Source: a phage
Sequence record: PZ386967.1
Length of the DNA: 64,000 nt
Direction: 5' to 3' (one strand)
Below, one piece after another: positions 1 to 64,000 of the stretch. The notes below the pieces were generated by a model. That model worked only from the letters and a program-made list of their open reading frames with translations, had not been told where the DNA came from and made no database searches. Positions within the stretch are counted from its first letter, which is position 1; each line of letters begins with the position of its first letter. Both the position numbers and the translations under genes were made by a program.

Positions 1-2211
1 ATGGCGTATCAGAAGCGTGATGTAGAATACGCCCCACTCAAGACGGGGTTTAAGACAGAAGACGTCAGACTGCGTATGGACCAAACGTTCATGCGCAAGC
101 CGTCTGTGCGCGCTCCTCGTGTGGAGTTGATGCTAACAGATGAGCAGGAATCGGAGTTCGTCGAGTGCGCGATGGACGCCCATTACTTCGCCGCCAACTA
201 CTACAAGATCACGACCATCGATAAAGGCTTCATCCTCTTTGACATGCACGATTACCAGAAGCAGTTGTTCCATGACTTCCAGGACTATCGATTCAATGCG
301 GTCGTCCAGGCTCGTCAGTCTGGGAAATGTGTAAAAGGTGACACGCTTGTCACAGTTTACGATACTCTCAGCCAAGAGCAGTTGCTCCTGACCATAGGGG
401 AGCTTCACAGCCGCTTCGAGGACGTCAACCACGCTGTGCCGCTGAATACCATTGGCAACCATGACAAGTTCGTGGACAGCCGCTTCGGCAAACGTTACTT
501 TGTGCAATCCGATAGTGGTTGGGTTCCGGTTATCGCAGCGCATAAGACGAAGAAATATGCGGAATTCGTTATTGTGACTGTTACTGGGCGGCGAATTAAC
601 GTGGCCGACGAACATATATTCTTCACTCCGGAAATGAAGGAGATATTTGCCAAAGACCTGAATTCTGGGTCATACATCATGACGTCAGAAGGTCCAGAAG
701 AAATCCGTGAGATTTGGCAGACTGGTGAGACGCATCACATGTATGACCTACAGGTGAAATCTAGTGATCAGCGCTACTACACCAACGGCTTCCTCAGCCA
801 CAACACGACAGTCGTGGCAGCGTTCCTGCTCTGGTATGCGATGTTCCACTCCGACAAAGAGATCGCAGTACTGGCGAACAAAGAGAAGCAGGCGATTGAA
901 ATCCTAGATCGTATTCGCAAAGCATATCAAGATTTGCCATTCTTCCTCCAACAGGGTTGTGAGAAGTTCGGTTCCACGCTGATCGAGTTCGAAAACGGAT
1001 CAAAGATCTACGCCTATGCGACATCTTCCGACTCCATCCGTGGTCGATCCGTATCGCTCCTGTATGTGGACGAAGTGGCGTTCATTGAAAACGACTTTGA
1101 ATTCTGGGAGTCTACATTCCCGGCGATTGCATCTGCAGAGACTTCACGTTGTATTCTGACCAGTACGCCGAAAGGTCAGCGCGGGTTGTTCTACGACATC
1201 GTCACCAAGGCGAACCCAGAACACCCACAATACAACGACTTCAAACTCACCGAGGTCCCATGGTATCGTGTTCCAACGTACACCAAAGATCCAGACTGGG
1301 AATCCAAACAAAGGGCGAAGCTGGGTGATGCACGTTTCGATCAAGAATTTGGCATTAAGTTCCGTGGTTCTGTGGGATCACTGATACCTGCCAAGTGTCT
1401 GGACAAGATGACCTCGAAGCTGTATCAGGAGCCGAACGAGTTCACCAAGATTTATCACGACTACGATCCTAAGCGCATCTATATGGGTATCGCAGATACA
1501 GGCAAGGGTGTCGAAGGGGATTATTCTGTGCTGACCATTATCGACATCACAGACTATCCTCACAAGATCGCAGCCAAGTATCGAAATAACACGATACCTC
1601 CAATGATGTACGCGTACACAATCGCCGATATGGGCGAGAAGTATGGAACGTGCCCGATGCTAGTCGAGACTAACAACGACGTGGGTGGTCAGGTGATCAC
1701 AATTCTATACCAGGAAATTGAATATCCCGAGATCATCTTCACTACAACAGATACCAAGGGCACAGGCAAGAGAATCGGTGGTCGCCGCCCTGAGCCTGGT
1801 ATCAATACCAACAAGAAGGTGCGCACAAACGGCTGTGCCAACCTGAAAGCCCTGATTGAACGTGAAATGCTGGTGATAGATGACCAGGACACGATAGATG
1901 AACTCAGTACATTCGTATGGACTGGAACAAGGTATGAAGCCGATGATGGTTGTCATGATGACTGTGTAATGCCCCTCGTGTTGTATGCATGGGCGGTGAA
2001 ACAAGAATGGTTTAGTGACCTCACCAACTCCAGTATCTCAGTCGACATGAGAGGACGGTTGTCTGCGATGGAAGAATCACAGATGCTACCATTTGGAGGT
2101 ATGATGTCGACGCCAGATCCTCACTCTGTGGAGAACATCCCAGGGTTCGGTGGAATTCAGGTTTATGACGACCGCTCTGGTATGTCTATGGAAGAATGGC
2201 TGAGACGGTGA
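1..2211 (+). CDS. gp17: Terminase large subunit (gp17-like), interrupted by a mini-intein; may be 5'-partial at window start
   Basis: Exteins match remembered T4 gp17: Walker A reads ARQSGK|TTVVAAF once residues 110-268 are removed; downstream LYVDEVAF and C-terminal nuclease-region similarity. Only ~109 aa precede the P-loop versus ~160 in T4, so the true start may lie upstream. Confidence 0.9.
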   Translation: MAYQKRDVEYAPLKTGFKTEDVRLRMDQTFMRKPSVRAPRVELMLTDEQESEFVECAMDAHYFAANYYKITTIDKGFILFDMHDYQKQLFHDFQDYRFNAVVQARQSGKCVKGDTLVTVYDTLSQEQLLLTIGELHSRFEDVNHAVPLNTIGNHDKFVDSRFGKRYFVQSDSGWVPVIAAHKTKKYAEFVIVTVTGRRINVADEHIFFTPEMKEIFAKDLNSGSYIMTSEGPEEIREIWQTGETHHMYDLQVKSSDQRYYTNGFLSHNTTVVAAFLLWYAMFHSDKEIAVLANKEKQAIEILDRIRKAYQDLPFFLQQGCEKFGSTLIEFENGSKIYAYATSSDSIRGRSVSLLYVDEVAFIENDFEFWESTFPAIASAETSRCILTSTPKGQRGLFYDIVTKANPEHPQYNDFKLTEVPWYRVPTYTKDPDWESKQRAKLGDARFDQEFGIKFRGSVGSLIPAKCLDKMTSKLYQEPNEFTKIYHDYDPKRIYMGIADTGKGVEGDYSVLTIIDITDYPHKIAAKYRNNTIPPMMYAYTIADMGEKYGTCPMLVETNNDVGGQVITILYQEIEYPEIIFTTTDTKGTGKRIGGRRPEPGINTNKKVRTNGCANLKALIEREMLVIDDQDTIDELSTFVWTGTRYEADDGCHDDCVMPLVLYAWAVKQEWFSDLTNSSISVDMRGRLSAMEESQMLPFGGMMSTPDPHSVENIPGFGGIQVYDDRSGMSMEEWLRR
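328..804 (+). other. Mini-intein (Hint domain, 159 aa, no endonuclease domain) inserted in the terminase P-loop
   Basis: Begins with Cys (CVKGDTLVTV, block A), ends MYDLQVKSSDQRYYTNGFLSHN followed by Thr (+1) (blocks F/G); removal restores the Walker A motif GKTT. Confidence 0.8.
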
Positions 2212-2263
2212 TCACTAAATATCTTTCAAATTGAGCGAAACTCTACAGAGAAGGAATAAGATT

Positions 2264-4159
2264 ATGGCAACTCAAAGCTTCAGCGTTGCGCCGTCCGTAC
2301 AGTGGACTGAGCGTGATGCCACGCTTCAGACGTCCCCATCCGTTGTTGTTCAGGGTGCGGCTGTCGGCAAATTCCAATGGGGTGAGGCAGAACTCCCTGT
2401 GTTGGTCACTGGTGGTGAAACTGGTCTGGTGAAGAAATTCTTCAAGCCAAACGATGCAACTGCCACCGACTTCTTAGTGATTGCTGACTTCCTGTCTTAC
2501 AGCTCTGTTGCATGGGTGACCCGTGTGGTCGGTCCGGCGGCACGCAACGCTGTAACCAAAGGTCAGACTGCAATCCTTATCCGCAACAAATTAGACTTCG
2601 AAACTGCGTCCCCATCTGCGTCTATTACCTGGACAGGCCGCTATGCTGGCTCTCTGGGTAACGACATTGCTGTGAACATCTGTGACGCTGCGCTGTTCCC
2701 GACCTGGGAATTCCGTAACAACTTCGCATATGCTCCGCAGGATGGCGAGTACCATATCGCCATCGTTGACAAAGTAGGTCGCATCACCGACTCTTCTGGC
2801 GCTGTTAGTCAGGTTGATCGTATCTCTGTATCCGGTACTGCCACCGCTGCTGGTTCCATCTCTGTTGCTGGTGAAGCCGTGGCGTACACTGACGCTGACA
2901 CCCCGGCGACTCTGGCGACAAAGATCGGAACTGCGCTGACGTCTCTGTCTGAAGTATATTCTTCTGTTGTCGTGAAGTCCAACACCGTCACCGTCACTCA
3001 CAAAGCAATCGGTCCTCAGGCTGCGACTGCGATTGTTCCAGACGCGAATGGCCTGACTGCTACCGCTGCCGTCACCACTGTTGGTGCTTCCGGTACGATC
3101 ATCGAGAAGTATGAACTGGTTCAGACCGCTCAGGGTTCTAAGAAATCTGATGGATCCAATGCATACTTCAAAGACGTGATCAACGGCACCTCAAATTGGG
3201 TGTACACCTTCGCCACTACCCTGGCTGCTGGTGTCATTGAACTCGAAGGTGGTGTAGACGATTACACTGGGAACCGTGTTGCGGCTATCCAGGCACTGAA
3301 CAACGCCGAAGCGTATGATGCCAAGCCAGTGTTCGGTTTCTGTGAAGAACTGATTGAGCAGCAGGCACTGATCGACCTGTCCACCGAGCGTAAAGACACA
3401 GTGTCCTTCGTGTCTCCTCTTCGCGATACGGTCGTCGGAAACCGTGGCCGTGAGATGGATGATGTTGTGGCCTGGCGTGAAAGTCTTGTTCGCGACTCCT
3501 CCTACTTCTTCATGGATGACAACTGGGCGTATGTGTACGACAAGTACAACGACAAAATGCGTTGGATTCCGGCTTGTGGCGGCACCGCAGGTGTTTGGGC
3601 GCGCAGCATTGAAATCGCGGGTATCTACAAATCTCCGGCGTTCCACAACCGTGGTAAATACAACAACTATAATCGAATGGCATGGTCTGCGTCTTCTGAT
3701 GAGCGTGCTGTGCTGTATCGCAACCAGATCAACAGCATTGTCACCTTCTCCAACGAAGGCATCGTGTTGTACGGCGACAAGACTGGCCTGACCCGCCCAT
3801 CTGCGTTCGACCGCATCAACGTTCGTGGTCTGTTCATTATGGCAGAGCAGAACATCGCAGCCATCGCCAAATACTACCTTGGTGAGAACAACGATGCATT
3901 CACTCGTGGGTTGTTCAGCAACGCTGTCCGCCCATATATCCGCCAGTTGGCCAACATGGGCGCGATCTATGACGGGATGGTGAAGTGTGATGAGGACAAC
4001 AACACTGCGGAAGTTATCGCTGCCAACCAGATGGTTGCTGGTATCTGGCTGAAGCCCGAGTACAGCATAAATTGGGTGTATCTCGACTTCGCCGCCGTTC
4101 GCCCGGACATGGAATTCAGTGAGATCGAATCCGGTGGTGGTATCGTAGCCGCTTCTTAA
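2264..4159 (+). CDS. gp18: Tail sheath protein (gp18-like)
   Basis: GKFQWG near N-terminus and C-terminal YGDKT...FDRINVRGLF resemble T4 gp18; ATG at 2264 has RBS GAAGGAA upstream (the track's 2231 start is TTG). Confidence 0.85.
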   Translation: MATQSFSVAPSVQWTERDATLQTSPSVVVQGAAVGKFQWGEAELPVLVTGGETGLVKKFFKPNDATATDFLVIADFLSYSSVAWVTRVVGPAARNAVTKGQTAILIRNKLDFETASPSASITWTGRYAGSLGNDIAVNICDAALFPTWEFRNNFAYAPQDGEYHIAIVDKVGRITDSSGAVSQVDRISVSGTATAAGSISVAGEAVAYTDADTPATLATKIGTALTSLSEVYSSVVVKSNTVTVTHKAIGPQAATAIVPDANGLTATAAVTTVGASGTIIEKYELVQTAQGSKKSDGSNAYFKDVINGTSNWVYTFATTLAAGVIELEGGVDDYTGNRVAAIQALNNAEAYDAKPVFGFCEELIEQQALIDLSTERKDTVSFVSPLRDTVVGNRGREMDDVVAWRESLVRDSSYFFMDDNWAYVYDKYNDKMRWIPACGGTAGVWARSIEIAGIYKSPAFHNRGKYNNYNRMAWSASSDERAVLYRNQINSIVTFSNEGIVLYGDKTGLTRPSAFDRINVRGLFIMAEQNIAAIAKYYLGENNDAFTRGLFSNAVRPYIRQLANMGAIYDGMVKCDEDNNTAEVIAANQMVAGIWLKPEYSINWVYLDFAAVRPDMEFSEIESGGGIVAAS

Positions 4160-4201
4160 TTTACTCCATGCCCTCTTCGGAGGGTACATTGAGGTATTGT
4201 T

Positions 4202-4504
4202 ATGAAAAGTTTTTCTCAATTTTTAGCAGAAGCAGGCCTAAAAGGTGACCTTCAGAAAGTTAAAGACTCCGTGATTGAATGGTTGGAAGACCAAGATGTA
4301 AGGCTCAAAAAGGGTGATATCGAAAATGGAGTATTTGGAGATTTCTTCCGCATAACCATTGATGATTTTGAATATACATATAATGGCAAAGAGATCAAAG
4401 TATTCGACCTGAAGAAAGATAAACAGGTTGTTAGCAAAGCTGCTGGAACTCGAGAAGCCCCAGGTGAACTCGGTAAATTGTTTAAGAAATACAGCAAAGT
4501 GTGA
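4202..4504 (+). CDS. Small basic protein with T4 internal-protein-like capsid targeting sequence
   Basis: N-terminus MKSFSQFLAE|AGL resembles T4 IP targeting sequence MKTYQEFIAE with L-x-E cleavage motif; followed by a terminator. Confidence 0.5.
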   Translation: MKSFSQFLAEAGLKGDLQKVKDSVIEWLEDQDVRLKKGDIENGVFGDFFRITIDDFEYTYNGKEIKVFDLKKDKQVVSKAAGTREAPGELGKLFKKYSKV

Positions 4505-4509
4505 CAAGA

Positions 4510-4537
4510 CCCCGCTTCGGCGGGGTTTTAAATTTTT
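4510..4537 (+). terminator. Rho-independent terminator
   Basis: Hairpin CCCCGC-TTCG-GCGGGG followed by a T-run. Confidence 0.7.
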
Positions 4538-4550
4538 CTAGATTATTTTA

Positions 4551-4578
4551 TTGAATTACTTTACTTCTTCAATAACTC
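4551..4578 (+). promoter_or_regulatory. T4-type early promoter (-35 TTTACT, 16-bp spacer, -10 TATAAT)
   Basis: Matches the repeated cassette; T4 early promoters have a GTTTAC-type -35. Conserved leader and start context follow. Confidence 0.55.
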
Positions 4579-4635
4579 ACGTATAATTCTAAACATAAGC
4601 AGTACGACACCAACTTGAAACGAAGGAACTATATC

Positions 4636-4992
4636 ATGACCAAGACCGAAATTAACGCTATCCTGAAAGAAATCGGCCTCTGCAACCTGAAACGCCGCGT
4701 CAATCCTTACCAGCCCGCAAAGCCAGTACGCGACAGCCAGGGAAAGATGATAAAAGGGATCTACTGTGCAGATGTTGGCCCAATGACTGTGACCAGTCCA
4801 CACATTGACAGATTTAACGCTATTGTTGAGGAGTTTTGTGGTAAGGTTCTGGGTGAACTAGCTAATGATTTATGCTCCCCAGATACCAAAGTTGTAGCTT
4901 TCGGGAGCCACCTCGTCACATTCCACCTCACCAGCTTCCGTGCCCACGGTGATTATCATGTGTATTATGCTCAGGTTAGCATTCGCAAATAG
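4636..4992 (+). CDS. Hypothetical early protein (119 aa)
   Basis: ATG inside the conserved GGAACTATATCATG start context; the track's 4615 start is an upstream TTG. Confidence 0.5.
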   Translation: MTKTEINAILKEIGLCNLKRRVNPYQPAKPVRDSQGKMIKGIYCADVGPMTVTSPHIDRFNAIVEEFCGKVLGELANDLCSPDTKVVAFGSHLVTFHLTSFRAHGDYHVYYAQVSIRK

Positions 4993-4998
4993 CAGTTT

Positions 4999-5025
4999 AC
5001 CCCGCTGAGGCGGGGTTTAGTTTTC
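4999..5025. terminator. Terminator hairpin between convergent genes
   Basis: ACCCCGC-TGAG-GCGGGGT followed by T-rich tract; lies between the + gene ending 4992 and the - gene ending 5017. Confidence 0.6.
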
Positions 5026-6801
5026 CAGTTCATACCGGATAAGACCACACCCCCAGATACGCCCCAACCCGGCTTCCACCGACAGCATATCCTCTGTTTT
5101 GCCTTCTATATCGTATCCAAGTTTAAGGAATTTCTCTTTCCTGAAATTGAATTTGTGTATACGTAAGCTATAGTCTGGTGTCACATATTTGTAATCAGGG
5201 GGAAGGATTTCCTTTTCAACAAATCCGTTATTCAGGTAAACATTTTTCAGACGACTGACAACACAACGATCACCAAAAGAATATACTGTCTCACCCCGAT
5301 GTCGAGCGATATAATATTTCAGCAAGCGTGAGAATGCGCCATGGCAATTGTTAGAAGCAAATCTCACCAATTCAATACCATGCACTCGTTTGGTAAACAA
5401 CATCACCGCCTGGATATTCCCAGTTTTGTCTACAAGGTGTATATAATCTGTCGCCACCACACCACCTTGTATATGGAATCGGTCGAGAAAGTCCTTGGAC
5501 GTCCTATAGGAGCCTTCCAAAATGGTATGTTGGCGAGCGTATGACAATGGTTTCCCTATCCCCAATTTTGCTTTTAGGAGTGATTTAACCACTTCCTGTT
5601 TGTCACGCCACTCATCTTCCCAGATATGGATTAATTGAATACCCTGGGATTCACAGTGCATAGTCTTTTCAAGATGGTAGTCTTTGTATCGATGTTTCTC
5701 CGAATGCCAATACAACCCATTAAATTCTATTGCCAACTTATGTTCTGGGCAGTATATGTCTATCTGGCGTGTGGTCGCCCTCCCGTCGAACATTTTACCT
5801 CTGAGGACGGAGAAATTACCAGATTCATAAACGACACCCAATGAATCCAGGTATGAACATATTTCTATTTCTGGCTGTGTTTGGCTTTGGCTGCTGGGGT
5901 ATGTGAAAGAGTTCCTATATTCTTCAGAAGAGAAATAGTGAGGTACGCCGTATTTTTCTTTTGAAATGATCCTGGTATTGGCCTGGCTTCTATCCCATAT
6001 AGCCTTTACCTTCAACGGATAATCAACCCCATATTTTAAGACGCATGTTTTCTTTCTCTTTTCTATAATGGAATTGAGGAACATTGGATGATCCACACCA
6101 TAGATCTTCCTCCAAGTCTCAATCACCCTTTCCCTCACTTCTGGCATTTTCATGACGTGTGATACGCCATAGCGTTCCATGACAGAAGCAGCCACTCTGT
6201 CCTTTATAACATCAGACTTCATAGGGTGGTCGACCCCATATTTCTTAAGGGCAGTTTCCCGTGACTTTTGTTTTACTTCTTCCAGTTGGAATATGTTGGC
6301 TACGCCATATTTCTCTGTTATGGCGTTTTCTAGGTTGGCCCGTTCTGAGCCTCCCACCTTCATTGATTCTCGTTGGCATTCTTCGGAACAAAACTTTTTG
6401 TATCTGGGCGGTTGGGCTTCCATTTCTAAGCCGACGTCAGCACCGCAAGTGGCACACTGCGACTTCGGAATATCGTACAGCCAAGCAGTTATCGCTTGTG
6501 GTTCTTCTAATAGGTCGTTGTGTGACACCACGTATCCAACAACATCAACCCCAGTATGGGCCGTGAGTAGGGGATGAGAGATAAGTTTGTAGTTCAACGA
6601 ACCATCTTTCTTCCTGAGTTTACTATCAACCCAAGAGCGGCATTCGGTTTCGGTCGTCGGGATGTCATCCAACAAACCCGGATTGCGTTTCATCGTTCCC
6701 AGCATGAATGATTTGCATTCGTCACTACAATACAACGCAGCCTTCCTGGTTGGGGTGAACGGTTTGTGGCAGCATAAACAATTTTTATCGGGGAATGGCA
6801 T
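5017..6801 (-). CDS. Free-standing homing-endonuclease-like protein: N-terminal zinc ribbon, five KYGV repeats, C-terminal PD-(D/E)XK-like nuclease domain
   Basis: CCHKPF...YCSDEC and CATCG...FCSEEC cysteine pairs; repeated ~28-aa units (EKYGVANIF, KKYGVDHPM, ERYGVSHVM, KIYGVDHPM, LKYGVDYPL, EKYGVPHYF); C-terminal IDIYCPEHKLAIEFNGLYWH...IWEDEW resembles Vsr/DUF559-type nucleases. Antisense insertion between gp18 and gp19. Likely ATG at 6801; the track starts at GTG 6816. Confidence 0.6.
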   Translation of the reverse strand: MPFPDKNCLCCHKPFTPTRKAALYCSDECKSFMLGTMKRNPGLLDDIPTTETECRSWVDSKLRKKDGSLNYKLISHPLLTAHTGVDVVGYVVSHNDLLEEPQAITAWLYDIPKSQCATCGADVGLEMEAQPPRYKKFCSEECQRESMKVGGSERANLENAITEKYGVANIFQLEEVKQKSRETALKKYGVDHPMKSDVIKDRVAASVMERYGVSHVMKMPEVRERVIETWRKIYGVDHPMFLNSIIEKRKKTCVLKYGVDYPLKVKAIWDRSQANTRIISKEKYGVPHYFSSEEYRNSFTYPSSQSQTQPEIEICSYLDSLGVVYESGNFSVLRGKMFDGRATTRQIDIYCPEHKLAIEFNGLYWHSEKHRYKDYHLEKTMHCESQGIQLIHIWEDEWRDKQEVVKSLLKAKLGIGKPLSYARQHTILEGSYRTSKDFLDRFHIQGGVVATDYIHLVDKTGNIQAVMLFTKRVHGIELVRFASNNCHGAFSRLLKYYIARHRGETVYSFGDRCVVSRLKNVYLNNGFVEKEILPPDYKYVTPDYSLRIHKFNFRKEKFLKLGYDIEGKTEDMLSVEAGLGRIWGCGLIRYELEN

Positions 6802-6882
6802 AATAAATATCCTCACTTTGGAGTATTTTAACCCCCATTTATTTCAAAACTAAATATTTACACTATTCAGAGGAGAACGACC

Positions 6883-7416
6883 ATGGCTACAGTTAATGAA
6901 TTCAGAGCAGCTATGTCACGCGGGGGTGGCGTTCAGCGCCAACACCGCTGGCGTGTGACTGTTAACTTCCCTTCCTTCGTGGCTGGAAGCGATACCATCC
7001 GTGATGTTTCGCTGTTGGCGGTGACCACAAATACCCCAACAGGCCAGCTCGGGGAGATACTCGTCCCATGGGGTGGTCGTGAACTTCCATTCCCAGGTGA
7101 CCGTCGTTTTGAGGCTCTGCCTGTAACGTTTATCAACGTTGTGGACAACGCCCCGTACAACGCATTCGAAGTCTGGCAGCAGTACATCAACGGCAGCAAC
7201 AACAACCGTGCGTCTGCTAACCCAGATGATTATTTCCGTGATGTAATCATGGAACTGCTGGATGCGAATGACAATGTCACCAAGACCTGGACCCTTCAGG
7301 GCGCCTGGCCTCAGAACCTCGGTCAGCTGGAACTGGACATGTCTGCAATGGACTCTTATACTCAGTTCACTGTTGACCTGCGTTACTTCCAGGCCATTTC
7401 AGACAAGTCTCTCTAA
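6883..7416 (+). CDS. gp19: Tail tube protein (gp19-like)
   Basis: C-terminal LQGAWPQNLGQLELDMSAMDSYTQFTVDL resembles T4 gp19 IKGLWPTNVGELQLDWDSNNEIQTFEVTL; RBS GAGGAG. Confidence 0.8.
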   Translation: MATVNEFRAAMSRGGGVQRQHRWRVTVNFPSFVAGSDTIRDVSLLAVTTNTPTGQLGEILVPWGGRELPFPGDRRFEALPVTFINVVDNAPYNAFEVWQQYINGSNNNRASANPDDYFRDVIMELLDANDNVTKTWTLQGAWPQNLGQLELDMSAMDSYTQFTVDLRYFQAISDKSL

Positions 7417-7482
7417 TGTCCTCAGTGCTGGGGGATCTATATTCCCCCTCACTAATTACAAGAAAATGTTGAGGACTTAATC

Positions 7483-9177
7483 ATGGCATTCGGTAATGGT
7501 GCATTCGGAAATGGGTTCTTCGGCTTGTTCGGCAGAGGCGGCAAAGTAGAAGCGCCGATTGATACCGACAAGATGGTCACGAACCAAGAAGAGAAGTTGC
7601 TTTCAAAAGCGACTGTTGTTGCGCTGGACGATTCTCAGGATGGTTCGATCATCCTCCAGGGCGGCGCGAACACATTCAATTTCGTTGGTGTTGAGAATGA
7701 GTTGCTCAACGTCAAACAGCTGGTCGAAGAGTACCAGTCTATGGCTCAGCAGCCTGAGATTCGTAAGGCTGTGGATATCATTGTCAACGACATCGTCACC
7801 TGTGAAGAGGACGAGACTCCTGTAACCATCAACCTGGAAAAGGTAGATGGCATCACAAACGAAGTCAAAGAGAAGATCACTGAAGCATTCAAAGAGATCA
7901 TGCATCTCCTTGACTTTGACAACACGGCGTATCAGAAGATCCGCAAATGGTATATTGAAGGCCGTCAGGCATTCCACGTTGTAGTGGACCCGAAGAACAA
8001 GAAAGCGGGTATCGCCAAACTCATCATGATGGACTCACGCTGTATCCGCCCAGTGTACATCGTTCAAAAGGCGATGCGCGACGGTATCGAAGTCATCAAT
8101 GACGTAAAACTTCAATACTACTACAACCCGAACTACAACCGCAACCAATTCACTGGCCAGTCCGGTACGTCTCAGAACTTCCAACCGTCACAGCAAGAGC
8201 TGGTGTTCGACGATGAGAGCATCGTGTATCTGGACAGTGGTGAAGAGCCTCTGGCGAATGGGGTTGTACCAAGCCTGCTGAACCCAGCTATCCGTCCCCT
8301 GAACAACCTTGTTACAACTGAAGATGCAACTGTGATCTATGCGATCACACGTGCTCCTGAGAAGCGAGCGTTCTATCTCGACGTGGGTACGCTGGGTAAG
8401 AAGTCGGCCGAAGAATACATGCAAGCCATGATGGGCAAATTCAAGAACCGTCTGGCGTATGATCGCACCACTGGTAAGGTGGCTGGTAACACTCATTTGA
8501 TGGGTATCGCTGAGGACTACTGGCTGCCACGTCGTGAAGGACAGAACGCAACCGAGATCTCCAACGTAGGCGGTGGCGATCAACTGGGTCAAATGGATCA
8601 TGTGGTATACTTCCGCGAGAAGCTCTACGAGGCTCTGATGATCCCTAAGAGCCGCCTGCAAGAGGAAGGTTCCATCAACATCGGTGGTTCCAATCTTGCT
8701 GAAATCACACAGGAAGAATTGCGCTTCAACAAGTTCTGTGCGAGCCTGCGCCGTCGTTATTCTTCTGGTATCTTCCTGGAACTTCTGCGCCGTCAGCTGA
8801 TATTGAAAGGCATTACAGATCAGGCTGACTGGAATGAGAAGATCAAGCCGTTCGTCAAGTTCGAATTCACTTCTGACAGCTTCATCCGTGAACAACAAGA
8901 GAACGAAATCTTGTCACAGCGTATGGCGGCTCTCGGTCAGATCGAACCATATATCGGCACTCTCTTCTCTATCGATTTTGCTCAACGCAATTTGCTGCGT
9001 ATGTCCGATGAAGACATCAAAGACCAGCAAGAGAAGATCGCGAAAGAGAAGAAAGAAGGCAAATACCCTGAAGTGCAGGCAGATGAGTCCGGCGGCTTCG
9101 GCAGCGGGGAAGTCAGTCCACTGAAATTCAGACCTAACGTCATCCCAGCGACTAACCCTCCTGGTGGTGAAGAATAA
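7483..9177 (+). CDS. gp20: Portal protein (gp20-like)
   Basis: 564-aa ORF in the gp19 to gp67/68/21 position of the T4 head module; good RBS. Confidence 0.75.
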   Translation: MAFGNGAFGNGFFGLFGRGGKVEAPIDTDKMVTNQEEKLLSKATVVALDDSQDGSIILQGGANTFNFVGVENELLNVKQLVEEYQSMAQQPEIRKAVDIIVNDIVTCEEDETPVTINLEKVDGITNEVKEKITEAFKEIMHLLDFDNTAYQKIRKWYIEGRQAFHVVVDPKNKKAGIAKLIMMDSRCIRPVYIVQKAMRDGIEVINDVKLQYYYNPNYNRNQFTGQSGTSQNFQPSQQELVFDDESIVYLDSGEEPLANGVVPSLLNPAIRPLNNLVTTEDATVIYAITRAPEKRAFYLDVGTLGKKSAEEYMQAMMGKFKNRLAYDRTTGKVAGNTHLMGIAEDYWLPRREGQNATEISNVGGGDQLGQMDHVVYFREKLYEALMIPKSRLQEEGSINIGGSNLAEITQEELRFNKFCASLRRRYSSGIFLELLRRQLILKGITDQADWNEKIKPFVKFEFTSDSFIREQQENEILSQRMAALGQIEPYIGTLFSIDFAQRNLLRMSDEDIKDQQEKIAKEKKEGKYPEVQADESGGFGSGEVSPLKFRPNVIPATNPPGGEE

Positions 9178-9214
9178 TTCGACTAAGTATAGAAAACATT
9201 TAGAGGATATGAAC

Positions 9215-9385
9215 ATGGCCGCTATCGATCTGGTAAAAGCAATCATCGCTGGTGATACTGATGCCGCTGCTGCTGAATGCGAAATGGAGCTGTCCGCTCG
9301 CGCCCAAGAACTGGTCCAGCAGGGTACTGAATATGTCTTGAACTCCCTGAGCCAAGACATGGGTCCTTTCGGCGACGACCAGTAA
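9215..9385 (+). CDS. gp67: Prohead core protein (gp67-like), small acidic
   Basis: Position between portal and gp68; small Ala/Glu-rich protein; ATG 9215 has the best RBS spacing (GAGGA, 7 nt). Confidence 0.45.
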   Translation: MAAIDLVKAIIAGDTDAAAAECEMELSARAQELVQQGTEYVLNSLSQDMGPFGDDQ

Positions 9386-9397
9386 GAGGAATGTATC

Positions 9398-9703
9398 ATG
9401 GAAATCGAAGAAGTTGCAACGTTCGCTGATTTCCTGGCTTCCCGCATGGATGAGCAGAAAGTCATTGACAAGGTGAACGCAAAAGGCAAACGCCGTCGCC
9501 GTCTGCAGTGTGCTCCTGGTTTCAAACTGTCTGCGGATGGTTCCCGTTGTGAGGTGATGGTCGCCAGTGAGCGCCGTACTCGCAAGCTGGGCAACCGCAA
9601 GGCGATCCGAGCCAAGAAACGCATGGGTATGGGATACCAGCGCAAAATCGAGCGTCGTAAGAAAAAAGCAATGAAGTTCCGTCGTATGATGGGGCTGAGT
9701 TAA
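9398..9703 (+). CDS. gp68: Prohead core protein (gp68-like), highly basic C-terminus
   Basis: Position between gp67 and gp21; KR-rich C-terminus. Confidence 0.45.
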   Translation: MEIEEVATFADFLASRMDEQKVIDKVNAKGKRRRRLQCAPGFKLSADGSRCEVMVASERRTRKLGNRKAIRAKKRMGMGYQRKIERRKKKAMKFRRMMGLS

Positions 9704-9710
9704 GGAGCGA

Positions 9711-10379
9711 ATGATGAAACTGTTGCGTGAGATCACTGCGATAGGGAAAGACCTTCAGATTGGTGAAGCGGCCACGGCTACTGGCGGCAAAGCCATGTAC
9801 ATCGAAGGTCCATTCGTGATGTGTAACCAGGTGAACCGTAATGGTCGCAACTACGATCTCCAAAAGGTGGGTATCCCTGCTGTCGAAGCATACGACAAAG
9901 AGTATATCCAGGATCGTCGTGCAATCGGTGAACTCAAGCATCCGGATTATCCTTTCCCCGATATCGAACACGCTGCACTCAAAACCGAATCTTTGCGCTG
10001 GGAAGGCACCAACGCTATCGGTCGAGCGCGGATCCTGAATACACCGAAAGGTCAGATCATTCGTGCTCTGGCTGAAGCAGACTTCAACCTGGCCGTGTCT
10101 ACACGTGGCCTTGGTGAGACCAAGTCAGTGAACGGCTATGATGACGTTCAACCCGGCTTTATGCTCACTGCTGTTGATGCAGTCGACCGTCCTTCTGGAC
10201 AAGTTTGTTATGTAAAGGCTGTGAGCGAATCTGTGGAATGGCAGCTTGATGAATCTTCAGGAATCTGGGTTCCTAAGGACATTAAGGGGCATGTGGTCGA
10301 TTCATTGGTGAAAACCAATATTCAGTTAGAAGACGACTTCCTGCGCCGCCTCGATATCGCATTGAAACATCTGGGCTGA
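9711..10379 (+). CDS. gp21: Prohead core scaffold/protease (gp21-like)
   Basis: AIGELKHPDYP...GRARIL...VSTRGLGE...LTAVDAV aligns with T4 gp21 ALGELNHPPR...GRARVI...VSSRGLGS...LTVGVDAV. Confidence 0.85.
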   Translation: MMKLLREITAIGKDLQIGEAATATGGKAMYIEGPFVMCNQVNRNGRNYDLQKVGIPAVEAYDKEYIQDRRAIGELKHPDYPFPDIEHAALKTESLRWEGTNAIGRARILNTPKGQIIRALAEADFNLAVSTRGLGETKSVNGYDDVQPGFMLTAVDAVDRPSGQVCYVKAVSESVEWQLDESSGIWVPKDIKGHVVDSLVKTNIQLEDDFLRRLDIALKHLG

Positions 10380-10424
10380 ATTCAGCCTCACTAAATACTG
10401 AAAATCGTTCAGAAGGAAACAATC

Positions 10425-11276
10425 ATGAAACCTGAATTGCAAAAACTGTTTGAGGGCGTTAACGGCCTCAGCACCGACTTCCTGGATAAAGTGTCTGGTC
10501 TGCTGGAATCTAAAGTAGAAGCCGCTCGCCTGACCGCTATTCAAGAAACCGAAAACGCTGCCAATATTGAGCGCCTGCGTCTGGTTGAAGCTCATCAGGC
10601 TGAGATTGCTCAGCTGAAAGAGTCTCACTTGATGGAAATTGCGACCAAAGTCGATGGCTTCCTGAACGCGGTTGTAGAAGAGTGGGCTAACAAGAACGCT
10701 CCTGCCATCGACGCTCAGATCAAACGTGAAGCGGCTGAAAATCTGCTGGCTGGCCTGACTGGTGTTCTGAAAGAAGCTGGTATCAACTTTGCCACCGACG
10801 AAAACGGCCAGATCGCTGCGCTGACTGCCCGCCTGACCGAAGCAGAACGACGTGCTGCGATTGCCGAAAGCGAAAACCGTCAAATCAAAGAAGCCGCGAA
10901 TGCGACTCTGCGTGACTCTGTGATCGCCCGTATCTGTGAAGGTATGGTCGACACCAAGAAAGCAACGGTTGTCAATCTGCTGGAAGCTGTGCAGTTCACC
11001 ACCGAAAGCGAATTCGCTTCCCGCGTACACACCTTCCGCAACCTGGTAGAAGGTAAGTCCGTGAAGAAAGAAGGCGATGACGATGACGATGACTTCCAAG
11101 ACAAAGTCGGCGGAAAAGACGGCGATGACGACAACAAAGATGTTAAAGCCGAAGGCAAAAAGCCTAAGAAAGAAGGCGATGAAGATGACGATGAAGATGA
11201 AACAGACAAAGAGCTGAAAGAATCTATCAAGCGTCAGTTGGCCGACTATAATCGTCGCTTCGGCATCAACGGCTAA
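10425..11276 (+). CDS. gp22: Prohead scaffolding protein (gp22-like), coiled-coil with acidic C-terminus
   Basis: Position between gp21 and gp23; alpha-helical Ala/Glu-rich sequence with poly-Asp/Glu tail. Confidence 0.7.
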   Translation: MKPELQKLFEGVNGLSTDFLDKVSGLLESKVEAARLTAIQETENAANIERLRLVEAHQAEIAQLKESHLMEIATKVDGFLNAVVEEWANKNAPAIDAQIKREAAENLLAGLTGVLKEAGINFATDENGQIAALTARLTEAERRAAIAESENRQIKEAANATLRDSVIARICEGMVDTKKATVVNLLEAVQFTTESEFASRVHTFRNLVEGKSVKKEGDDDDDDFQDKVGGKDGDDDNKDVKAEGKKPKKEGDEDDDEDETDKELKESIKRQLADYNRRFGING

Positions 11277-11358
11277 TTTTAGCAGCCACAGCCCTCGAAA
11301 GGGGGCTTGATTTTGAACTACTAAGTAATTTCAACTTAACTGAATATCAATGTAAGGA

Positions 11359-12693
11359 ATGACCATCATGGCTAAGAAACTTGTTACCGAACAAATGCGC
11401 GAGCAGTGGCTGCCAGTTCTTCAGAAAGAATCTGAAAGCATCCAGCCGCTTTCTGCCGAAAACGTTGCCGTCCGTCTGCTGCAAAACCAGGCTGAGTGGA
11501 ACGCCAAAAACCTGGGCGAATCCGACGCTCCTGGCTCCGTGAACGCCTCTGTGGGCAAATGGCAGCCAGTCCTGATCGACATGGCCAAACGTCTGGCTCC
11601 GGTCAACATCGCGATGGACTTCTTCGGCGTTCAGCCGCTGTCTGGTCCTGACGGTCAGATCTTTGCTCTGCGTGCTCGCCAGGGCATTTCAGACGGCGGA
11701 TCCAACACCCAACATTCCCGTAAAGAACTGTTCATGCAGGAAGCTGATTCTGGCTACTCTGGTGACGACACTGCTCAGGCTGGCGACCCATCTGGCTTTA
11801 CCCAGACTGAGATCGAAGGTTCCGGCGCTGCCACCACCACCATCGGTAAAGGCATGTCAACTTCCGACGCTGAACTGCTGGGCACCACCACTAACCCATG
11901 GGCACGTGTTGGTATCACCGTTCAGAAAGCAACCGTGACTGCGAAGTCTCGCGGCCTGTACGCTGACTACAGCCATGAACTGCGCCAGGACATGATGGCG
12001 ATCCACGGCGAAGACGTTGACAGCATCCTGTCCGACGTGATGGTAACTGAAATTCAGGCAGAGATGAACCGTGAGTTTATCCGCACCATGAACTTCAGCG
12101 CAGTACGCTTCAAAAAATTCGGCACCAACGGTATCGTAGATATCTCCACTGACATCTCCGGTCGTTGGGCGCTGGAAAAATGGAAGTACATGACTTTCAT
12201 GCTGGAAGTCGAAGCGAACGGCATCGGTGTTGACACCCGTCGTGGTAAAGGCAACCGTGTTCTGTGCTCCCCGAACGTAGCATCCGCTCTGGCGATGTCC
12301 GGCATGCTGGATTATGCTCCGGCGCTGCAGGAAAACACCAAGCTGGCGATTGATCCGACTGGCCAGACCTTCGCTGGTGTGCTGTCTAATGGTATGCGTG
12401 TCTACATCGACCCGTATGCAGTAGCAGAGTACATCACCCTGGCATACAAAGGCGCAACCGCGCTGGATGCTGGTATCTTCTTCGCCCCATACGTTCCGCT
12501 GGAGATGTACCGCACCCAGGGTGAAACCACCTTCGCACCGCGTATGGCGTTCAAGACCCGCTACGGGATTTGTGCTAACCCATTCGTTCAGATCCCAGCG
12601 AACCAGGATCCACAGGTCTATGTGACTGCGGATGGTATCGCCAAGGACACCAACGTGTATTTCCGCAAAGGGTTAATTAAGGGACTTTTCTAA
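11359..12693 (+). CDS. gp23: Major capsid protein (gp23-like)
   Basis: MDFFGVQPLSGPDGQIFALRA matches T4 gp23 FDICGVQPMNSPTGQVFALRA; the likely start is ATG 11368 (RBS AAGGA). Confidence 0.9.
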   Translation: MTIMAKKLVTEQMREQWLPVLQKESESIQPLSAENVAVRLLQNQAEWNAKNLGESDAPGSVNASVGKWQPVLIDMAKRLAPVNIAMDFFGVQPLSGPDGQIFALRARQGISDGGSNTQHSRKELFMQEADSGYSGDDTAQAGDPSGFTQTEIEGSGAATTTIGKGMSTSDAELLGTTTNPWARVGITVQKATVTAKSRGLYADYSHELRQDMMAIHGEDVDSILSDVMVTEIQAEMNREFIRTMNFSAVRFKKFGTNGIVDISTDISGRWALEKWKYMTFMLEVEANGIGVDTRRGKGNRVLCSPNVASALAMSGMLDYAPALQENTKLAIDPTGQTFAGVLSNGMRVYIDPYAVAEYITLAYKGATALDAGIFFAPYVPLEMYRTQGETTFAPRMAFKTRYGICANPFVQIPANQDPQVYVTADGIAKDTNVYFRKGLIKGLF

Positions 12694-12720
12694 TCGAATA
12701 GTTGTCCTTAACCCTGACAA

Positions 12721-12748
12721 ACCCCGCTTCGGCGGGGTTTTTCATTTT
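12721..12748 (+). terminator. Rho-independent terminator after gp23
   Basis: ACCCCGC-TTCG-GCGGGGT followed by TTTTTCATTTT. Confidence 0.75.
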
Positions 12749-12794
12749 GGGGATTCGTTATATGATGTGCCAAACTTAACCGGAGATAACGTGT

Positions 12795-12995
12795 ATGAGC
12801 CTGAAAGAAGATTCTGTAAACACCACAGTCGCCAACTCCACTTTCCGTGAGTGGCACGACGTATTGTGCAAAGTCGCGAAAAGCCAGGGCGGTTCAGCCG
12901 CCGACGCCGACGCCTGGCGTGATGATTACGAAGCAGGCAAGACCCCTCGCCAGTCTTGGGAAGATGAATGGGGTTGGGAAGAACAAGAAGGATAA
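12795..12995 (+). CDS. Hypothetical small acidic protein (66 aa)
   Basis: ORF with RBS GGAGA 8 nt upstream. Confidence 0.4.
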   Translation: MSLKEDSVNTTVANSTFREWHDVLCKVAKSQGGSAADADAWRDDYEAGKTPRQSWEDEWGWEEQEG

Positions 12996-13025
12996 CAGTT
13001 TTCAATAACGGGGCGAGAGGTATTA

Positions 13026-13280
13026 TTGCCCCGTCTACTATCCGAGGGTTGTGCCATGTACCTGAAAAAGACTGTGAAGAAGCCGAAAGGCGAAGTGATC
13101 GAAGTGTGCCTTATTGAGGCTTATGTTGACTCCTGGAACAATGAGCAGCGCTACTTCATGGTCAACACATTGGTGTATGTGCCAGCCTCTCACCTGAACC
13201 GTGATTTCATCACAACCGAGAACATCGTCCGCTGGGAGATTGCAACGCAGTCCGATATCGACAAACACATCATTCTTTGA
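13026..13280 (+). CDS. Hypothetical protein (84 aa)
   Basis: ORF in the early-gene array; start uncertain. Confidence 0.35.
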   Translation: MPRLLSEGCAMYLKKTVKKPKGEVIEVCLIEAYVDSWNNEQRYFMVNTLVYVPASHLNRDFITTENIVRWEIATQSDIDKHIIL

Positions 13281-13297
13281 AAGGAAGGAACTATATC

Positions 13298-13741
13298 ATG
13301 TCAAAAGAGAAATACATTTTTATCAGTCCAGCCACGAAGGAGTTCTTCATCTCTGACGTGAAAGACCGTGTTGAGAAGTTCCGCTACATGCGCAGCTATG
13401 GTCTGGCGTCTGGTGAGATCGATTACCAGTCCCTGGATAATGATCGCCAGGATCTGATTGATGACGGCTGGCGTTTGGTCCCATCCCCTCAGTATATCCA
13501 TATCAAGCTGTACTACATGAAGGACAGCGGGAAGTATTATTCTGAAGGTGAACTCGTCCTCAATCGTGGAGAGGCTGAAGCTGAACCTGCTAAGTCCTGG
13601 ATGGACACTATGGATAAAATCCGCTATCTTCTCGACTCAGGCAATTTGCCCGGTTTGGTTAAAGGTGCCCGGTACGAGGTCTTCGTGACCGGAGAAGGGC
13701 ATCCAGGTGGTTATCCACAACTGTTCCGCATTAACAACTGA
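13298..13741 (+). CDS. Hypothetical protein (147 aa)
   Basis: ATG in conserved GGAACTATATCATG context. Confidence 0.5.
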   Translation: MSKEKYIFISPATKEFFISDVKDRVEKFRYMRSYGLASGEIDYQSLDNDRQDLIDDGWRLVPSPQYIHIKLYYMKDSGKYYSEGELVLNRGEAEAEPAKSWMDTMDKIRYLLDSGNLPGLVKGARYEVFVTGEGHPGGYPQLFRINN

Positions 13742-13749
13742 GGTCAAAC

Positions 13750-13986
13750 ATGATTATCAAAAAGATCGGCGCAAGTCCTCTCACTGGTACTATATTCCAG
13801 GGCAGGTTGAACACCAAAACCAGCATGTGGGTTGGTGAGAAGACCGACGTGACAGATGACTGCGTGGCAGCTGTAGCTGAACACTTGCGACACATCAAGA
13901 AAGACTATTGCTTCCCAACGACGGATGGTAAGTTTCTGGTGCTGAGCGCCGAGGTTCACGACACCCTTCCCGACCGCTTCAAATAA
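13750..13986 (+). CDS. Hypothetical protein (78 aa)
   Basis: ORF immediately after the preceding gene with RBS-like GAGG. Confidence 0.4.
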   Translation: MIIKKIGASPLTGTIFQGRLNTKTSMWVGEKTDVTDDCVAAVAEHLRHIKKDYCFPTTDGKFLVLSAEVHDTLPDRFK

Positions 13987-14006
13987 ATTTTAAATTTATT
14001 CAATAT

Positions 14007-14040
14007 ACGGGGTTTAATTCTTCAATAAACCCCGTATACT
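14007..14040 (+). promoter_or_regulatory. Hairpin plus T4-type early promoter (-35 TTTAAT, -10 TATACT)
   Basis: 10-bp perfect stem ACGGGGTTTA/TAAACCCCGT encloses the TTCTTCAATAA box; -10 TATACT at 14035-14040; conserved leader follows. Confidence 0.5.
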
Positions 14041-14089
14041 TCATTCCATAAGCAGCACAACATTGACTCTGAAATGAAGGAAATATATC

Positions 14090-14419
14090 ATGACTTTTAA
14101 AGGCTTTGTAGCATTCGACGCAACCAAAACCAACGTGCTGAGCAACCCGCAGCTGGAAACCATCTCTGAAATGCGCCAGTGGGTGATGGGGATCACTGGC
14201 CATCAAACCCGAAAGGATCTTGAAGCGGAGTTCTATATCGAACCTGCTGAAGTCTTCTTCAATCGCCCTGAAGATGAACCGTTCATCCGTCAAGACTTGG
14301 ATGACAATGATATCACTCTCGCGATCTTCTCTGAAGCAAAAGCGGCTATGATCGTGGACGGCCTGTGTGATGAGTCCTTCACATACGATGAATACTGCGA
14401 TCAGTGTCAGGATCTGTGA
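14090..14419 (+). CDS. Hypothetical acidic protein (109 aa)
   Basis: ATG in conserved start context after the early promoter cassette. Confidence 0.5.
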   Translation: MTFKGFVAFDATKTNVLSNPQLETISEMRQWVMGITGHQTRKDLEAEFYIEPAEVFFNRPEDEPFIRQDLDDNDITLAIFSEAKAAMIVDGLCDESFTYDEYCDQCQDL

Positions 14420-14488
14420 TTTGTTCTAAACCTTTGAACAGGGTATGTTAACCGCATACCCTATCCCCTACAAATAGAGGACTTTACC

Positions 14489-14833
14489 ATGGCAGCAGAC
14501 ACCAAACTGAACAAATCCGTGGAGATCCCCCACATCGTCAAATTCGAAAAGCCGAGTGAGCGCAAGCCACGCAAAACGCGCCGCCTGACCACCAAACTGG
14601 ATATTCTGAAACAGAAGTTCGGCGACCACAGCGTGTTCACTCGCATTCGCAATGCAATAAAGGAAGGGCGAACTGAGCTGGAGCTATATCGACCGAACGG
14701 TTCGACACGCGCGTATCAGACCACTGACGGCTTACTGGAACTGATCCGCCTGAGCGGGATGACGATCGAACCTCGTTCGTCAGGCACTCCTCTGTGCTCC
14801 CTGTACGTAATCGGCAATCTTGGGGCGCTGTGA
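14489..14833 (+). CDS. Hypothetical basic protein (114 aa)
   Basis: RBS GAGGA upstream of ATG. Confidence 0.45.
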   Translation: MAADTKLNKSVEIPHIVKFEKPSERKPRKTRRLTTKLDILKQKFGDHSVFTRIRNAIKEGRTELELYRPNGSTRAYQTTDGLLELIRLSGMTIEPRSSGTPLCSLYVIGNLGAL

Positions 14834-14838
14834 GTTCT

Positions 14839-15261
14839 ATGAAGAAGTATATCGTTCTCATTACGGGTTCCCGCTCAATCACCGAGCGGGATAAGGTATT
14901 CGCCAAGCTGGACGAACTCCTCGATCCTCATGAAGTCTATACGTTGATCGAGGGTGAGGCCACGGGTGTCGACACGATTTGCCGTGATTGGGCTGAAATC
15001 AATTATGTTCATATCACCCCCATGCCGATCCCTCCGAGCTATTATGAAAAGTATGGGAACGGGATGGGTAACAAACGCAATCAGGACATGTTAGACAAGG
15101 CATTGGATCTCGTCAGGCAGACCAAGCTGGAAGTGTATCCGATTGCGATGTGGGATGGTTCGTCCACTGGCACCCTGGACATGATCAACCGTTGCAAGAA
15201 AGCTGGCCTCCCTGTGGATATCACTCTAATGGGTAAGCCGAAGACCAAGCGCCTTTTGTAA
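14839..15261 (+). CDS. SLOG/DprA-like Rossmann-fold protein (DUF2493-like)
   Basis: ITGSRSI...GEATGVDTICRDWA...IAMWDGSSTGT pattern resembles the phage SLOG family; recalled from memory. Confidence 0.4.
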   Translation: MKKYIVLITGSRSITERDKVFAKLDELLDPHEVYTLIEGEATGVDTICRDWAEINYVHITPMPIPPSYYEKYGNGMGNKRNQDMLDKALDLVRQTKLEVYPIAMWDGSSTGTLDMINRCKKAGLPVDITLMGKPKTKRLL

Positions 15262-15302
15262 CATATCATAAATAATTTGAGTACACACAGCGGAGATACA
15301 TC

Positions 15303-15473
15303 ATGTTTGTCGTCATCAATCTGTTCTGCTATATCTTCACGGCGTACTTCTTGGGCGCGGTATGGATCGAGACCTACAATGACCTGAAGGATGGGGAATA
15401 CGCCAACCGAATGGTTTATGTCAAGAAGTTTGTTCGTAAGTTCTGGTCCAACTTCGTTTACAAACTACCATGA
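15303..15473 (+). CDS. Small hydrophobic protein (56 aa)
   Basis: MFVVINLFCYIFTAYFLGAVWI transmembrane-like; stop overlaps the next ATG (ATGA). Confidence 0.3.
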   Translation: MFVVINLFCYIFTAYFLGAVWIETYNDLKDGEYANRMVYVKKFVRKFWSNFVYKLP

Positions 15474-16240
15474 TCCCTAAATACCCCCATCATCCATGGG
15501 GGTATTTTCTTATGAACGCACAGATCTATGACGCCCTATCGCAGGGCAACGCCTTTACCAATCCTCTCCCGTCCCTCAGCAGCGCCTCACAGGGGTTAAT
15601 CACCAGTGGTAAGGCGACTACAGCGTCACTGGCTAACACCGGAAATACGCAGATTCAGGAAGCGCTGACGGCAGGTGGGTTGACTACAGCCAAACTCAAC
15701 GAATCTACGGCGATGTTCGACTCAGCAAACACCAGCATCACCACGCTGATCAACTATGGCGACCAGTCAGTGAACGAGGCATATTCCCGCATCGGTACAT
15801 CTGTGTCGTATAAGTCCGCCCTGAAGTCTATAGGTCGAGAACCGAACAACTGTGATCTGATCAATAATGCATTTGGGGTTATTCAGAACCTCGGCAAACA
15901 GTGGATCAATACCATGCAAAGTGTTCTCACAACTATCACAAACAAGATGAATGAGTTGGCTGAATTGGTAGCTCAGGGTGTCAGTGCTGGTCTTGATGCT
16001 ATTCGGGCACTGGCTGCTGAAGTTACTCAGGCCATCGACACTGCTGTCGCATCAGTAGCCTCTATTGCTCAGGACATCACGAACGGTATTGCAGCAGAGT
16101 TAGCCCATATCCAAGACATGGTTGGTAAGTGTCTTAACTTCTCTTTTGCCAACGTGATCTCAGAGTGGGCGAAAGATATCTGCGCCGGAGGTGTCATCAA
16201 CAGCATTGGTTCCGATAATCTGAAGAACGCACTGAAGTAA
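15470..16240 (+). CDS. Hypothetical protein (256 aa), Ser/Thr/Ala-rich; function unknown
   Basis: Long ORF, start coupled to the preceding small ORF. Confidence 0.45.
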   Translation: MIPKYPHHPWGYFLMNAQIYDALSQGNAFTNPLPSLSSASQGLITSGKATTASLANTGNTQIQEALTAGGLTTAKLNESTAMFDSANTSITTLINYGDQSVNEAYSRIGTSVSYKSALKSIGREPNNCDLINNAFGVIQNLGKQWINTMQSVLTTITNKMNELAELVAQGVSAGLDAIRALAAEVTQAIDTAVASVASIAQDITNGIAAELAHIQDMVGKCLNFSFANVISEWAKDICAGGVINSIGSDNLKNALK

Positions 16241-16648
16241 TCAGTGCTCCCGCGCCGGAAGAACTCCCACTGGTTCGATGCCATCCAACAGCAGGGAGTT
16301 CACACCCACATTACTCAGTCTGATCAAGATCGTTCCCCCTGGGTTAACTTCAAAGATACTCATCCCATTTCCAACCGCGTCGTTGTTAACGAACACACCC
16401 TGAGTTGCGATTCGTACTGGTTTATCTGAGTCATTCATGATCTTGAACGTCACGATTATATCCGATGTTGTACCCAGTCGTCCAACCATGCGTTGCTTCA
16501 GCTTGGCATAGAATGATGGATTAAAAGTGATAATGATGCTGTTGTTCTGAGAGTAATAAATACTGGCTGAAAGGTATGGAATCTTCCCTTCATCGCCACG
16601 CCGCAGGAGAGGAATTGTGGTCTTCCAGTATGGCTTGAGGGTGCTCAT
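16241..16648 (-). CDS. Hypothetical protein (~135 aa), convergent with upstream gene
   Basis: Protein-like C-terminal part of the 16241..17056 minus ORF; internal ATG at 16648 avoids overlap with the + gene at 16920. Confidence 0.3.
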   Translation of the reverse strand: MSTLKPYWKTTIPLLRRGDEGKIPYLSASIYYSQNNSIIITFNPSFYAKLKQRMVGRLGTTSDIIVTFKIMNDSDKPVRIATQGVFVNNDAVGNGMSIFEVNPGGTILIRLSNVGVNSLLLDGIEPVGVLPAREH

Positions 16649-16919
16649 GTTCTCATCAAAGCAACCTAAAGGTACGAGCTTCTGGAAGGGCTGGAACTCT
16701 TGCACGATGATGTCCAGCATACCCTTGTTACAAGTGGGAACGCTGGCCGACAACATCACAGGTACGGTGCGCACTTCCGGGGTCCAGAGTTCGGAAACAG
16801 AAATTATTGGCGTGACAAAGATACGACAGCTCGTAAACAAGAGCATCGAGCATGCCAACAACAATCTACTGATCCCGCGCATCAGGGTCACAAAATATCT
16901 CCACAGCAAAGGTGCTATT

Positions 16920-17420
16920 ATGTCCAACGTACAATTCAAGAACGAAAACCCTAATTTCGCGGCGTCCGATAAGTGGCGTCTGACTATCGGAGACCTTGTA
17001 CTCCTAACCCGTAACATCCACGACTTCAGTATACCAGGGGTGTACTCCGAAGGCATCGATGGTCCGTCGCCAGGAGACGTACTGGTTTCTATTCCTTCAG
17101 AACGTTTAACCTATGATCCCGTCGTATTTACTTTCGTTATAGACGAGGACTGGAAATCATGGTTACAGATCCACCAATGGATTACCAGCAACGTCGGCAA
17201 GGATTTGCCTGTCAGCAAGGACATTACCATTGAATTGCTGGATAACCTCAACCGACCGATTGGCCTCACTCTAGTGCTGGAGGAAGCCCGCCCGACTGCT
17301 TTGGACAACGTACTGGTGGACGTAGACGCGGCTGTACCTCAGCTGGTGACGACAGTGACCTTCAAGTTCCAACAACTGGTTCCACTATCTGGTGGGAAGG
17401 CGATTGATTCTAATCAGTGA
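16920..17420 (+). CDS. Hypothetical protein (166 aa)
   Basis: Internal ATG of track ORF 16617..17420 with RBS AAAGG 8 nt upstream. Confidence 0.4.
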   Translation: MSNVQFKNENPNFAASDKWRLTIGDLVLLTRNIHDFSIPGVYSEGIDGPSPGDVLVSIPSERLTYDPVVFTFVIDEDWKSWLQIHQWITSNVGKDLPVSKDITIELLDNLNRPIGLTLVLEEARPTALDNVLVDVDAAVPQLVTTVTFKFQQLVPLSGGKAIDSNQ

Positions 17421-17464
17421 AATGCGGTATAATTCTCTATGACATTGACAAGCTGGGATATTTT

Positions 17465-17917
17465 ATGAAAGAACAACTACAGACAATGGCTACCGAGGAC
17501 ATCATGAACGAACTGGAGCCACTGATCACAGTGGACCCAGAAGACATGAACCTTGACCAGATCTCGCTGAAAATCGGGCGCTCTTGGATGGCTGTACAGC
17601 GGCATTATCTGCGCGAGGGGCGTTATCTTGAATTCCTCAATGGGCGCTTCCGTCAGATAGATCTCTATTTGCGCCGCTACTATGCAGGGGAGTTACCCCC
17701 GAACATCTACGCAGAGCGCCCCCTGAAGGTTCGCCCCCTGAAGTCTGACCTGGATACATGGGTCAAAGCAGACGATGACTATGTGGAGTTGTCTGTTCTG
17801 TTACAAGAACAAAAAGCAAAAGTCAAGTTCATAGAGACTTGTTTGGATCGCCTGAACAAACTGGGATACGAAGTGAAAAATGCTATTGAATGGAGAAAGT
17901 ATCTCGATGGTGTATAA
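17465..17917 (+). CDS. uvsY: Recombination mediator UvsY-like
   Basis: YLRRYYAGE...LDTWVKADDDYVEL...IETCLDRLNKLGYEVKNAIEWRKYLDG parallels T4 UvsY LDYYSG...DTSLQYWGILLDFCSGALDAIKSRGFAIKHIQDMRAFEAG. Confidence 0.65.
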   Translation: MKEQLQTMATEDIMNELEPLITVDPEDMNLDQISLKIGRSWMAVQRHYLREGRYLEFLNGRFRQIDLYLRRYYAGELPPNIYAERPLKVRPLKSDLDTWVKADDDYVELSVLLQEQKAKVKFIETCLDRLNKLGYEVKNAIEWRKYLDGV

Positions 17918-17932
17918 CAAGGATCACACATA

Positions 17933-18679
17933 ATGGCATCTCTCCAGGATCTACGCAAGCTGAATGACTTCGAAAACCGCCATTACACATTCCAGCAGTA
18001 CGAACTTCCTTACAAGGAACTGGAGTGTGTGACGACGGAAAACGGTCGTCATTATGTATCGCCGACTGGCGTCAAGCTGACATCCGTCACGACTATGCTG
18101 GGGCGTACTGGTGATCATGAATGGCTTGAGGCTTGGAGGAAGAAGCTAGGTGCAGAGGCCGCCGACCTTGAGACCATGCGTTGCGCTGACCGAGGGGAGA
18201 AGCTGCACCTTGCATGCGAACTGTATTTGAAGAACCGCCCAATGAAAGAAGTGTTGGAAGCGGCTGGCGAATACATGTTCATGTTCAAGCAGCTGTTCCC
18301 CTATCTGAACAAGATGACAAAGATCTATGCTCAGGAGATCCCATTATACAGCGAGGTGCTTGGTCTTGCAGGTCGAGTGGACCTTATTGGGATTTATGAG
18401 GGTAAACCTGCTATCATCGACTTCAAGACATCGAACATTATGAAGACGCGGGGAATGATCGAGGACTACAGTATCCAGCTGTGCTTATATTCGGTCATGT
18501 TCCAGCAGATGTTCGGTGTCAAGATCACCCGCCTCATCAATGTGATCGCCAACGAGTCTTCCCCTCTACCAACCGTCATTGAGTTCAACCGTGATGACAT
18601 CCTGACAAAGATGTTTGAGCGTGTTCGTCTGTACCATCGCATGGATAAAGAACAGAACGGAGTCTGGCCAGATCACTAA
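17933..18679 (+). CDS. Putative PD-(D/E)XK-family nuclease
   Basis: GRVDLIGIYEGKPAIIDFKTS resembles the D...E-x-K core of RecB/Cas4-like nucleases; between uvsY and uvsW. Confidence 0.4.
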   Translation: MASLQDLRKLNDFENRHYTFQQYELPYKELECVTTENGRHYVSPTGVKLTSVTTMLGRTGDHEWLEAWRKKLGAEAADLETMRCADRGEKLHLACELYLKNRPMKEVLEAAGEYMFMFKQLFPYLNKMTKIYAQEIPLYSEVLGLAGRVDLIGIYEGKPAIIDFKTSNIMKTRGMIEDYSIQLCLYSVMFQQMFGVKITRLINVIANESSPLPTVIEFNRDDILTKMFERVRLYHRMDKEQNGVWPDH

Positions 18680-18707
18680 ATACCCCATAATTCTTGGGAG
18701 ATTTTGT

Positions 18708-20216
18708 ATGGCAGACATCCAGATTGTTAAGGTTAACGAAGTCCGCATGCGTTGCATCGCAGATCTTTCTATCAGGGAAGAACTGAATGACTACTTCAAA
18801 TTCGAAGACCCGAACTTCGTTCCCAACCCCTTCTCTAAATGGGACGGGGTTGTTCGCTTGTTCACCAAGTCATCCGGCCTGATTGATATCGGCCTACTGT
18901 TTGAGGTGTTCAAGTTCTGCAAGAACAACAACTACACCATTGAACTGGATCCGGCTCTGAAGTACATTCAGGACATCCCAGACCAAGAAATCCATGACTT
19001 CATCAACAGTCTGCATCCAAAGATCCGCACCGAAAATCACGAATATATCGATGCCGAGACTCGTGACTACCAGTACGACACCATCGCCAAGGCTATGCGT
19101 CAAACCAGATGCGTCTGTGAACTGGCTACGAGTGCCGGTAAGTCCTTTATTCTGTATGTCATGGCGCGGTACTACAGGCAGCGCAGAGAAGCTCTCGAAA
19201 GTCCTCTGAAGACGCTTATCGTGGTTCCGTCAATTCACCTGGTCACTCAGCTGTACGACAACTTTGAAGAGTACGCACACGGCAGTGATTGGAAGCCCGT
19301 TGTCAACACTCAATTGATCTTTGAGGGCGCGACAAAGGAAATCAGCAAACCAATCGTCATCAGTACATGGCAGGGTATTCAAGACCAGCCGAAGGAATGG
19401 TTCCACCAGTTCGGTGATATCGTGGTGGATGAAGTGCACACCTCCAAGTCTGAGAAACTGTCTTACATCCTAAACAACTGCATCTATGCCGACCAGCGCC
19501 TGGGGGTTACAGGTACGCTGGCGAATACCAAAGTTGCCGGGCTTCAGGTGGTGGCTCACTTCGGGGCGTACCATAAGATCATCACGGCTCGCGATCTTAT
19601 CAATCTCGGGTACGCCACTGACATCAAAGTGAAGATGATTCAGCTGAAGCACACTCCGGCGGATGCTGTTGGTCTAGACGGGGATTATTCCAAGGAAATA
19701 GAATACCTTATCACACACCAGTCCCGCAACGAACTGATCGCCAAGATGGCACTGAATCTGAAAGGAAACGTGGCCATCATGTTCGAACGTATTGATGGTC
19801 ACATGATGGTCGTGTATGATATGCTGAGCGCAGTCAAGCCCAACGTGTTTGTCATCAACGGGGAAGTGAAGATCGAAGACCGCCGCCGCATACAGAAAGC
19901 GATGGAGGATGGAGAGGACATCACCCTGTTGGCATCATACGGGACAATGCAGCAGGGAGTGTCGATCAAGAAGCTACACCACCTTGTACTGGCACACCCG
20001 AGCAAGTCATATATCCGCGTCATACAGACATTGGGTCGTCTGATGCGTCAGCACTCCTCTAAGGACGTCGCGTGGATATGGGACTTAGTGGATGATGCAT
20101 CGTACAACGCCAGCACGAACCACGCTCTTAGGCACTCTCACGAGCGTTACAAGTTTTACCTGGCAGAGCGCCACCCTGTGGAATTCATGAAGGTGGCGCT
20201 GGGTAATCACGATTAA
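18708..20216 (+). CDS. uvsW: UvsW-like SF2 helicase
   Basis: ATSAGKS, IVVDEVH, GVSIKKLHHLVLAHPSKSYIRVIQTLGRLMR and WIWDLVDDA match T4 UvsW; RBS GGGAG. Confidence 0.85.
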   Translation: MADIQIVKVNEVRMRCIADLSIREELNDYFKFEDPNFVPNPFSKWDGVVRLFTKSSGLIDIGLLFEVFKFCKNNNYTIELDPALKYIQDIPDQEIHDFINSLHPKIRTENHEYIDAETRDYQYDTIAKAMRQTRCVCELATSAGKSFILYVMARYYRQRREALESPLKTLIVVPSIHLVTQLYDNFEEYAHGSDWKPVVNTQLIFEGATKEISKPIVISTWQGIQDQPKEWFHQFGDIVVDEVHTSKSEKLSYILNNCIYADQRLGVTGTLANTKVAGLQVVAHFGAYHKIITARDLINLGYATDIKVKMIQLKHTPADAVGLDGDYSKEIEYLITHQSRNELIAKMALNLKGNVAIMFERIDGHMMVVYDMLSAVKPNVFVINGEVKIEDRRRIQKAMEDGEDITLLASYGTMQQGVSIKKLHHLVLAHPSKSYIRVIQTLGRLMRQHSSKDVAWIWDLVDDASYNASTNHALRHSHERYKFYLAERHPVEFMKVALGNHD

Positions 20217-20584
20217 TCTTGATTCACATAGGCGGGGGTGGCCTCGCCTTCATCAGATACTACGCCGAACAATTTGTCCAGAGAAGCCAGACATTGTGAG
20301 TTCAGGTGTTCACTGATCGTATCCTTCAGCATTTGTTCGCTGCCCATTTTGAATGGTAGAACCTTCGCTTCGATGCCGTTTTCAAACGTCACAACACCGA
20401 CATACAGACCAACTTTCAGGCCTGTCATCAAGCCAAGAGGGACAAATCGCGGCTCCGATGGTAAGTTCTTGTCTGACGCCAGCTGTGCCAGATAAACTGG
20501 GGTGCCTGTGACAAATTGCCCTGCGGTGAGGATGGCGTCTGGCTTACTGCATCCGACCGCATATAATCCTACGAACTGTTTCAT
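20213..20584 (-). CDS. Hypothetical protein (123 aa)
   Basis: Minus-strand ORF convergent with uvsW, divergent from the AT-rich control region. Confidence 0.4.
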   Translation of the reverse strand: MKQFVGLYAVGCSKPDAILTAGQFVTGTPVYLAQLASDKNLPSEPRFVPLGLMTGLKVGLYVGVVTFENGIEAKVLPFKMGSEQMLKDTISEHLNSQCLASLDKLFGVVSDEGEATPAYVNQD

Positions 20585-20947
20585 ATATTACTCTCGTGTG
20601 TTGGTTAACCTGACATACATATTATTTCGCATGCATGTTTAGACCAAATTAAATTAATTTTGCTGTTGAATAAAAAATTGCTTTCCTGTTGAACAATGGC
20701 GTGGTATTATACGAGTTGTGAGTGTTAACGAACAACGAGTATTTGTTTTATGAGCGAAGCGAATAGGATTAATAAAGATTATTATCTTTAATAAAGGTTA
20801 TTATCTTTAATAAAGTCCATAAATGCCGAAGGCATTTATTAATAACGCGTAGCGCAATTTGCCACTTGTTCTATAAACAAAACACAGCGATACTAGATTG
20901 CGTCAAACATGACTTGAACCCCCACTATATTTTGAGGATACATACAA
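20585..20947. promoter_or_regulatory. AT-rich 360-bp divergent intergenic region with tandem repeat and hairpin
   Basis: Longest non-coding stretch in the window; 19-bp tandem repeat (A/G)TTATTATCTTTAATAAAG x2 at 20777-20814 and hairpin AAATGCC-GAA-GGCATTT at 20819-20835. Confidence 0.45.
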
Positions 20948-21616
20948 ATGCAAGAGATCACTCTCTCCGAACGTACACTTCAGTTGCTGGCCAACTTTGA
21001 GACCATCAACCCATCTATCGTCCTGACACCGGGTAAGATGCTGCGCAGCATTAACGATTCGTCTACTGTTATCGCCGTGGCACAGATCGAAGAAGACTTC
21101 CCGTTTGAGTTCCCTATCCTGGACCTGACCAAACTTCTGGCCATCCAGCGCCTGCCTTCCTTCAAAGGTGGTAAAGCCGAATTCCATCAGGACTACATCC
21201 TGTTGAAAGGCGAAAACTCTCAGCTGCAATTCTGGCGTTCTGCTAAAGAACTCACTGTTGTTCCGGCTGACACCATTGAACTGCCGTCTGTCGACTTTGA
21301 AGCGATCATCACTCCAGAGAAGATGAAAGAACTGACCCGCGCCTGTTCTACCCTCGGACACAAGACTGTGCGCCTGGTTGCTCAGGGTGGCAAAACTCGC
21401 CTGGTTGCAACCACCACTACCCTGGACAACTCCAACAACTACACTGTTGAGCTGGGCGAAACCGCGCTGCCGGACTTCGTAATGCCGCTGGATGTTGCCA
21501 ACCTGAAAATGATCGAAGGCAACTACACTCTGCGTGCCTGTGCTGATCTACAGATGGTGAACTTCCAATCATCCGACGCGACGATCAATTACTTCGTCGG
21601 CGCACAGATTGAGTAA
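20948..21616 (+). CDS. gp45: Sliding clamp (gp45-like)
   Basis: N-terminus LQLLANFETINPSIVL matches T4 gp45 ALLKNFATINSGIML; size 222 aa versus 228. Confidence 0.8.
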   Translation: MQEITLSERTLQLLANFETINPSIVLTPGKMLRSINDSSTVIAVAQIEEDFPFEFPILDLTKLLAIQRLPSFKGGKAEFHQDYILLKGENSQLQFWRSAKELTVVPADTIELPSVDFEAIITPEKMKELTRACSTLGHKTVRLVAQGGKTRLVATTTTLDNSNNYTVELGETALPDFVMPLDVANLKMIEGNYTLRACADLQMVNFQSSDATINYFVGAQIE

Positions 21617-21634
21617 TCAATCTCCAGCCTGATG

Positions 21635-21673
21635 CTATAATGTGTGGGCGGGGCGTTCCCCGCCTATTTGAAA
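21635..21673 (+). promoter_or_regulatory. Promoter -10 (TATAAT) followed by 5'-leader stem-loop
   Basis: TATAAT at 21635-21640, then GGCGGGG-CGTT-CCCCGCC hairpin and CTATTTGAAATG, the same hairpin-leader arrangement seen at 33273 and 33832. Confidence 0.4.
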
Positions 21674-21696
21674 TGATTCTTCTACACGAGGCTGAA

Positions 21697-22686
21697 ATGT
21701 CTAATATCACTATCGTTTCCGACCAGTACGCATGGGAAAACAAGTACCGCCCTGACAACCTGGACGAGATTATCATCCCTCAAGACGTCCGCGCTAAAAT
21801 CCATGGCTACATCACCAGCGGCAACGGCAACATCCCGTCTATGCTGTTCTACTCCCCTCAGCCTGGTACTGGCAAGACTACCTCCGCCCTGGCCGTGTGT
21901 AATGAAATCGGTTGTAAGCAACCACTGATGATCAACGCATCCCTGGACAACAGCATCGACGTTATCCGTGACCGCGTGATTCAGTACTCTACTGGTGTGA
22001 GCGTATTCGGTGGTCGCAAAGTCGTTATCCTCGACGAAGTAGAGCGTCTGTCTATGGCGGCACAGGAGTCGCTGAAGGGTATTGTGGAGAAGGTCTCCAA
22101 GAACTGTTCATTCATCCTGACCACCAACGCCAAGCAACGTGTGAACGAACCTCTGCGCTCTCGTTGCCGTGAAATCGACTTTATCTGGAATGAGGCTGAG
22201 GCTGATGAGGTAAAACTTCAGTTCATGCGCCGCTGTGCTGAAATCCTTCGCTGCGAAGGTGTTGAGTATGACCCTCCTGTGTTGGCTGCTATTGTCAAGC
22301 GCCATTTCCCTGATAACCGCCGCATCATGGGTGTTCTACAGGATAACGTCACCACTTACGGCAAGATCGACGAACGTGCACTGGCTGTGTTAAAATCGGC
22401 CGATATGGGCATGTTGGTGAATATGTTGAAGGATAATGACTGGGCTGGGATGAAGCAGTGGGTGACCGACAACCAGAACTATATCACTGAAGACTTCTAT
22501 TCCCGCTTCTTCCAGTTCTGTGTACCACAGGATAAAGAGAAGCAAATGTTGGTTCAGAATGAGTCTATCCCTGATCTGGTATGCGTGTGTGGTCAGTCTC
22601 AGATTGAACACCGTCAGGTCGGCGATGTCTGGCTGCATGCTGTGTATTTCCTGACCAACGTCATGCTCAACATCAAGTGGAAGTGA
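21697..22686 (+). CDS. gp44: Clamp loader large subunit (gp44-like AAA+ ATPase)
   Basis: YRPDNLDE, SPQPGTGKTT (Walker A), VVILDEVERL, SRCREIDF (SRC motif) align with T4 gp44. Confidence 0.85.
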   Translation: MSNITIVSDQYAWENKYRPDNLDEIIIPQDVRAKIHGYITSGNGNIPSMLFYSPQPGTGKTTSALAVCNEIGCKQPLMINASLDNSIDVIRDRVIQYSTGVSVFGGRKVVILDEVERLSMAAQESLKGIVEKVSKNCSFILTTNAKQRVNEPLRSRCREIDFIWNEAEADEVKLQFMRRCAEILRCEGVEYDPPVLAAIVKRHFPDNRRIMGVLQDNVTTYGKIDERALAVLKSADMGMLVNMLKDNDWAGMKQWVTDNQNYITEDFYSRFFQFCVPQDKEKQMLVQNESIPDLVCVCGQSQIEHRQVGDVWLHAVYFLTNVMLNIKWK

Positions 22687-22690
22687 TACT

Positions 22691-23113
22691 ATGGCCGCCC
22701 TTGGATTGTTCGATTACCTGTCTGCTCTGAACAGCAGCAAAGAAAACCTTCTGCGGACTGATGACCCAGAAGTGTTGAAAGGATTCGACCCGTTTATGAC
22801 GCGGCGTGGTTTAGCTCAGAGCAAAGACACTCTAGTGACCGCTCAGCAGATGAACAAACTGCATGCTGTTACTCCATGGATGCAATGGTCATATGCCTTT
22901 CACACCATTCCGGCGCGGAAACGCTACGACAAATGGTCTAAGAAAGGTCCGATTGATCCTGACGTGAAGTTACTCTCCGAGTACTTCTACATCAGCATGG
23001 AGAAGGCATCCGAGTACGTCCGTTTCTTGCCGAAGGAAGTCCTGGCCGAAATACGCGAGAAGATGAGACGCACTGAGCTGAACGCCAAAGCGAAACCGCG
23101 CAAGGCTAAGTAG
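22691..23113 (+). CDS. gp62: Clamp loader small subunit (gp62-like)
   Basis: Follows gp44; PARKRYDKWSKK resembles T4 gp62 PRGKRYGKWAK. Confidence 0.6.
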   Translation: MAALGLFDYLSALNSSKENLLRTDDPEVLKGFDPFMTRRGLAQSKDTLVTAQQMNKLHAVTPWMQWSYAFHTIPARKRYDKWSKKGPIDPDVKLLSEYFYISMEKASEYVRFLPKEVLAEIREKMRRTELNAKAKPRKAK

Positions 23114-23142
23114 TTCAAACTATTGTGAAAGGAGAATGAGTC

Positions 23143-23607
23143 ATGGCGCGCAATACGCTAGACATATTGAACATTTCAGCCGTCAACGATGAGGCCAGCA
23201 TCGTTGATTGTATGGTTGAAGTTCAATTGAACCAAGATCGGCCAGGAATATTCCTGGGGATCAAGGAAACACTGAGCCGGATTGGGGTAAACACGCGCCA
23301 AGAGCCGAATACTCTGTATCAGACTTGCCATATTCTTCATAAGTGTGGTAAGTATTATATCGTCCACTTTAAGCATCTATTCATGCTGGACGGGCATTAC
23401 AACGGATTTAACCGCGAAGATGTCCTGAGGATGAACCGCATCATCAAGCTGCTGGAGCAGTGGAACATGGTGAAGGTCATTCATCCCGAGCAGGTCACCG
23501 AAGCCGCCGATATGTCACGCATTAAAGTGGTTAAACACGATCAGGTTCCTGAATGGAAGCTGGTCCCAAAATACATTATCCGGCCTACGAAGGCCAAGAG
23601 CGAATAA
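23143..23607 (+). CDS. regA: Translational repressor RegA-like
   Basis: KETLSRIGV...LYQTCHILHKCGKYYIVHFKHLFMLDG and EWKLVPKYI match T4 RegA; about 23 extra N-terminal residues, alternative start 23212. Confidence 0.75.
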   Translation: MARNTLDILNISAVNDEASIVDCMVEVQLNQDRPGIFLGIKETLSRIGVNTRQEPNTLYQTCHILHKCGKYYIVHFKHLFMLDGHYNGFNREDVLRMNRIIKLLEQWNMVKVIHPEQVTEAADMSRIKVVKHDQVPEWKLVPKYIIRPTKAKSE

Positions 23608-23623
23608 CTGGAGTCGCTAAATC

Positions 23624-24496
23624 ATGACAACTACATTTTCTAAGAACGTGAATCTGAATCTGGCTTTCGGTAATGCAAAGGGCGACGTCACATCGCCTGA
23701 CTTTGGTAAGATCCGCAATCAGGCGAAACTGGTGCTGGAAGAGACCCGCGAACTGCTGGAAGCGGTGTTCTTTGACCATGATGTGAAGGTGGAATTCACT
23801 GCAACTCCACGAGTCCTGAAAGAACCTGCCGTTGTGGACATCAAAGGCATCATGCGCCAGATCATGGATGCCCAGGGCGACATCACAACAGTCAACGACG
23901 GTTTGGCTCATATTGCTGGTTTCGACGGCGACGAATGCCTACAGCGCGTGTATGCGTCTAACATGAGCAAGTTCATTCGCAATGAAGGTGAAGTTGTGCC
24001 TGCACTGGATTACTACTACAACAAAGGCTTCCCACGCGAAAGTCTGCGCATCGAAGGGGAATTCCCTCAGGCGTGCATCAAAGTGGTAGACACCATCACC
24101 GTCGACGGCAAAGAATACCCGGCTGGCAAGTTCCTGAAGAACATGGCAACCTTCAAAGAGCCTGACTTCTCTGATATGCTGACTGCCGAGCCTAAGCGCC
24201 AGATCACTGAAATCATTCTGACGGGTACGGCCATTCCAGGCCAGCTCGGCTCTAACGAACACGCTGGTGTTGCCTTCGCTCCGTTCGATTTTATTGACGA
24301 GATCATGGGATACACCAAGATGGGCTTCCAGGCGTTCTCTGGCGAAACAGTCGAGAGCTACATTCCCGTGTTTGTTTTCAATGAAGACAACTTCCCAACT
24401 CTACCGTTGATCTGGGGTGAATGGAAAGCCAACGTCCGTATCTATGTGGCCAGCCCAGTGCAATCATCTATCACCCAACTGACCCGTATCGATTAA
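23624..24496 (+). CDS. Hypothetical protein (290 aa); possible MazG-like NTP pyrophosphohydrolase N-terminal domain
   Basis: VLEETRELLEAV resembles the EExxE metal-binding helix of MazG/HisE-type enzymes; weak. Confidence 0.35.
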   Translation: MTTTFSKNVNLNLAFGNAKGDVTSPDFGKIRNQAKLVLEETRELLEAVFFDHDVKVEFTATPRVLKEPAVVDIKGIMRQIMDAQGDITTVNDGLAHIAGFDGDECLQRVYASNMSKFIRNEGEVVPALDYYYNKGFPRESLRIEGEFPQACIKVVDTITVDGKEYPAGKFLKNMATFKEPDFSDMLTAEPKRQITEIILTGTAIPGQLGSNEHAGVAFAPFDFIDEIMGYTKMGFQAFSGETVESYIPVFVFNEDNFPTLPLIWGEWKANVRIYVASPVQSSITQLTRID

Positions 24497-24564
24497 GATA
24501 TACGGTTATTCACTAAACAACAGAGGCTATAATGGCCTCTGTTTTCGTATTCTAAGAGGATACC

Positions 24565-25788
24565 ATGAAAGATAAACCATATGACATCCCATATTGCGGT
24601 GTCCGTGAAACCAAAATCAAATCAGCCCATCCTATGTTAAGTTCATTCCACCGTCAGCTGGCATATGAATGGATGAGGGATCGTTATGCGATACATGTCA
24701 AGAAGGACGTGCAATGCCTTCCAGCGCCATGGACGGATAATCCGGTATTACGCCAAGTCAAGTTTTGTAACGTGCGGAGAGAGCACGATAGACAGTCTCG
24801 AAATTTGATCAATAATATCATCCTCAATCAGGATCTCACGCTATCTGACAAAATGTTCAACTGTGTATTGTTCCGCATGTACAACATGTGGGAACCTATA
24901 CAGGCTTTGGGTGGTCCATGGACGATCGAAGAATTCGGAAACATAAATCTTGAATGGTGTCGAAGTGTTCTTCAGGAATTCGAATCTAAAGGTGGCAAAG
25001 TTTTCACCAATGCGTTTAATACAGGCGGTCTGAAACAATGCCTGGCTTTCCCCGAACTAGTTGTCAACCACAAGGAGCAGCGCTTCGGTGGGATGATGGT
25101 GAATCTGATCTGTAAAGACGGTTCAACCCAGAACATGGATTACAAGGAAGCCAAGGCCATCGCTGAAGCAGAGCCGGACTTCTACACCATCGAAGGTTGG
25201 GAACCGTACATGCCAATGCGTGTCATCCGCTCCCTGAAGGCATTCGTCAACAAACACCCTCATTACTTTGATCGCCTCAGGGAATTTAGCCGTCCCGACT
25301 CTGTTTACCAGGCGATGTATGACGACATTGAGGGGCTTGGACCATTCTTGGCATACCAGATTTGGGTTGATTTTACATACATCGATGAATATCCATTCAG
25401 TGAAAACCACTTCACTATCGCTGGTCCAGGTTGCCGTGCTGGTATCGATCTGTTATTTTTGGACAAGGACGGCATGACGCATGAAGAATGCATATTCTGG
25501 GTTCGTGATCATCAAGATCAATTGTTCGCTCAGTATGGGTATAAACGTAATGAATTTTGGTCGGCAGAAGAACCGGAAGATCGTTGCATGAATGTTATGC
25601 AGCTGGAGAACATGTTCTGTGAACTTCAGAAATATACCCGCTGTGTTGAGGCAGTGATGCGCGGGGAGAAACCTCGAGGAAAGGTGGGGTATGACGGGAA
25701 TGGTAGTGCGTATAAGCAACGTTGTGATGAAGTCGTGCTCAAACGTGGTTCCGTCAATTTGCTGGACCGTTTGAAGAAACCTGAATAA
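24565..25788 (+). CDS. Hypothetical protein (407 aa), function unknown
   Basis: Long ORF with RBS; no motif recognised by eye. Confidence 0.5.
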   Translation: MKDKPYDIPYCGVRETKIKSAHPMLSSFHRQLAYEWMRDRYAIHVKKDVQCLPAPWTDNPVLRQVKFCNVRREHDRQSRNLINNIILNQDLTLSDKMFNCVLFRMYNMWEPIQALGGPWTIEEFGNINLEWCRSVLQEFESKGGKVFTNAFNTGGLKQCLAFPELVVNHKEQRFGGMMVNLICKDGSTQNMDYKEAKAIAEAEPDFYTIEGWEPYMPMRVIRSLKAFVNKHPHYFDRLREFSRPDSVYQAMYDDIEGLGPFLAYQIWVDFTYIDEYPFSENHFTIAGPGCRAGIDLLFLDKDGMTHEECIFWVRDHQDQLFAQYGYKRNEFWSAEEPEDRCMNVMQLENMFCELQKYTRCVEAVMRGEKPRGKVGYDGNGSAYKQRCDEVVLKRGSVNLLDRLKKPE

Positions 25789-25796
25789 AGATTCCC

Positions 25797-25834
25797 TTTA
25801 CTTCGTTCTTCAATAACTCAATCCAGCGTATATT
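25797..25834 (+). promoter_or_regulatory. Early promoter cassette variant (TTTACT ... TATATT) with 9-bp insertion in the spacer
   Basis: Shares TTTACTTC and CTTCAATAACTCA boxes with the other cassettes but the -35 to -10 spacing is 26 bp. Confidence 0.3.
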
Positions 25835-25902
25835 AACCTCACTTAAACGAAGCGCCCTGGCAAACGGGGCGCACATTTGAACTGAAACAGGAAGATTACA
25901 TC

Positions 25903-27921
25903 ATGTCAGATTTTAAGCCCTTCGCAGTAGCTGTCAACAATAACGTGCTGGCCATGTCAGCAACTGGTCTGTTCATGACCAACATCGATAAAGATGCTCT
26001 GTGGGATCTGTATCTGTCTTCTTTCCCTGCTGGCACTAACCCGCTTTATCGTGAGCGTACCGAGCACGACTGCACCTGCTGTAAACAATTCATCCGTAAT
26101 ATCGGCGGTGTGGTCACCATCGACTCCGACCTGAACGTGATCTCTATCTGGGATAACATTCAGCTGGGTAACGAATACGACGTTGTCGCTGCGGCGCTGT
26201 CAGCATATGTTAAGCAGCACGCAATCGTCGACGTGTACTTCAACGACACCAAGAAAGTTGGTGTTGAGTCGAATCACGAAATGAAAGACGGTATTGTCCG
26301 CACCTACAACCACTTCCACACCGACCTGCTGGGTAGCTATGTTCTGCGGGCAGATACCATCGCTTCTAAGAAGGGCGAAATCCGCCAGGCGATTGAAGTG
26401 TTTGAGCGCGGTCTGCGCGAACTGTCTCTGGAATCGGCTGAAATCGTTCTGGAATTGATTGACCAGAATTCTCTGTATCGCGGTGAAGAGCACAAAGCGG
26501 CAGTGCAGGCGTTCGTGGTGAACAAGACCCTGTACGAACAAACTGCAGAAGAGAAACGCGCTCTGTGGGCTTGGCGCACTGGCTACCGTGCAAACGGTCA
26601 TACCCCTCACGGCATTCGTAATACCGTGATTGGCTCTCTGCTGGTAGACCTCAATGAAGGCCGGGATTTGGAAACCGCCGTGAAGTCCTTTGAAGCCAAA
26701 GTCGCCCCGACGAACTACAAGCGCCCAACCGCGCTGGTCACGAAGTCGATGATTGAAAACGCGCAGAAAGAAGTCGAAGCGCTGGGTCTGACTGATTCAC
26801 TGGGTCGCCGTTATGCCGTGTATGACGATCTGACCATCAACAACGTTCTGTTCGCCGATCTGGCAGCTCAGAAGAAGATGGACCCGTTTGCTCAGCTGGC
26901 GTCTGAAGTGAAGACTCCGACCAAGTCCCTGGACAAGGTTGAAGAGATCACGATCGACGACTTCCTGGCCAACGTGTTGCCAAAGGCGCATTCCCTGGAA
27001 GTGCTGGTCGAAAACTCTCACATTGGCAACCTGATGTCCCTGATCGCTCCGGCTACCGCAGGCGCTCCTAACCTGTTCAAATGGAACAACGGTTTCAGCT
27101 GGTCATACAACGGTGAAGTGGCCGACTCCATCAAAGAGCGCGTGAAGACAGCAGGCGGCAACGTTGACAGCTTCCTCCGGGTGTCACTGGCTTGGCATAA
27201 CAACGACGACCTGGATCTGAGCATGAACGATCCTCTTCACAACCACGTATATTTTCGCAACCGTCGTTCGACAACTGGCGCAACTCTGGACATCGACATG
27301 AACGGTATGGACGGCATTGACCCAAATCGCCGTCCGGTGGAGAACATCTTCTTCAGCGATGAACGCAAGCTACGTGACGGGAATTATGAGTTCTATGTCA
27401 CCAACTTCAACAAGCGTGAAACCTGTGACGTTGGTTTCGAAATCGAAGTCGAATACAAAGGCCAGACCAAGCGCTTCTCACACCCTGGCCTGGGTAACAA
27501 AGATCGCACGTTGGCTGTTGTGGTTCAGGTTCGCGCTGGTCAGGTGGTTGACATCAGTTCTACCCTGAAAGACGACGCTCGCTCTCAGGAAATCTGGGGC
27601 ATCAAGACCTCCGTCTTCCAGAAGGTACAGCTGGTTCTGAACTCACCAAACCATTGGGACGGCGAGCAGACGGGCAACAAGCACGTGTTCTTCATCCTGG
27701 AAGGTTGTGCTAACCCTGTCGGCACCCGTGGTTTCTATAACGAATATCTGAAGCCGGAACTTGATAAACACCGCAAGGTTTTTGAAATGTTAGGTGGTAA
27801 GATTAAAGTACAGCCAAGCAATGAGCAGCTGTCCGGTCTGGGCTTCTCTACCACCCAACGCAACCACGTGTTCGTGAAGGTGAGCGGTTCGTTCAACCGC
27901 ACTGTGAAAGTTGTGTTCTAA
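25903..27921 (+). CDS. Hypothetical large protein (672 aa), function unknown
   Basis: Long ORF after the cassette; N-terminal HDCTCC motif and C-terminal Asp-rich DIDMNGMDGID segment; no confident family assignment. Confidence 0.5.
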   Translation: MSDFKPFAVAVNNNVLAMSATGLFMTNIDKDALWDLYLSSFPAGTNPLYRERTEHDCTCCKQFIRNIGGVVTIDSDLNVISIWDNIQLGNEYDVVAAALSAYVKQHAIVDVYFNDTKKVGVESNHEMKDGIVRTYNHFHTDLLGSYVLRADTIASKKGEIRQAIEVFERGLRELSLESAEIVLELIDQNSLYRGEEHKAAVQAFVVNKTLYEQTAEEKRALWAWRTGYRANGHTPHGIRNTVIGSLLVDLNEGRDLETAVKSFEAKVAPTNYKRPTALVTKSMIENAQKEVEALGLTDSLGRRYAVYDDLTINNVLFADLAAQKKMDPFAQLASEVKTPTKSLDKVEEITIDDFLANVLPKAHSLEVLVENSHIGNLMSLIAPATAGAPNLFKWNNGFSWSYNGEVADSIKERVKTAGGNVDSFLRVSLAWHNNDDLDLSMNDPLHNHVYFRNRRSTTGATLDIDMNGMDGIDPNRRPVENIFFSDERKLRDGNYEFYVTNFNKRETCDVGFEIEVEYKGQTKRFSHPGLGNKDRTLAVVVQVRAGQVVDISSTLKDDARSQEIWGIKTSVFQKVQLVLNSPNHWDGEQTGNKHVFFILEGCANPVGTRGFYNEYLKPELDKHRKVFEMLGGKIKVQPSNEQLSGLGFSTTQRNHVFVKVSGSFNRTVKVVF

Positions 27922-27965
27922 ACCTGATTTGAAATTGTAACCCATTCATCATTGAGGATAGTAAA

Positions 27966-28337
27966 ATGTTTGATAAAGCAACCCGTATGAAACTGCGCTT
28001 CGAGTCTAACAAAGGCCTGTTGTCTGTTGAGCAGGTCTGGGACCTGAGCCTGACTGCCCTGAACGAAATGGCGAAAGGTCTGAGCCGTCAGGTGAAAGCA
28101 GCAGAAACCGATGAAGAAGATTTCATTGGTACCAAAAGCAACGTTGACTCCGAACTGCAGCTGCGCTTCGACGTTGTCAAGCACATCATCGGCGTTAAGC
28201 TGAAAGAACGTGACGACAGCAGAGACGCGGCAGAGCGTAAGGCGAACAACCAGATTATCCTGGAGCTGATCCAGCGTAAGAAACAGCAAGAGCTGGAAAG
28301 CAAATCTGTTGAAGAACTGGAAGCACTCCTGAAATAA
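27966..28337 (+). CDS. Hypothetical coiled-coil protein (123 aa)
   Basis: Charged helical sequence; RBS GAGGA. Confidence 0.45.
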   Translation: MFDKATRMKLRFESNKGLLSVEQVWDLSLTALNEMAKGLSRQVKAAETDEEDFIGTKSNVDSELQLRFDVVKHIIGVKLKERDDSRDAAERKANNQIILELIQRKKQQELESKSVEELEALLK

Positions 28338-28360
28338 TCTGTCTGACCTCAGCCTGAGCA

Positions 28361-28387
28361 ACCCCGCCATGTGCGGGGTTTCTTTTG
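28361..28387 (+). terminator. Rho-independent terminator
   Basis: AACCCCGC-CATGT-GCGGGGTT followed by TCTTTT. Confidence 0.7.
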
Positions 28388-28397
28388 GACAAAGAAT

Positions 28398-28772
28398 ATG
28401 AAACCTGTTATATGCGATTACTGTGGCCTCCCAGCCGAATTCGTCGGTGGTGATGTTCTCTACCCTCATCACCCTGACCTCCGCAATCTGAAGTTCTGGG
28501 TGTGCACTCCATGTGATGCCCGTGTCGGTTGCCATGCCCATGGCGACGGCAGACAACCTTTGGGAAGGATGGCGAATGCCGCTCTCCGTGCTGCTAAGCA
28601 AAAAGCCCATAGATCGTTTGACCCATTATGGAAAAGCGGAGAGAGGAGCAGGAGCGACGCTTACAGTTGGCTGGCGCATAAGCTGGGGATTAAGAAGCGC
28701 GATTGCCATATCGGCTTGTTCGATATCGACATGTGCCGTAAAGTAGTGGAGGTCTGTAAACAAATATCATAG
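28398..28772 (+). CDS. Zinc-ribbon protein (DUF3268-like)
   Basis: CDYCG...CTPCDARVGCH cysteine pattern near N-terminus. Confidence 0.4.
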   Translation: MKPVICDYCGLPAEFVGGDVLYPHHPDLRNLKFWVCTPCDARVGCHAHGDGRQPLGRMANAALRAAKQKAHRSFDPLWKSGERSRSDAYSWLAHKLGIKKRDCHIGLFDIDMCRKVVEVCKQIS

Positions 28773-28780
28773 GAGAACAC

Positions 28781-29653
28781 ATGACAACTCGCACTGGCAT
28801 CAAACTCACTCCTGAAGTCCTGAAGTCACATATCGCTGAGGTGATTTACGAAGACCGCGAAGTCGGCGGTCACCGGGCTATCACTTGTCATTTCAAGATG
28901 GATAACGGCTTCGTCGTTCACGGCACCAAGCCCAGCACATCCATAGACCCGGCCAACTTCGATGAAGCCCTGGGCAAAGAGATTTCCTACAATAACACCT
29001 TCGACCAGCTGTGGCAGCTGGAGGCGTACCGGGCGCTTGTTGAACAAGATCTGTTGGCCAAAGCCACGGAAACGGCAGAGATCCGGATCGATCAATACGC
29101 TGTTGAACGTAGCGCCCTCTGTCCGGCCTATCACCTCGGCTTCAATGTGATGATTCAGGAAGTGATGTTCAGAGCGGAAAATGGCGAGCGCTTCTTGGCG
29201 TCTTTCATTTGTGGGCCGGATGACATGGAACTTGTTGTTGAATCTCACAACGCCAAATCTCGTAAGGCTGTTAGTGATTTCCTGCGCGCCAACTCCAAAC
29301 TCGATCTCACTTATTCGCCATTGGTTCTGCGCATCGCCAAGATTTGTCATGAAGCCAACCGCGCATACTGCAAGTCTATTGGTGACGACTCTCAACTGCC
29401 TTGGGAACAATCTCCGGCCTGGCAGCGTGAGAGCGCTTGCAAAGGTGTTATCTTCCATCTCACTGGTGATCGTAAGCCCAGCGAATCGCATGAGAGATGG
29501 ATGGCGGAGAAGGAGTCTGAGGGATGGGTATATGGCCCAGTCAAAGACCCTCAGACCAAGCAACACCCTTGCATAGTTCCGTATGGAGAACTCCCGGTAC
29601 AACAACGCTCCAAAGATTATATTTTCAAATCCATTGTAGACTCCTTTAAATAA
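28781..29653 (+). CDS. Hypothetical protein with Gp49-like N-terminal domain and C-terminal RyR-like domain
   Basis: N-terminal AITCHFKMDNGFVVHGTKPSTSIDPANFDEALGKEISYNNTFDQLWQLEAYRA and C-terminal ICHEANRAYC...PWEQSPAWQRESACKGV pattern recalled as phage Gp49-like and RyR domains; from memory only. Confidence 0.4.
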   Translation: MTTRTGIKLTPEVLKSHIAEVIYEDREVGGHRAITCHFKMDNGFVVHGTKPSTSIDPANFDEALGKEISYNNTFDQLWQLEAYRALVEQDLLAKATETAEIRIDQYAVERSALCPAYHLGFNVMIQEVMFRAENGERFLASFICGPDDMELVVESHNAKSRKAVSDFLRANSKLDLTYSPLVLRIAKICHEANRAYCKSIGDDSQLPWEQSPAWQRESACKGVIFHLTGDRKPSESHERWMAEKESEGWVYGPVKDPQTKQHPCIVPYGELPVQQRSKDYIFKSIVDSFK

Positions 29654-29687
29654 GCTCTGAATAATATTTCAACCTGTCAATAATATA

Positions 29688-29720
29688 ATGCCCGGTTATA
29701 TTCAATCGGGCATTTTTATT
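29688..29720 (+). terminator. Terminator hairpin within promoter-like region
   Basis: AATGCCCG-(12 nt)-CGGGCATT followed by TTTTATT; flanked by TGTCAATAATATAATG and TGTCGTAATATAATAG boxes. Confidence 0.5.
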
Positions 29721-29804
29721 ATATTAATTGGCATCAATACCGCCTGTCGTAATATAATAGTCCCATGTTAAAATAGTTAGGAAATATAACTCACGAGAGC
29801 CTGA

Positions 29805-29981
29805 TGACCGACAACAAATTAAAACGTGTCGGACTTGATTGTCTTGACAATTCATTCCGCCCCAGTGATGTTCTGGTCGCCCAAATGGAAAACAACCGGG
29901 ATTTCATTGAAACTATGCTGGAGAACGCCGACGCGAACTCCAAACACTCCAAAGCCCAAAAAGGTCAAAACGATGATTGAA
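29805..29981 (+). CDS. Small protein (58 aa), coupled to the downstream vWA gene
   Basis: ATG 29805 to TGA 29979-29981, overlapping the vWA ATG (ATGATTGA); replaces the Pro/Thr-rich N-terminal extension in track ORF 29826. Confidence 0.35.
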
Positions 29982-32174
29982 TCATTAACATTTAAGAATG
30001 CGGTTGCGACCGTTGCGCCGTCTAACCATGTAATCGTTGTGGATATCTCCGGTTCCATGTATCGTTCACTTCCAGAAGTCCGTAAGCATCTGAAGGAGAA
30101 CCTGCCTTCCCTGGTGAAACCCGAAGATACTGTGAGCATCCTTTACTTTTCATCTCGCGGTGATTTCGGAACGGTATTTGCCGGACGCCAGATCGGTGTC
30201 GCATCTGACCTGAGCGAGCTGAATAAGCTGATCGATCGCTTCCTGCAACCGTCCGGATGTACTGGCTTTGTTGAGCCGTTGAAACTGGCGATGGACACTG
30301 CTCGTAGCCTGAAGAAGCCTGGCTATGTCAACAACCTGGCGTTCATGACTGACGGGTATGACAACTGCTGGCGTACCAACGAAATCTTACTGGTTGCTGA
30401 GACCCTGCCATTTGCTTTCGATAACATTACTTTCATCGAATACGGCTGGCACTGTAACCGCGAACTGCTGGCGCAGATGGCCGAACGCTCCGGTGCGACC
30501 CACGTGTTTGCCGAAGGTCAGACCGAATACCAGACCGAACTAGAAAACGTGCTGAAGTCATCAGTGCCGAAGGTGAAAGTTGATGTCCCAGTCATCTACA
30601 CCCATGCCATCTACGTCGAAAACGGTGTGGCAACAGTACTGGCGGTGCAGGACGATGACTCTCACCCGGTCGGCTATGTGAGCATCCCTGAGAGCGTCAC
30701 CAAGCTGTGGGTTGTAAACCCTAACATGATCGACCAGCTTGATGCGCTGGCGGACATCCAGGCGGCATACGTGCTGGCGTTCTACGGCGTACACATCATG
30801 GACGCAGACCTGGTATGGGCTGCGCTGAAGAAGACGGGCGACGTTCGCTTCATCAAACAGTACAGCAACTGCTTTACCAAGCAGGACTACTCCAACATCA
30901 AGAACGATCTGGTACAGGCGATTGTTGACGACCAGCTGCGCGGCGTTGACGGTATTGACTATGACCTGGTTCCGGCTGAAGATGCGACGACCGTCGTTGA
31001 CGTGCTGACGTATCTGGCTGAAGCTGGCGTGTCTGTTGCCACCAAACATCCTATGTTCTCCTACAAGAGCATTGGTCGCGGTACTGTGCAGAAAGCGGAC
31101 GATACCGAAGACAAACTGGCAGAACAGATCGCGAATGCTCAGTCCAAAGAAGAGCGTAAAGCCCTGGCTCTCAAGCTGGCTGAGCACGAAGAATGGACGC
31201 CGTCGTTTGAACCTGCCAACGATCTGGGCGTTATCTCAATCAGCGATCTGGTCTACAACTCTGAGCGCCCGAACATCAGTGTGCGCACTATTCAGCATGG
31301 TACTGTGACTGTCCCTGAGTTCGCACAGAAGAAGTTTGGTCTGCCTGAAGAACTGGATACTTTCCAGTGGCGCAACTACACCATCGTCAAAGATGGTATC
31401 ATCAACGTGAAGACCCTGCCGTTCAAGGCTGATATCGAAGTTGTACAGAAGCTGATCGAAATGGGCGTCCACGTGTTTGGTGGACCGGAAGTGTTTGTCC
31501 TGAACCTGGAAAGCGTACCGCTGGTCAACCGCGCCATGGTCAAGAACATCAGTGCTGCTCAGTTCTTTGCGGATAATGTCCGTTTGGAAGCCCTGAAAGG
31601 CAAGCAGAAGGTGCTGAAGTTCTATCGAGACGCCCTGGTTGGTAAAGGTAACGCCAAAGGCCTGGCAGTACAGTACGGCGCTGAGGCGGCCGAGTTCCTG
31701 TCCTCCTACGGCATCCGCGATTACGGCTTCTCACCGAAGACTGAGACCAAAGAGTCTACCGACTTCTACATGAGCCGGGAGCTGAACGTGAAGATCGCTG
31801 GCGCTTCATCTCTACCGTCTATCGCAGCGGTACAGAAGAAGATTGCCGAGAACAAGAAACTCAATGCTGGTGACTTGTTCATCGCCAATGCTCTGAAAGA
31901 GTACGAAGCATTCGTGAAGTCTCCTATGATCACTGCCGTGCCTGAAGCCTTACAGAAACAGCTGATCGAAAACTGGATCGACGCTGCTGCCAAGGCGGCC
32001 ATCACCGAAGTCCGTGCCCTGAACAAGACACTGTCTAAAGTGGTGTATGGTATCGTTGCTGGCCACGGCTGGTTCACCGACCTCGACCTGGAAGAGTCCA
32101 CCATGGAAGTTGAAGTGGATGGCGTGAAGTACAAGGTCACTGCCGAACTGACAGAGAAAGAAATCAAAATCTAA
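29973..32174 (+). CDS. von Willebrand factor A (vWA) domain protein, 733 aa
   Basis: MIDAS motif DISGSM near N-terminus followed by a vWA-like region (LAFMTDG); long C-terminal extension of unknown function. Confidence 0.6.
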   Translation: MIESLTFKNAVATVAPSNHVIVVDISGSMYRSLPEVRKHLKENLPSLVKPEDTVSILYFSSRGDFGTVFAGRQIGVASDLSELNKLIDRFLQPSGCTGFVEPLKLAMDTARSLKKPGYVNNLAFMTDGYDNCWRTNEILLVAETLPFAFDNITFIEYGWHCNRELLAQMAERSGATHVFAEGQTEYQTELENVLKSSVPKVKVDVPVIYTHAIYVENGVATVLAVQDDDSHPVGYVSIPESVTKLWVVNPNMIDQLDALADIQAAYVLAFYGVHIMDADLVWAALKKTGDVRFIKQYSNCFTKQDYSNIKNDLVQAIVDDQLRGVDGIDYDLVPAEDATTVVDVLTYLAEAGVSVATKHPMFSYKSIGRGTVQKADDTEDKLAEQIANAQSKEERKALALKLAEHEEWTPSFEPANDLGVISISDLVYNSERPNISVRTIQHGTVTVPEFAQKKFGLPEELDTFQWRNYTIVKDGIINVKTLPFKADIEVVQKLIEMGVHVFGGPEVFVLNLESVPLVNRAMVKNISAAQFFADNVRLEALKGKQKVLKFYRDALVGKGNAKGLAVQYGAEAAEFLSSYGIRDYGFSPKTETKESTDFYMSRELNVKIAGASSLPSIAAVQKKIAENKKLNAGDLFIANALKEYEAFVKSPMITAVPEALQKQLIENWIDAAAKAAITEVRALNKTLSKVVYGIVAGHGWFTDLDLEESTMEVEVDGVKYKVTAELTEKEIKI

Positions 32175-32216
32175 TCCAACGGGCGGGGCAACCCGCCTTT
32201 CTTTGGGAGAAGTAGC

Positions 32217-32540
32217 ATGAGCAGTAAACCAACATATGTTGAAGTCATGCGTCATCTGGCTCAGTACGCCACTGACAATCTGAACTTGGATCTGTGGCGT
32301 GACGATGACAAGCGCAAATTGCTGGACGACGTGGCATCTCAGAACGAGGACGCCCTAGACAAGCTGGCTGGCCTCCGCACCAAGAAAGACCTCGGCGGTG
32401 ATGAACTGGACGCTATCGAAATTGTAATGGACCTCGAAGAAGAGTTTCAGGTCGAAATCGACGATGGTTGGCTGGGCAGTAAAGGTGATGACCCGACCAT
32501 GGGTGAACTCGCTGAACTCGTGGTTGCCCTGCGCAAATAA
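32217..32540 (+). CDS. Acyl-carrier-protein-like acidic protein with the phosphopantetheine Ser replaced by Glu
   Basis: DLGGDELDAIEIVMDLEEEFQVEIDD aligns with E. coli ACP [26 protein letters not shown]; the attachment Ser is Glu here. Confidence 0.55.
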   Translation: MSSKPTYVEVMRHLAQYATDNLNLDLWRDDDKRKLLDDVASQNEDALDKLAGLRTKKDLGGDELDAIEIVMDLEEEFQVEIDDGWLGSKGDDPTMGELAELVVALRK

Positions 32541-32544
32541 CAGA

Positions 32545-32609
32545 AGTCCCCAACAAACGTTGGGGATTTTTACTTTTAGGGGTTTACTTCTATAATGTAA
32601 ATGCGTATT
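32545..32609 (+). promoter_or_regulatory. Terminator plus T4-type early promoter cassette (copy A)
   Basis: Hairpin TCCCCAAC-AAAC-GTTGGGGA with T-run, then -35 TTTACT (32581-32586), 17 bp, -10 TATTAT (32604-32609). Confidence 0.55.
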
Positions 32610-32660
32610 ATTGAATTCATAGAGCGGGGCGTTCCTGTTCATTGAAAGAAGGTATACATT

Positions 32661-32885
32661 ATGTCTGCTATATCATGTGTTGTTGATCTCACCCCATTTT
32701 GCCTGAACAATATTGCTAACCCTAAATTGGTCTTGTTTAAGGATCCCTCTAATTTCTGCTGGCTGGCAAGTTGTGATACCAACAACGGGCGTCGTGCTGT
32801 TTGGGAGTTTCCCGCAACTGATGAAGGCAGAATTTCTGCTATAAGAAAATTAGAACTAGAAAATTCAAGCCGAGAAATTAAATAG
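32661..32885 (+). CDS. Hypothetical Cys-containing small protein (74 aa)
   Basis: ORF flanked by near-identical cassette copies; RBS AAGAAGG. Confidence 0.4.
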   Translation: MSAISCVVDLTPFCLNNIANPKLVLFKDPSNFCWLASCDTNNGRRAVWEFPATDEGRISAIRKLELENSSREIK

Positions 32886-32902
32886 GCATAACTTTTATTA
32901 AA

Positions 32903-32968
32903 TCCCCAACAAACGTTGGGGATTTTTAACTTTTAGGGGTTTACTTCCTTTAAGGAATGTCCTATTAT
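32903..32968 (+). promoter_or_regulatory. Terminator plus T4-type early promoter cassette (copy B)
   Basis: Near-identical to copy A (1-bp indel); -35 TTTACT 32940-32945, -10 TATTAT 32963-32968. Confidence 0.55.
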
Positions 32969-33019
32969 TCAATAACTGGCGAACGATGGGTTCACCGGGT
33001 TGAAAGGTAAGATTATATC

Positions 33020-33259
33020 ATGAAGAACAAAATGGTCGAAACTTCAGTAGAGATTGATCGCAATTGGGGATTGCTCCGCGCTAAAGGGTTCCGTCGTGTG
33101 TATGCGACCAAAGAAGTCTACGCACAGCGCCGTGACGTTATCATCAGCAAGAAAGGCAAAGAGTGGGTTGCTGAAGAAGTTGATGTCGAGACAGGCATCG
33201 TAGGAAAGGTAAAGGCCAAGGCCGTGATCCTCTTCGCTCTTCTGAAGCACATCAGTTAA
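33020..33259 (+). CDS. Hypothetical protein (79 aa)
   Basis: ORF after cassette copy B with RBS AAAGG. Confidence 0.4.
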   Translation: MKNKMVETSVEIDRNWGLLRAKGFRRVYATKEVYAQRRDVIISKKGKEWVAEEVDVETGIVGKVKAKAVILFALLKHIS

Positions 33260-33318
33260 TTCTATAACTTTGGGCGGGGTATGATTACCCCGTCTATTTG
33301 AAATGCAGGAACTATACC

Positions 33319-33825
33319 ATGACCGATCAACAAATTCAAGATTTATTTTACCTCGTCCATGATAAGTCCCACATCATGCGCCCCGGTACTGTTTCCCCTG
33401 CCGTCCGTGATCTGGTGCAAGAATTGCGCGAACCACAGACGACCACACTTTATCGCGGGTTGCCTAAAGAGGACGTTGCGCGTTTAGAGATGATGTTTGA
33501 ACGAGGCGACATGTTCCAGACATGGGATTCTTGCCTTAGCTTCAGTGAACTGAAGCATGTGGCCAAAAAATTTTCTAAATCGTACGGAACCCAAGCTGTT
33601 GCCCGCATTTGTTACAAACATCGAAACAGACTCCCGGAGGGGCTTAATGTCTATGGTTCTCTAGAAAAATTTGTGAACAAAGGCGATGAATCAGAAATGG
33701 ATATGCTGGACTTGGCGTCCATGGAGAAAGAATGGATATTCTGCCAGCCTCGCGTCATACCAGTTTCAAGAAAAATGGCAACAGACGGCACGATGGTTTT
33801 TACCGTATCACTTGTTACCCTATAA
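33319..33825 (+). CDS. Hypothetical protein (168 aa)
   Basis: ATG in conserved GGAACTATACCATG context; flanked by identical 31-bp hairpin-leader repeats. Confidence 0.5.
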   Translation: MTDQQIQDLFYLVHDKSHIMRPGTVSPAVRDLVQELREPQTTTLYRGLPKEDVARLEMMFERGDMFQTWDSCLSFSELKHVAKKFSKSYGTQAVARICYKHRNRLPEGLNVYGSLEKFVNKGDESEMDMLDLASMEKEWIFCQPRVIPVSRKMATDGTMVFTVSLVTL

Positions 33826-33877
33826 ACCCACGGCGGGGTATGATTACCCCGTCTATTTGAAACCAAGAGACTATATC

Positions 33878-34255
33878 ATGAAAAAGTTAATCCTCGCTGT
33901 TGCCCTGCTGGGCGCTTCCTTTGCTGCTGTTTCCGCCCCTCCTGTCATCACCGGAGTGTCTACCAACGGTGTTTATGCTTTCAAGGCGTATGGCCAAGAC
34001 CTCGTTCTGTATAAGAACGGGAAGATGATTGAGCGCTGCGTATCAGACGACGTGAATCGTGGGATCGACAATCAGGGTAGCCCATACGTCCTGGACATCT
34101 ATTCCTGCTCCAACGGGACGAAGTCCTTTGGCGTCAAGACCTTTGGCAACGTCGCCGACGGTGGCTGGGGCTTCATGTTCGAAACCCGCAACCACCACCC
34201 GGTCAAGACCATGCAAGAAGAGTTCTTGATCTCTGTCGGGGGTGGAACATTATGA
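33878..34255 (+). CDS. Secreted protein with signal peptide (125 aa)
   Basis: MKKLILAVALLGASFAAVSA|PP signal peptide; conserved start context. Confidence 0.5.
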   Translation: MKKLILAVALLGASFAAVSAPPVITGVSTNGVYAFKAYGQDLVLYKNGKMIERCVSDDVNRGIDNQGSPYVLDIYSCSNGTKSFGVKTFGNVADGGWGFMFETRNHHPVKTMQEEFLISVGGGTL

Positions 34256-34539
34256 CGCCTGAACAACGCCGTTCCGTGAAAGTCATGGTGAAAGGTAAGA
34301 CTCAGCTGAGTTATGTCCAGTCTGCCAATGTTGTCCGCCTGATGGAAGTCAAGAACGACATCGACAACTCCCGATTCCAATCGGCACTCTACGGGCTTCT
34401 CGAGTTCGTTCTTCGCCAGGCTGATCTTGGTCCTGTCTATACTCTTGATGATCTGACCAAGCTGTTGAACACGGGCGGGGAAGGTTTCGACACTGCTCGT
34501 ATCCTGATTGACGGTGGACCTAAAGAAGACGAGGTATAA
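34252..34539 (+). CDS. Hypothetical protein (95 aa)
   Basis: Start overlaps the upstream stop (ATGA). Confidence 0.4.
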   Translation: MTPEQRRSVKVMVKGKTQLSYVQSANVVRLMEVKNDIDNSRFQSALYGLLEFVLRQADLGPVYTLDDLTKLLNTGGEGFDTARILIDGGPKEDEV

Positions 34540-34540
34540 T

Positions 34541-34699
34541 TTGGATAAAGAATTGGTTTGGGAAATTGTGAAGGGTGTCCTAGTAATAATCGCGGTGGTT
34601 TTCATCTTGGGTGGAAACTTCTTCTATTGGTTATTCCGATCCGACCAGAAACGTCGCGAACGCAAGGAGAAAGAGAGAAAGGATCGATGGATGCGCTAA
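34541..34699 (+). CDS. Small membrane protein (~52 aa), single TM helix and basic tail; start uncertain
   Basis: VLVIIAVVFILGGNFFYWLF hydrophobic segment followed by KRRERKEKERK; possible TTG start after GAGG. Confidence 0.25.
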   Translation: MDKELVWEIVKGVLVIIAVVFILGGNFFYWLFRSDQKRRERKEKERKDRWMR

Positions 34700-34731
34700 C
34701 TAAGGGATAACCCTATATCCCGAGGTGTGTC

Positions 34732-35181
34732 ATGTTCCTTACATCCTTTATTGACTGGTTGAACATCATTAACGGCCTGAGGATCCCTGTTGGGAACCTC
34801 GGGCTTTCTCGTTCTTCTATGCCGCAAATCGATGCCGACAAACAAGAAGATTTTCACAAATATCTTGAAGACAACGGCGTGTCCATAGATGCTGTGCAAG
34901 TGCCCATCAAAATGCTTCGTCTCACCCAGAACGAAATCAACAAGATGAAGGTCTGGAAGATCATGAAGCAGATCAGAAATAAGAAACCTATGGGTCGAGT
35001 TTGGGTGTCTTCTGACAATTACGTTGTTGACGGTTCTCACCGATTTGTCGCTGCGTTGAACATGGACGGCAAACAGCGCATGAAGGTCTACAAAGTTGAT
35101 TTGCCAGCGATGGAATTTGTTAAACTCGCTAAACAGTTTCAGGGTGTGCGATACAGAACGGTCAGCGATACCCGTTTCTGA
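34732..35181 (+). CDS. ParB-like nuclease-domain protein
   Basis: YVVDGSHRFVAA resembles the DGxHR motif of ParB/Srx-fold domains. Confidence 0.4.
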   Translation: MFLTSFIDWLNIINGLRIPVGNLGLSRSSMPQIDADKQEDFHKYLEDNGVSIDAVQVPIKMLRLTQNEINKMKVWKIMKQIRNKKPMGRVWVSSDNYVVDGSHRFVAALNMDGKQRMKVYKVDLPAMEFVKLAKQFQGVRYRTVSDTRF

Positions 35182-35260
35182 ATACGATAGTTTATTGAAA
35201 CCCTTTACTCATCATGGTGAGCCGCCTATCATTTCATCCAATGAAATAAGGAGAATCACC

Positions 35261-35947
35261 ATGAAACGTTTAATCCTCGGGGTCGTGCTGTCTGGTCTGG
35301 CATTACCCGCCGCTGCTAAGCTGAACCCCACAGGTGATAAACTGTGGTCCGACCTTTCCTATTGTGCTGGGTTCTCCCAGGCGGTTGCCATCGACAAGTC
35401 TGGTTCCATAGAGAACTTCGCTGAACTCTGGAACACAGGCAACGTCTCCACTGCTGTCGTCAATGCCGGAATTGAGTTCAACCGTTACAAACAGGGAGCC
35501 TATAACCTCAAGGGCTACCTCAATGACGACGAATTTAACCGTGGAGGCATGGAGGCTGGCGATTTGATCATGACTGGGCGTATGGGCACCCAAGGCCGAA
35601 TGACCGTAAGACAGTGCCGTTCGCTCCCTTCTCCGGCATTACAGAAGGGTGTGCAGGTTGGTCGCCGCCACCTGAACCTCATCAACGATGGCAACCAGTG
35701 CGTCAAAGTATTCGAATACAGCGCTACGCAGACCTCTGATCGCGTCCTGAAGAAGGAATGGCGCACCCGCGCTCTTGGTCTCAGAGCCTGGCTGGTTGAG
35801 AACGATTATTACTTTGAAGACAGGGTTCAGAACGGTCTGAAAGACCTGGCCACGAATCTGAGCGTGAACCTTGATGATCCTCGCATGTCGCGCGAACTCC
35901 AGCAGACTCGTGTTGACTGCGACAATATGATGAAGGAGAACGAGTGA
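35261..35947 (+). CDS. Secreted/periplasmic protein (228 aa)
   Basis: MKRLILGVVLSGLALPAAA|K signal peptide; RBS AGGAGA. Confidence 0.5.
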   Translation: MKRLILGVVLSGLALPAAAKLNPTGDKLWSDLSYCAGFSQAVAIDKSGSIENFAELWNTGNVSTAVVNAGIEFNRYKQGAYNLKGYLNDDEFNRGGMEAGDLIMTGRMGTQGRMTVRQCRSLPSPALQKGVQVGRRHLNLINDGNQCVKVFEYSATQTSDRVLKKEWRTRALGLRAWLVENDYYFEDRVQNGLKDLATNLSVNLDDPRMSRELQQTRVDCDNMMKENE

Positions 35948-36273
35948 TGAAATGTAAAATCTTGCTCTTGTTGGTACTGATAGCCGGATGTGTAAACGCC
36001 GCGCCACCGTCCAAACTGAACACATGTGTGGCATGGATGGAGACGTATCAGCAGTTCCACCCAGATGACAAAGACACATCTATCCTCCTGTCTGACTTTG
36101 AGGGAGAGCTGAAGCGCCTTGATCTGTTCAGTGTTGATCAGATAGAGAATGCGCTGGATCTTCCCATGATGCTGACTGCGGCTGATAACAGTCCACAAAC
36201 GAAGAAAGACCTGATGTATTGTCGGGGGATTGCCCAGGACTTTGTCGGATTTCAAAATAAAGTTTCGGGTTAA
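35944..36273 (+). CDS. Lipoprotein (109 aa)
   Basis: Signal peptide with lipobox LIAGC; start overlaps the upstream stop. Confidence 0.5.
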   Translation: MMKCKILLLLVLIAGCVNAAPPSKLNTCVAWMETYQQFHPDDKDTSILLSDFEGELKRLDLFSVDQIENALDLPMMLTAADNSPQTKKDLMYCRGIAQDFVGFQNKVSG

Positions 36274-36309
36274 AATTTAGCCCTACATTGTGAACTGAAG
36301 GAATACACT

Positions 36310-37179
36310 GTGATGCTCCTGACCAAAACAATCGCTGCGGCGATTATCGAAAAGAATAAGGCTTTTGCCCCCAACGTAGCCAAAGTTATGTTGGTACACG
36401 AAGACGCTCGCGTGATCTTCGCCGAGAAGTTCGAGATGGGCGCGAAGTTCTGGTATGCCGACAACTTACGTGAGAGCAAACTTCAGGGTATCATCCACAA
36501 ACTGACTCTGGTCGCCAAGCGTAATGACCAGGGTGACTGGGTCGGCGTTTCTGACTTCAGTACGAAGATCACCCCAAAGGCTCCGCTTTCTCGTCAAGAG
36601 CGCATTCTGGAAGCCCAGGAAAAGCTGCGTGCGGCTCGGAGTACCACAAAGGCGAAGCCAGATGCAAGCCCTGTCATCAAGCCAGCGGTTGTTCCTAAGT
36701 CCAAATACCTCCCGCCCGTGAGTCAAAAGTCTGTGGAGCAATTGGTTGAGAAGCGCAAGGGTGACGTTGTGATGAAGTCTGACTCTTCAGTGGAGTCGTT
36801 CAAGCCGGATCCAGCAGAAGTACAGGCGCTGGCAGAAAAGGTAAAGAATTCACAATTCATTTCCCTGCGCGAACTTGAACCGCCTACTCGCCGTCGTATC
36901 GCCAACGAGCTGTTTGTGTCGTTCAGGTCGGATGGCAAGATCGTCCTGTGCAAAGCCCTGCGCGATGCAATCCCTTGGACAACTCTGAACATGATGGTCA
37001 CTCGCGACTTCAAGCGTTTTGGTATCATGCAAGGCAAGGACTACAACGTCAACCAGAGCGGGACTTATGTTAATCGCGCCATGTGTGACAAACTGACCTT
37101 CCCAGAAGACACCGGAACGATCCGTGTCGTTCTGAATTGGGATGACAAGCTGAACATGTATGTTGGCGATTTCCAATAA
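36310..37179 (+). CDS. Hypothetical protein (289 aa)
   Basis: Long ORF with RBS GAAGGAA; GTG 36310 or ATG 36313 start. Confidence 0.45.
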   Translation: MMLLTKTIAAAIIEKNKAFAPNVAKVMLVHEDARVIFAEKFEMGAKFWYADNLRESKLQGIIHKLTLVAKRNDQGDWVGVSDFSTKITPKAPLSRQERILEAQEKLRAARSTTKAKPDASPVIKPAVVPKSKYLPPVSQKSVEQLVEKRKGDVVMKSDSSVESFKPDPAEVQALAEKVKNSQFISLRELEPPTRRRIANELFVSFRSDGKIVLCKALRDAIPWTTLNMMVTRDFKRFGIMQGKDYNVNQSGTYVNRAMCDKLTFPEDTGTIRVVLNWDDKLNMYVGDFQ

Positions 37180-37235
37180 TCAATAACCTCGGGCGGCTTA
37201 TCATAAAGCTGCCCTTTCATTTGAGAGACTATATC

Positions 37236-37898
37236 ATGGAAAAACTTTATTCTATTATCGTCGGTCCTGATCCTGACGGATTATTCTTCGCCTCGTTGTC
37301 TTATATTGCCCACGCCCGTATCGGTAGCTATTACGCATATTGCACACGTGGCCACGACGGTTCCAATATCCTCCATTATAGCCGCCTGAACGATTTCCTG
37401 GCACTTCAACCAGAAGATGTTGTGCTGGCGCGTCGCGTGTTCATCGACTTCAACGCGATGCACAACAACGAAATCGACGCTCGCTACCATGCCATGCGTT
37501 CTATGGACGGGGGAGATTGCATTTATCGTATCGACCATTTTAGTGAGTTTACCGAATGTATTGATTGGTTTATCTCTGATAAAGTGATGGGTGAAAGAAT
37601 CGTCACAACTCCGTGGGCACATGCGGAACAACTTCGTGTGTCTACCGATGCGTACAAAGAAGTCGACAATCTGTGCAACAAGTTCCGCATCTCGGTGACC
37701 TGTAATCAAGACCTGGGCGAAGAGATACAATGGACAGCTGAGTCTCCTCATTTCAGTGGCCTGGTGATGACGGCCGAAACCCGTTCCCGTGCTGTTGTCC
37801 AGTTAGTACTCTGGGCGTTCTACCAGCGCACCCCGTTCTCGTACATGGGGCAGAAAGAGATTGATGAACTCCTGAAGTCTCACGCGGTGGAGGTGTAA
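37236..37898 (+). CDS. Hypothetical protein (220 aa)
   Basis: ATG in conserved GAGACTATATCATG context after a hairpin. Confidence 0.5.
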   Translation: MEKLYSIIVGPDPDGLFFASLSYIAHARIGSYYAYCTRGHDGSNILHYSRLNDFLALQPEDVVLARRVFIDFNAMHNNEIDARYHAMRSMDGGDCIYRIDHFSEFTECIDWFISDKVMGERIVTTPWAHAEQLRVSTDAYKEVDNLCNKFRISVTCNQDLGEEIQWTAESPHFSGLVMTAETRSRAVVQLVLWAFYQRTPFSYMGQKEIDELLKSHAVEV

Positions 37899-37899
37899 T

Positions 37900-38178
37900 A
37901 TGGCTGGCGTATGGTGTGATGTCTTGCTGGTTCGTTACAGCGTAAATGGGTGTGTCCAAGTGCGTTCCGCCTTCTATCCAGTACCGTTCTCTTCCGGTGG
38001 CCTGACGGTTCAGCGAGTTCTCGATATTGAGGCAGAACTGAACAAAAAGTCTTTTGGTGTACAAGTCCTGGGGTACGATCTTCTGAATGAAATGATGGTT
38101 GAAGAAGACAAAGTTGAGACTGTCATTGGTCGTCAGGAGATGGAATCGTTAATCTCCAAATCGGAGGTCAAATCATGA
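37900..38178 (+). CDS. Hypothetical protein (92 aa)
   Basis: Tightly packed ORF immediately after the preceding stop. Confidence 0.35.
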   Translation: MAGVWCDVLLVRYSVNGCVQVRSAFYPVPFSSGGLTVQRVLDIEAELNKKSFGVQVLGYDLLNEMMVEEDKVETVIGRQEMESLISKSEVKS

Positions 38179-38426
38179 GTCCCAACATGGCAATAATCTG
38201 GGTTGGTGAATCGTCAATGCGTTGTCCTCACAAGACGATCACCTTCTTGGACGATGAGCGCCTGGCCGAACAACGGGTTGAAGTCCGCGAAATGCAGGTT
38301 TCTTCAAAGGTGGTGAACGTTCCTGTGACTAATATTCAGACTTTTAAGCCTTGCGTCAGAGTGATTTGTGAACGCTGTGGATGTTATGGCACGATGACGA
38401 CTGAAGACGTGGCGAAAGGCTATTAA
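38175..38426 (+). CDS. Hypothetical Cys-rich small protein (83 aa)
   Basis: Start overlaps the preceding stop; C-terminal CERCGCYG motif. Confidence 0.35.
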   Translation: MSPNMAIIWVGESSMRCPHKTITFLDDERLAEQRVEVREMQVSSKVVNVPVTNIQTFKPCVRVICERCGCYGTMTTEDVAKGY

Positions 38427-38516
38427 TTCCGCTTTATTCAATAAAATTTGTTAGTTAAACTGTAGTCCTCTTGTAGTGAACATGAAAGTAAACATTAACC
38501 CAACGGAGAAATCCAG

Positions 38517-38795
38517 ATGAATCGTACTGAATTTGTTGCCCACATTGCTTCGACCCAGAACATCACCAAAGGCGAAGCGGAGAAAGTAGTGGCATCCTTT
38601 ATCAACGGTGTTAAGACTGCAGTTGCTGCAGGCGCATCTGTACAGCTGGTCGGCTTCGGTGCGTTCGAAGTGAAACACCAAGAAGCGCGTGAAGGCCGCA
38701 ACCCTCTGGACGGCCAGACCATTCAGATCGCGGCGAAAAACGTTGTGAAATTCAAAGTGGGCGAAGGTCTGAAGAACGCTGCCAACGGCAAGTAA
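38517..38795 (+). CDS. hup: HU/IHF-family DNA-binding protein
   Basis: Canonical HU sequence: MNRTEFV...GFGAFEVKHQEAREGRNP..GQTIQIAAKNVVKFKVGEGLK. Confidence 0.85.
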   Translation: MNRTEFVAHIASTQNITKGEAEKVVASFINGVKTAVAAGASVQLVGFGAFEVKHQEAREGRNPLDGQTIQIAAKNVVKFKVGEGLKNAANGK

Positions 38796-38846
38796 TTCTA
38801 TCTGACGCGCGGCCAGGCTCTGCAATACAGGGCATGGCAAAGAGAA

Positions 38847-38876
38847 AGCCGGAGCATTGTACTCCGGCTTTTTCGT
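38847..38876 (+). terminator. Rho-independent terminator after HU gene
   Basis: AGCCGGAG-CATTGTA-CTCCGGCT followed by TTTTCG. Confidence 0.7.
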
Positions 38877-38923
38877 TCTTGGGGATCGGGTAAACTATAG
38901 GCGAATCCCATAGGAGGAAGAAA

Positions 38924-40642
38924 GTGACAGCATTCAACCAATATACCAAGGCGCTTGACGGCGTCGGACCAGTCAGCATAGACCGCATCAAGTCTCTTGC
39001 CACTGAGTTCTTCCCGTATGACACCGCCAACCCCGGCCAGATGGAATGCATCGTTGAAGCCATTGATGCCCTTGTGAATAAGAAATTCAAACACGTGATC
39101 ATCGAGGCTCCGACTGGTGTAGGTAAATCCCTCATCGGCACTACCATCCATAATGTGCTTCGCCATTTGGTTCTTGAGCACAACCCGTATGGTCAGTTCC
39201 GCACGTCTATCACGACGCCGACCAAAGGTTTACAGGATCAGTATGCAGCAGAGAAAGCCGTGGCGATAGACATCCTGAAGGGCAAGAAGAACTACCGTTG
39301 CCACATCAGTCCCGACCTATACTACAACGCCATTCAGTGCCGTATGGCATGCCGTGATGGCCACTGTAGTAAGAATCGTTGCCCATATGTTCAGGCGCGT
39401 CGACAGTGGACCGACGTCTCCTCCCTGCGCTGCACCAACGCCGCCATGATGGTGGAGATGTGTACGACGATTTGTATGAAGCCGGAAAACCGTGCCGATA
39501 TGCTGATCCTTGACGAGTGTCATAAGATGCCCTCTACGCTCCTAGAGCATACTATCATGGAATACAACATAAAGGCTGTGGAAGGGTTGCTTACGATCCC
39601 CGAGGGAGTGCCTATCGTGGAGACCATCAAGGATATCATCATCCGCACAGAGAACTATGAATTGGGCAAGCTGTATTCCCTGTCTGGTGAGATGCATGCG
39701 ATATTTGATGAACTACACGGCAAGGTTGAAGCCCTGTTGGAAACTCTTGAAGAACTGGTAGAGGATGAGCGCCTGACTGAAGCCCAGGTGATGAAGCTGT
39801 CTGATATTATTGATAATCTTCACAACCTCAGTGACTACTGCGGTATCATGGGGCAGACCAACGCCAGCACTTTCATCGTACAGGAGAAGGACAAGGGTAT
39901 GATTCAGTTCAAGCCTGTCATCGCCTCTGATGTATCCCAGTTCGGTCTGTTCCGCAAGGGTGACTACCACGTTCACATGTCGGCGACCATCTGCGGGATT
40001 GACTCGTACGCCCGGTCACTGGGTATCCGCGAGGGTGAGTACCACAAGATACAGATCGGCAACCCTATCCCGATTGAGAACCGGAAAGTCAACTACATGC
40101 CCATCATGAAGATGACAGCGAACATGGGTGACTACGAGATGAAGAAGCTGGCTGAATACGTGGATGAAATTATCGCGTTCCACCCTGGGCAGTCTGGCAT
40201 CATTCACACAGTCAGTTATGACCGCGCCCTGGCTCTACAAAAGTTCAGTAAGTACCGGAATATGATTCACGTTCCTCGTACTCGTAAGGCTCTGATGGAC
40301 ATCATGGAAAACGCGTTCAGGACGAAGACGCCTTGTGTCATCGCCAGTCCGGCCATGGAAGAGGGGTATGACTTCAAAGGCGATTATAGTCGATTTCAGA
40401 TCTTGATCAAGGTGCCATACGATTACCTTGGTGATCCTCTGGTGGCCCACGTCAACAGTGTGGACCCATCGGCGTACTTCAGGATGGCGGTACTGCGTAT
40501 CGTTCAGATGTGTGGGCGTTCGGTCAGGGGTGTGAATGACTGGGCTGCGACGTACATCCTTGATTCTTCTTTTGAATCACTGATGATGCGCAACCCAGAG
40601 TTCTTCCCCGCTTGGTTCACTGATGCCGTGTTTGAGGTTTAG
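38924..40642 (+). CDS. DinG/Rad3(XPD)-family SF2 helicase with Fe-S cluster cysteines
   Basis: Q-motif PGQ, Walker A APTGVGKS, four Cys between motifs (CHISPDLYYNAIQCRMACRDGHCSKNRC), DEAH box LDECH. Confidence 0.75.
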   Translation: MTAFNQYTKALDGVGPVSIDRIKSLATEFFPYDTANPGQMECIVEAIDALVNKKFKHVIIEAPTGVGKSLIGTTIHNVLRHLVLEHNPYGQFRTSITTPTKGLQDQYAAEKAVAIDILKGKKNYRCHISPDLYYNAIQCRMACRDGHCSKNRCPYVQARRQWTDVSSLRCTNAAMMVEMCTTICMKPENRADMLILDECHKMPSTLLEHTIMEYNIKAVEGLLTIPEGVPIVETIKDIIIRTENYELGKLYSLSGEMHAIFDELHGKVEALLETLEELVEDERLTEAQVMKLSDIIDNLHNLSDYCGIMGQTNASTFIVQEKDKGMIQFKPVIASDVSQFGLFRKGDYHVHMSATICGIDSYARSLGIREGEYHKIQIGNPIPIENRKVNYMPIMKMTANMGDYEMKKLAEYVDEIIAFHPGQSGIIHTVSYDRALALQKFSKYRNMIHVPRTRKALMDIMENAFRTKTPCVIASPAMEEGYDFKGDYSRFQILIKVPYDYLGDPLVAHVNSVDPSAYFRMAVLRIVQMCGRSVRGVNDWAATYILDSSFESLMMRNPEFFPAWFTDAVFEV

Positions 40643-41406
40643 TAACCCGCAACGAAGGACAGATGGCACTTGACATTCGGTTCCAACGACGTCACAGAAA
40701 CCGTCATATTGTCCGTATCTTGGCTGAAGTCAATGGTGGCGAGAGGTTTGGTCTGAATATGGTTGTAAACACTGTAGATCAGATCCTCGCCACGATACCC
40801 TACCTTCCCGTCGGTGTCTTGCCAATGACCCAGTGTCTCATCGTAGACATGCACTCTGAACTCGATCATATGGAAGAGTGCCTTGGGGATGTCCTTGAGT
40901 ACGCTGGTGCCAACCACGGGAATCTCTATGCTGGAATCATTGGAGTTCCCTTCATATACCGAAGCCCATGCAAAGGTGGGATCTCCCCCAGCAACAGGGG
41001 TTCGCTTCCAGTATTGGAATTCTGGGTTGCCTGAAGCGTTCTTCTGAAGTAGAATGACCTCACCACCTTTGAAGTTCGAAGTATCGATGTCGCCTCGCTG
41101 AAGTTCATCTGCTGGAGATCCAATAAATTTCCAGCCTTCGCGATCCAGTAAAGACTTATAATAGTCGGTGAACACGTTGCTGTCTTCTGCATCGTTGATG
41201 GCATCTTTGAGACCTTGGCCTGTCACCATCTCGTTGAGCTTCAACCACATGTTCTTGACAGCAGACGCTGCTGCGACTTGTCCAGCAGTCCCACCTGCAG
41301 CATAATCATAGATGATATCTTCTGACTTGATAGCATCATAGATAGAGAGGAGCAATTGCTCAATCTGCGGGGCGGTGAGACTGAAACGATATGCGCGGGG
41401 TGTCAT
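40639..41406 (-). CDS. Hypothetical late protein (255 aa), possibly structural
   Basis: Minus-strand ORF from internal ATG 41406 with RBS AAGAGGA; canonical T4 late promoter TATAAATA about 36 nt upstream on the same strand. Confidence 0.45.
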   Translation of the reverse strand: MTPRAYRFSLTAPQIEQLLLSIYDAIKSEDIIYDYAAGGTAGQVAAASAVKNMWLKLNEMVTGQGLKDAINDAEDSNVFTDYYKSLLDREGWKFIGSPADELQRGDIDTSNFKGGEVILLQKNASGNPEFQYWKRTPVAGGDPTFAWASVYEGNSNDSSIEIPVVGTSVLKDIPKALFHMIEFRVHVYDETLGHWQDTDGKVGYRGEDLIYSVYNHIQTKPLATIDFSQDTDNMTVSVTSLEPNVKCHLSFVAGY

Positions 41407-41441
41407 AGTTTCATTCCTCTTTCTATAAAACCAGTTTGGGA

Positions 41442-41449
41442 TATTTATA
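41442..41449 (-). promoter_or_regulatory. T4-type late promoter (TATAAATA) on minus strand
   Basis: Exact TATAAATA (plus-strand TATTTATA) upstream of the minus-strand gene. Confidence 0.5.
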
Positions 41450-41451
41450 TC

Positions 41452-41979
41452 ATGATAGAAATTTATTCTGACGGGGGTTCTAACCCGAAGACCAACCAGG
41501 CCGCAGGCTGGGCATTTGTCATCAGGCCAATAACGGGTATGCAATGGAAGGTGTTCTTCGGCCATCTACCTCCCCCGTCCACTAACAATATCGCCGAGTT
41601 GTTGGGTGTGACCAACGCATTGAAGCTACTGTGGGCATTCTCAGGAAAGGGTGAGCGCAGAATACCAAAGGCAACAATTTGGTCTGACAGCCAATATGCC
41701 ATCAAGAGTGTCACCGAATGGCGAGCGAAGTGGGAGTATCAGGGTTTCCCAGAAAAGAACGTTGAACTCATCAAAGATCTGTTCAGAATCTATGATCTCG
41801 TTTGTTCAATTTGTGATGTTGAACTAAAATGGGTTAAGGGTCATGCGGGGCACGAAGGCAACGAACTTGCCGATGACTGGGCCACAGCAGCCAAAAACGA
41901 CAGCAACTTCCTGATTGAGAATGACAAGATCTCAGTGAAGAAGGTTGTTGGATCTTTTGATGAATTTATCGGTATCTGA
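41452..41979 (+). CDS. rnhA: Ribonuclease HI (bacterial-type RNase H)
   Basis: IYSDGGS...GWAFV, TNNIAEL, IWSDSQY, WVKGHAGHEGNELADDWA correspond to RNase HI catalytic motifs. Confidence 0.8.
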   Translation: MIEIYSDGGSNPKTNQAAGWAFVIRPITGMQWKVFFGHLPPPSTNNIAELLGVTNALKLLWAFSGKGERRIPKATIWSDSQYAIKSVTEWRAKWEYQGFPEKNVELIKDLFRIYDLVCSICDVELKWVKGHAGHEGNELADDWATAAKNDSNFLIENDKISVKKVVGSFDEFIGI

Positions 41980-41990
41980 GGGCTTTCATA

Positions 41991-42782
41991 ATGGGAATGA
42001 ACTTCGTGGACAGAGGGGAGAATGTCGTCAAATATTTCACGGACGAAGACAACGAGCGTGTCATTAGTATCCTTCGTGATTGGATCCCCGCCCGCAAGAA
42101 AGCACTTGCTGAGGGCACCAGGCTTCCAAAGATCCCCAACTATGTTGCTCTGCAGGTCCAGCGCATCATCACCAAGATGAGTACCCGCTACAACTATCGC
42201 GACTATCCCTTCCGTGAAGACATGGTCTCTGAAGCAATAGTCAACATCCTGCGCTACCTCCACACCTTTGACGTCGAACACATTGGAAAGAAAGGGAAGA
42301 TCAACTTCTTCTCTTGGGTGACCATGTGCGCTGATCGATCATTCGCTCGTAAACTGAATATCGAAGAAGAACACACGTACATCAAATTGCGCTCATTTGA
42401 AGAGGCGGGTGGGTTCGCAGGCCTGGCAGACGATCCCGACTTCCAACAAGAGATCTTTGTTGACGCGACAGGGATTGGTATGGACTTCCGTGAGCGTATC
42501 GGTAACTTTGAGAACAAAAAGGACGCTCAAAGGCAGAAGGAGCGAGAGAAGGTGGAGGCGGCTCGTCTCGCAGAATCGAATAAAAAGATTGCGAAAGGCA
42601 TACTTCAATACATGGCGCAGGCTAAGAATACGGTAACAGCGCAGGCCGAAGACAATTCAGATCAGGACTTTGGCAAAACCCAATTCAATCTGGAAGATGA
42701 TATCTGTGCGATGGAACCAGATTGGGAAGCCCTCAAACAAAGATTAGAAGAACGGGAGAAAAAGAATAATGGCGATTGCTAA
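41991..42782 (+). CDS. gp55: Late sigma factor (gp55-like) with acidic/coiled C-terminal extension
   Basis: ISILRDWIPARKKALAEG...MVSEAIVNILRYLHTFDVEH...FFSWVTMCADRSFARKL parallels T4 gp55 LQAIIDWKTEL...[20 protein letters not shown]...AYITQACFNAFVQRIKK. Confidence 0.7.
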   Translation: MGMNFVDRGENVVKYFTDEDNERVISILRDWIPARKKALAEGTRLPKIPNYVALQVQRIITKMSTRYNYRDYPFREDMVSEAIVNILRYLHTFDVEHIGKKGKINFFSWVTMCADRSFARKLNIEEEHTYIKLRSFEEAGGFAGLADDPDFQQEIFVDATGIGMDFRERIGNFENKKDAQRQKEREKVEAARLAESNKKIAKGILQYMAQAKNTVTAQAEDNSDQDFGKTQFNLEDDICAMEPDWEALKQRLEEREKKNNGDC

Positions 42783-43884
42783 AATCGGCGATCTGCATAT
42801 CGGGAGCCGTAATGGTTCCCGATACGTTCGCGACTTCATCAAGAACTACCTCATCAATTATTTCATCCCTGAACTTGTCGCCTCCGACATCCATGAGGTC
42901 TGGCAGTTTGGTGACACATTTGACGTCCGCAAATTCATGTACGGGCGTGACAAGGACTGGTTGAAAGATGAGCTGACTCCGGCGCTGAAAGCTGCTGGGA
43001 TCAAGTGGAATGGTATTGTTGGCAACCACGACATCACCCTGGAAGAGTCTAACCGCATCAACTGGCCATCCTACCTGAACGAACTCGACCCAGATGTATA
43101 CTGCTATTATAGCGAACCGACCGAAGTGATGATCGAGGGTGTCAAGACTCTGCTCCTACCGTGGATCAACAAGGAGAACTATGATGCGTCTATTAAGGCG
43201 TTACAAGATACAGACGCCGAGTACTGTTTTGCGCATCTGGAGTTGGCAGGGTTCAAAATGTACCAGTCCTCTACTTGTGATCACGGTCAGATCGACGTTG
43301 CGTTGCTTTCCAAGTTTACCAGGGTCGACACGGGGCATTTCCATACCCGTTCGATGGAAGGTAACATTCAGTATCTTGGGACTCCGTATCACCTGAACTG
43401 GGAAGACTACAAAGATGGCACCAACCGTGGCTTCTATGTGGACGACATGCGCGGCGGTGAGGTATTCATTCCCAACAGCGAGCACCAGACGTTGTTCCGC
43501 TATGTGGAATATGATTACACCAAGTTGTCCTCAGACGATGAGGGTAACTGGATCGACCCGGAATGGTTGAACACAGGCTTGGGTATTGAAGGGCAAATCG
43601 TTAAGGTTATTGTACAGAATCGCGACAATGCTAAGCATTATGAAAAGTTCTGTGATGCAATGAAGCGATGCAAGTGTATTGACTACAACTTCATCGACCG
43701 GACTATTACCGTAGCGGCTGAGAAGGTTGAGGTCACCGAAGAGATGGTGGCAACCGACGCAGTGGAAGTCCTAAAGAAGGATATCCGCGCCGGGAACAAC
43801 ATCCAGCGCCCTGAAAACGTCTGCAAGCTAGCAGAGCACTTCTACAACGCTGCCCAACAACGCCTGAATACACTGGATGCATAA
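42769..43884 (+). CDS. gp47: Recombination endonuclease subunit (gp47-like, Mre11/SbcD family)
   Basis: IGDLHIG, QFGDTFDVRKF, IVGNHD, GHFH and YLGTPYHL match T4 gp47 phosphoesterase motifs. Confidence 0.85.
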   Translation: MAIAKIGDLHIGSRNGSRYVRDFIKNYLINYFIPELVASDIHEVWQFGDTFDVRKFMYGRDKDWLKDELTPALKAAGIKWNGIVGNHDITLEESNRINWPSYLNELDPDVYCYYSEPTEVMIEGVKTLLLPWINKENYDASIKALQDTDAEYCFAHLELAGFKMYQSSTCDHGQIDVALLSKFTRVDTGHFHTRSMEGNIQYLGTPYHLNWEDYKDGTNRGFYVDDMRGGEVFIPNSEHQTLFRYVEYDYTKLSSDDEGNWIDPEWLNTGLGIEGQIVKVIVQNRDNAKHYEKFCDAMKRCKCIDYNFIDRTITVAAEKVEVTEEMVATDAVEVLKKDIRAGNNIQRPENVCKLAEHFYNAAQQRLNTLDA

Positions 43885-46222
43885 CATGACTCAAAGTACA
43901 GATATCCTGGCCAAATTTGGCAATCTTTTGAAGGAAGCTGACACCCCGGTAGAGGTGGAAGTCCCATTTGAAGTGCGTGATAACGTTACGCACAAACTGA
44001 CTTTCCGCAAAGGTCGCGCCAAGAACTTCCGCTCCATCGGCAATCAGTTCATGGAGATTGATTATCAGCGCAACCCAGCCACCCTTGTCACGTCTGATGA
44101 CAACGGCGCGGGTAAATCCACGATGTTGGTATGGCTGCTGTTCTTCGTACTGTACAACACCACGTACAGTAAGAAGGAGAAGAAGGCAGGCCTGGTTAAC
44201 TCACAAAGCCGCAAGGAATGTGTGGGTGAGGTAGAGTTTGCCTGTCGTGGTAGTGAATGGAAAGTTCGCCGGGGTATCAAGCCCGACTTTGTTGAAGTCT
44301 ACCAGATGGTGGACGGTAAGTGGTTGCAGATCGATAACGAAGCAGCCAAGGCCGACATGAACAAGTACATCGTGAACCTCATCGGTGTAGACCAGAAGAT
44401 GTTTGAGAACTCTCTGGTGCTGGGTAAAGAGAAGTTCATTCCGTTTACGGAGATGTACACTGCCGACCGTCGCGCCATGGTGGAGACAATTTGGGACTTG
44501 GGCTTCTTCAGCCTGATGAACGAAGATGTCAAGGCCGCCATCAAAAAGGCAAATACAACTCTGGACTCCATATCTAACGAATGCGCACTGAAGGTTATTG
44601 ACCACACCAACAAGAAGACGCAGCTTCAGCAGATCGAGCAATCCAACGCTCTGATCCAACAGCAGTCGGCCGATATCCTTGTACAGCAACAGGAAGCCCT
44701 GAATTCCCTGGATGCTGACATCGCTTCCCAGAACGAAGAGCGCAGCCGCCTCACTGCGGTTGAGTTCGAAGCCACCCAGGAAATGAAGACGGTAGAAAAT
44801 CGCCTGAATGATGAATCCATGGTGGAGATCGAGGCTATCAAGAAAGACTTTGATGCCAAGATCCAGGCGGTGAAGGATGCCGCTCAGGAAAAGGCCGATG
44901 ATTATGAGCGCATCGAAGTGTCTACTGCGGAGCATGAACTTCAGGTCTTGCGTGACCGTGCCTTTACAGTGGCCGAAAGCAAGAACACCCTGCTCACCGA
45001 GCGCAACACAAACCTGGACGCCCTGAACGCTGCTATTCAGCGCCGCCAGCAGGGTGAGAACTTCCGCATCAAGTTCCAGACCGAAATGGACGGACATCAG
45101 TCGGCCATCAAGCGCTTCCACGACATGGGGACTTGCCCTACCTGTACCCAACTGGTGTCTGATGACACCAAGGCGCGGATTGAGAGTGAGTACAATCCTC
45201 AGATCCAGGAACTACAGTCGAAGTTAGATCAACTAGACAAAGTTACCGCCGATATCAATGTCCTGATCGATGATCACAAGGCTCAGGATGATAAGTTGGT
45301 TGCTGACATTGCTGTGTTGGACACTGAACTGGATGCAATGCGCAAGCAGGCTGACGAAATCGTTGACAACATCAAGCAGCTGCGCCGTGATATTCAAGGT
45401 TTTCATGATGCTGCCACGATTGAGTGTAATTCACTGAACCGTGAATGTCAACAGAAGATCCTTGACATCCGTAAGGCACTGAACGTTCGTTTTGAAGACA
45501 TCACTGCGTCACTACAACAAACTCGAGAGAATGCCGTCAGCGGGATTAAAGCCGTCGATGATAAGATCGCCGAGCTGAAAGCCCGTCGTGCTCCTCTCGT
45601 GGCGTCTATTGCCGATCTGGAGCGTAAACTGGCTGTACAGCCAACACCTACCACCGACCTGGAGAACTCTATCGCTGCGTTGGAAGGTGAACTGGAGTCT
45701 CTGTATGAACTCCGTGAAGATGCAGATGAGGAACTCCAGGACTTACAGCACCTGCTGTTCTTCTTGAAAGATGACCAGACCAAGGCGCGTATCATCGCCC
45801 TGTATCTGCCATTCCTCAATAGCAAGATCAACGAGTATCTTGAAGCCCTCAACATGTTCTTGGATATCGTTGTTGACGATACCTTTGAGATCACCATGAG
45901 CGCAGCAGGCCGCAAGGGGCAGAGTATCTTCTCCCTGTCTACTGGCCAACGCAGTCGTCTGAACCTGGCTGTGACATTAGCTCTGCGCGATGTGGCTAAC
46001 CTCAAGGCATCGGTGCAATGTAACCTGTTTGTCCTGGATGAAATCCTTGAGAACATGAGCGAGCGCGGGGTGCAGGAATCGGTTGAGATGTTGAAGCATA
46101 AGTTCGGCGGGAACAACCTGTTTGTTATTAGCCAGCGCGAACAGGAGTTCCAAGAATACTTCCAACACAACATTCGCTACGGCCTGCGAAACGGCCTGAC
46201 TGAAGTTATCAAGAAGGATTGA
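43877..46222 (+). CDS. gp46: Recombination endonuclease ATPase subunit (gp46-like, Rad50/SbcC family)
   Basis: Walker A DNGAGKST, long coiled-coil with zinc-hook CPTC, signature STGQRSRLNLA, Walker B FVLDEIL. Confidence 0.85.
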   Translation: MHNMTQSTDILAKFGNLLKEADTPVEVEVPFEVRDNVTHKLTFRKGRAKNFRSIGNQFMEIDYQRNPATLVTSDDNGAGKSTMLVWLLFFVLYNTTYSKKEKKAGLVNSQSRKECVGEVEFACRGSEWKVRRGIKPDFVEVYQMVDGKWLQIDNEAAKADMNKYIVNLIGVDQKMFENSLVLGKEKFIPFTEMYTADRRAMVETIWDLGFFSLMNEDVKAAIKKANTTLDSISNECALKVIDHTNKKTQLQQIEQSNALIQQQSADILVQQQEALNSLDADIASQNEERSRLTAVEFEATQEMKTVENRLNDESMVEIEAIKKDFDAKIQAVKDAAQEKADDYERIEVSTAEHELQVLRDRAFTVAESKNTLLTERNTNLDALNAAIQRRQQGENFRIKFQTEMDGHQSAIKRFHDMGTCPTCTQLVSDDTKARIESEYNPQIQELQSKLDQLDKVTADINVLIDDHKAQDDKLVADIAVLDTELDAMRKQADEIVDNIKQLRRDIQGFHDAATIECNSLNRECQQKILDIRKALNVRFEDITASLQQTRENAVSGIKAVDDKIAELKARRAPLVASIADLERKLAVQPTPTTDLENSIAALEGELESLYELREDADEELQDLQHLLFFLKDDQTKARIIALYLPFLNSKINEYLEALNMFLDIVVDDTFEITMSAAGRKGQSIFSLSTGQRSRLNLAVTLALRDVANLKASVQCNLFVLDEILENMSERGVQESVEMLKHKFGGNNLFVISQREQEFQEYFQHNIRYGLRNGLTEVIKKD

Positions 46223-46224
46223 TC

Positions 46225-46389
46225 ATGAACTACGAACAAATTAAACTCGCAATACTGATCTTTGCATGCATCATTGACATCGTTGCGTTTTCTCGTGAAG
46301 TCGAAAGGAAAAACTACCTGAAATCACTGGGGTATCTCGGGTTCTCTGTCTGGTTCTGTTATCTACTTGCAGGTCAAATCCTGAAATGA
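46225..46389 (+). CDS. Small membrane protein (54 aa)
   Basis: Two hydrophobic segments; start 4 nt after the gp46 stop, stop overlaps the next ATG. Confidence 0.3.
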   Translation: MNYEQIKLAILIFACIIDIVAFSREVERKNYLKSLGYLGFSVWFCYLLAGQILK

Positions 46390-46715
46390 AAGTCGTCCAC
46401 TTCAAGAAGGAGCCATATGACGTCTACATTGGTCGGCCTGGTAAATGGGGGAACCCGTTTGAGGTCAAAGACCATGGACGAGGCGTCTGTATCGAGCTGT
46501 TTGAGGACGACCTGTATGTGCGCCTGGTTGAAGGGGATATCACTGAGGATGAACTCCTTGAGCTTGACGGGAAGGTATTGGGGTGCTGGTGTAAGCCACG
46601 CCCCTGCCACGGGGATGTTTACGTCAAAGTCATTGGTCGTATTAAACTATTCCGCAAGCTGGGTAAATCCTTTACTGAACACCTGAGACAAACATATGTC
46701 AGAATCAAAAGATGA
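46386..46715 (+). CDS. DUF4326-like protein
   Basis: YDVYIGRPGKWGNPF...CWCKPRPCHGDV pattern recalled as DUF4326. Confidence 0.45.
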   Translation: MKVVHFKKEPYDVYIGRPGKWGNPFEVKDHGRGVCIELFEDDLYVRLVEGDITEDELLELDGKVLGCWCKPRPCHGDVYVKVIGRIKLFRKLGKSFTEHLRQTYVRIKR

Positions 46716-46980
46716 AATCCAAGACTCCTGTGACATTGCAGTTGAAACCTGGAACCGTCGGAACCCGCATTACCAGGTGACTGTCACTCCGAATCGTTAT
46801 CTTGAGCAGGGCGGCCTGATTGTGGTTGATGCTGTACTCGCTTTCAACAAGTACCAAGATATGCAGATCCTGGACGGCAACTTTACCGTCGCGACCAAGA
46901 CGGCATGGGATGACCCTCTACAGTTCGTCTACGGCTGGCTGGAGTGTATCGAGGAATCCTACCACCTCATCTACGAATGA
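46696..46980 (+). CDS. Hypothetical protein (94 aa)
   Basis: ORF followed by a hairpin plus T-tract at 46987-47016. Confidence 0.4.
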   Translation: MSESKDEIQDSCDIAVETWNRRNPHYQVTVTPNRYLEQGGLIVVDAVLAFNKYQDMQILDGNFTVATKTAWDDPLQFVYGWLECIEESYHLIYE

Positions 46981-47077
46981 GGCTGAAGGGCACTAAATAT
47001 CACGTGCCCTTTATCTTTTAACCCCTGTCAGGAGGCTCAAGCGAGCTGCAAGTCGACAAAACATAAGGAACGCCATC

Positions 47078-47692
47078 ATGACGATGACAACGTTGAAGGC
47101 CATGGCCTTGTCCGTGACCTTTACCATTGCCAGCGGGAATGTGCACGCTTCCCAAAGTACCACCCAATGTGATTATAATTTCTCCGAGCAACAACTCAAT
47201 ACACTGGCAACTGCCTACCATGTAGGCAAGACACAAGACCTTGGTTACACCCTGGCTGCAATATCCTGGCGAGAGAGCCGCGCTGGTGAAGATGTAGTGT
47301 CAATGCGATACGGCCTCAAGGCGGCCAACATGGGAGCCTTTCAGAACAAGGTGAAGACAGTTGGTGATCGCGAAGGTTGTAAGAATCGCAAGTGCTATGC
47401 CAATGTCGCCATAAAGTTGCTGACCGACCAAGAATATGCCGCGCAAGCCGCCCTCGATGAGATGCAGTTCTGGCTGACCTATCACAATCAGAATATCCGC
47501 AAATCCCTCTCCTCTTACAATGCTGGCTTCGCCCGTAATCCTGCATCGAACGCTTATGCTGCCGACGTCGTGAAGAAAGCTAAATATCTTCAGAAATGTG
47601 TGTCTTTCGAAGGCCGGACCATCTCCGAGGTAGATCCTCGGGTGATCGCCATGAACAAGCACACAATAGAGAAACTGAAGAGGACAAGATAA
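47078..47692 (+). CDS. Secreted lytic-transglycosylase-like protein (SLT domain)
   Basis: Signal peptide MTMTTLKAMALSVTFTIASGNVHA|S; AISWRESRAGE (catalytic ES), MGAFQ, SYNAG resemble SLT-domain motifs. Confidence 0.5.
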   Translation: MTMTTLKAMALSVTFTIASGNVHASQSTTQCDYNFSEQQLNTLATAYHVGKTQDLGYTLAAISWRESRAGEDVVSMRYGLKAANMGAFQNKVKTVGDREGCKNRKCYANVAIKLLTDQEYAAQAALDEMQFWLTYHNQNIRKSLSSYNAGFARNPASNAYAADVVKKAKYLQKCVSFEGRTISEVDPRVIAMNKHTIEKLKRTR

Positions 47693-48330
47693 TGAACATC
47701 ACTCCATCTCAGGCCGGATATGAACATATCTTGGTCTTCATTGCTCTACAGGGTGCGAAGGAAGGCATCATCGTATCCGAGTACTCAGGCACGGTTCGCC
47801 TTGCCGATTATGTCGCACCAGAGGCATTTATCAAGAAGTGTATTGACGCATGGTGTCTCTATGCCCTCAGCACATACCCTGCTCCTCCTGAGGGTGAGCT
47901 GTTGTTTACTGTACCGACTCCGGCTGTTGGGGATACGGATGCCATCTTTGCCGATATGCTGGCGAAGGGGTATCTGGTGTATGACATCACCCACGATGTC
48001 TACTCTTTTACTTCGCTGAACACCGTGTTTGGATTCACCATCACATCTGAAGCCAACATCCCTGACTGGGGTATCTTGGCATGGGGTGTTGACGGCCTGG
48101 GTGCAACCTACGCATCGTCTGACGTCGGTGCAGTTCTGATTGATGAGGGTGTCACCATGGAGCAGTACCTTGCCCAGTTCCCTCAGCACAATATCACAGG
48201 CAGCGACATCATTTTGGTCCAGCCTGGCGCTATCGCTCTCCCCCGTTTGGTGGATGGATGGAATCCTCGGCTGAAGGGCATCATCGCAGGTATTCGATCC
48301 CACATTCCGATTGTGAATCCGACGCCGTAA
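47692..48330 (+). CDS. Hypothetical protein (212 aa)
   Basis: Start overlaps the upstream stop (TAATG). Confidence 0.45.
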   Translation: MNITPSQAGYEHILVFIALQGAKEGIIVSEYSGTVRLADYVAPEAFIKKCIDAWCLYALSTYPAPPEGELLFTVPTPAVGDTDAIFADMLAKGYLVYDITHDVYSFTSLNTVFGFTITSEANIPDWGILAWGVDGLGATYASSDVGAVLIDEGVTMEQYLAQFPQHNITGSDIILVQPGAIALPRLVDGWNPRLKGIIAGIRSHIPIVNPTP

Positions 48331-48343
48331 AATAATTCAATAA

Positions 48344-48388
48344 AAGGGGCTTTTGCCCCTTTACTTCTTCAATATCCTTCCCTATACT
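48344..48388 (+). promoter_or_regulatory. Terminator plus T4-type early promoter cassette
   Basis: Hairpin AAGGGGC-TTTT-GCCCCTT, then -35 TTTACT (48360-48365), 17 bp, -10 TATACT (48383-48388); conserved leader. Confidence 0.55.
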
Positions 48389-48436
48389 TCATTCCATAAG
48401 CAACACAACACCAACTTGAAAAGCAGGAACTACACC

Positions 48437-48712
48437 ATGAAAATTATCCTCGACGCATATATCCGCCACGGTCAGAAATACCTGATGGCCAAGGTTTACG
48501 ACGGCGAAGAATTGATCCACGCCCAGACCGCCCCAGCTGCCCAGCTGCGAGAAATCATGTCACGCGACTTCCCTGGTGTTGAAATGGTAGAGCCTACCAA
48601 CCAGGCCGAAGTAGACAAAGAGTGGGAGCGCGAATGGAGTCCAGCGGCTATCGCTCGGGCTGAAAAGAATTGGTCTAACCGCGAAAACGCAAACCGCCCT
48701 TTCCGCCGTTAA
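48437..48712 (+). CDS. Hypothetical protein (91 aa)
   Basis: ATG in conserved GGAACTACACCATG context. Confidence 0.45.
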   Translation: MKIILDAYIRHGQKYLMAKVYDGEELIHAQTAPAAQLREIMSRDFPGVEMVEPTNQAEVDKEWEREWSPAAIARAEKNWSNRENANRPFRR

Positions 48713-48734
48713 TTTGAACCGAAGGAACTATATC

Positions 48735-49070
48735 ATGACACAACTCAAGAACTTCACCGCCGATGACATGTTTGCCTTCCAGGGTGCTGAGCACTTTGCT
48801 GACGGCTCCGTACCTCGCATCTACTACTTCTCCGACGAAGAAATGGAAGATTTCTTCGCCCTGATGGAAAAGGACTACGAACCAGACGACTTCGTTTATA
48901 TCATCCATCACGCCGAAGGACTGACATTGGGCTGGACGGCCAACAATGAACCAGAAGAAGTAAACTTCCCTGAAGGTATCATGTCAGAGCGCGTCGAATA
49001 TCTACTGGAAGCCCTGGACCCCCACACCCTCCCGCTCTGGGCGATGTCTGTAGCCCAAGTTCAAAAATAA
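48735..49070 (+). CDS. Hypothetical acidic protein (111 aa)
   Basis: ATG in conserved GGAACTATATCATG context. Confidence 0.45.
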   Translation: MTQLKNFTADDMFAFQGAEHFADGSVPRIYYFSDEEMEDFFALMEKDYEPDDFVYIIHHAEGLTLGWTANNEPEEVNFPEGIMSERVEYLLEALDPHTLPLWAMSVAQVQK

Positions 49071-49145
49071 GATAAGGGGGCTGACGCTCCCTTTTGGTTT
49101 CGCTAATTAGAAGAAACCGCCGTTAATTCAATCAGGAGATATAAA

Positions 49146-52130
49146 ATGTCAAAGCCAAGTTTCCTCCAGTTCATGCAGGAAAGAGATCAGTTGGACGAAG
49201 CGTTCAACTCCGCTCCGTATGAGCTGACCATGGGTAAGAAGAACGCAGGCGATGTGTTCTTCACCTTCGTCGACGAAGATGATAAGGAATACCGCATTCA
49301 GTTCTATACTCCTCAGGGACTGGGCAAGAGCGTTCGTCAGGTTTTCATCGGCCAGAAGCGCGGCTCCGTCTATCCTGACGCCATCGCTCGCTTCAAGAAC
49401 CCAATGCGCGTTATTGCTTCCATGATCGAAGCGACCAAACAATTCATGGCGACTCCTCTGGGCAAAACTATCGATGGCTATGCTGTCAACTTCTCGAAGA
49501 AAGCGCTGGATCGCGGTATGACCCTGATTCCTAAGATCATCCGCCAGTCCGGTCTGAAGCAGAAACTGAATGTCATGGACCTGACCTACGCGCCTGTCCC
49601 TGACCGTGGTTATGTGTGGCTAGTTCGTAAGGGCAAAGATCCGGCTCAGGTATTCGACGGTCCGAAGATGCAGGGTATCACCTGGGATGATCCAGACAAG
49701 GTCGGTGACGTTCCGGTTCAGAACAATACTCCGGATGTGGGTGTGTCATCTTCTGTTGATAATTCCAACGGATGGAAATTAACTTCAAACGGGGATCAGC
49801 CCATGTTGATATGGGCTGGTAAGGAGAGAGGCCGCACGAATACGGCAAATATCGCTCCCCACTACAATGAGCCGGGCGTGTATGTTGGCGCATACATGAA
49901 TGAGAAACCTGTGCGTGGGCAAAGTGCTGATTTCATTGCTCGTCAGTTGAAATTACCACAAGTCCCTATCAGTATCCTGAATGATTTCACCACGGCGTCC
50001 ACAAAATTTTGGAAAGGTTCTCAACAGAAATCTGCGCCTGTTGTGCCGGCAGGTTCGGACAGAAATAACCCAGCCAACATTATCGGTTCTGGAACTGCTG
50101 TTATTGATGCCAAACGGCTTGGTGCTCAGGAAGTAAACGTGGAACGATTCAAAAACGGCGTTCGCATGCGTTCTCGAAACGGTGACGTCGACATCAGTAT
50201 TTCTGACCCAGACTTTTCAAATGCAGCAAGTGCGGCTGATGCTGCCACAGCCTCTGTTGTGGTCAAGAACGGGCGTTACGAAGGTGCCATCAATTCAAAG
50301 CGCAAGATTGCCCGCACCTCGAACGAGCAGGGTACTGAATGGGATATCATCGGTGTCAACGGGGAAACCCTTGTCTCTATCAAGTTGAACAAAGTGTCTA
50401 AATCCACATCAGATTCGACCGAGGGTGCAACCAGTGTTGATCAATTACGTGACAGCGGTTTCATCGCTCGTGTTCTGGGTATCATTGATACCAACGTTGG
50501 GCTGGACACTTCTATTCTTCCTGGTGAAAACATCCGTCGCGTGGGCGCTGGTCGTTACACGACGGCAGGCGGGTTGGTTATCGTTGTCAACTTCACAAAC
50601 GTCCTCGCTGGTTTCGTTCAATACTCAGTTTTCAGCGAAATTGCTGAAGAGGAGAACGTGGCCAAAGGTAGCGCCCGTGACGTCGCCAAGGCGGTAATTG
50701 CGTCCATCTTTGAGGTTGCTAAGACCCAGTACACTGGCAAATGGGAAATTAGCGCAGTGCCAACAAGCGCTCCATATCCTATCAAAGCCATTCGCCGTTC
50801 TCGGGGCTGGGGTTATGTGGAAACCGCAAACTGGACTCTGACAGTGTCCGACGCTGTCCTGAATCGTGTGAAGCCAGGGAACACTGCTCTACTGGAACTC
50901 ATCAAAGAACCTCCGCGTGGCAAGCACCCGCTGGAAATCATCCCAGAGAAGGGCGACAAGACCCTGATGCTGAAAGATCGTATCACCGGGGCCATCTATG
51001 GTTCTATCGACCTGAATGCCCAAGGCGCTGATCTGGTCAACTCTGGAACCCTGAAGATACCAAGCAACGCCATGGTGTTTGGTGAGACTGTCAACGGTAT
51101 GTCCATTCGGTGGGATGTCAATTTCCCCGAAACGGGAAAATACGCCGGTACTTCTATGATAACCAACGTGACCTATTACTACGACAAAGGTAAAGTTGCA
51201 TTCACCCCAATTGTCTCTCAGAAAGGGCGTACCCTGAACAATCCGAAGACATATGAACTTCCTTTAAACAAAGATATGGTCCAGAGTGTGATTGATGAGA
51301 TTTCATCAAAAATGGTATATCTTTCCAGAAACCTCCAACAGTTGAAAAGTCAGTCATACAACCCAAACCAGGTGTTCTTGAACGATATAACCATCACGGA
51401 TAAAGGTGAAGTGATTTGGAATGATTACAACTTGTCTGACGGCAAAGTTACACAAATTATGCTGTCCATGATAAGCGCAGAAAATAAACGCCTGGAGAAA
51501 GTAGCAAACACGCCGGATATCAATATCACATTGCCCAAGAAACAAGCTGAAGTGGTAGAATTTATAAACCGGATGATCGATGTCGATCTCACCCCTTATG
51601 TGAGAACCCCCAAAAAACGTGATGTGGTATTATTTGACTCTTCTGAATTGTCGATAAACCAACTCAACAACATAGAACGCCTGGGAAGAGAAACAGGAAA
51701 ATGGTCTCTTCAGCCAAACGGTGGTATGGGTCATGCACTACTTCTGAAAAGCACGTCGCACAATCCGAAGGACGACCTTGCGGCATACGCCGACTCCATT
51801 CGCGACAACGCACCAAAAGGTCGCGACCTGGATTGGCAGATCTATGCAAGCCGTGATGGTCAGACTCTGAACGTGGACTGGGATATCACCTTCCGCCGCA
51901 ACACAACTGAAGGGGCATATCGCGAGTTCAAAGCTCAGATTGACCGCGCCAACCAGTACCTGCAGACACTGTACCGGGATGCGAAGTCCAAGGGTTACAA
52001 CCCGACTGAACCAAACCTGATGACTCTGGATAGCGCCCAGCAGTCTGACCAGTGGGCACGAGACTACGGGGAAGGCGCATACAGCGAGTACGAGCAGTCC
52101 CTGGGTGGCAACATGCAGATTAAGATCTGA
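49146..52130 (+). CDS. Large (994 aa) protein with internal-protein-like N-terminal capsid targeting sequence; candidate packaged/injected protein
   Basis: N-terminus MSKPSFLQFMQERDQLDE|AF resembles the T4 targeting sequence with L-x-E cleavage motif; RBS AGGAGA; no catalytic family recognised. Confidence 0.55.
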   Translation: MSKPSFLQFMQERDQLDEAFNSAPYELTMGKKNAGDVFFTFVDEDDKEYRIQFYTPQGLGKSVRQVFIGQKRGSVYPDAIARFKNPMRVIASMIEATKQFMATPLGKTIDGYAVNFSKKALDRGMTLIPKIIRQSGLKQKLNVMDLTYAPVPDRGYVWLVRKGKDPAQVFDGPKMQGITWDDPDKVGDVPVQNNTPDVGVSSSVDNSNGWKLTSNGDQPMLIWAGKERGRTNTANIAPHYNEPGVYVGAYMNEKPVRGQSADFIARQLKLPQVPISILNDFTTASTKFWKGSQQKSAPVVPAGSDRNNPANIIGSGTAVIDAKRLGAQEVNVERFKNGVRMRSRNGDVDISISDPDFSNAASAADAATASVVVKNGRYEGAINSKRKIARTSNEQGTEWDIIGVNGETLVSIKLNKVSKSTSDSTEGATSVDQLRDSGFIARVLGIIDTNVGLDTSILPGENIRRVGAGRYTTAGGLVIVVNFTNVLAGFVQYSVFSEIAEEENVAKGSARDVAKAVIASIFEVAKTQYTGKWEISAVPTSAPYPIKAIRRSRGWGYVETANWTLTVSDAVLNRVKPGNTALLELIKEPPRGKHPLEIIPEKGDKTLMLKDRITGAIYGSIDLNAQGADLVNSGTLKIPSNAMVFGETVNGMSIRWDVNFPETGKYAGTSMITNVTYYYDKGKVAFTPIVSQKGRTLNNPKTYELPLNKDMVQSVIDEISSKMVYLSRNLQQLKSQSYNPNQVFLNDITITDKGEVIWNDYNLSDGKVTQIMLSMISAENKRLEKVANTPDINITLPKKQAEVVEFINRMIDVDLTPYVRTPKKRDVVLFDSSELSINQLNNIERLGRETGKWSLQPNGGMGHALLLKSTSHNPKDDLAAYADSIRDNAPKGRDLDWQIYASRDGQTLNVDWDITFRRNTTEGAYREFKAQIDRANQYLQTLYRDAKSKGYNPTEPNLMTLDSAQQSDQWARDYGEGAYSEYEQSLGGNMQIKI

Positions 52131-52154
52131 TCATTGAAAGCCCCTTCGGGGGCT

Positions 52155-52162
52155 TATAAATA
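52155..52162 (+). promoter_or_regulatory. T4-type late promoter (TATAAATA)
   Basis: Exact TATAAATA 26 nt upstream of the ATG at 52188. Confidence 0.5.
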
Positions 52163-52187
52163 ACTGAAATCCCCGAGGAGAGATCCA

Positions 52188-52493
52188 ATGAAACCTTTTA
52201 TCGAATATTTTAAAGAACAAGCCGCTCAACCCCAGACCCATGCTGGTGTCCAGGGTAAGACCGTATCCATCACCAAGCAAGCTGACGGCACCCAGTGGTG
52301 TTCCGGCGCTACCGTGACCCAGATTACCCCTGACAATCAGGCGGATGTATATAACCTGGAGTTAACCAACGGCAACACTATCAAGGTGAAGCTGACCCCA
52401 GACCAGACTCACGGTATCTCCCAAGGTCAGGAAGTCGTTGCTGTTCATGACGGCTTCGAATTCTTCTTTGGCAAGTCTATCGACAAAGACTAA
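52188..52493 (+). CDS. Internal-protein-like small protein with capsid targeting sequence
   Basis: MKPFIEYFKE|QAA resembles T4 IPI/IPII/IPIII N-termini; canonical late promoter and RBS GAGGAGA upstream. Confidence 0.5.
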   Translation: MKPFIEYFKEQAAQPQTHAGVQGKTVSITKQADGTQWCSGATVTQITPDNQADVYNLELTNGNTIKVKLTPDQTHGISQGQEVVAVHDGFEFFFGKSIDKD

Positions 52494-52578
52494 GTGAAAC
52501 CATCAAGATGACTCTTGTCAAGCCATGATCATAATCCCCCTTAAATACAGGGGGATTTCTTTTTCTGAGGACAACATC

Positions 52579-52932
52579 ATGGTCAATGCGAGTATTTTCA
52601 TCAACCGTGGACTGCTTGCTATAGCCCACTCTCATGCCTTGCACTTCGTTACAACATCCTATGCCAAGCACAAGGCACTCGGGGAGTTCTACGGGGAATT
52701 GGAGGGCTTGCTGGACACGTTTACCGAAGCATACATCGGTGCGGGTGGTCAGTATGTTCCATCATTCGAGAATATCAAATTGTACAACCCAGACCCTATC
52801 TCCTATATTAACAGTGTGGTGATAGACGTCGATGGCATCTACAAGCAGTGTGACTCCCACCTTCAGAGCACTCTTGACGATATCAAGACACTGTGCTACC
52901 AGACGATCTACAAACTGAAGCAGCTGTCGTAA
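52579..52932 (+). CDS. Hypothetical protein (117 aa)
   Basis: Internal ATG of the track ORF with RBS GAGGA 8 nt upstream. Confidence 0.4.
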   Translation: MVNASIFINRGLLAIAHSHALHFVTTSYAKHKALGEFYGELEGLLDTFTEAYIGAGGQYVPSFENIKLYNPDPISYINSVVIDVDGIYKQCDSHLQSTLDDIKTLCYQTIYKLKQLS

Positions 52933-53175
52933 GTCAATACGAAATAAAGGCATATAATTTTGCTCATTATTCGCCAAAAGGAAAGGACAATGAGCAAAAT
53001 CTTTACCCCGACACATGCGCAGCTACATGAATCTCTTGGACGGCTTCGCCCACTTCGAGCGCAACACGGCTGATAAACAGAATATATTGTATGGGGCTTG
53101 ACGACAACTGTGTATAGCTCAAAGTCGTGATGTAGACTATACTGTGACCGAAGTGTTCCAGAGGCAGAAGATCTA

Positions 53176-54237
53176 ATGAAATTTCTTGATGAACAATTCA
53201 TAAATTACGTTGCTCCTAGACTCGATAAATTCAAGTGGGAACGTGTTGGGTCTGTCGCAAATTTTAGATGCCCAATTTGTGGAGATTCTCTCAAAAGTGC
53301 TAACAAGCGACGCGGTTATTTTTTCTTCGATCGAGATAATGATTGCTTTCGGTTTAAATGTCATAATTGCCATAACATGAGTGGCTGGGCGTTTGAGTTC
53401 TGGTTGAAGAAGTTTGATGAACGCTTGTCCACTGAGTACAACATGGAGAAGTTCCGTCTGCTGGGTGATTCATCTTCCAAGCCGCTCCCGGCGCTGAAGC
53501 CTTTGCCAAAGCTGACACAATCAGCCCGTATCGGTTCAATGGAGGCTAAACGCGACGAGAGCCTCCTCGGCAATATGCTCCGGCTTGATCTGCTACCGCC
53601 TGACCATAAGGCTCGGCAGTACGTACAGGGCAGGGGAATGCCGGAGAGCACGTTGCCCCTCCTGTATTACACCCAACACTTCCGCCAGGATCTACTCCAG
53701 TTCGAAACGAATCCCGAGAAGCAGCTGAAAATCCCCGATGACGAGCGGCTGGTGATTCCGTTCTGGACTCAGGATGGTCGCATGAAGATCGTCCAGGGAC
53801 GTGCATTTGAAGTGCGTGATGGGGTACTGCGTTACTCTACTGTCAAGCCGCGCGATGAAGACACTAAGGTCTATGGTGAAGACCGGGTGAACTTTCACAA
53901 GACCAAGCTGGTTGTGGAAGGTCCGATTGACAGCCTGTTCCTACCCAACTGTCTTGCATCAGCCGACGCCGATCTACTGAGTGTGAAGGGTGACATCTAT
54001 ATCCCCGACAACCAGTACCGAAACCCGCAGGTATGTGATGGCATTCAGAAGATGATAGATAAAGGTGTCAAGGTCGTCCTCTTCCCGCCGAACATTCCGT
54101 GGAAGGACATCAATGATATGGTCATGCCTTCGAAGGGTAACATGGCCATACGAGACCTCCTGAAGCTGATTGCACAGAACGTCTACCAGGGGATGGCCGC
54201 ATCACTGCAATTTGCTGAACTGAGGAAAGTGAGATGA
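53176..54237 (+). CDS. gp61: DNA primase (gp61-like)
   Basis: Zinc ribbon FRCPICGDS...FKCHNCHN; LVIPFW, QGRAF, VEGPIDSLFL and C-terminal NIPWKDINDM align with T4 gp61. Confidence 0.8.
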   Translation: MKFLDEQFINYVAPRLDKFKWERVGSVANFRCPICGDSLKSANKRRGYFFFDRDNDCFRFKCHNCHNMSGWAFEFWLKKFDERLSTEYNMEKFRLLGDSSSKPLPALKPLPKLTQSARIGSMEAKRDESLLGNMLRLDLLPPDHKARQYVQGRGMPESTLPLLYYTQHFRQDLLQFETNPEKQLKIPDDERLVIPFWTQDGRMKIVQGRAFEVRDGVLRYSTVKPRDEDTKVYGEDRVNFHKTKLVVEGPIDSLFLPNCLASADADLLSVKGDIYIPDNQYRNPQVCDGIQKMIDKGVKVVLFPPNIPWKDINDMVMPSKGNMAIRDLLKLIAQNVYQGMAASLQFAELRKVR

Positions 54238-54440
54238 CATTAGAAGAACTGAACAAACTGGACGACGGAGAGATCTTGCGGGGGTACTTGAAATCTCGTG
54301 AGGGATATGTCCTATCTGGGGAAGAGTCTCCGAGTTTCATCCACGGCTGGAAGAATGGTCAGGTGGACTTCCATGGGGTTCCCATCAGTGCTGAGCAAGC
54401 CGAATTGGCTCGCGAGTTTGTAAGATTTCGCCCGAACTAA
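54234..54440 (+). CDS. Hypothetical protein (68 aa)
   Basis: Start overlaps the primase stop (ATGA). Confidence 0.4.
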   Translation: MTLEELNKLDDGEILRGYLKSREGYVLSGEESPSFIHGWKNGQVDFHGVPISAEQAELAREFVRFRPN

Positions 54441-54468
54441 AACTTTTTACTTCACATTACTTCCATCC

Positions 54469-54563
54469 AGGCCTCATTCGACGAGGCCTTTTAAAATACT
54501 TCAAAAATAATTTTAAAAAATTATTGAAAAAGACTTTACTCTTCAATAATGATGCACTATTAT
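54469..54563 (+). promoter_or_regulatory. Terminator followed by AT-rich region and T4-type early promoter
   Basis: Hairpin AGGCCTC-ATTCGAC-GAGGCCT with T-run; -35 TTTACT 54535-54540, 17 bp, -10 TATTAT 54558-54563. Confidence 0.55.
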
Positions 54564-54636
54564 AGTTCACATAGGGCGGTAACACACCGCCGAATGAAAA
54601 GTGAAATGAACCAACTACATTATGAGGAATTACATC

Positions 54637-55125
54637 ATGGCTACCACCAAAACTCTGATCACCAACGGCACCATCTCTTTCGAACTGAACACCGAAGTTG
54701 CTAAAGTTGAAATGTTCCGCATCGCTCAGGCAGCTGGCTTCACTGGTGGCAAAACTTCCTTCATGAACCTGCTGAACGGTAAAGTGAAAGCGACTAACGG
54801 CTTCACCCTGGTAGAGCAGGTTGTGGTTGATAAAGCTGTGGTTGCTAAGACTGCCGACAAAGTTGGTATGCTGAAAAACCTGGGTCACGACATCCACATT
54901 GTCGAAGCAAGCACCGAAACTTACGGCACCATCGTAGTCGGTAAAGGTCGCATCCAGCTGAACCCGCTGAACAACGGTTCCTTCTCTGTGATGGTCTTCC
55001 CTAAGAAGGGGTACGACAACACCGACATCGTGAAAGCTGTTGGCGGCGAAGCAAAAGCTCAGTACGTCAAAATGGGTAAACTGAGCGCCGACGCAGTTGA
55101 AGCTCTGGTGAACAAACTGGCTTAA
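54637..55125 (+). CDS. Hypothetical protein (162 aa), likely early gene
   Basis: Early promoter cassette and RBS GAGGA upstream; Ala/Val/Lys/Thr-rich composition. Confidence 0.5.
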   Translation: MATTKTLITNGTISFELNTEVAKVEMFRIAQAAGFTGGKTSFMNLLNGKVKATNGFTLVEQVVVDKAVVAKTADKVGMLKNLGHDIHIVEASTETYGTIVVGKGRIQLNPLNNGSFSVMVFPKKGYDNTDIVKAVGGEAKAQYVKMGKLSADAVEALVNKLA

Positions 55126-55307
55126 TCCAGACGTGTAACATAGGGGAGGCAACTCCCCCTATCAGGTCTTTGGAGGAGATCGCAGTCATTCAATCCTCTT
55201 TGGTGCTCTCTGGGTTGCTGACACATCCAGAACAAAGTCTCCCCCAGCTCCTCGAGTAGTTCACTTTCACTTTAAATACCTCTGCATTCATTGTGGAGGT
55301 ATTTCTT

Positions 55308-56102
55308 ATGGCCATTCTAAAACTTGGCAACCGTGGCACTGAAGTGAAGGCACTTCAGAATAGCCTCAACAAAATCGGCTTCACCCTCGTCGCTGATGGT
55401 ATCTTTGGCAAGGCAACAGAGAACGCCGTCAAGACTGTTCAGGCGGGTGCGGGGCTTGTCATTGATGGTATCGTGGGTCCAAAGACCTCCTATGCTATTC
55501 GCAACGCCGGAGACGCCCATCAGGATCATCTAACTGAGTCAGACCTGATTGATGCTGCTAACGATCTGGGTGTTGACCTCGCCTCTGTCAAGGCGGTGAA
55601 TCAGGTTGAGTCGCGCGGCACGGGCTTCACCAAGTCAGGTAAGATCAAGACATTATTTGAGCGCCACATCATGTATAAGAAGCTGATGGCGAAGTTCGGA
55701 CAGGCTCGAGCGAATGCCATGGGACATATGTACCCGACGTTGGTCAGTCCTTCCGCAGGCGGGTACACGGGAGGCGACGCGGAGTTGGATCGACTTCATG
55801 CGGCCATCAACATCGATGAGGATTGTGCGTACGAGAGCGCCTCTTACGGTCTCTTCCAGATCATGGGATTCAACTGCCAGATCTGTGGATATGCCAACGC
55901 CAAGGAGATGTTCAACGACTTCCTGACAGGAGAACGTGCTCATTTGATGGCATTCGTGAAGTTCATCAAGGCTGACGCCAAGCTCTGGCAGGCTCTGAAG
56001 GACAAGAACTGGTCTGAATTTGCACGGCGCTATAATGGTCCGGCGTATGCCAAGAACCAGTACGACAAGAAGCTCGCAGCAGCATACAAGAGTTTCAGTT
56101 AA
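55308..56102 (+). CDS. Endolysin: N-terminal peptidoglycan-binding domain plus C-terminal muramidase-like domain
   Basis: LKLGNRGTEVKALQNSLNKIGF...DGIFGKATENAVKTVQ is a PG_binding_1-type repeat; C-terminal EDCAYESASYGLFQIMGFN...YNGPAY resembles DUF3380-type N-acetylmuramidases; RBS GGAGGT. Confidence 0.7.
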   Translation: MAILKLGNRGTEVKALQNSLNKIGFTLVADGIFGKATENAVKTVQAGAGLVIDGIVGPKTSYAIRNAGDAHQDHLTESDLIDAANDLGVDLASVKAVNQVESRGTGFTKSGKIKTLFERHIMYKKLMAKFGQARANAMGHMYPTLVSPSAGGYTGGDAELDRLHAAINIDEDCAYESASYGLFQIMGFNCQICGYANAKEMFNDFLTGERAHLMAFVKFIKADAKLWQALKDKNWSEFARRYNGPAYAKNQYDKKLAAAYKSFS

Positions 56103-56106
56103 CTCA

Positions 56107-56130
56107 AAGGCCGGAAACGGCCTTTTCTTT
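56107..56130 (+). terminator. Rho-independent terminator after endolysin
   Basis: AAGGCCG-GAAA-CGGCCTT followed by TTCTTT. Confidence 0.65.
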
Positions 56131-56204
56131 ATCCAATCCTCAGGTATGCTGGGGTTGTCACCTTAATTAGAGGTGATGACACCCTGAGATATAGGAAGGT
56201 TCCC

Positions 56205-57047
56205 ATGCAATCTGCCACCAAAGTTGTAAGTAAGAAGCCAGCGGGTAAGACCAAGTCAGCACGTAAGAAAGAGACAATTCAGAAAGAAGATGACTGGATG
56301 AAGTTCTCTAAAGGTGACTTCAGAATCGCTCCATTCAATGGCCTCTCAGAAAATCAGAACCTCGCGTATCAATCTGCTCTTGAAGAAAACCTCACCATCG
56401 CAATCGGTCCGGCAGGCACAGGTAAATCGTATTGTGGTGCCTCAGCCGCCGCCAAGCTCCTGATCGATAAAGTGGTCAGCAAGATCGTCATCACGCGCTC
56501 TCCGCTGCCAACAGGCCAGACTGCAGGCTTCCGCCCTGGCGACACATACGAAAAACTGATGCCATATCTGATGCCCCTGATTCAGACGCTGAAGAAGGTG
56601 CTGAAGACTGACACAGGTAGCGACGGTTTCTTCAACTATCTGTGGGAGAAGCGGATCATTGAGATCCAGGATCTGGAGACCATCAAGGGGATGACCTTCG
56701 ACGACACCTTCCTGATCATTGAAGAAGCGCAGGAATGTGATATGGAGCAGCTGAAGAACCTACTGACCCGCGCATCCGACTCGACTTATATCTTTGTCAA
56801 CGGTGACATCAAACAGTCCAACAAGCGCCTGCGCGACAGCGCCCTTGAAAAGTACGTCAGTTCCTTCCGCGACTTCAACGCCAAGCTGGAGGCCGGAACC
56901 CTGAAGATCGATGGTATTGACGTCGGTGATGAGTACCCTGAATGGGTTCAGCCGTTCAGTATCATCGAGTTCGACAAGTCTGACCGCAACGGGCGCGGCG
57001 ACTTCACCCGCCTGATGCTGGAAGTCAACGATCTGTACGACATTTAA
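56205..57047 (+). CDS. phoH: PhoH-like ATPase
   Basis: Walker A GPAGTGKS, LPTGQTAGFRPGDTYEKLMPYLMPL, Walker B FLIIEEAQE, LTRASDSTYIFVNGD match the PhoH family. Confidence 0.8.
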   Translation: MQSATKVVSKKPAGKTKSARKKETIQKEDDWMKFSKGDFRIAPFNGLSENQNLAYQSALEENLTIAIGPAGTGKSYCGASAAAKLLIDKVVSKIVITRSPLPTGQTAGFRPGDTYEKLMPYLMPLIQTLKKVLKTDTGSDGFFNYLWEKRIIEIQDLETIKGMTFDDTFLIIEEAQECDMEQLKNLLTRASDSTYIFVNGDIKQSNKRLRDSALEKYVSSFRDFNAKLEAGTLKIDGIDVGDEYPEWVQPFSIIEFDKSDRNGRGDFTRLMLEVNDLYDI

Positions 57048-57130
57048 GTAACTCGCCAACCCTCCCCGCCGCCTTCAATCTACGAGGGCGGCGTATAATA
57101 AAACCTGCGTAAACAAACCCGAGGAACACC

Positions 57131-59413
57131 ATGATTAACGTTATAAAACGTGACGGATCTTCTGTCCCATTTGATATTGAGAAACTACACGCAGTCGTAG
57201 ACCGCGCATGTGATGGCCTGTCTGGTGTGTCAATGTCAGAGGTGATCGCTGCATCGAAGATTCAGTTCACCGACAACATGAGAACAGATCGCATTCAGGA
57301 TATCCTCATCCAGGCTGCGGCTTCACTGATCTCTGTAGAGAAACCCAACTACCAGTATGTGGCCGCTCGCCTGAAGTCATATGATCTGCGCAAGGCTGTC
57401 TATGGCCAGTACAAGCCGCCTCACCTGCTGGACATCTTCGTCAAGAACATCAAACAGCGCGTGTATGATCGTGAGTTCCTTGATCTCTACACGACCGAAG
57501 AGTTCAACGAGCTGAACGATGTTATTAACCACAAACGTGACAAGAACTTCACGTGGGCGGCCATGGGCCAGCTGACAGAGAAGTATCTGCTGCGCGACCG
57601 TTCCAAGAAAGACAGCAAGATCTTCTATGAAACTCCACAGGTCATGTACATGGGCATCGCCATGGCGTTGTTCTCCAACTGGGACAAAGCCAGCCGCCTG
57701 GAGATGGTGAAAAAGTTCTATGAATATGCCAGCACAGGCAAGTTCAGTCTTCCCACCCCGATTATGGCAGGTGTTCGTACTCCTACCCGTCAGTTCAGTT
57801 CCTGTGTGTTAATCAAGACGGATGACACCCTGAACTCTATCAACGCAACAGCCAAGACCATCGTTGACTATGTGTCCAAACGTGCGGGTATCGGCTTCGA
57901 TGTCGGGGCAATCCGTGGGATTGGTAGTCCTATTCGCGGCGGAGAGATGGTTCACACAGGCCTGATCCCGTTCATCAAGTATCTCACTGGGGCACTCAAA
58001 TCGTGCTCTCAGGGCGGCATTCGTGGTGGTGCAGCAACAGCGTACATCCCTCTGTGGCATTACCAGTTCGATGACGTCGTTGTTCTGAAGAACAACCGTG
58101 GTACTGAAGAAAACCGCGAACGCCGTATCGACTATGGCATTCAGATCAACCGCGTGATGTTTGAGCGCCTGGTTGCCAAGCAGCCTCTGTATCTGTTCGA
58201 CCCGAAAGACAACCGCGAAATGTATGAAGCATACTTCGCTGACGTTGACAAGTTCCGTACTCTGTATGAGAACATGATCAAGGCCGCTGATGCTGGTTTG
58301 GTTCGTGCTAAAAAGTTGCAGGCAGAAGAGGTGTTCCAGATGCTGTTAGACCAGCGTTCAGACACAGGCCGCATCTACATCGCATTTGTCGATCACATGA
58401 ATGAATACAGTCCATTCAACCTAGACACGATTTATTCTTCAAATCTTTGTTTAGAAATCGCCCTGCCGACCCGTGAGTTTGAGCAGTACAACGATGAAAA
58501 CGGGCGCGTGGCTCTGTGCACCCTGGCTTCCTTCAACCTGACAGCGTTCGAAGATCCTACGGAAATGGAAGACGTGGCGTTCGTGTTGGTGTCTGCGCTG
58601 GACATGCTGTTGGAATATCAGGACTATCCAGCGATTCAGGCTCGCAAGGCTGTTGAAGACTATCGTCCTCTGGGTGTTGGTATCGTGAACGTGGCTCACT
58701 TCCTGGCCAAGAACTTCACGGGCTATGGCTCACCAGCTGGTCTTGAAATGCTGGATGCGTGGATGGCACACCTGCACTTCTATCTGGTCAAGGCGTCCAA
58801 CCGTCTGGCCATGAAGTTCGGGGCGTGTAAACGCAGAACCATCCACAATAATGGGCAGGTCACCGCCGACCTTCAGCCGCTTCCACTTGATATCCTACCA
58901 AATGGCAAGAAGCCAGAAGGGATGGCATACGGGCTGGATTGGGATGAGTTGAAGGATAATCTGAAGACCTATGGTATCCGCAACGCCACTCTGCTGGCAG
59001 TAGCCCCTACCGAAAGCTCCTCACAGGTCCTCAACGCAACGAACGGCATTGAGCCACCGAAGGGCTTGGTGAGCATCAAGGGTAGCAAGGACGGCACTTA
59101 TAAGCAGGTCGTCCCGGACGTTGAGACCCTTGGACCGATGTATGACCTCAAGTGGGACCTGGACTGTATTGAGTACCTGAAGACCGCTGCTGTCATCCAG
59201 CGCTGGGTTGACCAGTCCATCAGTACCAACACGTGGTATGACCCAGAGAAGTACCCTGACAGCAAGATCCCTCGCGCCAAGATGATGCAGGATATCCTGT
59301 CGTTCTATATGTGGGGTGGCAAGACTCTGTATTACAACACAAACAAGGACGCCAAGGAAGACGAAGAGCTGAAGCAGGCTGAGGAAACTCAGTGCGATAG
59401 CTGTGTTGTATAA
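57131..59413 (+). CDS. nrdA: Ribonucleotide reductase large subunit (NrdA, class Ia)
   Basis: N-terminal ATP-cone (VIKRDGSSVPFDIEKL); active-site region SSCVLI; 760 aa like E. coli NrdA; C-terminal Cys pair. Confidence 0.9.
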   Translation: MINVIKRDGSSVPFDIEKLHAVVDRACDGLSGVSMSEVIAASKIQFTDNMRTDRIQDILIQAAASLISVEKPNYQYVAARLKSYDLRKAVYGQYKPPHLLDIFVKNIKQRVYDREFLDLYTTEEFNELNDVINHKRDKNFTWAAMGQLTEKYLLRDRSKKDSKIFYETPQVMYMGIAMALFSNWDKASRLEMVKKFYEYASTGKFSLPTPIMAGVRTPTRQFSSCVLIKTDDTLNSINATAKTIVDYVSKRAGIGFDVGAIRGIGSPIRGGEMVHTGLIPFIKYLTGALKSCSQGGIRGGAATAYIPLWHYQFDDVVVLKNNRGTEENRERRIDYGIQINRVMFERLVAKQPLYLFDPKDNREMYEAYFADVDKFRTLYENMIKAADAGLVRAKKLQAEEVFQMLLDQRSDTGRIYIAFVDHMNEYSPFNLDTIYSSNLCLEIALPTREFEQYNDENGRVALCTLASFNLTAFEDPTEMEDVAFVLVSALDMLLEYQDYPAIQARKAVEDYRPLGVGIVNVAHFLAKNFTGYGSPAGLEMLDAWMAHLHFYLVKASNRLAMKFGACKRRTIHNNGQVTADLQPLPLDILPNGKKPEGMAYGLDWDELKDNLKTYGIRNATLLAVAPTESSSQVLNATNGIEPPKGLVSIKGSKDGTYKQVVPDVETLGPMYDLKWDLDCIEYLKTAAVIQRWVDQSISTNTWYDPEKYPDSKIPRAKMMQDILSFYMWGGKTLYYNTNKDAKEDEELKQAEETQCDSCVV

Positions 59414-59482
59414 ATTGGTCTAAACCTACTACCGTTATATCATCAGGGGTGAGAGATCACCCCTATTCATCAGGAGTTCTAT

Positions 59483-59776
59483 ATGTTCCAAACGTTATTG
59501 TTAGTCCCTGGCCAACCAGGTATCTTGCTCGAACACAACAGCAAAATGGAAGCGGAGAATGTTCTGCGCAACGTGAAGGTGGCCACTGCTTGGCACAACG
59601 GCGGCGAAGTCACGGCTATCCCGTTGAACTACACGGATCCAATGGATACTGTGAACCGTACTCACATCCTTCTAGACCTCAGCAAATTACCTGCAGACAA
59701 ACGCCGGGATTTTGTTGTTAACATCAAGAATTACATTACCACCGAACAGATCAAACTCCACGAAGGCAAGGCATAA
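59483..59776 (+). CDS. Hypothetical protein (97 aa) between nrdA and nrdB
   Basis: RBS AGGAG 5 nt upstream; the alternative-frame ORF 59449..59721 looks non-protein-like. Confidence 0.4.
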   Translation: MFQTLLLVPGQPGILLEHNSKMEAENVLRNVKVATAWHNGGEVTAIPLNYTDPMDTVNRTHILLDLSKLPADKRRDFVVNIKNYITTEQIKLHEGKA

Positions 59777-59777
59777 C

Positions 59778-60881
59778 ATGAGCGAACAGAAACAATTCTC
59801 CGTATTCGACCCAAGCTCCGATAACACTGGTCTGCCGTTCTTCGGTGACCCAGTGAGCATTCAGCGTTACGATGTCGTGGCCTGGCCATTCGTACAGAAG
59901 TGGTATGAGAAAGGTCTCAGTCAATTCTGGCGTCCTGAAGAGGTGGACATCACCAAGGACAAGGCAGACTTCGCTACTCTGAACGAAGCAGAGAAACATG
60001 TCTACTTCAGCAACCTGAAGCGCCAGACCATGCTGGACTCTATCCAGGGTGCGGCTCCGTTCGAGGCGTTTGGTCCATGGGCGTCTACCCCTGAAATGCA
60101 GTTTGCTGTCCTTGAATGGACGCGCCAGGAAGCCATTCACTCTTTATCTTACACCCACATTTTGCGCAATACTGTGAACGATCCAGGTATTGTGTTTGAC
60201 CACGTACTGGATGTTGTGGAGATCGTGGACTGTGCTCACCAGATCAGTGTGTACTACGATGACATGGTACAGTACAGTGGCATGCGTATGGCCGGACGCA
60301 TCTTCACCCGAGAAGATCTGATGAATGCCAAACGCGCATTCTGGCGTGCTCTGTTTGCTGCCAACACACTGGAAGGCATCCGCTTCTACGTGTCCTTTGC
60401 ATGCTCTTGGGCATTCACACAGTTCCAGAAGAAGATGGAAGGCAATGCCAAAATCATTCGACAGATCGCCCGTGATGAGCAGGATCACCTGATCCTGACC
60501 CAGACGCTGCTAAACCGCCTGCCTGGTATGGACCCTGACTTTGCAATCATCCGTGAGGAACTGCGTGGTGAGATGACCCAGATGTTCCTGGACGTGGTTC
60601 ATCAAGAGAAGGAGTGGGCGAACTACCTATTCAAAGACGGTTCCATCCTGGGGCTGAACGCCAAGATCCTTCATCAGATGGTAGACTGGCTGGCAACCCA
60701 CCGAATGGGCGCTATCGGGCATCCATATCCCGGTGAACCTCGCAAGGAGAACCCAGTCCCATGGATTAATGACTGGCTAGATAATAAGGCAATGCAGTAC
60801 GCGTTGCAGGAAGCGGAAGCTCCTGATTATCTGATGGGTGTACTGACTGGTTCGGTATCCGATGGCCTCAAATTCGCTTAA
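59778..60881 (+). CDS. nrdB: Ribonucleotide reductase small subunit (NrdB)
   Basis: Di-iron/tyrosyl radical region (EAIHSLSYTHIL, REDLMNAKRAFWRA), about 367 aa; real start at internal ATG 59778. Confidence 0.85.
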   Translation: MSEQKQFSVFDPSSDNTGLPFFGDPVSIQRYDVVAWPFVQKWYEKGLSQFWRPEEVDITKDKADFATLNEAEKHVYFSNLKRQTMLDSIQGAAPFEAFGPWASTPEMQFAVLEWTRQEAIHSLSYTHILRNTVNDPGIVFDHVLDVVEIVDCAHQISVYYDDMVQYSGMRMAGRIFTREDLMNAKRAFWRALFAANTLEGIRFYVSFACSWAFTQFQKKMEGNAKIIRQIARDEQDHLILTQTLLNRLPGMDPDFAIIREELRGEMTQMFLDVVHQEKEWANYLFKDGSILGLNAKILHQMVDWLATHRMGAIGHPYPGEPRKENPVPWINDWLDNKAMQYALQEAEAPDYLMGVLTGSVSDGLKFA

Positions 60882-60890
60882 AGGTGAGAA

Positions 60891-61115
60891 ATGATTACTA
60901 TCTATTCCAAACAAGGTTGCGCTCAGTGTGTAACAGCCGAAAATCTGTGCAAAATGAAAGGGCTGGAACACAAGATCCTCAAGCTGGACAAAGATTACCG
61001 GCTGGAAGAACTTCAGCAGTTGACGGGTAAGCCGCGCGTGTCGATGCCTGTAATCGTCCTCGCTGACCAGACCGTGACCGACGTTAATGGACTCGCCGCC
61101 AGCCTTAAACGCTGA
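60891..61115 (+). CDS. nrdC: NrdC-like glutaredoxin/thioredoxin
   Basis: IYSKQGCAQCVTAENL redox CxxC motif; immediately downstream of nrdB. Confidence 0.55.
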   Translation: MITIYSKQGCAQCVTAENLCKMKGLEHKILKLDKDYRLEELQQLTGKPRVSMPVIVLADQTVTDVNGLAASLKR

Positions 61116-61123
61116 CAAGCCAA

Positions 61124-61170
61124 AGCCCCTCAATGAGGGGCTTTACTTCTATAATCCCTGCGCTTATACT
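61124..61170 (+). promoter_or_regulatory. Terminator plus T4-type early promoter cassette
   Basis: Hairpin GCCCCTCA-A-TGAGGGGC, then -35 TTTACT (61142-61147), 17 bp, -10 TATACT (61165-61170). Confidence 0.55.
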
Positions 61171-61221
61171 TCCCAGTAATTCATTGGCATTCGCCACAAA
61201 TTGAACAGCAGGAACTATATC

Positions 61222-61461
61222 ATGACCGACTCTGAAGTCTACGACACCTCAATGAAATACCACGCCATGACAGCCAAACGCGGCTGTGCTGCTAACAAGG
61301 CATATTGGATAGGTGAACTCAGAACCCTCCGCGCCGTGGTCAACCACGAAATCATTATGAATCACGACAACAACGGTCAAGGTAAAGACCGAGAAGAATT
61401 GAAGGTTGCTCGTGAACGTCTTCGCTTTGGTCTGACCAAAGCCCTTGAATATGTGAAATAA
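61222..61461 (+). CDS. Hypothetical protein (79 aa)
   Basis: ATG in conserved GGAACTATATCATG context. Confidence 0.45.
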   Translation: MTDSEVYDTSMKYHAMTAKRGCAANKAYWIGELRTLRAVVNHEIIMNHDNNGQGKDREELKVARERLRFGLTKALEYVK

Positions 61462-61472
61462 GGAACTATATC

Positions 61473-61934
61473 ATGACAAACAAAGTACTCACCAACCCAC
61501 TGCACAACTTCGGTTACATTCAACTCCCTCTGGTGATCGACACCCTGTACGCCGACGACAAAGAAGAGATCTGCTGGTCACCCACCGCACTGATTGAACG
61601 CGAAATCTTCAAGTCTGTTGTTGATGTCATGTTCCGTATCGGTCGCAATGGACCTCTGGTCTACCTCGGCAAGGTGACTGAGTTGAAGACAAGCCACAAC
61701 GAACGCTTCCTTCGTATCGATACAACGGGGTGCTCTCATCAGGACTTCAACACATTGCGCAATTATGTTCTGGTCAACCGCCCGGTCAGTCAACACCGCC
61801 CGTATCTGACGTCAATGCACATCGACAATTTCATCACCGACGTACACCTCCGCGCCGAAACCCTCCATGAAGAGGAAACAGGCCGAGCTATCGACACAGT
61901 CTTAAATATGGTTGTGATCACCCTGGCGGAGTAG
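61473..61934 (+). CDS. Hypothetical protein (153 aa)
   Basis: ATG in conserved GGAACTATATCATG context. Confidence 0.45.
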   Translation: MTNKVLTNPLHNFGYIQLPLVIDTLYADDKEEICWSPTALIEREIFKSVVDVMFRIGRNGPLVYLGKVTELKTSHNERFLRIDTTGCSHQDFNTLRNYVLVNRPVSQHRPYLTSMHIDNFITDVHLRAETLHEEETGRAIDTVLNMVVITLAE

Positions 61935-61939
61935 TCCTC

Positions 61940-62290
61940 ATGCAAGATTACAAAGAGTTGAGAATGCAGCTGGCAGTCCCCATACCAGACAAAGGTTTAT
62001 ACCAGAACCTGCATCATCTGATGTCTGAAGGGCATATGCTGCCCTTGCGGTCTGAGGATGGATCTCAGATCGGTTATGCCACCAGTTGCGTGGTCTACGA
62101 CAAACCAGGAGACGAAGAGCGCGGAAAGGTCAGTGTGGGTTCCAGATTTGTGTTGAACAAGAAGCTGGAGGGATCAGTGGTTGACGTCAGGCCGATGATT
62201 ATCCTCTACCAATTCAACGGCAAAGAAATGTTCAGGTTATTGAGCCACTTCATGTTAGTCGTGGCTCCGGCATTCAGGACGAAATTCTAA
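61940..62290 (+). CDS. Hypothetical protein (116 aa)
   Basis: ORF 5 nt after the preceding stop. Confidence 0.4.
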   Translation: MQDYKELRMQLAVPIPDKGLYQNLHHLMSEGHMLPLRSEDGSQIGYATSCVVYDKPGDEERGKVSVGSRFVLNKKLEGSVVDVRPMIILYQFNGKEMFRLLSHFMLVVAPAFRTKF

Positions 62291-62667
62291 TTCGTCCTTT
62301 TCAACCACACGGTGTCTGTTATTGGATCTGGATTGTTGACCACATAGAATGTGATGGTCACGCCCAGAGAGTGGTAATCCTCTGACAGACTCACCGTGAC
62401 TTCTTCTACCTCTGCTCTGGGTTCATACAGGGCGATGGCGTCCTCTACTTTGTTCTTCACATCTACCTGGATAGTCGGTGTCGTGTTTTCACCCAGCAGC
62501 CCATAAAGTCCCGCGCCGATCCCAGGATAAGTGGGCCAGTCCCCGACTGAAGACATGACGATATTCCGCACGGATTGTAAGACAGCATACACACCTGATT
62601 TCATGGTGACATCTTTGGTCACCGGATGCATGCCGAACTTCAGATCGACATCTTTATACTCTTTCAT
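62287..62667 (-). CDS. gp25: Baseplate wedge protein (gp25-like)
   Basis: AIALYEPRAEVEEVTV matches T4 gp25 AVRNYEPRIDKLAVNV; 126 aa versus 132. Confidence 0.75.
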   Translation of the reverse strand: MKEYKDVDLKFGMHPVTKDVTMKSGVYAVLQSVRNIVMSSVGDWPTYPGIGAGLYGLLGENTTPTIQVDVKNKVEDAIALYEPRAEVEEVTVSLSEDYHSLGVTITFYVVNNPDPITDTVWLKRTN

Positions 62668-62740
62668 TTCGCGATCCTCTCAGGATGCCTATAAGGAGCA
62701 GAGAGACGTGCTGTCCCTCTGCCACTAAACTTATACCAAC

Positions 62741-64000
62741 TTACTCTTTGGTGCCGAAATTACCACCATTGTCTTTTAATTCTGCCTTGATGTCAATCTC
62801 ACCCGGACCCGTAGGGGATGCAGGGGTTGCACCTGACAGAGAAGAAGCGCGACCAGCACCTTCGGCATATATGATGTTACCATTGATCGTCTGAGCGACA
62901 GTCAGTTTGTCAGCGATTATCTCAGTCGTTAGAATCTTAGGAACCTTCAATGTCCCACCGACCTCCAGAGTCTCGCAGATAATGCGCAGAATATTCTGCG
63001 CTTGCATTTCCGCTAGGTCACTGAATTTCATCAGCGCTGTGCCCGCAACCACGTTGGAGTAATTGTTGGAATGCAAATGATAGACCTCACCTGTCTTGCG
63101 CTGAACTTCAGTTCCTTTGACCGTCAGGTTGTGGTCCCCGCCGACATAATAACGCTTGTTGAACATCGTCAGGTCATAGTGGTCTTTGACGGACTTGTTG
63201 ACCACATCACCATCCGGCAACATTTGCTTGTAAGACCCAGACTTATGCATCCAGTGAAGACGTTCACCACCAGGGGTGTCGTCCACTTCCATAATATGCC
63301 CAGCTCGGGACACCATGACGTTATTGTACGGGTATTTAGATCCACCCGCAGCCGGAACCATGGTTTCTCCAGTGTTGTCAATATCCTGTACTCGCCCAGT
63401 AGGAGCCGGAGTCGGTTGTTCCTTTGGGGTACGATCTGGGATAGGTTCTGACCATTTACCATTCTGCTGCGCAGGCGCGGCTGTGGCTGTGTTAGCAGGA
63501 CCAGGCCAACGATATCCCAAGACCGAAGAACGTCTGAAACGACTGACCTTCACTGAATCGGATTGGTTGCCACCAATACACCAGACATAGTTTGCATCGA
63601 ACTTCTGCACAAACGCTACGTGTCCAAATGTGGGGTTGTTACCACGCCGGAAGACTACGATAGCGCCATATTGTGGTGCTGACAGTGCAGTACCCCATGT
63701 AAGGTAAGATCGGGCAAGAGCGGAGCGTGTAGACGTGTATCCAGCCTGTATCATAACCCAACCCACGAACGCCGCACACCACGACACTTCATCTTCAGAA
63801 GCACCAAGGGAGGTTGTCTTGTGATATTCTATAATGCGCGGGTTGTTGTTGAACTTTCCGGCATACTCCTTGATACCTAATTCGCCACGAGCGATTGTCA
63901 TCCACTTCTCTGGATCATACCCACCAACAGGTGGTTGTGGATCTGGTTGTGGTTCGTCTTCTTGTTTCACAGGAACGTCAGTGACAGCGTTGTACGCCTG
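62741..64000 (-). CDS. Baseplate hub-like protein with CHAP/NlpC-P60-type peptidase domain; N-terminus beyond window end
   Basis: SWCAAFVGWVMIQAGY...GAIVVF...GHVAFV Cys-His pattern; minus-strand reading frame stays open to position 64000; adjacent to gp25. Confidence 0.55.
   Translation of the reverse strand, partial: QAYNAVTDVPVKQEDEPQPDPQPPVGGYDPEKWMTIARGELGIKEYAGKFNNNPRIIEYHKTTSLGASEDEVSWCAAFVGWVMIQAGYTSTRSALARSYLTWGTALSAPQYGAIVVFRRGNNPTFGHVAFVQKFDANYVWCIGGNQSDSVKVSRFRRSSVLGYRWPGPANTATAAPAQQNGKWSEPIPDRTPKEQPTPAPTGRVQDIDNTGETMVPAAGGSKYPYNNVMVSRAGHIMEVDDTPGGERLHWMHKSGSYKQMLPDGDVVNKSVKDHYDLTMFNKRYYVGGDHNLTVKGTEVQRKTGEVYHLHSNNYSNVVAGTALMKFSDLAEMQAQNILRIICETLEVGGTLKVPKILTTEIIADKLTVAQTINGNIIYAEGAGRASSLSGATPASPTGPGEIDIKAELKDNGGNFGTKE

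Follow-up and report, generated by a model that had tools for sequence, protein, structure and literature searches.

The window analysed here, a stretch of 64,000 nt from sequence record PZ386967.1, belongs to a ViI-like phage of the family Ackermannviridae. It encodes an SLT-like protein in addition to an endolysin, which raises the question of what an exported wall enzyme kept apart from the lysis gene would do for the phage. The original prediction described a signal-peptide protein with ES...YNAG motifs about 8 kb from the endolysin and gave it a role other than end-of-cycle lysis. The protein and its motifs were found in the window as described:

47078..47692, + strand, Vs.1-family SLT/GH23-fold protein, 204 aa
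47078-47149, + strand, predicted signal peptide (aa 1-24), with cleavage between VHA and SQ, after A24
47273-47278, + strand, catalytic motif E66-S67
47333-47344, + strand, G86-A-F-Q motif
47516-47527, + strand, Y147-N-A-G motif (residues 147-150)
47555-47557, + strand, Y160

Judged by its sequence, the ORF at 47078-47692 is the Ackermannviridae orthologue of T4 Vs.1 (PHROG 600). This family is already known and was catalogued by sequence before, and the ORF is not a new kind of protein. It matched phrog_600 with an E value of 1.8e-59, and residues 7-179 aligned to profile positions 4-176 of 178. A tblastn search with the ORF gave matches in 2,128 of 50,697 phage records, T4 vs.1 among them; T4/T4T vs.1 was matched with 27.9% identity over 72% of the query (E 9e-8). 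Direct inspection of the T4 locus and its translation showed vs.1 to be the ORF between regB and vs, and the AG3 orthologue is annotated 'Vs.1'. A marginal SLT match for Vs.1 in six T4-like phages was published in 2006 (PMC1524935). Apart from this domain note, no enzymatic, localisation or genetic data on any Vs.1-family member were found in the literature searched.

Relatives in the Vs.1 family carry the label 'lytic transglycosylase' or, wrongly, 'RegB'. A RegB identity was rejected because the T4 match sits on vs.1 and barely touches the neighbouring regB ORF at its end, because Pfam, PHROG and NCBIfam gave no RegB-type match, and because the predicted fold is GH23. NCBIfam gave zero matches for any of the six proteins searched. 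The split annotation in AG3 (orf00114.1 and orf00114) was considered as a sign of a dispensable gene and was also rejected, since the AG3 DNA aligned gap-free to the intact ORF and the split is thus an annotation artefact.

The ORF product, of about 20 kDa, has a predicted cleavable Sec-type signal peptide. Its N-terminus reads MTMTTLK-AMALSVTFTIASG-NVHA-SQ, in which a basic n-region is followed by a hydrophobic core of 13 residues and the cleavage motif V-H-A. The predicted mature protein (aa 25-204) would begin with SQSTTQ. A signal-like hydrophobic N-terminal segment was present in 87 of 90 homologues (97%), including T4 Vs.1, whose N-terminus reads MRKALLAGLLAISMMAHS, and at least one basic residue preceded the segment in nearly all of them. 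The segment was defined as a 10-aa window with a Kyte-Doolittle value of at least 1.6 within the first 40 residues, that is, by a rule and hydrophobicity and not by a trained predictor. Cysteines 33, 110, 115 and 183 of the SLT-like protein were found in every Ackermannviridae copy aligned.

The Pfam SLT profile (PF01464) matched the protein with 20.3 bits (E 4.1e-4), narrowly missing the gathering cut-off of 21.3, and precomputed PF01464 matches exist for several more distant homologues. PDB sequences queried with the single SLT-like sequence gave no match, and a family profile was needed. The AF2 model (pLDDT 89.7, pTM 0.82) had its best Foldseek matches to MltD, a GH23 chitinase and Slt70, and according to this model the protein has the goose-lysozyme/SLT (GH23) alpha-helical fold. 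The SLT fold, which the original prediction had left to structure prediction, was therefore found, and the catalytic signature was intact. The model puts E66 at the C-terminus of helix 56-67. Across the 90 homologues A60, E66, Y147 and Y160 were invariant, while S67, G86, N148 and G150 were at least 90% conserved. Furthermore, profile alignment to EtgA placed ES, G-x-x-Q, YNAG and Y all in register. The SLT-like protein has the complete signature of family-1 lytic transglycosylases: E66-S67, G-x-F-Q, Y-N-A-G and Y160. Near-invariance of the catalytic Glu and of the substrate-binding Tyr, Asn and Gly in 90 diverged homologues is what an active enzyme would be expected to show.

The protein was compared with known systems. 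T4 Vs.1 shares with it PHROG 600, a similar size (181 versus 204 aa), an N-terminal signal-like segment and the ES, G-x-F-Q, S-Y-N-x-G and Y motifs. Unlike T4 Vs.1, the Ackermannviridae copies have a C-terminal extension of about 25 aa and four conserved cysteines. They are also coupled to a DUF7270 gene, which T4 does not have, with a late-promoter-like motif 5' of the pair, whereas the T4 gene lies in a non-structural cluster. Proteins of the EtgA/IagB/IpgF/VirB1 type, of which EtgA, IagB and IpgF belong to type III secretion systems, serve trans-envelope secretion machines, whereas the SLT gene lies outside any secretion-system cluster, among genes for phage recombination, DUF7270 and virion proteins. 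In EtgA a second acidic residue, D60, is located on a beta-hairpin. The aligned position of the SLT protein is not acidic, which indicates a single-acid transglycosylase mechanism. The family-1 bacterial lytic transglycosylases Slt70, Slt, MltF and MltC, representing Pfam SLT (PF01464), are large multidomain proteins or lipoproteins, and their catalytic domains have 15-17% identity to the SLT protein. Structural likeness was much weaker for the T7 gp16 N-terminal domain and for phiKZ gp144 and gp181, which, unlike the SLT protein, are domains of large internal or tail proteins and are without Sec signals.

The original prediction had placed the SLT gene in one module with a small membrane protein and a DUF4326-like protein. 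Both are encoded nearby, upstream of the SLT gene, together with a third gene and a hairpin:

46226..46389 (ATG; TTG start at 46219), + strand, small membrane protein, 54 aa, two hydrophobic segments
46386..46715, + strand, DUF4326 protein (T4 NrdA.1 family), 109 aa, start overlapping the membrane-protein stop (ATGA)
46696..46980, + strand, 94-aa protein, closing gene of the gp47-gp46 operon, 20-nt overlap with the DUF4326 gene
46986..47019, + strand, intrinsic-terminator-like hairpin, 8-bp core stem AAGGGCAC/GTGCCCTT, 10-nt loop, then TTTATCTTTT

The small membrane protein gene, third from the end of the gp47-gp46 operon, matched PHROG 34593 (5.8e-40); the AG3 annotation gives the orthologous protein two TM helices, and Menlow is without the gene. 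The DUF4326 protein matched PF14216 with an E value of 1.4e-23 (83.8 bits, above the cut-off of 25) and also PHROG 464, and its orthologues in AG3 and Menlow are annotated NrdA.1. DUF4326/NrdA.1 has been proposed as a rhodanese-phosphatase clade with ADP-ribose-derived phosphates as substrates (PMC9503650). The predicted role of the protein is that of a cytoplasmic nucleotide/ADP-ribose-phosphate-processing domain, with no action on the wall. The 94-aa protein matched PHROG 4165 at 2.9e-50 and gave no match in the Pfam search. The hairpin at 46986..47019 had a fold energy of -17.3 kcal/mol (z -3.78) and was kept in six relatives, and Menlow independently annotates a terminator at the same place. 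This terminator-like hairpin ends the gp47-gp46 operon. The proposed module was not upheld: the upstream genes belong to the gp47-gp46 operon, as their overlapping stop and start codons indicate, and the hairpin stands between them and the SLT gene. The small membrane protein and the DUF4326 protein are unrelated passengers of this recombination-nuclease operon.

Downstream of that operon, the following features were identified around the SLT gene:

46993..46999, + strand, CTAAATA motif in the hairpin loop, putative gp55-type late promoter core
47012..47077, + strand, conserved 5' leader with ribosome-binding site AAGGA at 47066-47070
47692..48330, + strand, DUF7270 protein, 212 aa, PF23934, start overlapping the SLT stop (TAATG)
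48343..48362, + strand, terminator hairpin closing the SLT-DUF7270 unit, AAAGGGGC-TTTT-GCCCCTTT
48360-48388, + strand, separate promoter cassette TTTACT-17-TATACT, 3' of the closing hairpin

The gene partner of the SLT ORF is DUF7270, not DUF4326. PF23934 covered residues 1-212 of 212 with an E value of 4.5e-110 (366.7 bits, cut-off 27), and DUF7270 is confined to Ackermannviridae. The 1-nt overlap between the two genes was also present in CAU_YEP3, AG3, A221, Sajous1, LIMEstone1, Vi01, Det7 and Menlow. The closing hairpin had a fold energy of -14.2 kcal/mol (z -4.09), and LIMEstone1 annotates a terminator here. The SLT gene and DUF7270 form their own two-gene transcription unit, with predicted terminators on both sides. 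The original prediction was silent on 47692-48330, the last third of the interval that it covered, which is the DUF7270 gene. In the loci examined outside Ackermannviridae, Vs.1 homologues had no conserved neighbour genes. The neighbours in T4, Felix O1-like and other phages were non-structural (nucleotide-metabolism, rII and regB genes), and expression timing may therefore differ between families.

The CTAAATA motif also stands before the tail sheath (2215), tail tube (6850) and scaffold (10391) genes, at a distance of 33-49 nt from the start codon. Its presence upstream of these genes suggests that the SLT-DUF7270 unit is expressed late, on the basis of motif position and not of transcripts. 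The motif also precedes a phrog_2114/GTP-binding-domain-like gene (15477) and the DNA helicase gene (18676). The distant relative L011 retains CTAAATA, although the hairpin has moved away there. CTAAATAcCcc was listed as a regulatory motif of this phage group (PMC7283392), and in LIMEstone1 the authors placed a late promoter before the SLT orthologue. Their annotated -10 element was not adopted, as it falls on CTCATC and looks like a coordinate slip. The T4 late promoter TATAAATA had no copy upstream of the SLT gene and two copies in the whole window. A gp55 homologue is encoded at 41991-42782.

The leader is 85 nt long in the SLT unit, longer than the 33-49 nt at the structural genes, a difference that counts against the late-promoter assignment. 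The leader sequence occurs once in the window. Promoter and leader (46993-47077) were 87.6% identical to those of L011 and 95.3% identical to those of Sajous1, while the SLT coding sequence was 65.3% and 78.3% identical, respectively. A structured RNA in the leader was rejected, with a z value of +0.76 (no stable fold) and no match in Rfam.

Two other wall enzymes are encoded in the window:

55293..56102, + strand, endolysin, PG_binding_1 (PF01471, E 8.8e-15) and Muramidase (PF11860, E 6.7e-59)
62741-63970, gp5-like CHAP tail hydrolase

The endolysin is an N-acetylmuramidase whose gene follows the SLT gene at a distance of 7.6 kb, close to the one first given, and its Vi01 orthologue is annotated endolysin. 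The SLT-like protein is distinct from both the main endolysin and the tail-tip hydrolase, in agreement with the separation from the endolysin that had been predicted. A canonical holin-dependent (cytoplasmic) endolysin was rejected for this protein in view of its predicted signal peptide and the separate endolysin.

A counterpoint to a periplasmic-only protein came from the particle data of relatives. The SLT orthologue was reported in the particles of one of three phages with such data, Sajous1, and not in those of LIMEstone1 and Vi01. Sajous1 gp211, which is syntenic and 83% identical, gave 31 spectra in CsCl-purified virions, more than the tail-associated lysozyme (20) and unexpected for a purely periplasmic protein. 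The SLT protein may thus be virion-associated, perhaps held by DUF7270, and may open peptidoglycan at infection like T7 gp16 or phiKZ gp181. Its gene is translationally coupled to DUF7270, which was found in the virions of LIMEstone1 and Vi01. The late-promoter-like motif 5' of the unit and the genes downstream of it, whose products are abundant in particles (homologues of Sajous1 gp214-217 and LIMEstone ORF078-082), are consistent with this as well. However, we regard a virion role as unlikely, because a cleavable Sec signal would direct the protein to the periplasm, away from the cytoplasm in which particles of tailed phages are assembled, and a signal-like segment is retained by nearly the whole family. 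The Sajous1 study itself warns of contaminants, and ParB, SSB and glutaredoxin are also on its list. Furthermore, the orthologue was not detected among the 39 proteins of the LIMEstone1 particle list and bears no particle-associated label in the Vi01 record, and PZ386967.1 already has the CHAP tail hydrolase. T4 Vs.1 is not known to be a component of the T4 virion. It is highly improbable that a Vs.1-type enzyme matured in the periplasm joins the progeny particle at or after lysis, possibly docking on DUF7270. Such late docking would reconcile the conserved Sec signal with the Sajous1 spectra and the late-gene context, and a wall-cutting enzyme that had never passed through cytoplasmic assembly would then be part of the particle.

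Predicted export also puts the protein in the compartment where a non-catalytic or antagonistic product could bind peptidoglycan or muropeptides, or block host transglycosylases or the lysozyme of an incoming phage, and so serve superinfection exclusion or lysis-timing control. The homologue of Felix O1-like phages adjoins rIIA/rIIB about 1.2 kb from the spanins, T4 vs.1 lies about 2 kb from rI, and activity was not shown for any Vs.1-family member in the literature searched. This explanation nevertheless appears quite improbable, as the conservation of the catalytic and substrate-binding residues argues against it and no partner or immunity-like gene was conserved beside the homologue across families in the loci examined. 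The endolysin of Oenococcus phage fOg44 is released by signal-peptide export. The SLT protein likewise combines a wall-cleaving fold with a predicted signal peptide, and its unit is probably expressed late, which would suit a second, Sec-delivered endolysin acting as a true or redundant lysis enzyme. We consider this very doubtful, since a canonical endolysin with a peptidoglycan-binding domain is present in PZ386967.1 and T4 keeps vs.1 although its endolysin is the gpe lysozyme. Moreover, an exported endolysin with free activity would lyse cells too early unless it were weak or regulated, and the Vs.1 family was never annotated beside a holin in the loci examined.

Taken as a putative function, the SLT protein is probably a periplasmic lytic transglycosylase that does not depend on the holin and serves wall remodelling or lysis as an accessory. 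It would be exported by Sec and its signal cleaved, and the mature enzyme would fold in the periplasm, where its four conserved cysteines would probably form disulfides. It would cut the MurNAc-GlcNAc bonds of the host sacculus by a single-acid, non-hydrolytic mechanism and leave 1,6-anhydroMurNAc ends. The SLT-DUF7270 unit would be transcribed late from the CTAAATA element, and the enzyme would be a non-essential accessory that loosens or remodels peptidoglycan before, and in support of, lysis by holin, endolysin and spanin. The role beyond end-of-cycle lysis that had been predicted is reasonable in so far as a Sec-exported enzyme would reach the wall without a holin, but the likely late promoter leaves room for an accessory role in lysis.

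For the window itself the gains are modest: the DUF7270 pairing, the apparent late unit and the corrected 'RegB' label, a name that is wrong in many Ackermannviridae records. The Vs.1 family is among the more widespread conserved phage ORFs lacking a tested function and is present in about 4% of deposited phage genomes. Members occur in the T4-like, Felix O1-like and ViI-like groups, and metagenome sequences of the family fall into about 1,600 clusters at 50% identity. If the periplasmic transglycosylase reading is true, a Sec-delivered, holin-independent wall enzyme would be an extra step in the holin-endolysin-spanin picture of Gram-negative lysis.

The segment 46000-48500 was 94-97% identical to phages of the Ackermannviridae (Aglimvirinae/Agtrevirus-like), among them vB_CECAV_050 (Salmonella phage), A221 (Escherichia phage) and fGh-Ecl02 (Enterobacter phage). 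Members of Limestonevirus, Kuttervirus and Taipeivirus showed 78-90% identity, and 272 phage records matched the segment. Every element listed in the original prediction was located in the window. The signal-peptide ORF with ES...YNAG motifs is a 204-aa ORF carrying E66-S67 and Y147-N-A-G150, the DUF4326-like protein gave a firm Pfam match (E 1.4e-23), and the endolysin, placed about 8 kb away, was found 7.6 kb downstream of the SLT gene.

Features of the window
42769-43884, +, gp47-like
43877-46222, +, gp46-like
46226-46389, +, two-TM miniprotein
46386-46715, +, DUF4326/NrdA.1
46696-46980, +, 94-aa ORF
47078-47692, +, SLT-like ORF
47692-48330, +, DUF7270
48437-48712 and 48732-49070, +, two small ORFs
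49146-52130, +, 994-aa protein
55293-56102, +, endolysin (PG_binding_1 and Muramidase PF11860, E 6.7e-59)
62741-63970, -, CHAP-domain gp5-like tail protein

The CHAP-domain ORF, a gp5-like tail hydrolase of the phage group, runs into the window edge. Together with the SLT-like protein and the muramidase of the endolysin, it brings the predicted peptidoglycan-cleaving chemistries of the window to three, all different.

Alone, the Pfam SLT match of the 204-aa ORF was marginal, falling just under the gathering score (20.3 against 21.3 bits), so the assignment was tested independently. A profile search returned 109 homologues, of which 90 were aligned; among these, A60, E66, Y147 and Y160 were invariant, and S67, G86, N148 and G150 were at least 90% conserved. 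AlphaFold2 run on this alignment gave a model with pLDDT 89.7 and pTM 0.82; scores lay near 98 over residues 31-200, and disorder was confined to the N-terminal ~30 residues. The top Foldseek matches were MltD, a GH23 chitinase and Slt70, with weak E-values. Among PDB sequences, the family profile matched best to EtgA (E 0.0017), a transglycosylase of type III secretion, whose ES, G-x-x-Q and YNAG motifs and distal Tyr all line up with the profile. The structure prediction gave the SLT fold, whose absence had been named as grounds for abandoning the original prediction. Computationally, the ORF is modelled as an SLT-fold, GH23-type protein with an intact single-acid catalytic signature.

The N-terminus of the ORF reads MTMTTLK-AMALSVTFTIASG-NVHA/SQ (slash, predicted cleavage), and the signal-peptide call was rule-based. 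An N-terminal hydrophobic stretch was present in 87 of the 90 homologues, preceded by at least one basic residue in nearly all; T4 Vs.1 begins with MRKALLAGLLAISMMAHS. This feature is kept while the sequence varies, as expected of a signal peptide. Four cysteines kept in the Ackermannviridae copies would fit periplasmic disulfides. No lipobox was found ahead of C33, and a soluble periplasmic protein is therefore predicted. The SLT-like protein is probably exported. The GH23 fold, the signal-like N-terminus and the separate endolysin support the core reading, in which a wall enzyme other than the endolysin is exported.

By sequence, the ORF belongs to the T4 Vs.1 family. It matched PHROG 600 ('unknown function') with E 1.8e-59, and tblastn relatives occurred in 2,128 of 50,697 phage records, T4 itself among them, spanning T4-like, Felix O1-like, Vibrio, Aeromonas and Acinetobacter phages. 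An exhaustive profile search for the family gave 1,603 clusters at 50% identity, the best-scoring mostly 160-220 aa in length. The protein is 93-99% identical to deposited sequences, and the gene is an ordinary orthologue within a family that was on record before. Nolan et al. noted a marginal SLT match for this family in six T4-like phages in 2006 (PMC1524935). The literature search found no functional study of any family member. The orthologue in Shigella phage AG3 already carries the label 'Vs.1' from its authors, and some Ackermannviridae records use 'lytic transglycosylase', 'transglycosylase SLT domain-containing protein' or 'MltF'. Many others in GenBank (e.g., Maynard, Coodle, barely, moki, Guerrero, JA15, XF4, ZQ1 and EspM4VN) name it 'RegB' or 'site-specific RNA endonuclease'. 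This identity was rejected, as the T4 match sits on vs.1 and merely abuts regB, and no RegB resemblance was found by Pfam, PHROG, NCBIfam or fold. The misnaming likely stems from that adjacency, and in consequence a published virion proteome has 'RegB' among its particle proteins. In AG3 (11041-11689) the orthologue is annotated as two ORFs, orf00114.1 and orf00114. A disrupted gene was rejected, since the DNA aligns gap-free to the window's intact 615-nt ORF; on this alignment the split is an annotation artefact.

The proposed module of SLT protein, small membrane protein and DUF4326-like protein did not hold: the latter two belong to the upstream gp47-gp46 operon, with a terminator between them and the SLT gene. 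The gp46 stop, the miniprotein, DUF4326 and the 94-aa ORF overlap or abut in succession, and the run is ended by hairpin 46986-47011 (-17.3 kcal/mol, z -3.8), behind which lies a T-rich tract. Klebsiella phage Menlow, which lacks the miniprotein gene altogether, has the same terminator in its independent annotation. In T4, nrdA.1 and vs.1 lie in separate genome parts. Other phage families have different genes beside the Vs.1 homologue: Felix O1-like phages have rIIA/rIIB and a kinase, a schizoT4 phage has nrd genes, and a metagenomic relative has gp32. Iyer, Burroughs and Aravind placed DUF4326 (T4 NrdA.1) in a proposed rhodanese-phosphatase clade acting on ADP-ribose-derived phosphates (PMC9503650), and a cytoplasmic nucleotide function without link to the wall is proposed for it. 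The link of the SLT gene to these two genes is not real.

The actual unit is SLT plus DUF7270. The SLT stop overlaps the DUF7270 start (TAATG, 47690-47694), the same 1-nt overlap occurs in eight relatives of four genera, and the unit ends at a second hairpin, 48343-48362 (z -4.1). In a metagenomic relative that is distant (59% protein identity), a 120-aa gene stands between the two, so that synteny is conserved and direct coupling is not universal. DUF7270 was found only in Ackermannviridae.

CTAAATA lies at 46993-46999, inside the loop of hairpin 46986-47011. It also occurs 33-49 nt upstream of the tail sheath (2215), tail tube (6850) and scaffold (10391) start codons, and before a phrog_2114/GTP-binding-domain-like gene (15477) and a DNA helicase gene (18676); over these genes and the SLT gene (46993) the distance to the start is 33-85 nt on the + strand. 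Of the seven copies on the plus strand of the window, six are upstream of a gene start, five of them in or just past the gap after the preceding gene and the one at 15477 inside a mechanically listed ORF. The window holds eight copies against 3.4 expected by chance, the positional bias being much stronger than the count. The EspM4VN paper (PMC7283392) gives two regulatory motifs for this phage group, and CTAAATAcCcc is one of them. L011, a distant relative, has its terminator hairpin shifted upstream and still keeps GCTAAATACCA, which indicates that the motif is conserved in its own right. From its sequence context, CTAAATA looks like the late-promoter core of the phage group, replacing T4's TATAAATA, and its position suggests that the SLT-DUF7270 unit is probably expressed late.

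The 85-nt promoter-plus-leader (46993-47077) was 87.6% identical to L011, against 65.3% for the SLT and 60.7% for the 94-aa coding sequence (protein identity, 59%), and 95.3% identical to Sajous1, against 78.3% for the SLT coding sequence. The leader carries AGGAGG ~45 nt upstream of the start codon; it gave neither a stable RNA fold (z +0.76) nor an Rfam match, and it occurs once in the window. ORFs 48437 and 48732 are preceded by another repeated cassette, TTCAAT-N14-TATA(A/C)T, which places the SLT-DUF7270 unit in a different regulatory class from its neighbours.

This promoter/leader cassette, TTTACTTCTTCAATA...TATA(A/C)T...ATAAGCA..ACACCAACTTGAAA.GAAGGAACTATATCATG, stands before many small genes (4560-4640, 14013-14111, 33273-33322, 33832-33881, 48360-48440, 48689-48738, 61197-61243 and 61448-61494) and contains the TTCAAT-N14-TATAAT motif described for EspM4VN. 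Its Shine-Dalgarno-to-ATG spacing and sequence are near-identical between copies (GGAACTATATCATG). Terminator-like hairpins 46986-47011 and 52533-52557 both carry (C/T)TAAATA in the loop, so that terminator and putative late promoter overlap. An exact TATAAATA is present at 52155-52162, ahead of the 52188 ORF, which is homologous to the particle proteins Sajous1 gp215 and LIMEstone ORF080.

Genes downstream of the unit are homologues of abundant particle proteins (Sajous1 gp214-217, LIMEstone ORF078-082, Vi01_093c/094c), so the SLT gene heads a late particle-protein cluster set among replication genes. At 49146-52932 the cluster includes the 994-aa protein, a homologue of Sajous1 gp214 (196 spectra) with a partial PHROG 'internal head protein' match at residues 796-851, and also encodes a DUF5856/ferritin-like protein and a 101-aa protein that is TOBE-like. 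Among relatives the length of the 994-aa gene differs widely, from about 795 to 994 aa, and in LIMEstone1 it is two ORFs.

As the most likely mechanism, we propose that the SLT protein would be exported by Sec, its signal cleaved after A24, and would fold in the periplasm, where it would cut glycan strands non-hydrolytically. Probably expressed late with DUF7270, it may act as an accessory that loosens the sacculus without the holin, before or alongside the endolysin. That it is instead a genuine virion enzyme is unlikely. Sajous1 gp211, the syntenic, 83%-identical orthologue, was reported with 31 spectra in CsCl-purified virions, more than the tail lysozyme (20); that proteome also includes clear non-structural proteins, and the study warns of contamination. 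In LIMEstone1 the DUF7270 orthologue ORF085 was confirmed in particles and the SLT orthologue ORF086 was undetected, and in Vi01 the DUF7270 orthologue Vi01_096c is labelled 'phage associated protein' and the SLT orthologue Vi01_097c has no such label. The conserved Sec signal speaks against the protein being built into particles in the cytoplasm. Given the invariant catalytic residues, a periplasmic protein that is non-catalytic or antagonistic, an exclusion factor for example, is less likely still, and we hold a second, Sec-delivered endolysin to be just as doubtful, since the phage has a separate canonical endolysin, which speaks against a primary role in lysis.

The accessory wall enzyme proposed here belongs to a family of which one member is placed in purified particles by one proteomic data set, that of Sajous1. 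The Vs.1 family is widespread, apparently exported and, as far as its residues indicate, enzymatically intact, and its interest is general, beyond this window.

Follow-up and report, generated by a model that had tools for sequence, protein, structure and literature searches.

Two adjoining genes, coding for proteins of 994 and 101 aa, raise the question of where in a phage particle their products reside and what these do once infection begins. The window, as we call the whole analysed stretch of 64,000 nucleotides (sequence record PZ386967.1), is an Agtrevirus-like Ackermannviridae genome (a ViI-like phage), to which its close relative, phage ZQ1, is 97% identical. The initial annotation had taken both products for packaged virion proteins with capsid-targeting leaders. 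Both open reading frames and both N-termini are present where it had put them, and the proposal was supported by the tag pattern, the protease, the scaffold, the cleavage motif, the links to Ip9 and Alt and the virions of relatives, with details of the cleavage site and the promoter in need of revision. We consider it likely that the proteins are targeted to the prohead core by their leaders, cut by a gp21-type protease, kept in the head and ejected with the DNA. It is from the evidence given below that we infer their head location, processing, ejection and function.

Leader tag and predicted cleavage site

The genes with leaders and the assembly proteins that would act on them are as follows (arrows mark predicted cleavage).

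49146..52130, + strand: gene for the 994-aa modular protein (leader, M1 and cassettes M2-M7), starting MSKPSFLQFMQERDQLDEAF
49146..49199, + strand: leader MSKPSFLQFMQERDQLDE (aa 1-18), capsid-targeting-like (F6/F9/M10/E12), with the predicted protease site L16-D17-E18↓A19
52188..52493, + strand: gene for the 101-aa protein, with leader MKPFIEYFKE↓Q (aa 1-10), flexible linker and small beta-barrel (aa 22-96)
4202..4504, + strand: third tagged gene (100 aa, MKSFSQFLAE↓AGLK), just after the tail sheath gene
9711..10379, + strand: prohead protease of the T4 gp21 family (Peptidase_S77 match, 1.9e-29), the presumed remover of the leaders
10425..11276, + strand: T4-type scaffolding protein (T4_CASP match, 7.7e-43), the presumed docking partner for the leaders

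Experiments on the T4 tag have assigned targeting to residues 4 and 7 and processing to residues 8 and 10 (PMC9026906). The T4-type determinants (aromatic residues at 4 and 7, a hydrophobic residue at 8 and Glu at 10) are fitted exactly by MKPFIEYFKE and MKSFSQFLAE, and the stretch SFLQFMQE of the 994-aa protein shows equal spacing, shifted by two (F6, F9, M10, E12). The pattern ^M.{0,5}[FYW]..[FYW][LIMFV].E occurs in 3 of 855 ORFs that start with ATG, all six frames of the window counted, namely the 994-aa gene, the 101-aa gene and the gene at 4202; it was derived after the sequences had been seen, but it led independently to the third gene. Over the whole ZQ1 genome, the pattern otherwise matched nothing but an ORF lying on the non-coding strand and, within a membrane protein, an internal ATG. 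The N-terminal resemblance to the T4 tag exceeds chance. Among the highest-ranked literature matches on capsid targeting with Ackermannviridae, Kuttervirus, Vi01, CBA120 or Agtrevirus, the phrase itself was absent.

E18 is invariant within (L/I/V)-x-E↓(A/V/S)-F-(N/D) in 11 divergent members of the family, the leaders of which vary from 13 to 43 aa, and the order of variable leader, (L/I/V)-x-E and M1 is kept in most of about 90 M1-family representatives (clustered at 50% identity). The motif lies at the exact start of the conserved domain M1. Cutting at L-x-E, as described for the T4 sequence that both leaders were said to resemble, is predicted at L-D-E18↓A in the 994-aa protein and not in the 101-aa protein, whose predicted P3 is Phe (F-K-E) instead of the classical L or I. 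Elsewhere in the window, the scaffolding protein contains at least 14 [LIV]-x-E sites, and the gp23-family capsid protein has L-G-E54↓S immediately ahead of its Pfam core.

Both the 101-aa and the 100-aa proteins are small and carry a single cargo domain. A word-index protein search with the 101-aa protein returned only three matches, and a TOBE/Mop molybdate-binding domain was rejected for it, the score being 18 bits against a Pfam cut-off of 22.3. Relatives possess a second domain in the small protein as well as a gp216 gene, both of which have been lost from the window phage.

Modular anatomy of the 994-aa protein

Following the leader, the 994-aa protein is divided into seven modules, unlike the small internal head proteins with their single cargo:

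49200..49721, + strand: M1 (aa 19-192), N-terminal domain common to the whole family
49758..50036, + strand: cassette M2 (aa 205-297), in about 104 of 120 homologue clusters
50058..50399, + strand: cassette M3 (aa 305-418), in about 66 of 120 homologue clusters
50433..51050, + strand: module M4 (aa 430-635), near-constant core
51051..51500, + strand: module M5 (aa 636-785), near-constant core with the most invariant columns
51528..51749, + strand: cassette M6 (aa 795-868), homologous to mature Ip9 of T-even phages
51768..52127, + strand: cassette M7 (aa 875-994; FRRNT...SAYSEYEQSLGG domain), also found as stand-alone small proteins

In the AlphaFold model, folded modules (pLDDT 70-90) are separated by disordered linkers, and M1 is modelled at low confidence (pLDDT about 45) because the sequences used are at least 84% identical within it. 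M1, M4 and M5 are nearly constant across the homologues, among which at least 35 architectures were observed in 121 clusters; lengths range from 531 to 1208 aa, and whole cassettes are dispensable. The idea of a polyprotein cut into its cassettes was dropped, because no (L/I/V/M/F)-x-E site is present at any linker.

Searches of Pfam, NCBIfam and PDB sequences with the 994-aa protein gave no match, and in this respect it has no recognisable family, as had been stated; PHROGs matches (phrog_3867, and phrog_7673 'internal head protein' on residues 796-851), relatives and a modular anatomy do exist. The structure prediction and remote homology search that the initial annotation had called for yielded the modular model, a link to Ip9 and a probable one to Alt. 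Foldseek found nothing in the PDB at E <= 0.001, and no recognisable activity or target was found in any cassette. Weak GNAT/SpeG matches in the PDB (probability up to 0.98, TM 0.36-0.42) were not tied to a region.

M1 and the N-terminal domain of T4 Alt

Mature T4 Alt lacks the first six residues (MELITE↓LFDED; record X15811), and both BLASTP and hhalign align this cleavage site with E18 of the 994-aa protein, so that L-D-E↓A-F-N stands opposite I-T-E↓L-F-D of T4 Alt and L-N-E↓V-F-D of other Alt proteins. By sequence statistics the link between M1 and Alt is weak. BLASTP gave an E-value of 0.008, hhalign gave 0.0017 over 156 columns with a probability of only 15.6%, and HMMER produced no cross-match between the two. 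The hhalign score of 29.3 compares with 14.3 +/- 2.7 in column shuffles (z about 5.5) and was attained by 1 of 200 shuffles. In addition, Foldseek matched Alt of phage phiAS5 (probability 1.0, E 3e-3, 179 columns), and Alt's ADPrib_exo_Tox domain was found in three M1-bearing metagenomic proteins, one of them collinear with Alt. Taken with the structural model, these alignments make it probable that M1 and the T4 Alt N-terminal domain share a common origin. The ADP-ribosyltransferase domain (PF03496), for which T4 Alt scores 5.8e-36, had no Pfam match in the 994-aa protein, and a word-index protein search with the M1 domain of a Vibrio relative returned no matches.

Cargo cassettes M6 and M7

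M6 and M7 are homologous to tagged stand-alone proteins. Over all of mature Ip9, a T-even protein tagged MKTYQEFIAE, M6 shows 36% identity (pairwise E 2e-15), and M7 also occurs within a small protein tagged MKTFKEFVKE, which lies in a gene array of the internal-protein type on a contig where such tags begin 9 of 11 genes. In the Vibrio relative, a tagged InPase is encoded beside the big gene.

Transcription signals

The following signals accompany the two genes:

49074..49093, + strand: terminator-like hairpin AAGGGGGC TGAC GCTCCCTT, then TTGGTTT, closing the upstream gene
49103..49109, + strand: late-promoter-like CTAATTA, 37 nt upstream of the 994-aa gene
52138..52155, + strand: intergenic GC hairpin AAGCCCC TTCG GGGGCTT, read from sequence, with no T-run after it and abutting the promoter motif
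52155..52162, + strand: TATAAATA, the T4-consensus late-promoter motif, 26 nt before the ATG of the 101-aa gene

The octamer TATAAATA was thus located as described 26 nt upstream of the small gene. By itself it is not significant: two exact copies stand in the 64 kb window where 0.74 would be expected, and at least two copies arose in 19 of 100 shuffles. The late-promoter-like motif of this phage is the looser (C/T/A)TAA(A/T/G)TA, with 21 occurrences on the + strand against 4 on the - strand; 14 of the 21 sit 10-60 nt upstream of + strand genes, including those for sheath, tube, portal, scaffold and major capsid protein. The initial annotation had singled out the small gene for its late promoter and missed CTAATTA, a variant identical to that ahead of the portal gene (7452). 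The small gene is not special in its promoter, because the 994-aa gene likewise lies behind a late-promoter-like element. A good Shine-Dalgarno sequence precedes both ORFs.

Virion proteomes of relatives

Others have shown that homologues of the two proteins are present in purified virions of relatives. In CsCl-purified virions of Kuttervirus Sajous1, gp214 (795 aa, the homologue of the 994-aa protein) yielded 196 spectra and was among the five most-detected virion proteins, while gp215 (the homologue of the 101-aa protein), gp216 and gp217 yielded 32, 20 and 10 spectra, respectively. In Dickeya phage LIMEstone1, 'unknown structural proteins' are encoded together by ORF78-85, with 23 peptides for ORF81, and the XF4 homologues are annotated 'unknown structural protein'. 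The published proteomes of Sajous1 and LIMEstone1 cover whole virions, head and tail together.

Alternative explanations

Since virion proteomics is blind to head versus tail, the same detections would be expected of tail or baseplate components, and some GenBank records do call the large protein a 'putative tail completion protein'. The Sajous1 paper goes further and proposes, from Phyre2 (BiMOP at 63% confidence, ferritin at 96.7%), a tail-located ferritin/molybdate operon, that is, an iron- or molybdate-loaded 'ferrojan horse' entry device, with which the ferritin-like nature of the adjoining DUF5856 protein agrees. We regard a tail location as very unlikely. Neither Pfam nor PHROG nor NCBIfam shows any likeness of the large protein to T4 gp3 or gp15, and the ZQ1 annotation places separate gp3-like tail completion and gp15 sheath-stabilisation genes elsewhere in the genome; the TOBE match of the small protein falls below the Pfam cut-off, and the Sajous1 authors report no iron-uptake dependence for the host tested. 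Moreover, a conserved leader, a protease site and homologies to Ip9 and Alt would be out of place in a tail protein, and cassettes that come and go freely sit uneasily with a fixed tail structure. The beads-on-a-string architecture, high spectral counts (Sajous1 gp214) and great cassette variation are what an external decoration like T4 Hoc might show, with small domains on the head surface varying with the environment. Hoc, however, binds after capsid expansion and is neither targeted to the core nor cut by gp21 (PMC9026906), whereas the family of the 994-aa protein retains the leader and the gp21-type site. The lack of a PDB match at E <= 0.001 in Foldseek leaves nothing to indicate a Hoc-like Ig domain, capsid-targeting tags accompany M6 and M7 in other phages, and the toxin-type ADP-ribosyltransferase domains of M1-bearing relatives make sense only inside a cell, all of which renders surface decoration highly improbable.

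The route of targeting and processing would be the same for core or scaffold components that serve in head building, are cut and partly retained, and play no role after ejection, and the near-constancy of M1, M4 and M5 in the family is in keeping with such a part. Against this stand the dispensable cassettes, with the great range of lengths, and the loss of the second domain of the small protein and of the gp216 gene from the window phage. Scaffold, protease and core proteins are already encoded within the head gene block, and the linkers of the 994-aa protein lack (L/I)-x-E sites, which abound in the scaffold. We therefore judge a purely structural role in the core to be unlikely.

A model for packaging and ejection

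In the reading that we favour, packaging followed by ejection, the three genes (for the 994-aa and 101-aa proteins and the one at 4202) would be expressed late and their products built into the prohead scaffolding core via the leader. The gp21-family protease would then cut after Glu, at L-D-E18↓A in the 994-aa, F-K-E10↓Q in the 101-aa and L-A-E10↓A in the 100-aa protein, leaving predicted mature starts at Ala19 (AFNSAPYELTMGK), Gln11 (QAAQPQTHAGVQGK) and Ala11 (AGLKGDLQK), respectively. In T4, a Glu-to-Asp exchange at the site abolishes processing and spares packaging. The mature proteins would remain in the DNA-filled head and exit with the DNA at infection. Ejection triggered in vitro by LPS has been established for phage Det7, and tail particles free of capsids ('tailocins') have been obtained from phage S117 by portal or capsid deletion. 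The 994-aa protein appears to have an Alt-like build of short leader, carrier domain M1 of about 170 aa and cargo, the cargo being small domains strung on disordered linkers, and these domains are gained, lost and swapped among related phages. By analogy, this cargo most likely binds or inhibits host factors in the first minutes of infection, with anti-defence as the best precedent. ViI-like phages carry modified thymidines, against which type IV restriction enzymes can act.

Comparison with known systems

T4 Alt enters the prohead core, is trimmed by gp21 and accompanies the DNA on ejection (PMC9026906). It resembles the 994-aa protein in being large and late, in a very short leader that ends in (L/I)-x-E, then x-F-(D/N), and in an N-terminal domain of about 170 aa that is collinear with M1 and, to judge by sequence, probably homologous to it. 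The 994-aa protein differs in having no ADP-ribosyltransferase and in a cargo of six small domains in combinatorially variable order; its leader is also longer (18 aa) and includes an IP-type targeting motif. With IPI, IPII, IPIII and the Ip locus of T-even phages, the window shares identical targeting determinants and the same protease family, and the likeness extends to the homology of M6 to mature Ip9, to M7 as a tagged gene in an Ip-type array and to the rapid turnover of cargo between related phages. One such protein, IPI*, is injected and inhibits the restriction enzyme GmrSD (PMC3012670). The T-even phages have many small, individually tagged genes, in contrast to the single 110-kDa polypeptide, much larger than T4 IPI-III, in which most of the cargo is fused here, and the three tagged genes of the window are scattered rather than gathered in one locus. 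In the giant phages phiKZ and SPN3US, a gp21-related protease cuts behind Glu in many proteins of the head interior, which are ejected (PMC9026906); these differ in their cleavage logo and multi-site propeptides, and no sequence relation of theirs to the 994-aa protein was found.

A further likeness concerns the tagged InPase next to the big gene of the Vibrio relative, which brings to mind the polyvalent proteins that phages and conjugative elements encode; the InPase domain PF18823 was reportedly defined for this class (Iyer et al. 2017). Polyvalent proteins are large, comprise several domains, are believed to enter the recipient with the DNA and bring together several counter-defence functions. 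None of their catalogued domains is found in the 994-aa protein, whose proposed delivery by T4-type tag and head core is specific.

Implications

Ackermannviridae are widely used in the biocontrol and detection of Salmonella, E. coli O157, Klebsiella and Dickeya, and their host range is now explained almost entirely by tailspikes. The present analysis corrects the misleading annotations 'tail completion protein' and 'ferrojan horse' operon, and it points to the N-terminal domain of T4 Alt as a carrier module in general use for effectors packaged in the head. The leader may also offer a handle for packaging foreign proteins into Ackermannviridae, for which there is precedent in T4. Tentatively, and as a possibility that we would not yet favour, the 994-aa protein may be a combinatorial delivery vehicle, in which one tag and one Alt-type carrier serve swappable inhibitor-like domains and the set of cassettes in each Ackermannviridae strain would decide which intracellular defences are overcome. 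If so, M1 would represent a widespread 'carrier' superfamily (about 90 clusters at 50% identity) with cargo from ADP-ribosyltransferase to metalloprotease-like domains. An abundant and highly variable injected protein would be an obvious candidate for the strain-specific success or failure of these phages after adsorption, and the delivery vehicle would constitute a second, post-adsorption determinant of host range beside the tailspikes.

Genomic setting and predicted expression of the gene pair

The closest DNA match of the window is Escherichia phage vB_EcoM-ZQ1 (96.7% identical), and Ag3 and AV101 are also related; because of this kinship, the window phage is, by sequence, classed as Agtrevirus-like, within the Ackermannviridae. 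Its adjoining genes for a 994-aa and a 101-aa protein are labeled "hypothetical" or "structural" across all database records, and "putative tail completion protein" is seen additionally for the former alone. The relevant features are the following (a slash marks a predicted cut):

4202..4504, +, third tagged gene, 100 aa, MKSFSQFLAE/AGLK, directly 3' of the tail sheath gene
9398..9703, +, "prohead core protein", 101 aa
11359..12693, +, gp23-type major capsid protein, L-G-E54/S ahead of the Pfam Gp23 core (from residue 65)
47078..47692, +, weak SLT-like transglycosylase ("RegB" in relatives) with signal-peptide-like start, preceding the DUF7270 gene
47692..48330, +, DUF7270 protein (4.5e-110), called structural protein in XF4 and D5lw
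49146..52130, +, 994-aa protein
52155-52162, TATAAATA, 3' of a GC hairpin, between the 994-aa and 101-aa genes
52188..52493, +, 101-aa protein
52541, TTAAATA, late-promoter-like, before the DUF5856 gene (next after the 101-aa gene)
52579..52932, +, DUF5856 ferritin/Dps-like protein (3e-29)

Among the genes of the window are those for four head proteins of T4 type: a Peptidase_S77 protease of the T4 gp21 family, a scaffolding protein in which [LIV]-x-E occurs at least 14 times, a portal like gp20 and the gp23-type major capsid protein. A propeptide of 65 residues is removed from T4 gp23, and by analogy L-G-E54/S is the predicted maturation site of the capsid protein here. The "prohead core protein" begins MEIEE/VATFADFL, is extremely basic (RRRR, KKRMGMGYQRKIERRKKK) and is possibly an internal protein condensing DNA.

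The initial annotation had placed a canonical late promoter before the 101-aa gene. A motif does stand there (ATAAATA), but it is not special to this gene: CTAATTA, the variant also carried by the portal gene, lies 37 nt 5' of the 994-aa gene. The exact T4 octamer occurs twice in the window, not significantly more than the 0.74 copies expected. DNA 5' of the genes for sheath, tube, portal, scaffold and capsid revealed a looser motif, (C/T/A)TAA(A/T/G)TA, that is found 21 times on the + strand versus 4 times on the - strand, with 14 copies placed 10-60 nt 5' of genes. Since it precedes both members of the pair, both look late.

Leaders and predicted cut site

The first ten residues of T4 IPIII, an internal head protein, are enough for packaging, and in the T4 tag residues 4 and 7 serve targeting and residues 8 and 10 processing (PMC9026906). 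The N-termini quoted in the initial annotation were correct, and the T4 likeness claimed for them was borne out in the spacing of these determinants. The leader of the 101-aa protein (MKPFIEYFKE) and that of the 100-aa protein both have aromatic residues at 4 and 7, a hydrophobic residue at 8 and Glu at 10, the leader of the 100-aa protein being the nearest resemblance in the window to T4 MKTYQEFIAE/A; in the 994-aa protein the equal spacing is shifted two residues inward (F6, F9, M10, E12). A search pattern built on this spacing fits only these three genes among 855 ATG-started ORFs in six frames of the window, and the entire ZQ1 genome gave no further credible match. Among relatives, gp216 of the Kuttervirus Sajous1 begins MKGFPDFLKE, and small-gene counterparts begin MKSFSDFLMTE (Erwinia) and MPSFKCIAE (Vibrio). 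The 100-aa protein has no Pfam match and a non-significant PHROG match (E 0.19).

In 11 aligned members of the 994-aa family, from phages of Escherichia, Salmonella, Dickeya, Erwinia, Serratia, Vibrio and Aeromonas, the leader is 13 to 43 residues long and ends in an invariant Glu within (L/I/V)-x-E; behind this Glu come (A/V/S)-F-(N/D) and M1, the conserved N-terminal domain of the family. When 1.84 billion cluster representatives were searched exhaustively with HMMER, 134 relatives were found; about 90 carry M1, N-terminal every time, in proteins of 279 to 1439 aa, and most share the boundary (e.g., MMNE/AFD, MSSINE/SFD, MLNFLKE/AFD).

Probable relationship of M1 to Alt

T4 Alt, an ADP-ribosyltransferase, is packaged in the core, processed by gp21 and ejected (PMC9026906), and its database record gives six residues as removed (MELITE/LFDED). 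A Vibrio M1 is 32% identical to Alt residues 2-51 (E 0.008), and the two cut sites line up. When a profile of 11 M1 sequences was aligned to one of 9 Alt N-domains, the result was E 0.0017 over 156 collinear columns, its score of 29.3 comparing with 14.3 +/- 2.7 for column-shuffled controls, of which 1 of 200 reached it. When the full 994-aa model was searched against viral structures with Foldseek, Alt of Aeromonas phage phiAS5 ranked right behind the family's own members (probability 1.0, 179 columns). Three M1-bearing metagenomic proteins carry ADPrib_exo_Tox, the family of the Alt catalytic domain, at the C-terminus, and one of them aligns to Alt over both regions. Because HMMER alone does not link the M1 and Alt families and the M1 region of the AlphaFold model is of low confidence, homology of the two N-terminal domains is considered probable.

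Variable cargo modules

In the AlphaFold model of the 994-aa protein (mean pLDDT 69.8), M1 is followed by six folded modules (pLDDT 70-90) with disordered linkers between them, and the module borders coincide with those of blocks present or absent among homologues. At least 35 architectures were observed among 121 homologue clusters: M1 is first in all, M4-M5 are kept in nearly all, 0-4 cassettes lie between M1 and M4, and the C-terminal cassettes vary. M6 is 36% identical to the entire mature part of Ip9 (pairwise E-value 2e-15) and also matches PHROG 7673; Ip9 itself is an internal head protein of T-even phages and begins with the canonical MKTYQEFIAE tag. The initial annotation had recognised no family for the 994-aa protein; homology searches supplied the M6-Ip9 relationship, and a link of M1 to Alt is probable.

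Dozens of small stand-alone proteins also contain M7; one of them begins MKTFKEFVKE and comes from metagenome contig ERZ27247700 k141_67859. Nine of the 11 genes on this 5.6-kb contig begin with MKTF(K/Q)EF..E-type tags, among them the M7-domain gene and one for a DUF6267 protein of 407 aa, so that the contig is a typical internal-protein array. In Vibrio phage D533, the large gene is present as two tandem paralogues (3424..5637 and 5992..8991), one with a C-terminal domain bearing an HEMGH (zinc-protease-like) motif, followed by a tagged InPase at 9089..9697 (PF18823, 5e-34). In the PDB, Foldseek repeatedly but weakly matched the 994-aa model to SpeG-type GNAT acetyltransferases (probability up to 0.98, E >= 0.018, TM 0.36-0.42), the matched part not being reported.

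The 101-aa protein also follows this plan of a tag with swappable cargo, because its Sajous1 and XF4 versions have a second domain and its homologue in Erwinia phage Bue1 is fused to a gp216 domain. Compared with Kuttervirus and Limestonevirus, the window phage lacks that second domain (101 versus 189 aa), and gp216, a tagged gene of 79 aa, is missing altogether (52493..52579 versus 6001..6819 in a relative). A TOBE match of the 101-aa protein fell under the Pfam threshold.

Virion proteomes and alternative roles

In published data from CsCl-purified Sajous1 virions, gp214 (795 aa), the counterpart of the 994-aa protein, is among the five most-detected proteins with 196 spectra, and gp215 (the 101-aa protein), gp216 (79 aa) and gp217 (DUF5856) have 32, 20 and 10. 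Portal and sheath have 89 each; because gp214 is per residue detected at least equally often, the spectra suggest, as a rough estimate, tens or more copies per virion. In Dickeya phage LIMEstone1, ORF78-85 were published as clustered "unknown structural proteins"; judging from mass and gene order, we infer that ORF81 and ORF82 together (40.9 and 18.8 kDa) correspond to the 531-aa XF4 homologue, ORF80 to the 189-aa protein and ORF78 to DUF5856, and ORF85 is probably DUF7270. The DUF5856 N-terminus is not tag-like, although homologues occur in Sajous1 and LIMEstone1 virions.

The simplest reading of these sequences is that both proteins belong to a T4-type system, being head-internal, protease-trimmed and ejected. 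A tail location or a "ferrojan horse" device, that is, metal-loaded entry on the tail, is less consistent with the data: its basis is weak fold guesses, and it leaves the leader, the cut site and the homologies unexplained. The data likewise fit less well with a Hoc-like decoration of the head surface or with a role in morphogenesis alone. For the head-internal, ejected proteins, an anti-defence role may be proposed by analogy with IPI* and Alt (PMC3012670).

The phrase "capsid targeting" is absent from the 25 best-ranked papers combining that term with Ackermannviridae terms, and neither internal nor injected proteins are mentioned in a recent review on this phage family. Head-internal, protease-trimmed and ejected protein systems are well known from T4. 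The largest member here would join an Alt-like carrier to a variable series of cargo domains resembling internal proteins; the novelty would lie in fusing many such domains behind a single tag and a carrier of Alt type, in the combinatorial variability of the cargo and in how broad the M1 family is.

Follow-up and report, generated by a model that had tools for sequence, protein, structure and literature searches.

Genes flanking the interval

The window, meaning the whole 64,000-nt stretch of phage DNA analysed here (PZ386967.1), comes from a member of the Ackermannviridae, subfamily Aglimvirinae, as indicated by the sequence matches of the region. The best matches were the Escherichia phages YX22, ZQ1, PC3/PH4, A221 and LHE287 (~91%), followed by Dickeya Limestonevirus, Shigella Ag3 and Salmonella SKML-39. 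Two plus-strand genes border the interval under study: a DUF5856-family gene (52579..52932; Pfam PF19174, E=3e-29), recognized from the LIMEstone1 annotation as the homologue of ORF078, and the gene of a T4 gp61-like DNA primase (53176..54237). The stop codon of the former is at 52930-52932 and the ATG of the latter at 53176, leaving a gap of 243 bp. The first-pass annotation had reported this gap, together with a TATAAT at 52953-52958 and a perfect 12-bp stem at 52957-52968/52989-53000, and had proposed that it encodes a small RNA or a structured leader regulating the primase. The gap, the hexamer (read directly from the sequence) and the stem (recovered by a repeat search) were all found at exactly these positions.

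In the LIMEstone1 record, ORF078 is a confirmed virion protein and has an annotated late promoter. Upstream of the DUF5856 gene of the window there is a late-promoter-like TAAATAC (52542-52548), located in the loop of a terminator-like hairpin at 52533-52557 (AATCCCCC-TTAAATAC-AGGGGGATT-TCTTTTT); the LIMEstone1 annotation gives this promoter-like hexamer as a late promoter. TAAATAC is enriched (9 vs. 3.4). A second terminator-like hairpin with a promoter-like hexamer in its loop was seen at 24519-24551 (AACAGAGGC-TATAAT-GGCCTCTGTT-TTTCG).

On the other side, the primase unit closes at a terminator (~54467-54491), after a small ORF 3' of the primase. Beyond it (window 54440-54620) come an A/T-rich stretch and a TTTACT-N17-TATTAT that resembles a promoter and has the label 'middle promoter' in LIMEstone1. 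The leader of the next gene, in the same segment, has a G+C-rich hairpin (GGGCGGTAACACACCGCC). The GenBank entries of ZQ1, PC3 and A221 give a primase CDS of 858 nt that lacks 201 nt of its 5' end; by tblastn the full frame of 353 residues is intact there (L001 2278-3336, L029 1078-2136, L030 1077-2135).

LIMEstone1 and YX22 carry two further genes between DUF5856 and primase: an ORF of 203-204 aa (LIMEstone1 ORF077) and the homing endonuclease gene F-LimV. Genes of the F-LimV type (NUMOD3 motif) are present or absent in the relatives exactly between the ORF077 stop and the primase start. They overlap both neighbours (TAATG, ATGA), for example in L002 (3183-3839), L003 (2702-3358) and L015 (3343-3999), and in L017 (3850-3963) the gene is reduced to a remnant of ~37 codons. 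The window is without such a gene.

ORF077 in related phages

The ORF077 gene of the relatives encodes 202-205 aa, lies between the DUF5856 gene and the primase, and overlaps the primase start with its stop codon (TAATG). At least 80% of the protein is encoded by 354 phage records. In 25 IMG/VR loci (L002-L026) the gene was found directly 5' of the primase, down to a primase identity of 45%.

Searches with ORF077 against Pfam and NCBIfam, and single-sequence searches against the PDB, gave no match, and the protein was placed by profile and fold searches only. Its family is phrog_631, and a 'DNA repair protein' phrog was matched more weakly. In an alignment of 46 homologues, D43, E57 and K59 were invariant. 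The profile matched PDB 3DNX (E=1e-4), the MmcB-like PD-(D/E)xK protein SPO1766, which is the nearest solved structure. The AlphaFold model had a pLDDT of 92.6, and Foldseek placed 3DNX at the top (probability 1.00), followed by PaqCI, Cas4 SSO0001, NucS/EndoMS and BamHI. Because of the three invariant residues, the profile match and the AlphaFold/Foldseek result, we assigned the intact product, a putative nuclease, to the PD-(D/E)xK nuclease fold. An additional, overlapping function in the 3' end of ORF077 was considered and rejected, the synonymous-site conservation across clades being only marginally higher there (0.72-0.76 vs. ~0.65) and not convincing.

A deletion has removed the core of the gene

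In blastn searches the interval was split in two pieces, which are ~420 nt apart in LIMEstone1 and YX22. The 5' piece (52733-53016) covered the end of the DUF5856 gene, the spacer and the first 27 nt of ORF077, and the 3' piece (53007-53180) the last ~170 nt of ORF077. As reference for the deletion size we used L004, the closest intact relative free of the endonuclease gene. Comparison with its gene placed the deletion junction at 53016..53017 (plus strand). Exactly 425 nt are missing, corresponding to nt 28-452 of the 612-nt gene and to codons 10-151. The remainder of 425 divided by three is 2, so the frame is shifted after the junction. In the intact gene the junction is flanked by imperfect direct repeats, TTACCCCGACACAT and TTACCCGGCATAT. 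Deletion between short repeats is a signature of slippage or illegitimate recombination.

Past the junction, the 3' remnant of the gene (53017..53176, plus strand) aligns with the intact gene over 160 nt without gaps, in a frame that differs from that of the ATG, and ends with the original stop TAA (53174-53176). Read in the old frame, it translates to RSYMNLLDGFAHFERNTADKQNILYGA, a stop, RQLCIAQSRDVDYTVTEVFQRQKI and the final stop, and aligns codon for codon with residues 151-203 of the intact homologues (tblastn: residues 145-204, 82% identity). The in-frame stop is a TGG>TGA change at 53099-53101, later than the deletion. The catalytic D43, E57 and K59 are all within the deleted part. The whole catalytic core is removed, and no such nuclease-fold protein can be made from the window. 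At the 5' end there remains a 27-codon ORF (52990..53073, plus strand; MSKIFTPTHAQLHESLGRLRPLRAQHG, then a stop), composed of nine authentic codons and an out-of-frame read-through past the junction.

Relative to LIMEstone1 ORF077, the window shares the syntenic position and, at the nucleotide level, the first 27 and the last 160 nt, whereas the central 425 nt with the catalytic D-E-K core are gone, the frame is broken and a stop has been gained. Homology, deletion and frame loss are demonstrated by these alignments. The description of the ~170 bp after the stem as lacking a convincing ORF holds in that there is no intact gene, but the stretch belongs to a 27-codon ORF and to a frame-shifted, stop-containing gene remnant. 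Two minus-strand ORFs, 52908-53201 (97 aa) and 52762-53016 (84 aa), were judged spurious, their frame not being conserved among the sister phages. One of the two is nevertheless given as a CDS, across the pseudogene remnant, in the GenBank record of PC3.

The identical junction was found in five GenBank phages only (ZQ1, PC3, PH4, A221 and LHE287). In the other 248 records matching the interval, the two pieces were ~670 bp apart or the 3' part alone was matched. All five sister phages have an equivalent of the residual ORF, of 27-28 codons, with varying residues after the junction. Among the six deletion carriers the segment 53001-53105 has indels and differing stop codons. The remnant had 23 variable columns of 106 in the six carriers, compared to 20 of 354 in the DUF5856 gene (p=5e-6), and was no more variable than the mosaic primase gene (p=0.36). 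With a primase gene that varies just as much, this rate comparison is confounded as proof of decay, and we relied on the stops and indels instead. The locus originated by one 425-nt deletion between the imperfect direct repeats, after which a stop was gained and, in the sister phages, indels accumulated.

The start codon of the dead gene lies in a hairpin

The two arms of the inverted repeat have 12 nt each, are 100% complementary and are 20 nt apart. The 5' arm, ATTTTGCTCATT (52957..52968, plus strand; inverted-repeat search and fold), is the non-coding, anti-start-codon strand. The 3' arm, AATGAGCAAAAT (52989..53000, plus strand; inverted-repeat search and alignment), covers the start of the ORF077 homologue, with the ATG at 52990-52992 and codons 2-4. 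It reads A-ATG-AGC-AAA-AT, with the dead gene's own AUG (ATGAGCAAAAT). The Shine-Dalgarno sequence of the dead gene, AAGGAAAGGA (52978..52987, plus strand), is within the 20-nt loop (52969-52988). In the folded RNA the AUG is paired within the 12-bp stem and the Shine-Dalgarno sequence is in the loop.

As RNA, the 60-nt hairpin element had a dG of -15.9 kcal/mol and a z-score of -4.5, none of 200 shuffles folding as well. The stem was kept when the folded RNA began at 52900 and was lost when it began at 52965 (dG -7, z +1.4). It did not appear in the terminator scan and was rejected as an intrinsic terminator: only 4 of its 12 pairs are G-C, the loop has 20 nt, and CUUUACCCC follows. The same scan found no terminator between the DUF5856 stop and the stem.

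A repeat of this kind could be a chance product of AT-rich intergenic DNA, and 8 of the 12 pairs of the stem are indeed A-T, while its 88-nt context reached a z-score of only -1.9. Against this, first-order Markov shuffles gave an expectation of 0.13 perfect 12-nt inverted repeats with a loop of 3-40 nt per 64-kb window. Three were observed, the remaining two being terminator-like. The z-score of the 60-nt element itself (-4.5) also speaks against chance, and so does the conservation of the stem described below.

TATAAT, stem, Shine-Dalgarno sequence and ATG are retained in all six deletion carriers. With the regulated gene dead in the window, any present function of the stem there is uncertain.

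Conservation of the hairpin in three clades

The first-pass annotation had suggested a structure and covariation analysis against relatives, and this analysis bore the stem out: it is conserved in Aglimvirinae, Kuttervirus and Taipeivirus, with one compensatory U-A>C-G change. Aglimvirinae with an intact gene have the same hairpin module or one that is nearly identical. Kuttervirus has the arms ATTTTGCCCATT/AATGGGCAAAAT and Taipeivirus the arms TTGCCCAT/ATGGGCAA. The compensatory change is found in Kuttervirus, where the A>G behind the replacement of Ser2 by Gly has its counterpart in a T>C of the non-coding arm. The hairpin is stable in all three clades, with a dG of -15 to -17 kcal/mol (-15.3 to -17.2) and z-scores of -2.9 to -4.7. 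Between the clades the loop and the upstream spacer cannot be aligned, while the 5' arm and the TATAAT directly 5' of it are kept. The T-run between the two shortens from 4 to 2, the arm spacing varies (20, 23-24 or 27 nt) and so does the arm length (12, 11 or 9 bp). In the Serratia-, Erwinia- and Vibrio-infecting relatives no comparable stem was found.

Over 13 distinct sequences of this stem, 96% of the cells were paired, compared to 39-47% when the partners were slid. This set contains one compensatory event only, and 7 of the 12 pairs never vary. A stem kept across three genera with a compensatory change, despite a diverged neighbouring spacer, is not what chance would leave; the comparative sequence data already refute a chance origin, to which we attach a negligible probability. 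On the same comparative grounds, the inverted repeat is a translation-initiation hairpin of the ORF077 gene and a real, conserved RNA structure.

Hairpins of unrelated sequence with the same layout

In EspM4VN, some Klebsiella Taipeivirus genomes and several metagenomic contigs, a phrog_30076 gene sits between DUF5856 and ORF077. Its product (164-169 aa, MTCISIPHYI...) is of unknown function, and the gene is inserted in some Agtrevirus or Taipeivirus genomes and metagenomic contigs. With this gene inserted, ORF077 starts by a TAATG or ATGA overlap and has no hairpin. The ATG of phrog_30076 is instead located in the 3' arm of an unrelated 12-bp stem (CATGGCGTGAGT...ACTCACGCCATG), whose 5' arm ends in a -10-like TATCAT. 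We located this second hairpin family, with a conserved GAGTATCATA motif, in L036 (195-258), L019 (2561-2624), L038 (452-515), L040 (437-500) and L044 (149-212). In its five distinct sequences 100% of the cells pair (21-46% when slid), and three pairs have compensatory double changes, one of them with a G-C, G-U, A-U series. Further versions are present in the contigs L043 and L045, where the AUG of ORF077 pairs with a strand containing TATAAT or TATCAT.

We also scanned the window for perfect stems of at least 9 nt over the ATG, considering every ATG that follows a Shine-Dalgarno sequence and begins a frame of 60 codons or more. The only other plausible gene start with such a stem was at 35261. 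The rest of the matches were a window-edge ORF, an in-frame ATG inside that ORF, and an opposite-strand 60-codon ORF sharing the same palindrome. The hairpin at 35261 (window 35205-35264) has the arms TCATGGTGA (35212-35220) and TCACCATGA (35256-35264), the latter with the ATG of an ORF at 35261-35947. Folded as RNA, it had a dG of -21.8 and a z-score of -3.6, and its 5' arm is inside the 17-nt spacer of a sigma70-like TTTACT-N17-TATCAT. The ORF encodes 228 aa, belongs to phrog_4260 and has a signal-peptide-like N-terminus.

The recurring rule is that the 3' arm always holds the start codon of whichever gene is first, with a -10-like hexamer at the 5' arm. That the stem is conserved, with covariation, and always linked to the start codon is demonstrated across these relatives. 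Such a link, constant in hairpins of unrelated sequence, argues for translation control at the RNA level rather than for a DNA site.

An inverted repeat may also work as DNA, as an operator for a dimeric protein, a cruciform, an element of a replication origin, or a homing-endonuclease or recombination site. This would agree with a perfect palindromic pair that adjoins a promoter-like element beside replication genes, and with the F-LimV-type homing endonuclease gene, polymorphic ~180 bp away in relatives; compensatory changes would moreover preserve a DNA cruciform as well. The spacing and the length of the arms vary between clades, however, and the start codon of the first gene is always in the 3' arm, in at least three versions unrelated in sequence. 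The G-U wobble intermediate (G-C > G-U > A-U) of the second hairpin family is sensible only in RNA. Because of the variable spacing, the G-U intermediate and the constant start-codon link, a function at the DNA level is unlikely, and its probability in our estimate is very small.

The TATAAT element and the small RNA hypothesis

The -10-like TATAAT (52953..52958, plus strand) abuts and overlaps the 5' arm, is conserved in the three clades and is a putative promoter element. It pairs with no downstream sequence consistently, so the stem does not account for its conservation. With 34 sites compared to 14.6 expected, TATAAT is overrepresented in the window. The promoter scan revealed no convincing -35 element or sigma70 -35/-10 pair at 52953, and there was no upstream motif shared with the other TATAAT sites of the window. 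A T4-type late promoter at the stem was rejected, the late-promoter-like motifs being located upstream of it, TATAAATA at 52155 and TAAATAC at 52542. No promoter is annotated at the hairpin site in the records of LIMEstone1 and vB_SenM-2. A literature search returned no transcript maps of Ackermannviridae and no description of a start-codon hairpin of ORF077. Elsewhere in the window, a motif GGGG(C/T)TTTACTTCTATAAT is repeated directly after terminator-like hairpins (32579-32596 and 61138-61155). Together with the overall enrichment of TATAAT, these repeats may represent a phage-specific promoter class.

A -10-like hexamer followed by a stable stem-loop, in an interval without an intact protein gene, had suggested an independent small RNA that starts from the TATAAT and contains the stem-loop. 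A transcript begun there would, however, miss most of the 5' arm, and no terminator follows the stem. A permissive Rfam scan (52400-53700) gave only a minus-strand potC hit, with 24.8 bits against a gathering score of 44. The whole interval of 258 nt folded no better than shuffles (z -1.0), and the sequence 3' of the stem is a codon-for-codon homologue of a protein gene, with stops and indels among the sister phages. A small-RNA gene is not supported, because there is no Rfam family above threshold and no terminator, and because the body of the presumed RNA, the ~170 bp without conserved structure, is the decaying 3' end of ORF077. We give this hypothesis hardly any weight.

The sequence before the primase

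The dead gene's last codons contain the Shine-Dalgarno sequence AGAGG of the primase (53160..53164, plus strand), and in the window the primase must be translated from it. The last 70 nt before the primase ATG (53106-53175) are no longer protein-coding, yet almost invariant in the six deletion carriers, with two variable columns. They are less variable than the segment just upstream (23/106, p=3e-4) and than the primase gene (194/1072, p=3e-4). This invariance fits retained promoter and primase-initiation functions. It could also come from a recent common origin, or from gene conversion around the nearby endonuclease insertion site; an internal promoter and an endonuclease target site are further candidate causes.

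Invariance of this kind would be expected as well if stem-loop and remnant had been co-opted, in the deletion lineage, as a leader for primase translation, for example via the 27-codon ORF or via long-range pairing with the Shine-Dalgarno sequence of the primase. In the interval's fold of lowest energy, 53031-53047 does pair with the region of this sequence, and the TATAAT, the stem, its Shine-Dalgarno sequence and ATG and the ORF of 27-28 codons are kept in 6/6 deletion carriers. The stem is, however, 176 nt away from the primase ATG and the short ORF ends 102 nt before it, with variable residues past the junction. In the 156 nt before the primase (53020-53175), RNAalifold found no conserved structure among 12 phages (-4.2 kcal/mol, with an unfavourable covariation term of +0.25), and the 5' module could have been kept for its promoter function, or because the deletion is young. 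A conserved primase leader structure is not supported, and we regard co-option as improbable, though less so than a function of the repeat as DNA. From the original proposal of a structured leader regulating the primase, the conserved structured 5' leader with its conserved TATAAT stands, but it belongs to the ORF077 homologue and is followed by the primase ATG only 176 nt downstream.

A proposed T4-type gate for translation

We consider it likely that the 243 bp hold a pseudogene of the ORF077/phrog_631 gene with an internal deletion, together with the intact expression-control module of that gene, whose hairpin is a gate of the T4 type. In T4, the initiation regions of e (lysozyme), soc, 49 and I-TevI are sequestered by hairpins that have a promoter in the 5' strand (PMC3014915, PMC2988022). 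Based on the sequence and on this analogy, a gate like that of the four T4 genes is the best reading of the hairpin.

In the phages with an intact gene, the gate would work as follows. The DUF5856 gene would be the source of read-through transcripts carrying both arms. In these RNAs the stem would form and bury the AUG, leaving the nuclease gene and the coupled primase untranslated. Transcripts from the conserved TATAAT would begin inside the 5' arm (~52964-52967), could not form the stem and would be translated. The overlap of the ORF077 stop with the primase start suggests that the gate also influences primase synthesis in these phages. The DUF5856 stop is 25 nt 5' of the 5' arm, presumably too far for terminating ribosomes to open the stem, and the repression may be partial, with the Shine-Dalgarno sequence in the loop. 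Promoter activity at the TATAAT, the start inside the arm, read-through and translational repression are what we infer. In the window, the gate would now precede only a 27-codon junk ORF, and the TATAAT may still be a promoter for the primase.

The likeness to the T4 genes comprises several points. The AUG, or in T4 the Shine-Dalgarno sequence and/or the AUG, is taken up into a local helix, and the helices are similarly stable. At the 5' strand there is a -10 element, here that of a putative promoter, whose transcripts would be unable to form the helix. The regulated gene is part of a longer transcription unit. In several T4 cases the product is a nuclease (gp49, I-TevI), and ORF077 is nuclease-like by its predicted fold. 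There are also differences. Only the AUG is paired here, the Shine-Dalgarno sequence being in the loop, and the regulated gene of the window is a pseudogene. In T4 the promoters are late ones that depend on gp55 (TATAAATA), and it is the early or middle transcripts that are closed, whereas the hexamer here is TATAAT, which is sigma70-like and differs from the late motif, with TATCAT in the sister hairpins. What lies upstream here is a late virion gene, and the temporal polarity may be reversed.

Hairpins that sequester the ribosome-binding site are also known from free-standing homing endonuclease genes, Aeh1 mobE and T4 segB (PMC2988022). As in these cases, the hairpin described here belongs to a nuclease-type gene inside a replication-gene operon and is proposed to limit translation, and a mobile endonuclease gene, of the F-LimV type, is polymorphic in the same operon of relatives. 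Unlike mobE and segB, ORF077 is a syntenic core gene in ~350 genomes and not a mobile cassette, and its fold is PD-(D/E)xK, neither HNH nor GIY-YIG.

A more speculative version, which we put forward tentatively and hold to be rather doubtful, is a T4 gate of reversed polarity at the boundary between the late virion gene and the nuclease-primase genes. RNAs from the sigma70-type -10 element would be translatable early or in the middle phase, and late read-through RNA would be silent. This 'late-off' switch would have been reinvented with unrelated sequences at each gene insertion, and would be kept in the window as a primase promoter.

The interval is best annotated as a pseudogene of the ORF077/phrog_631 nuclease-like gene, rather than as intergenic DNA or a small RNA candidate. 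At least one lineage that infects Escherichia can thus do without an otherwise near-universal neighbour of the Ackermannviridae primase. Hairpins that mask a start codon and have a -10 element at the 5' arm exist in several unrelated, covariation-supported versions at one operon boundary, and once elsewhere in the window. The kind of mechanism is itself not new; the hairpin comparisons extend a regulatory principle of T4 to a different family of large myoviruses, and the hairpin is a short, directly testable element for the temporal control of replication genes.
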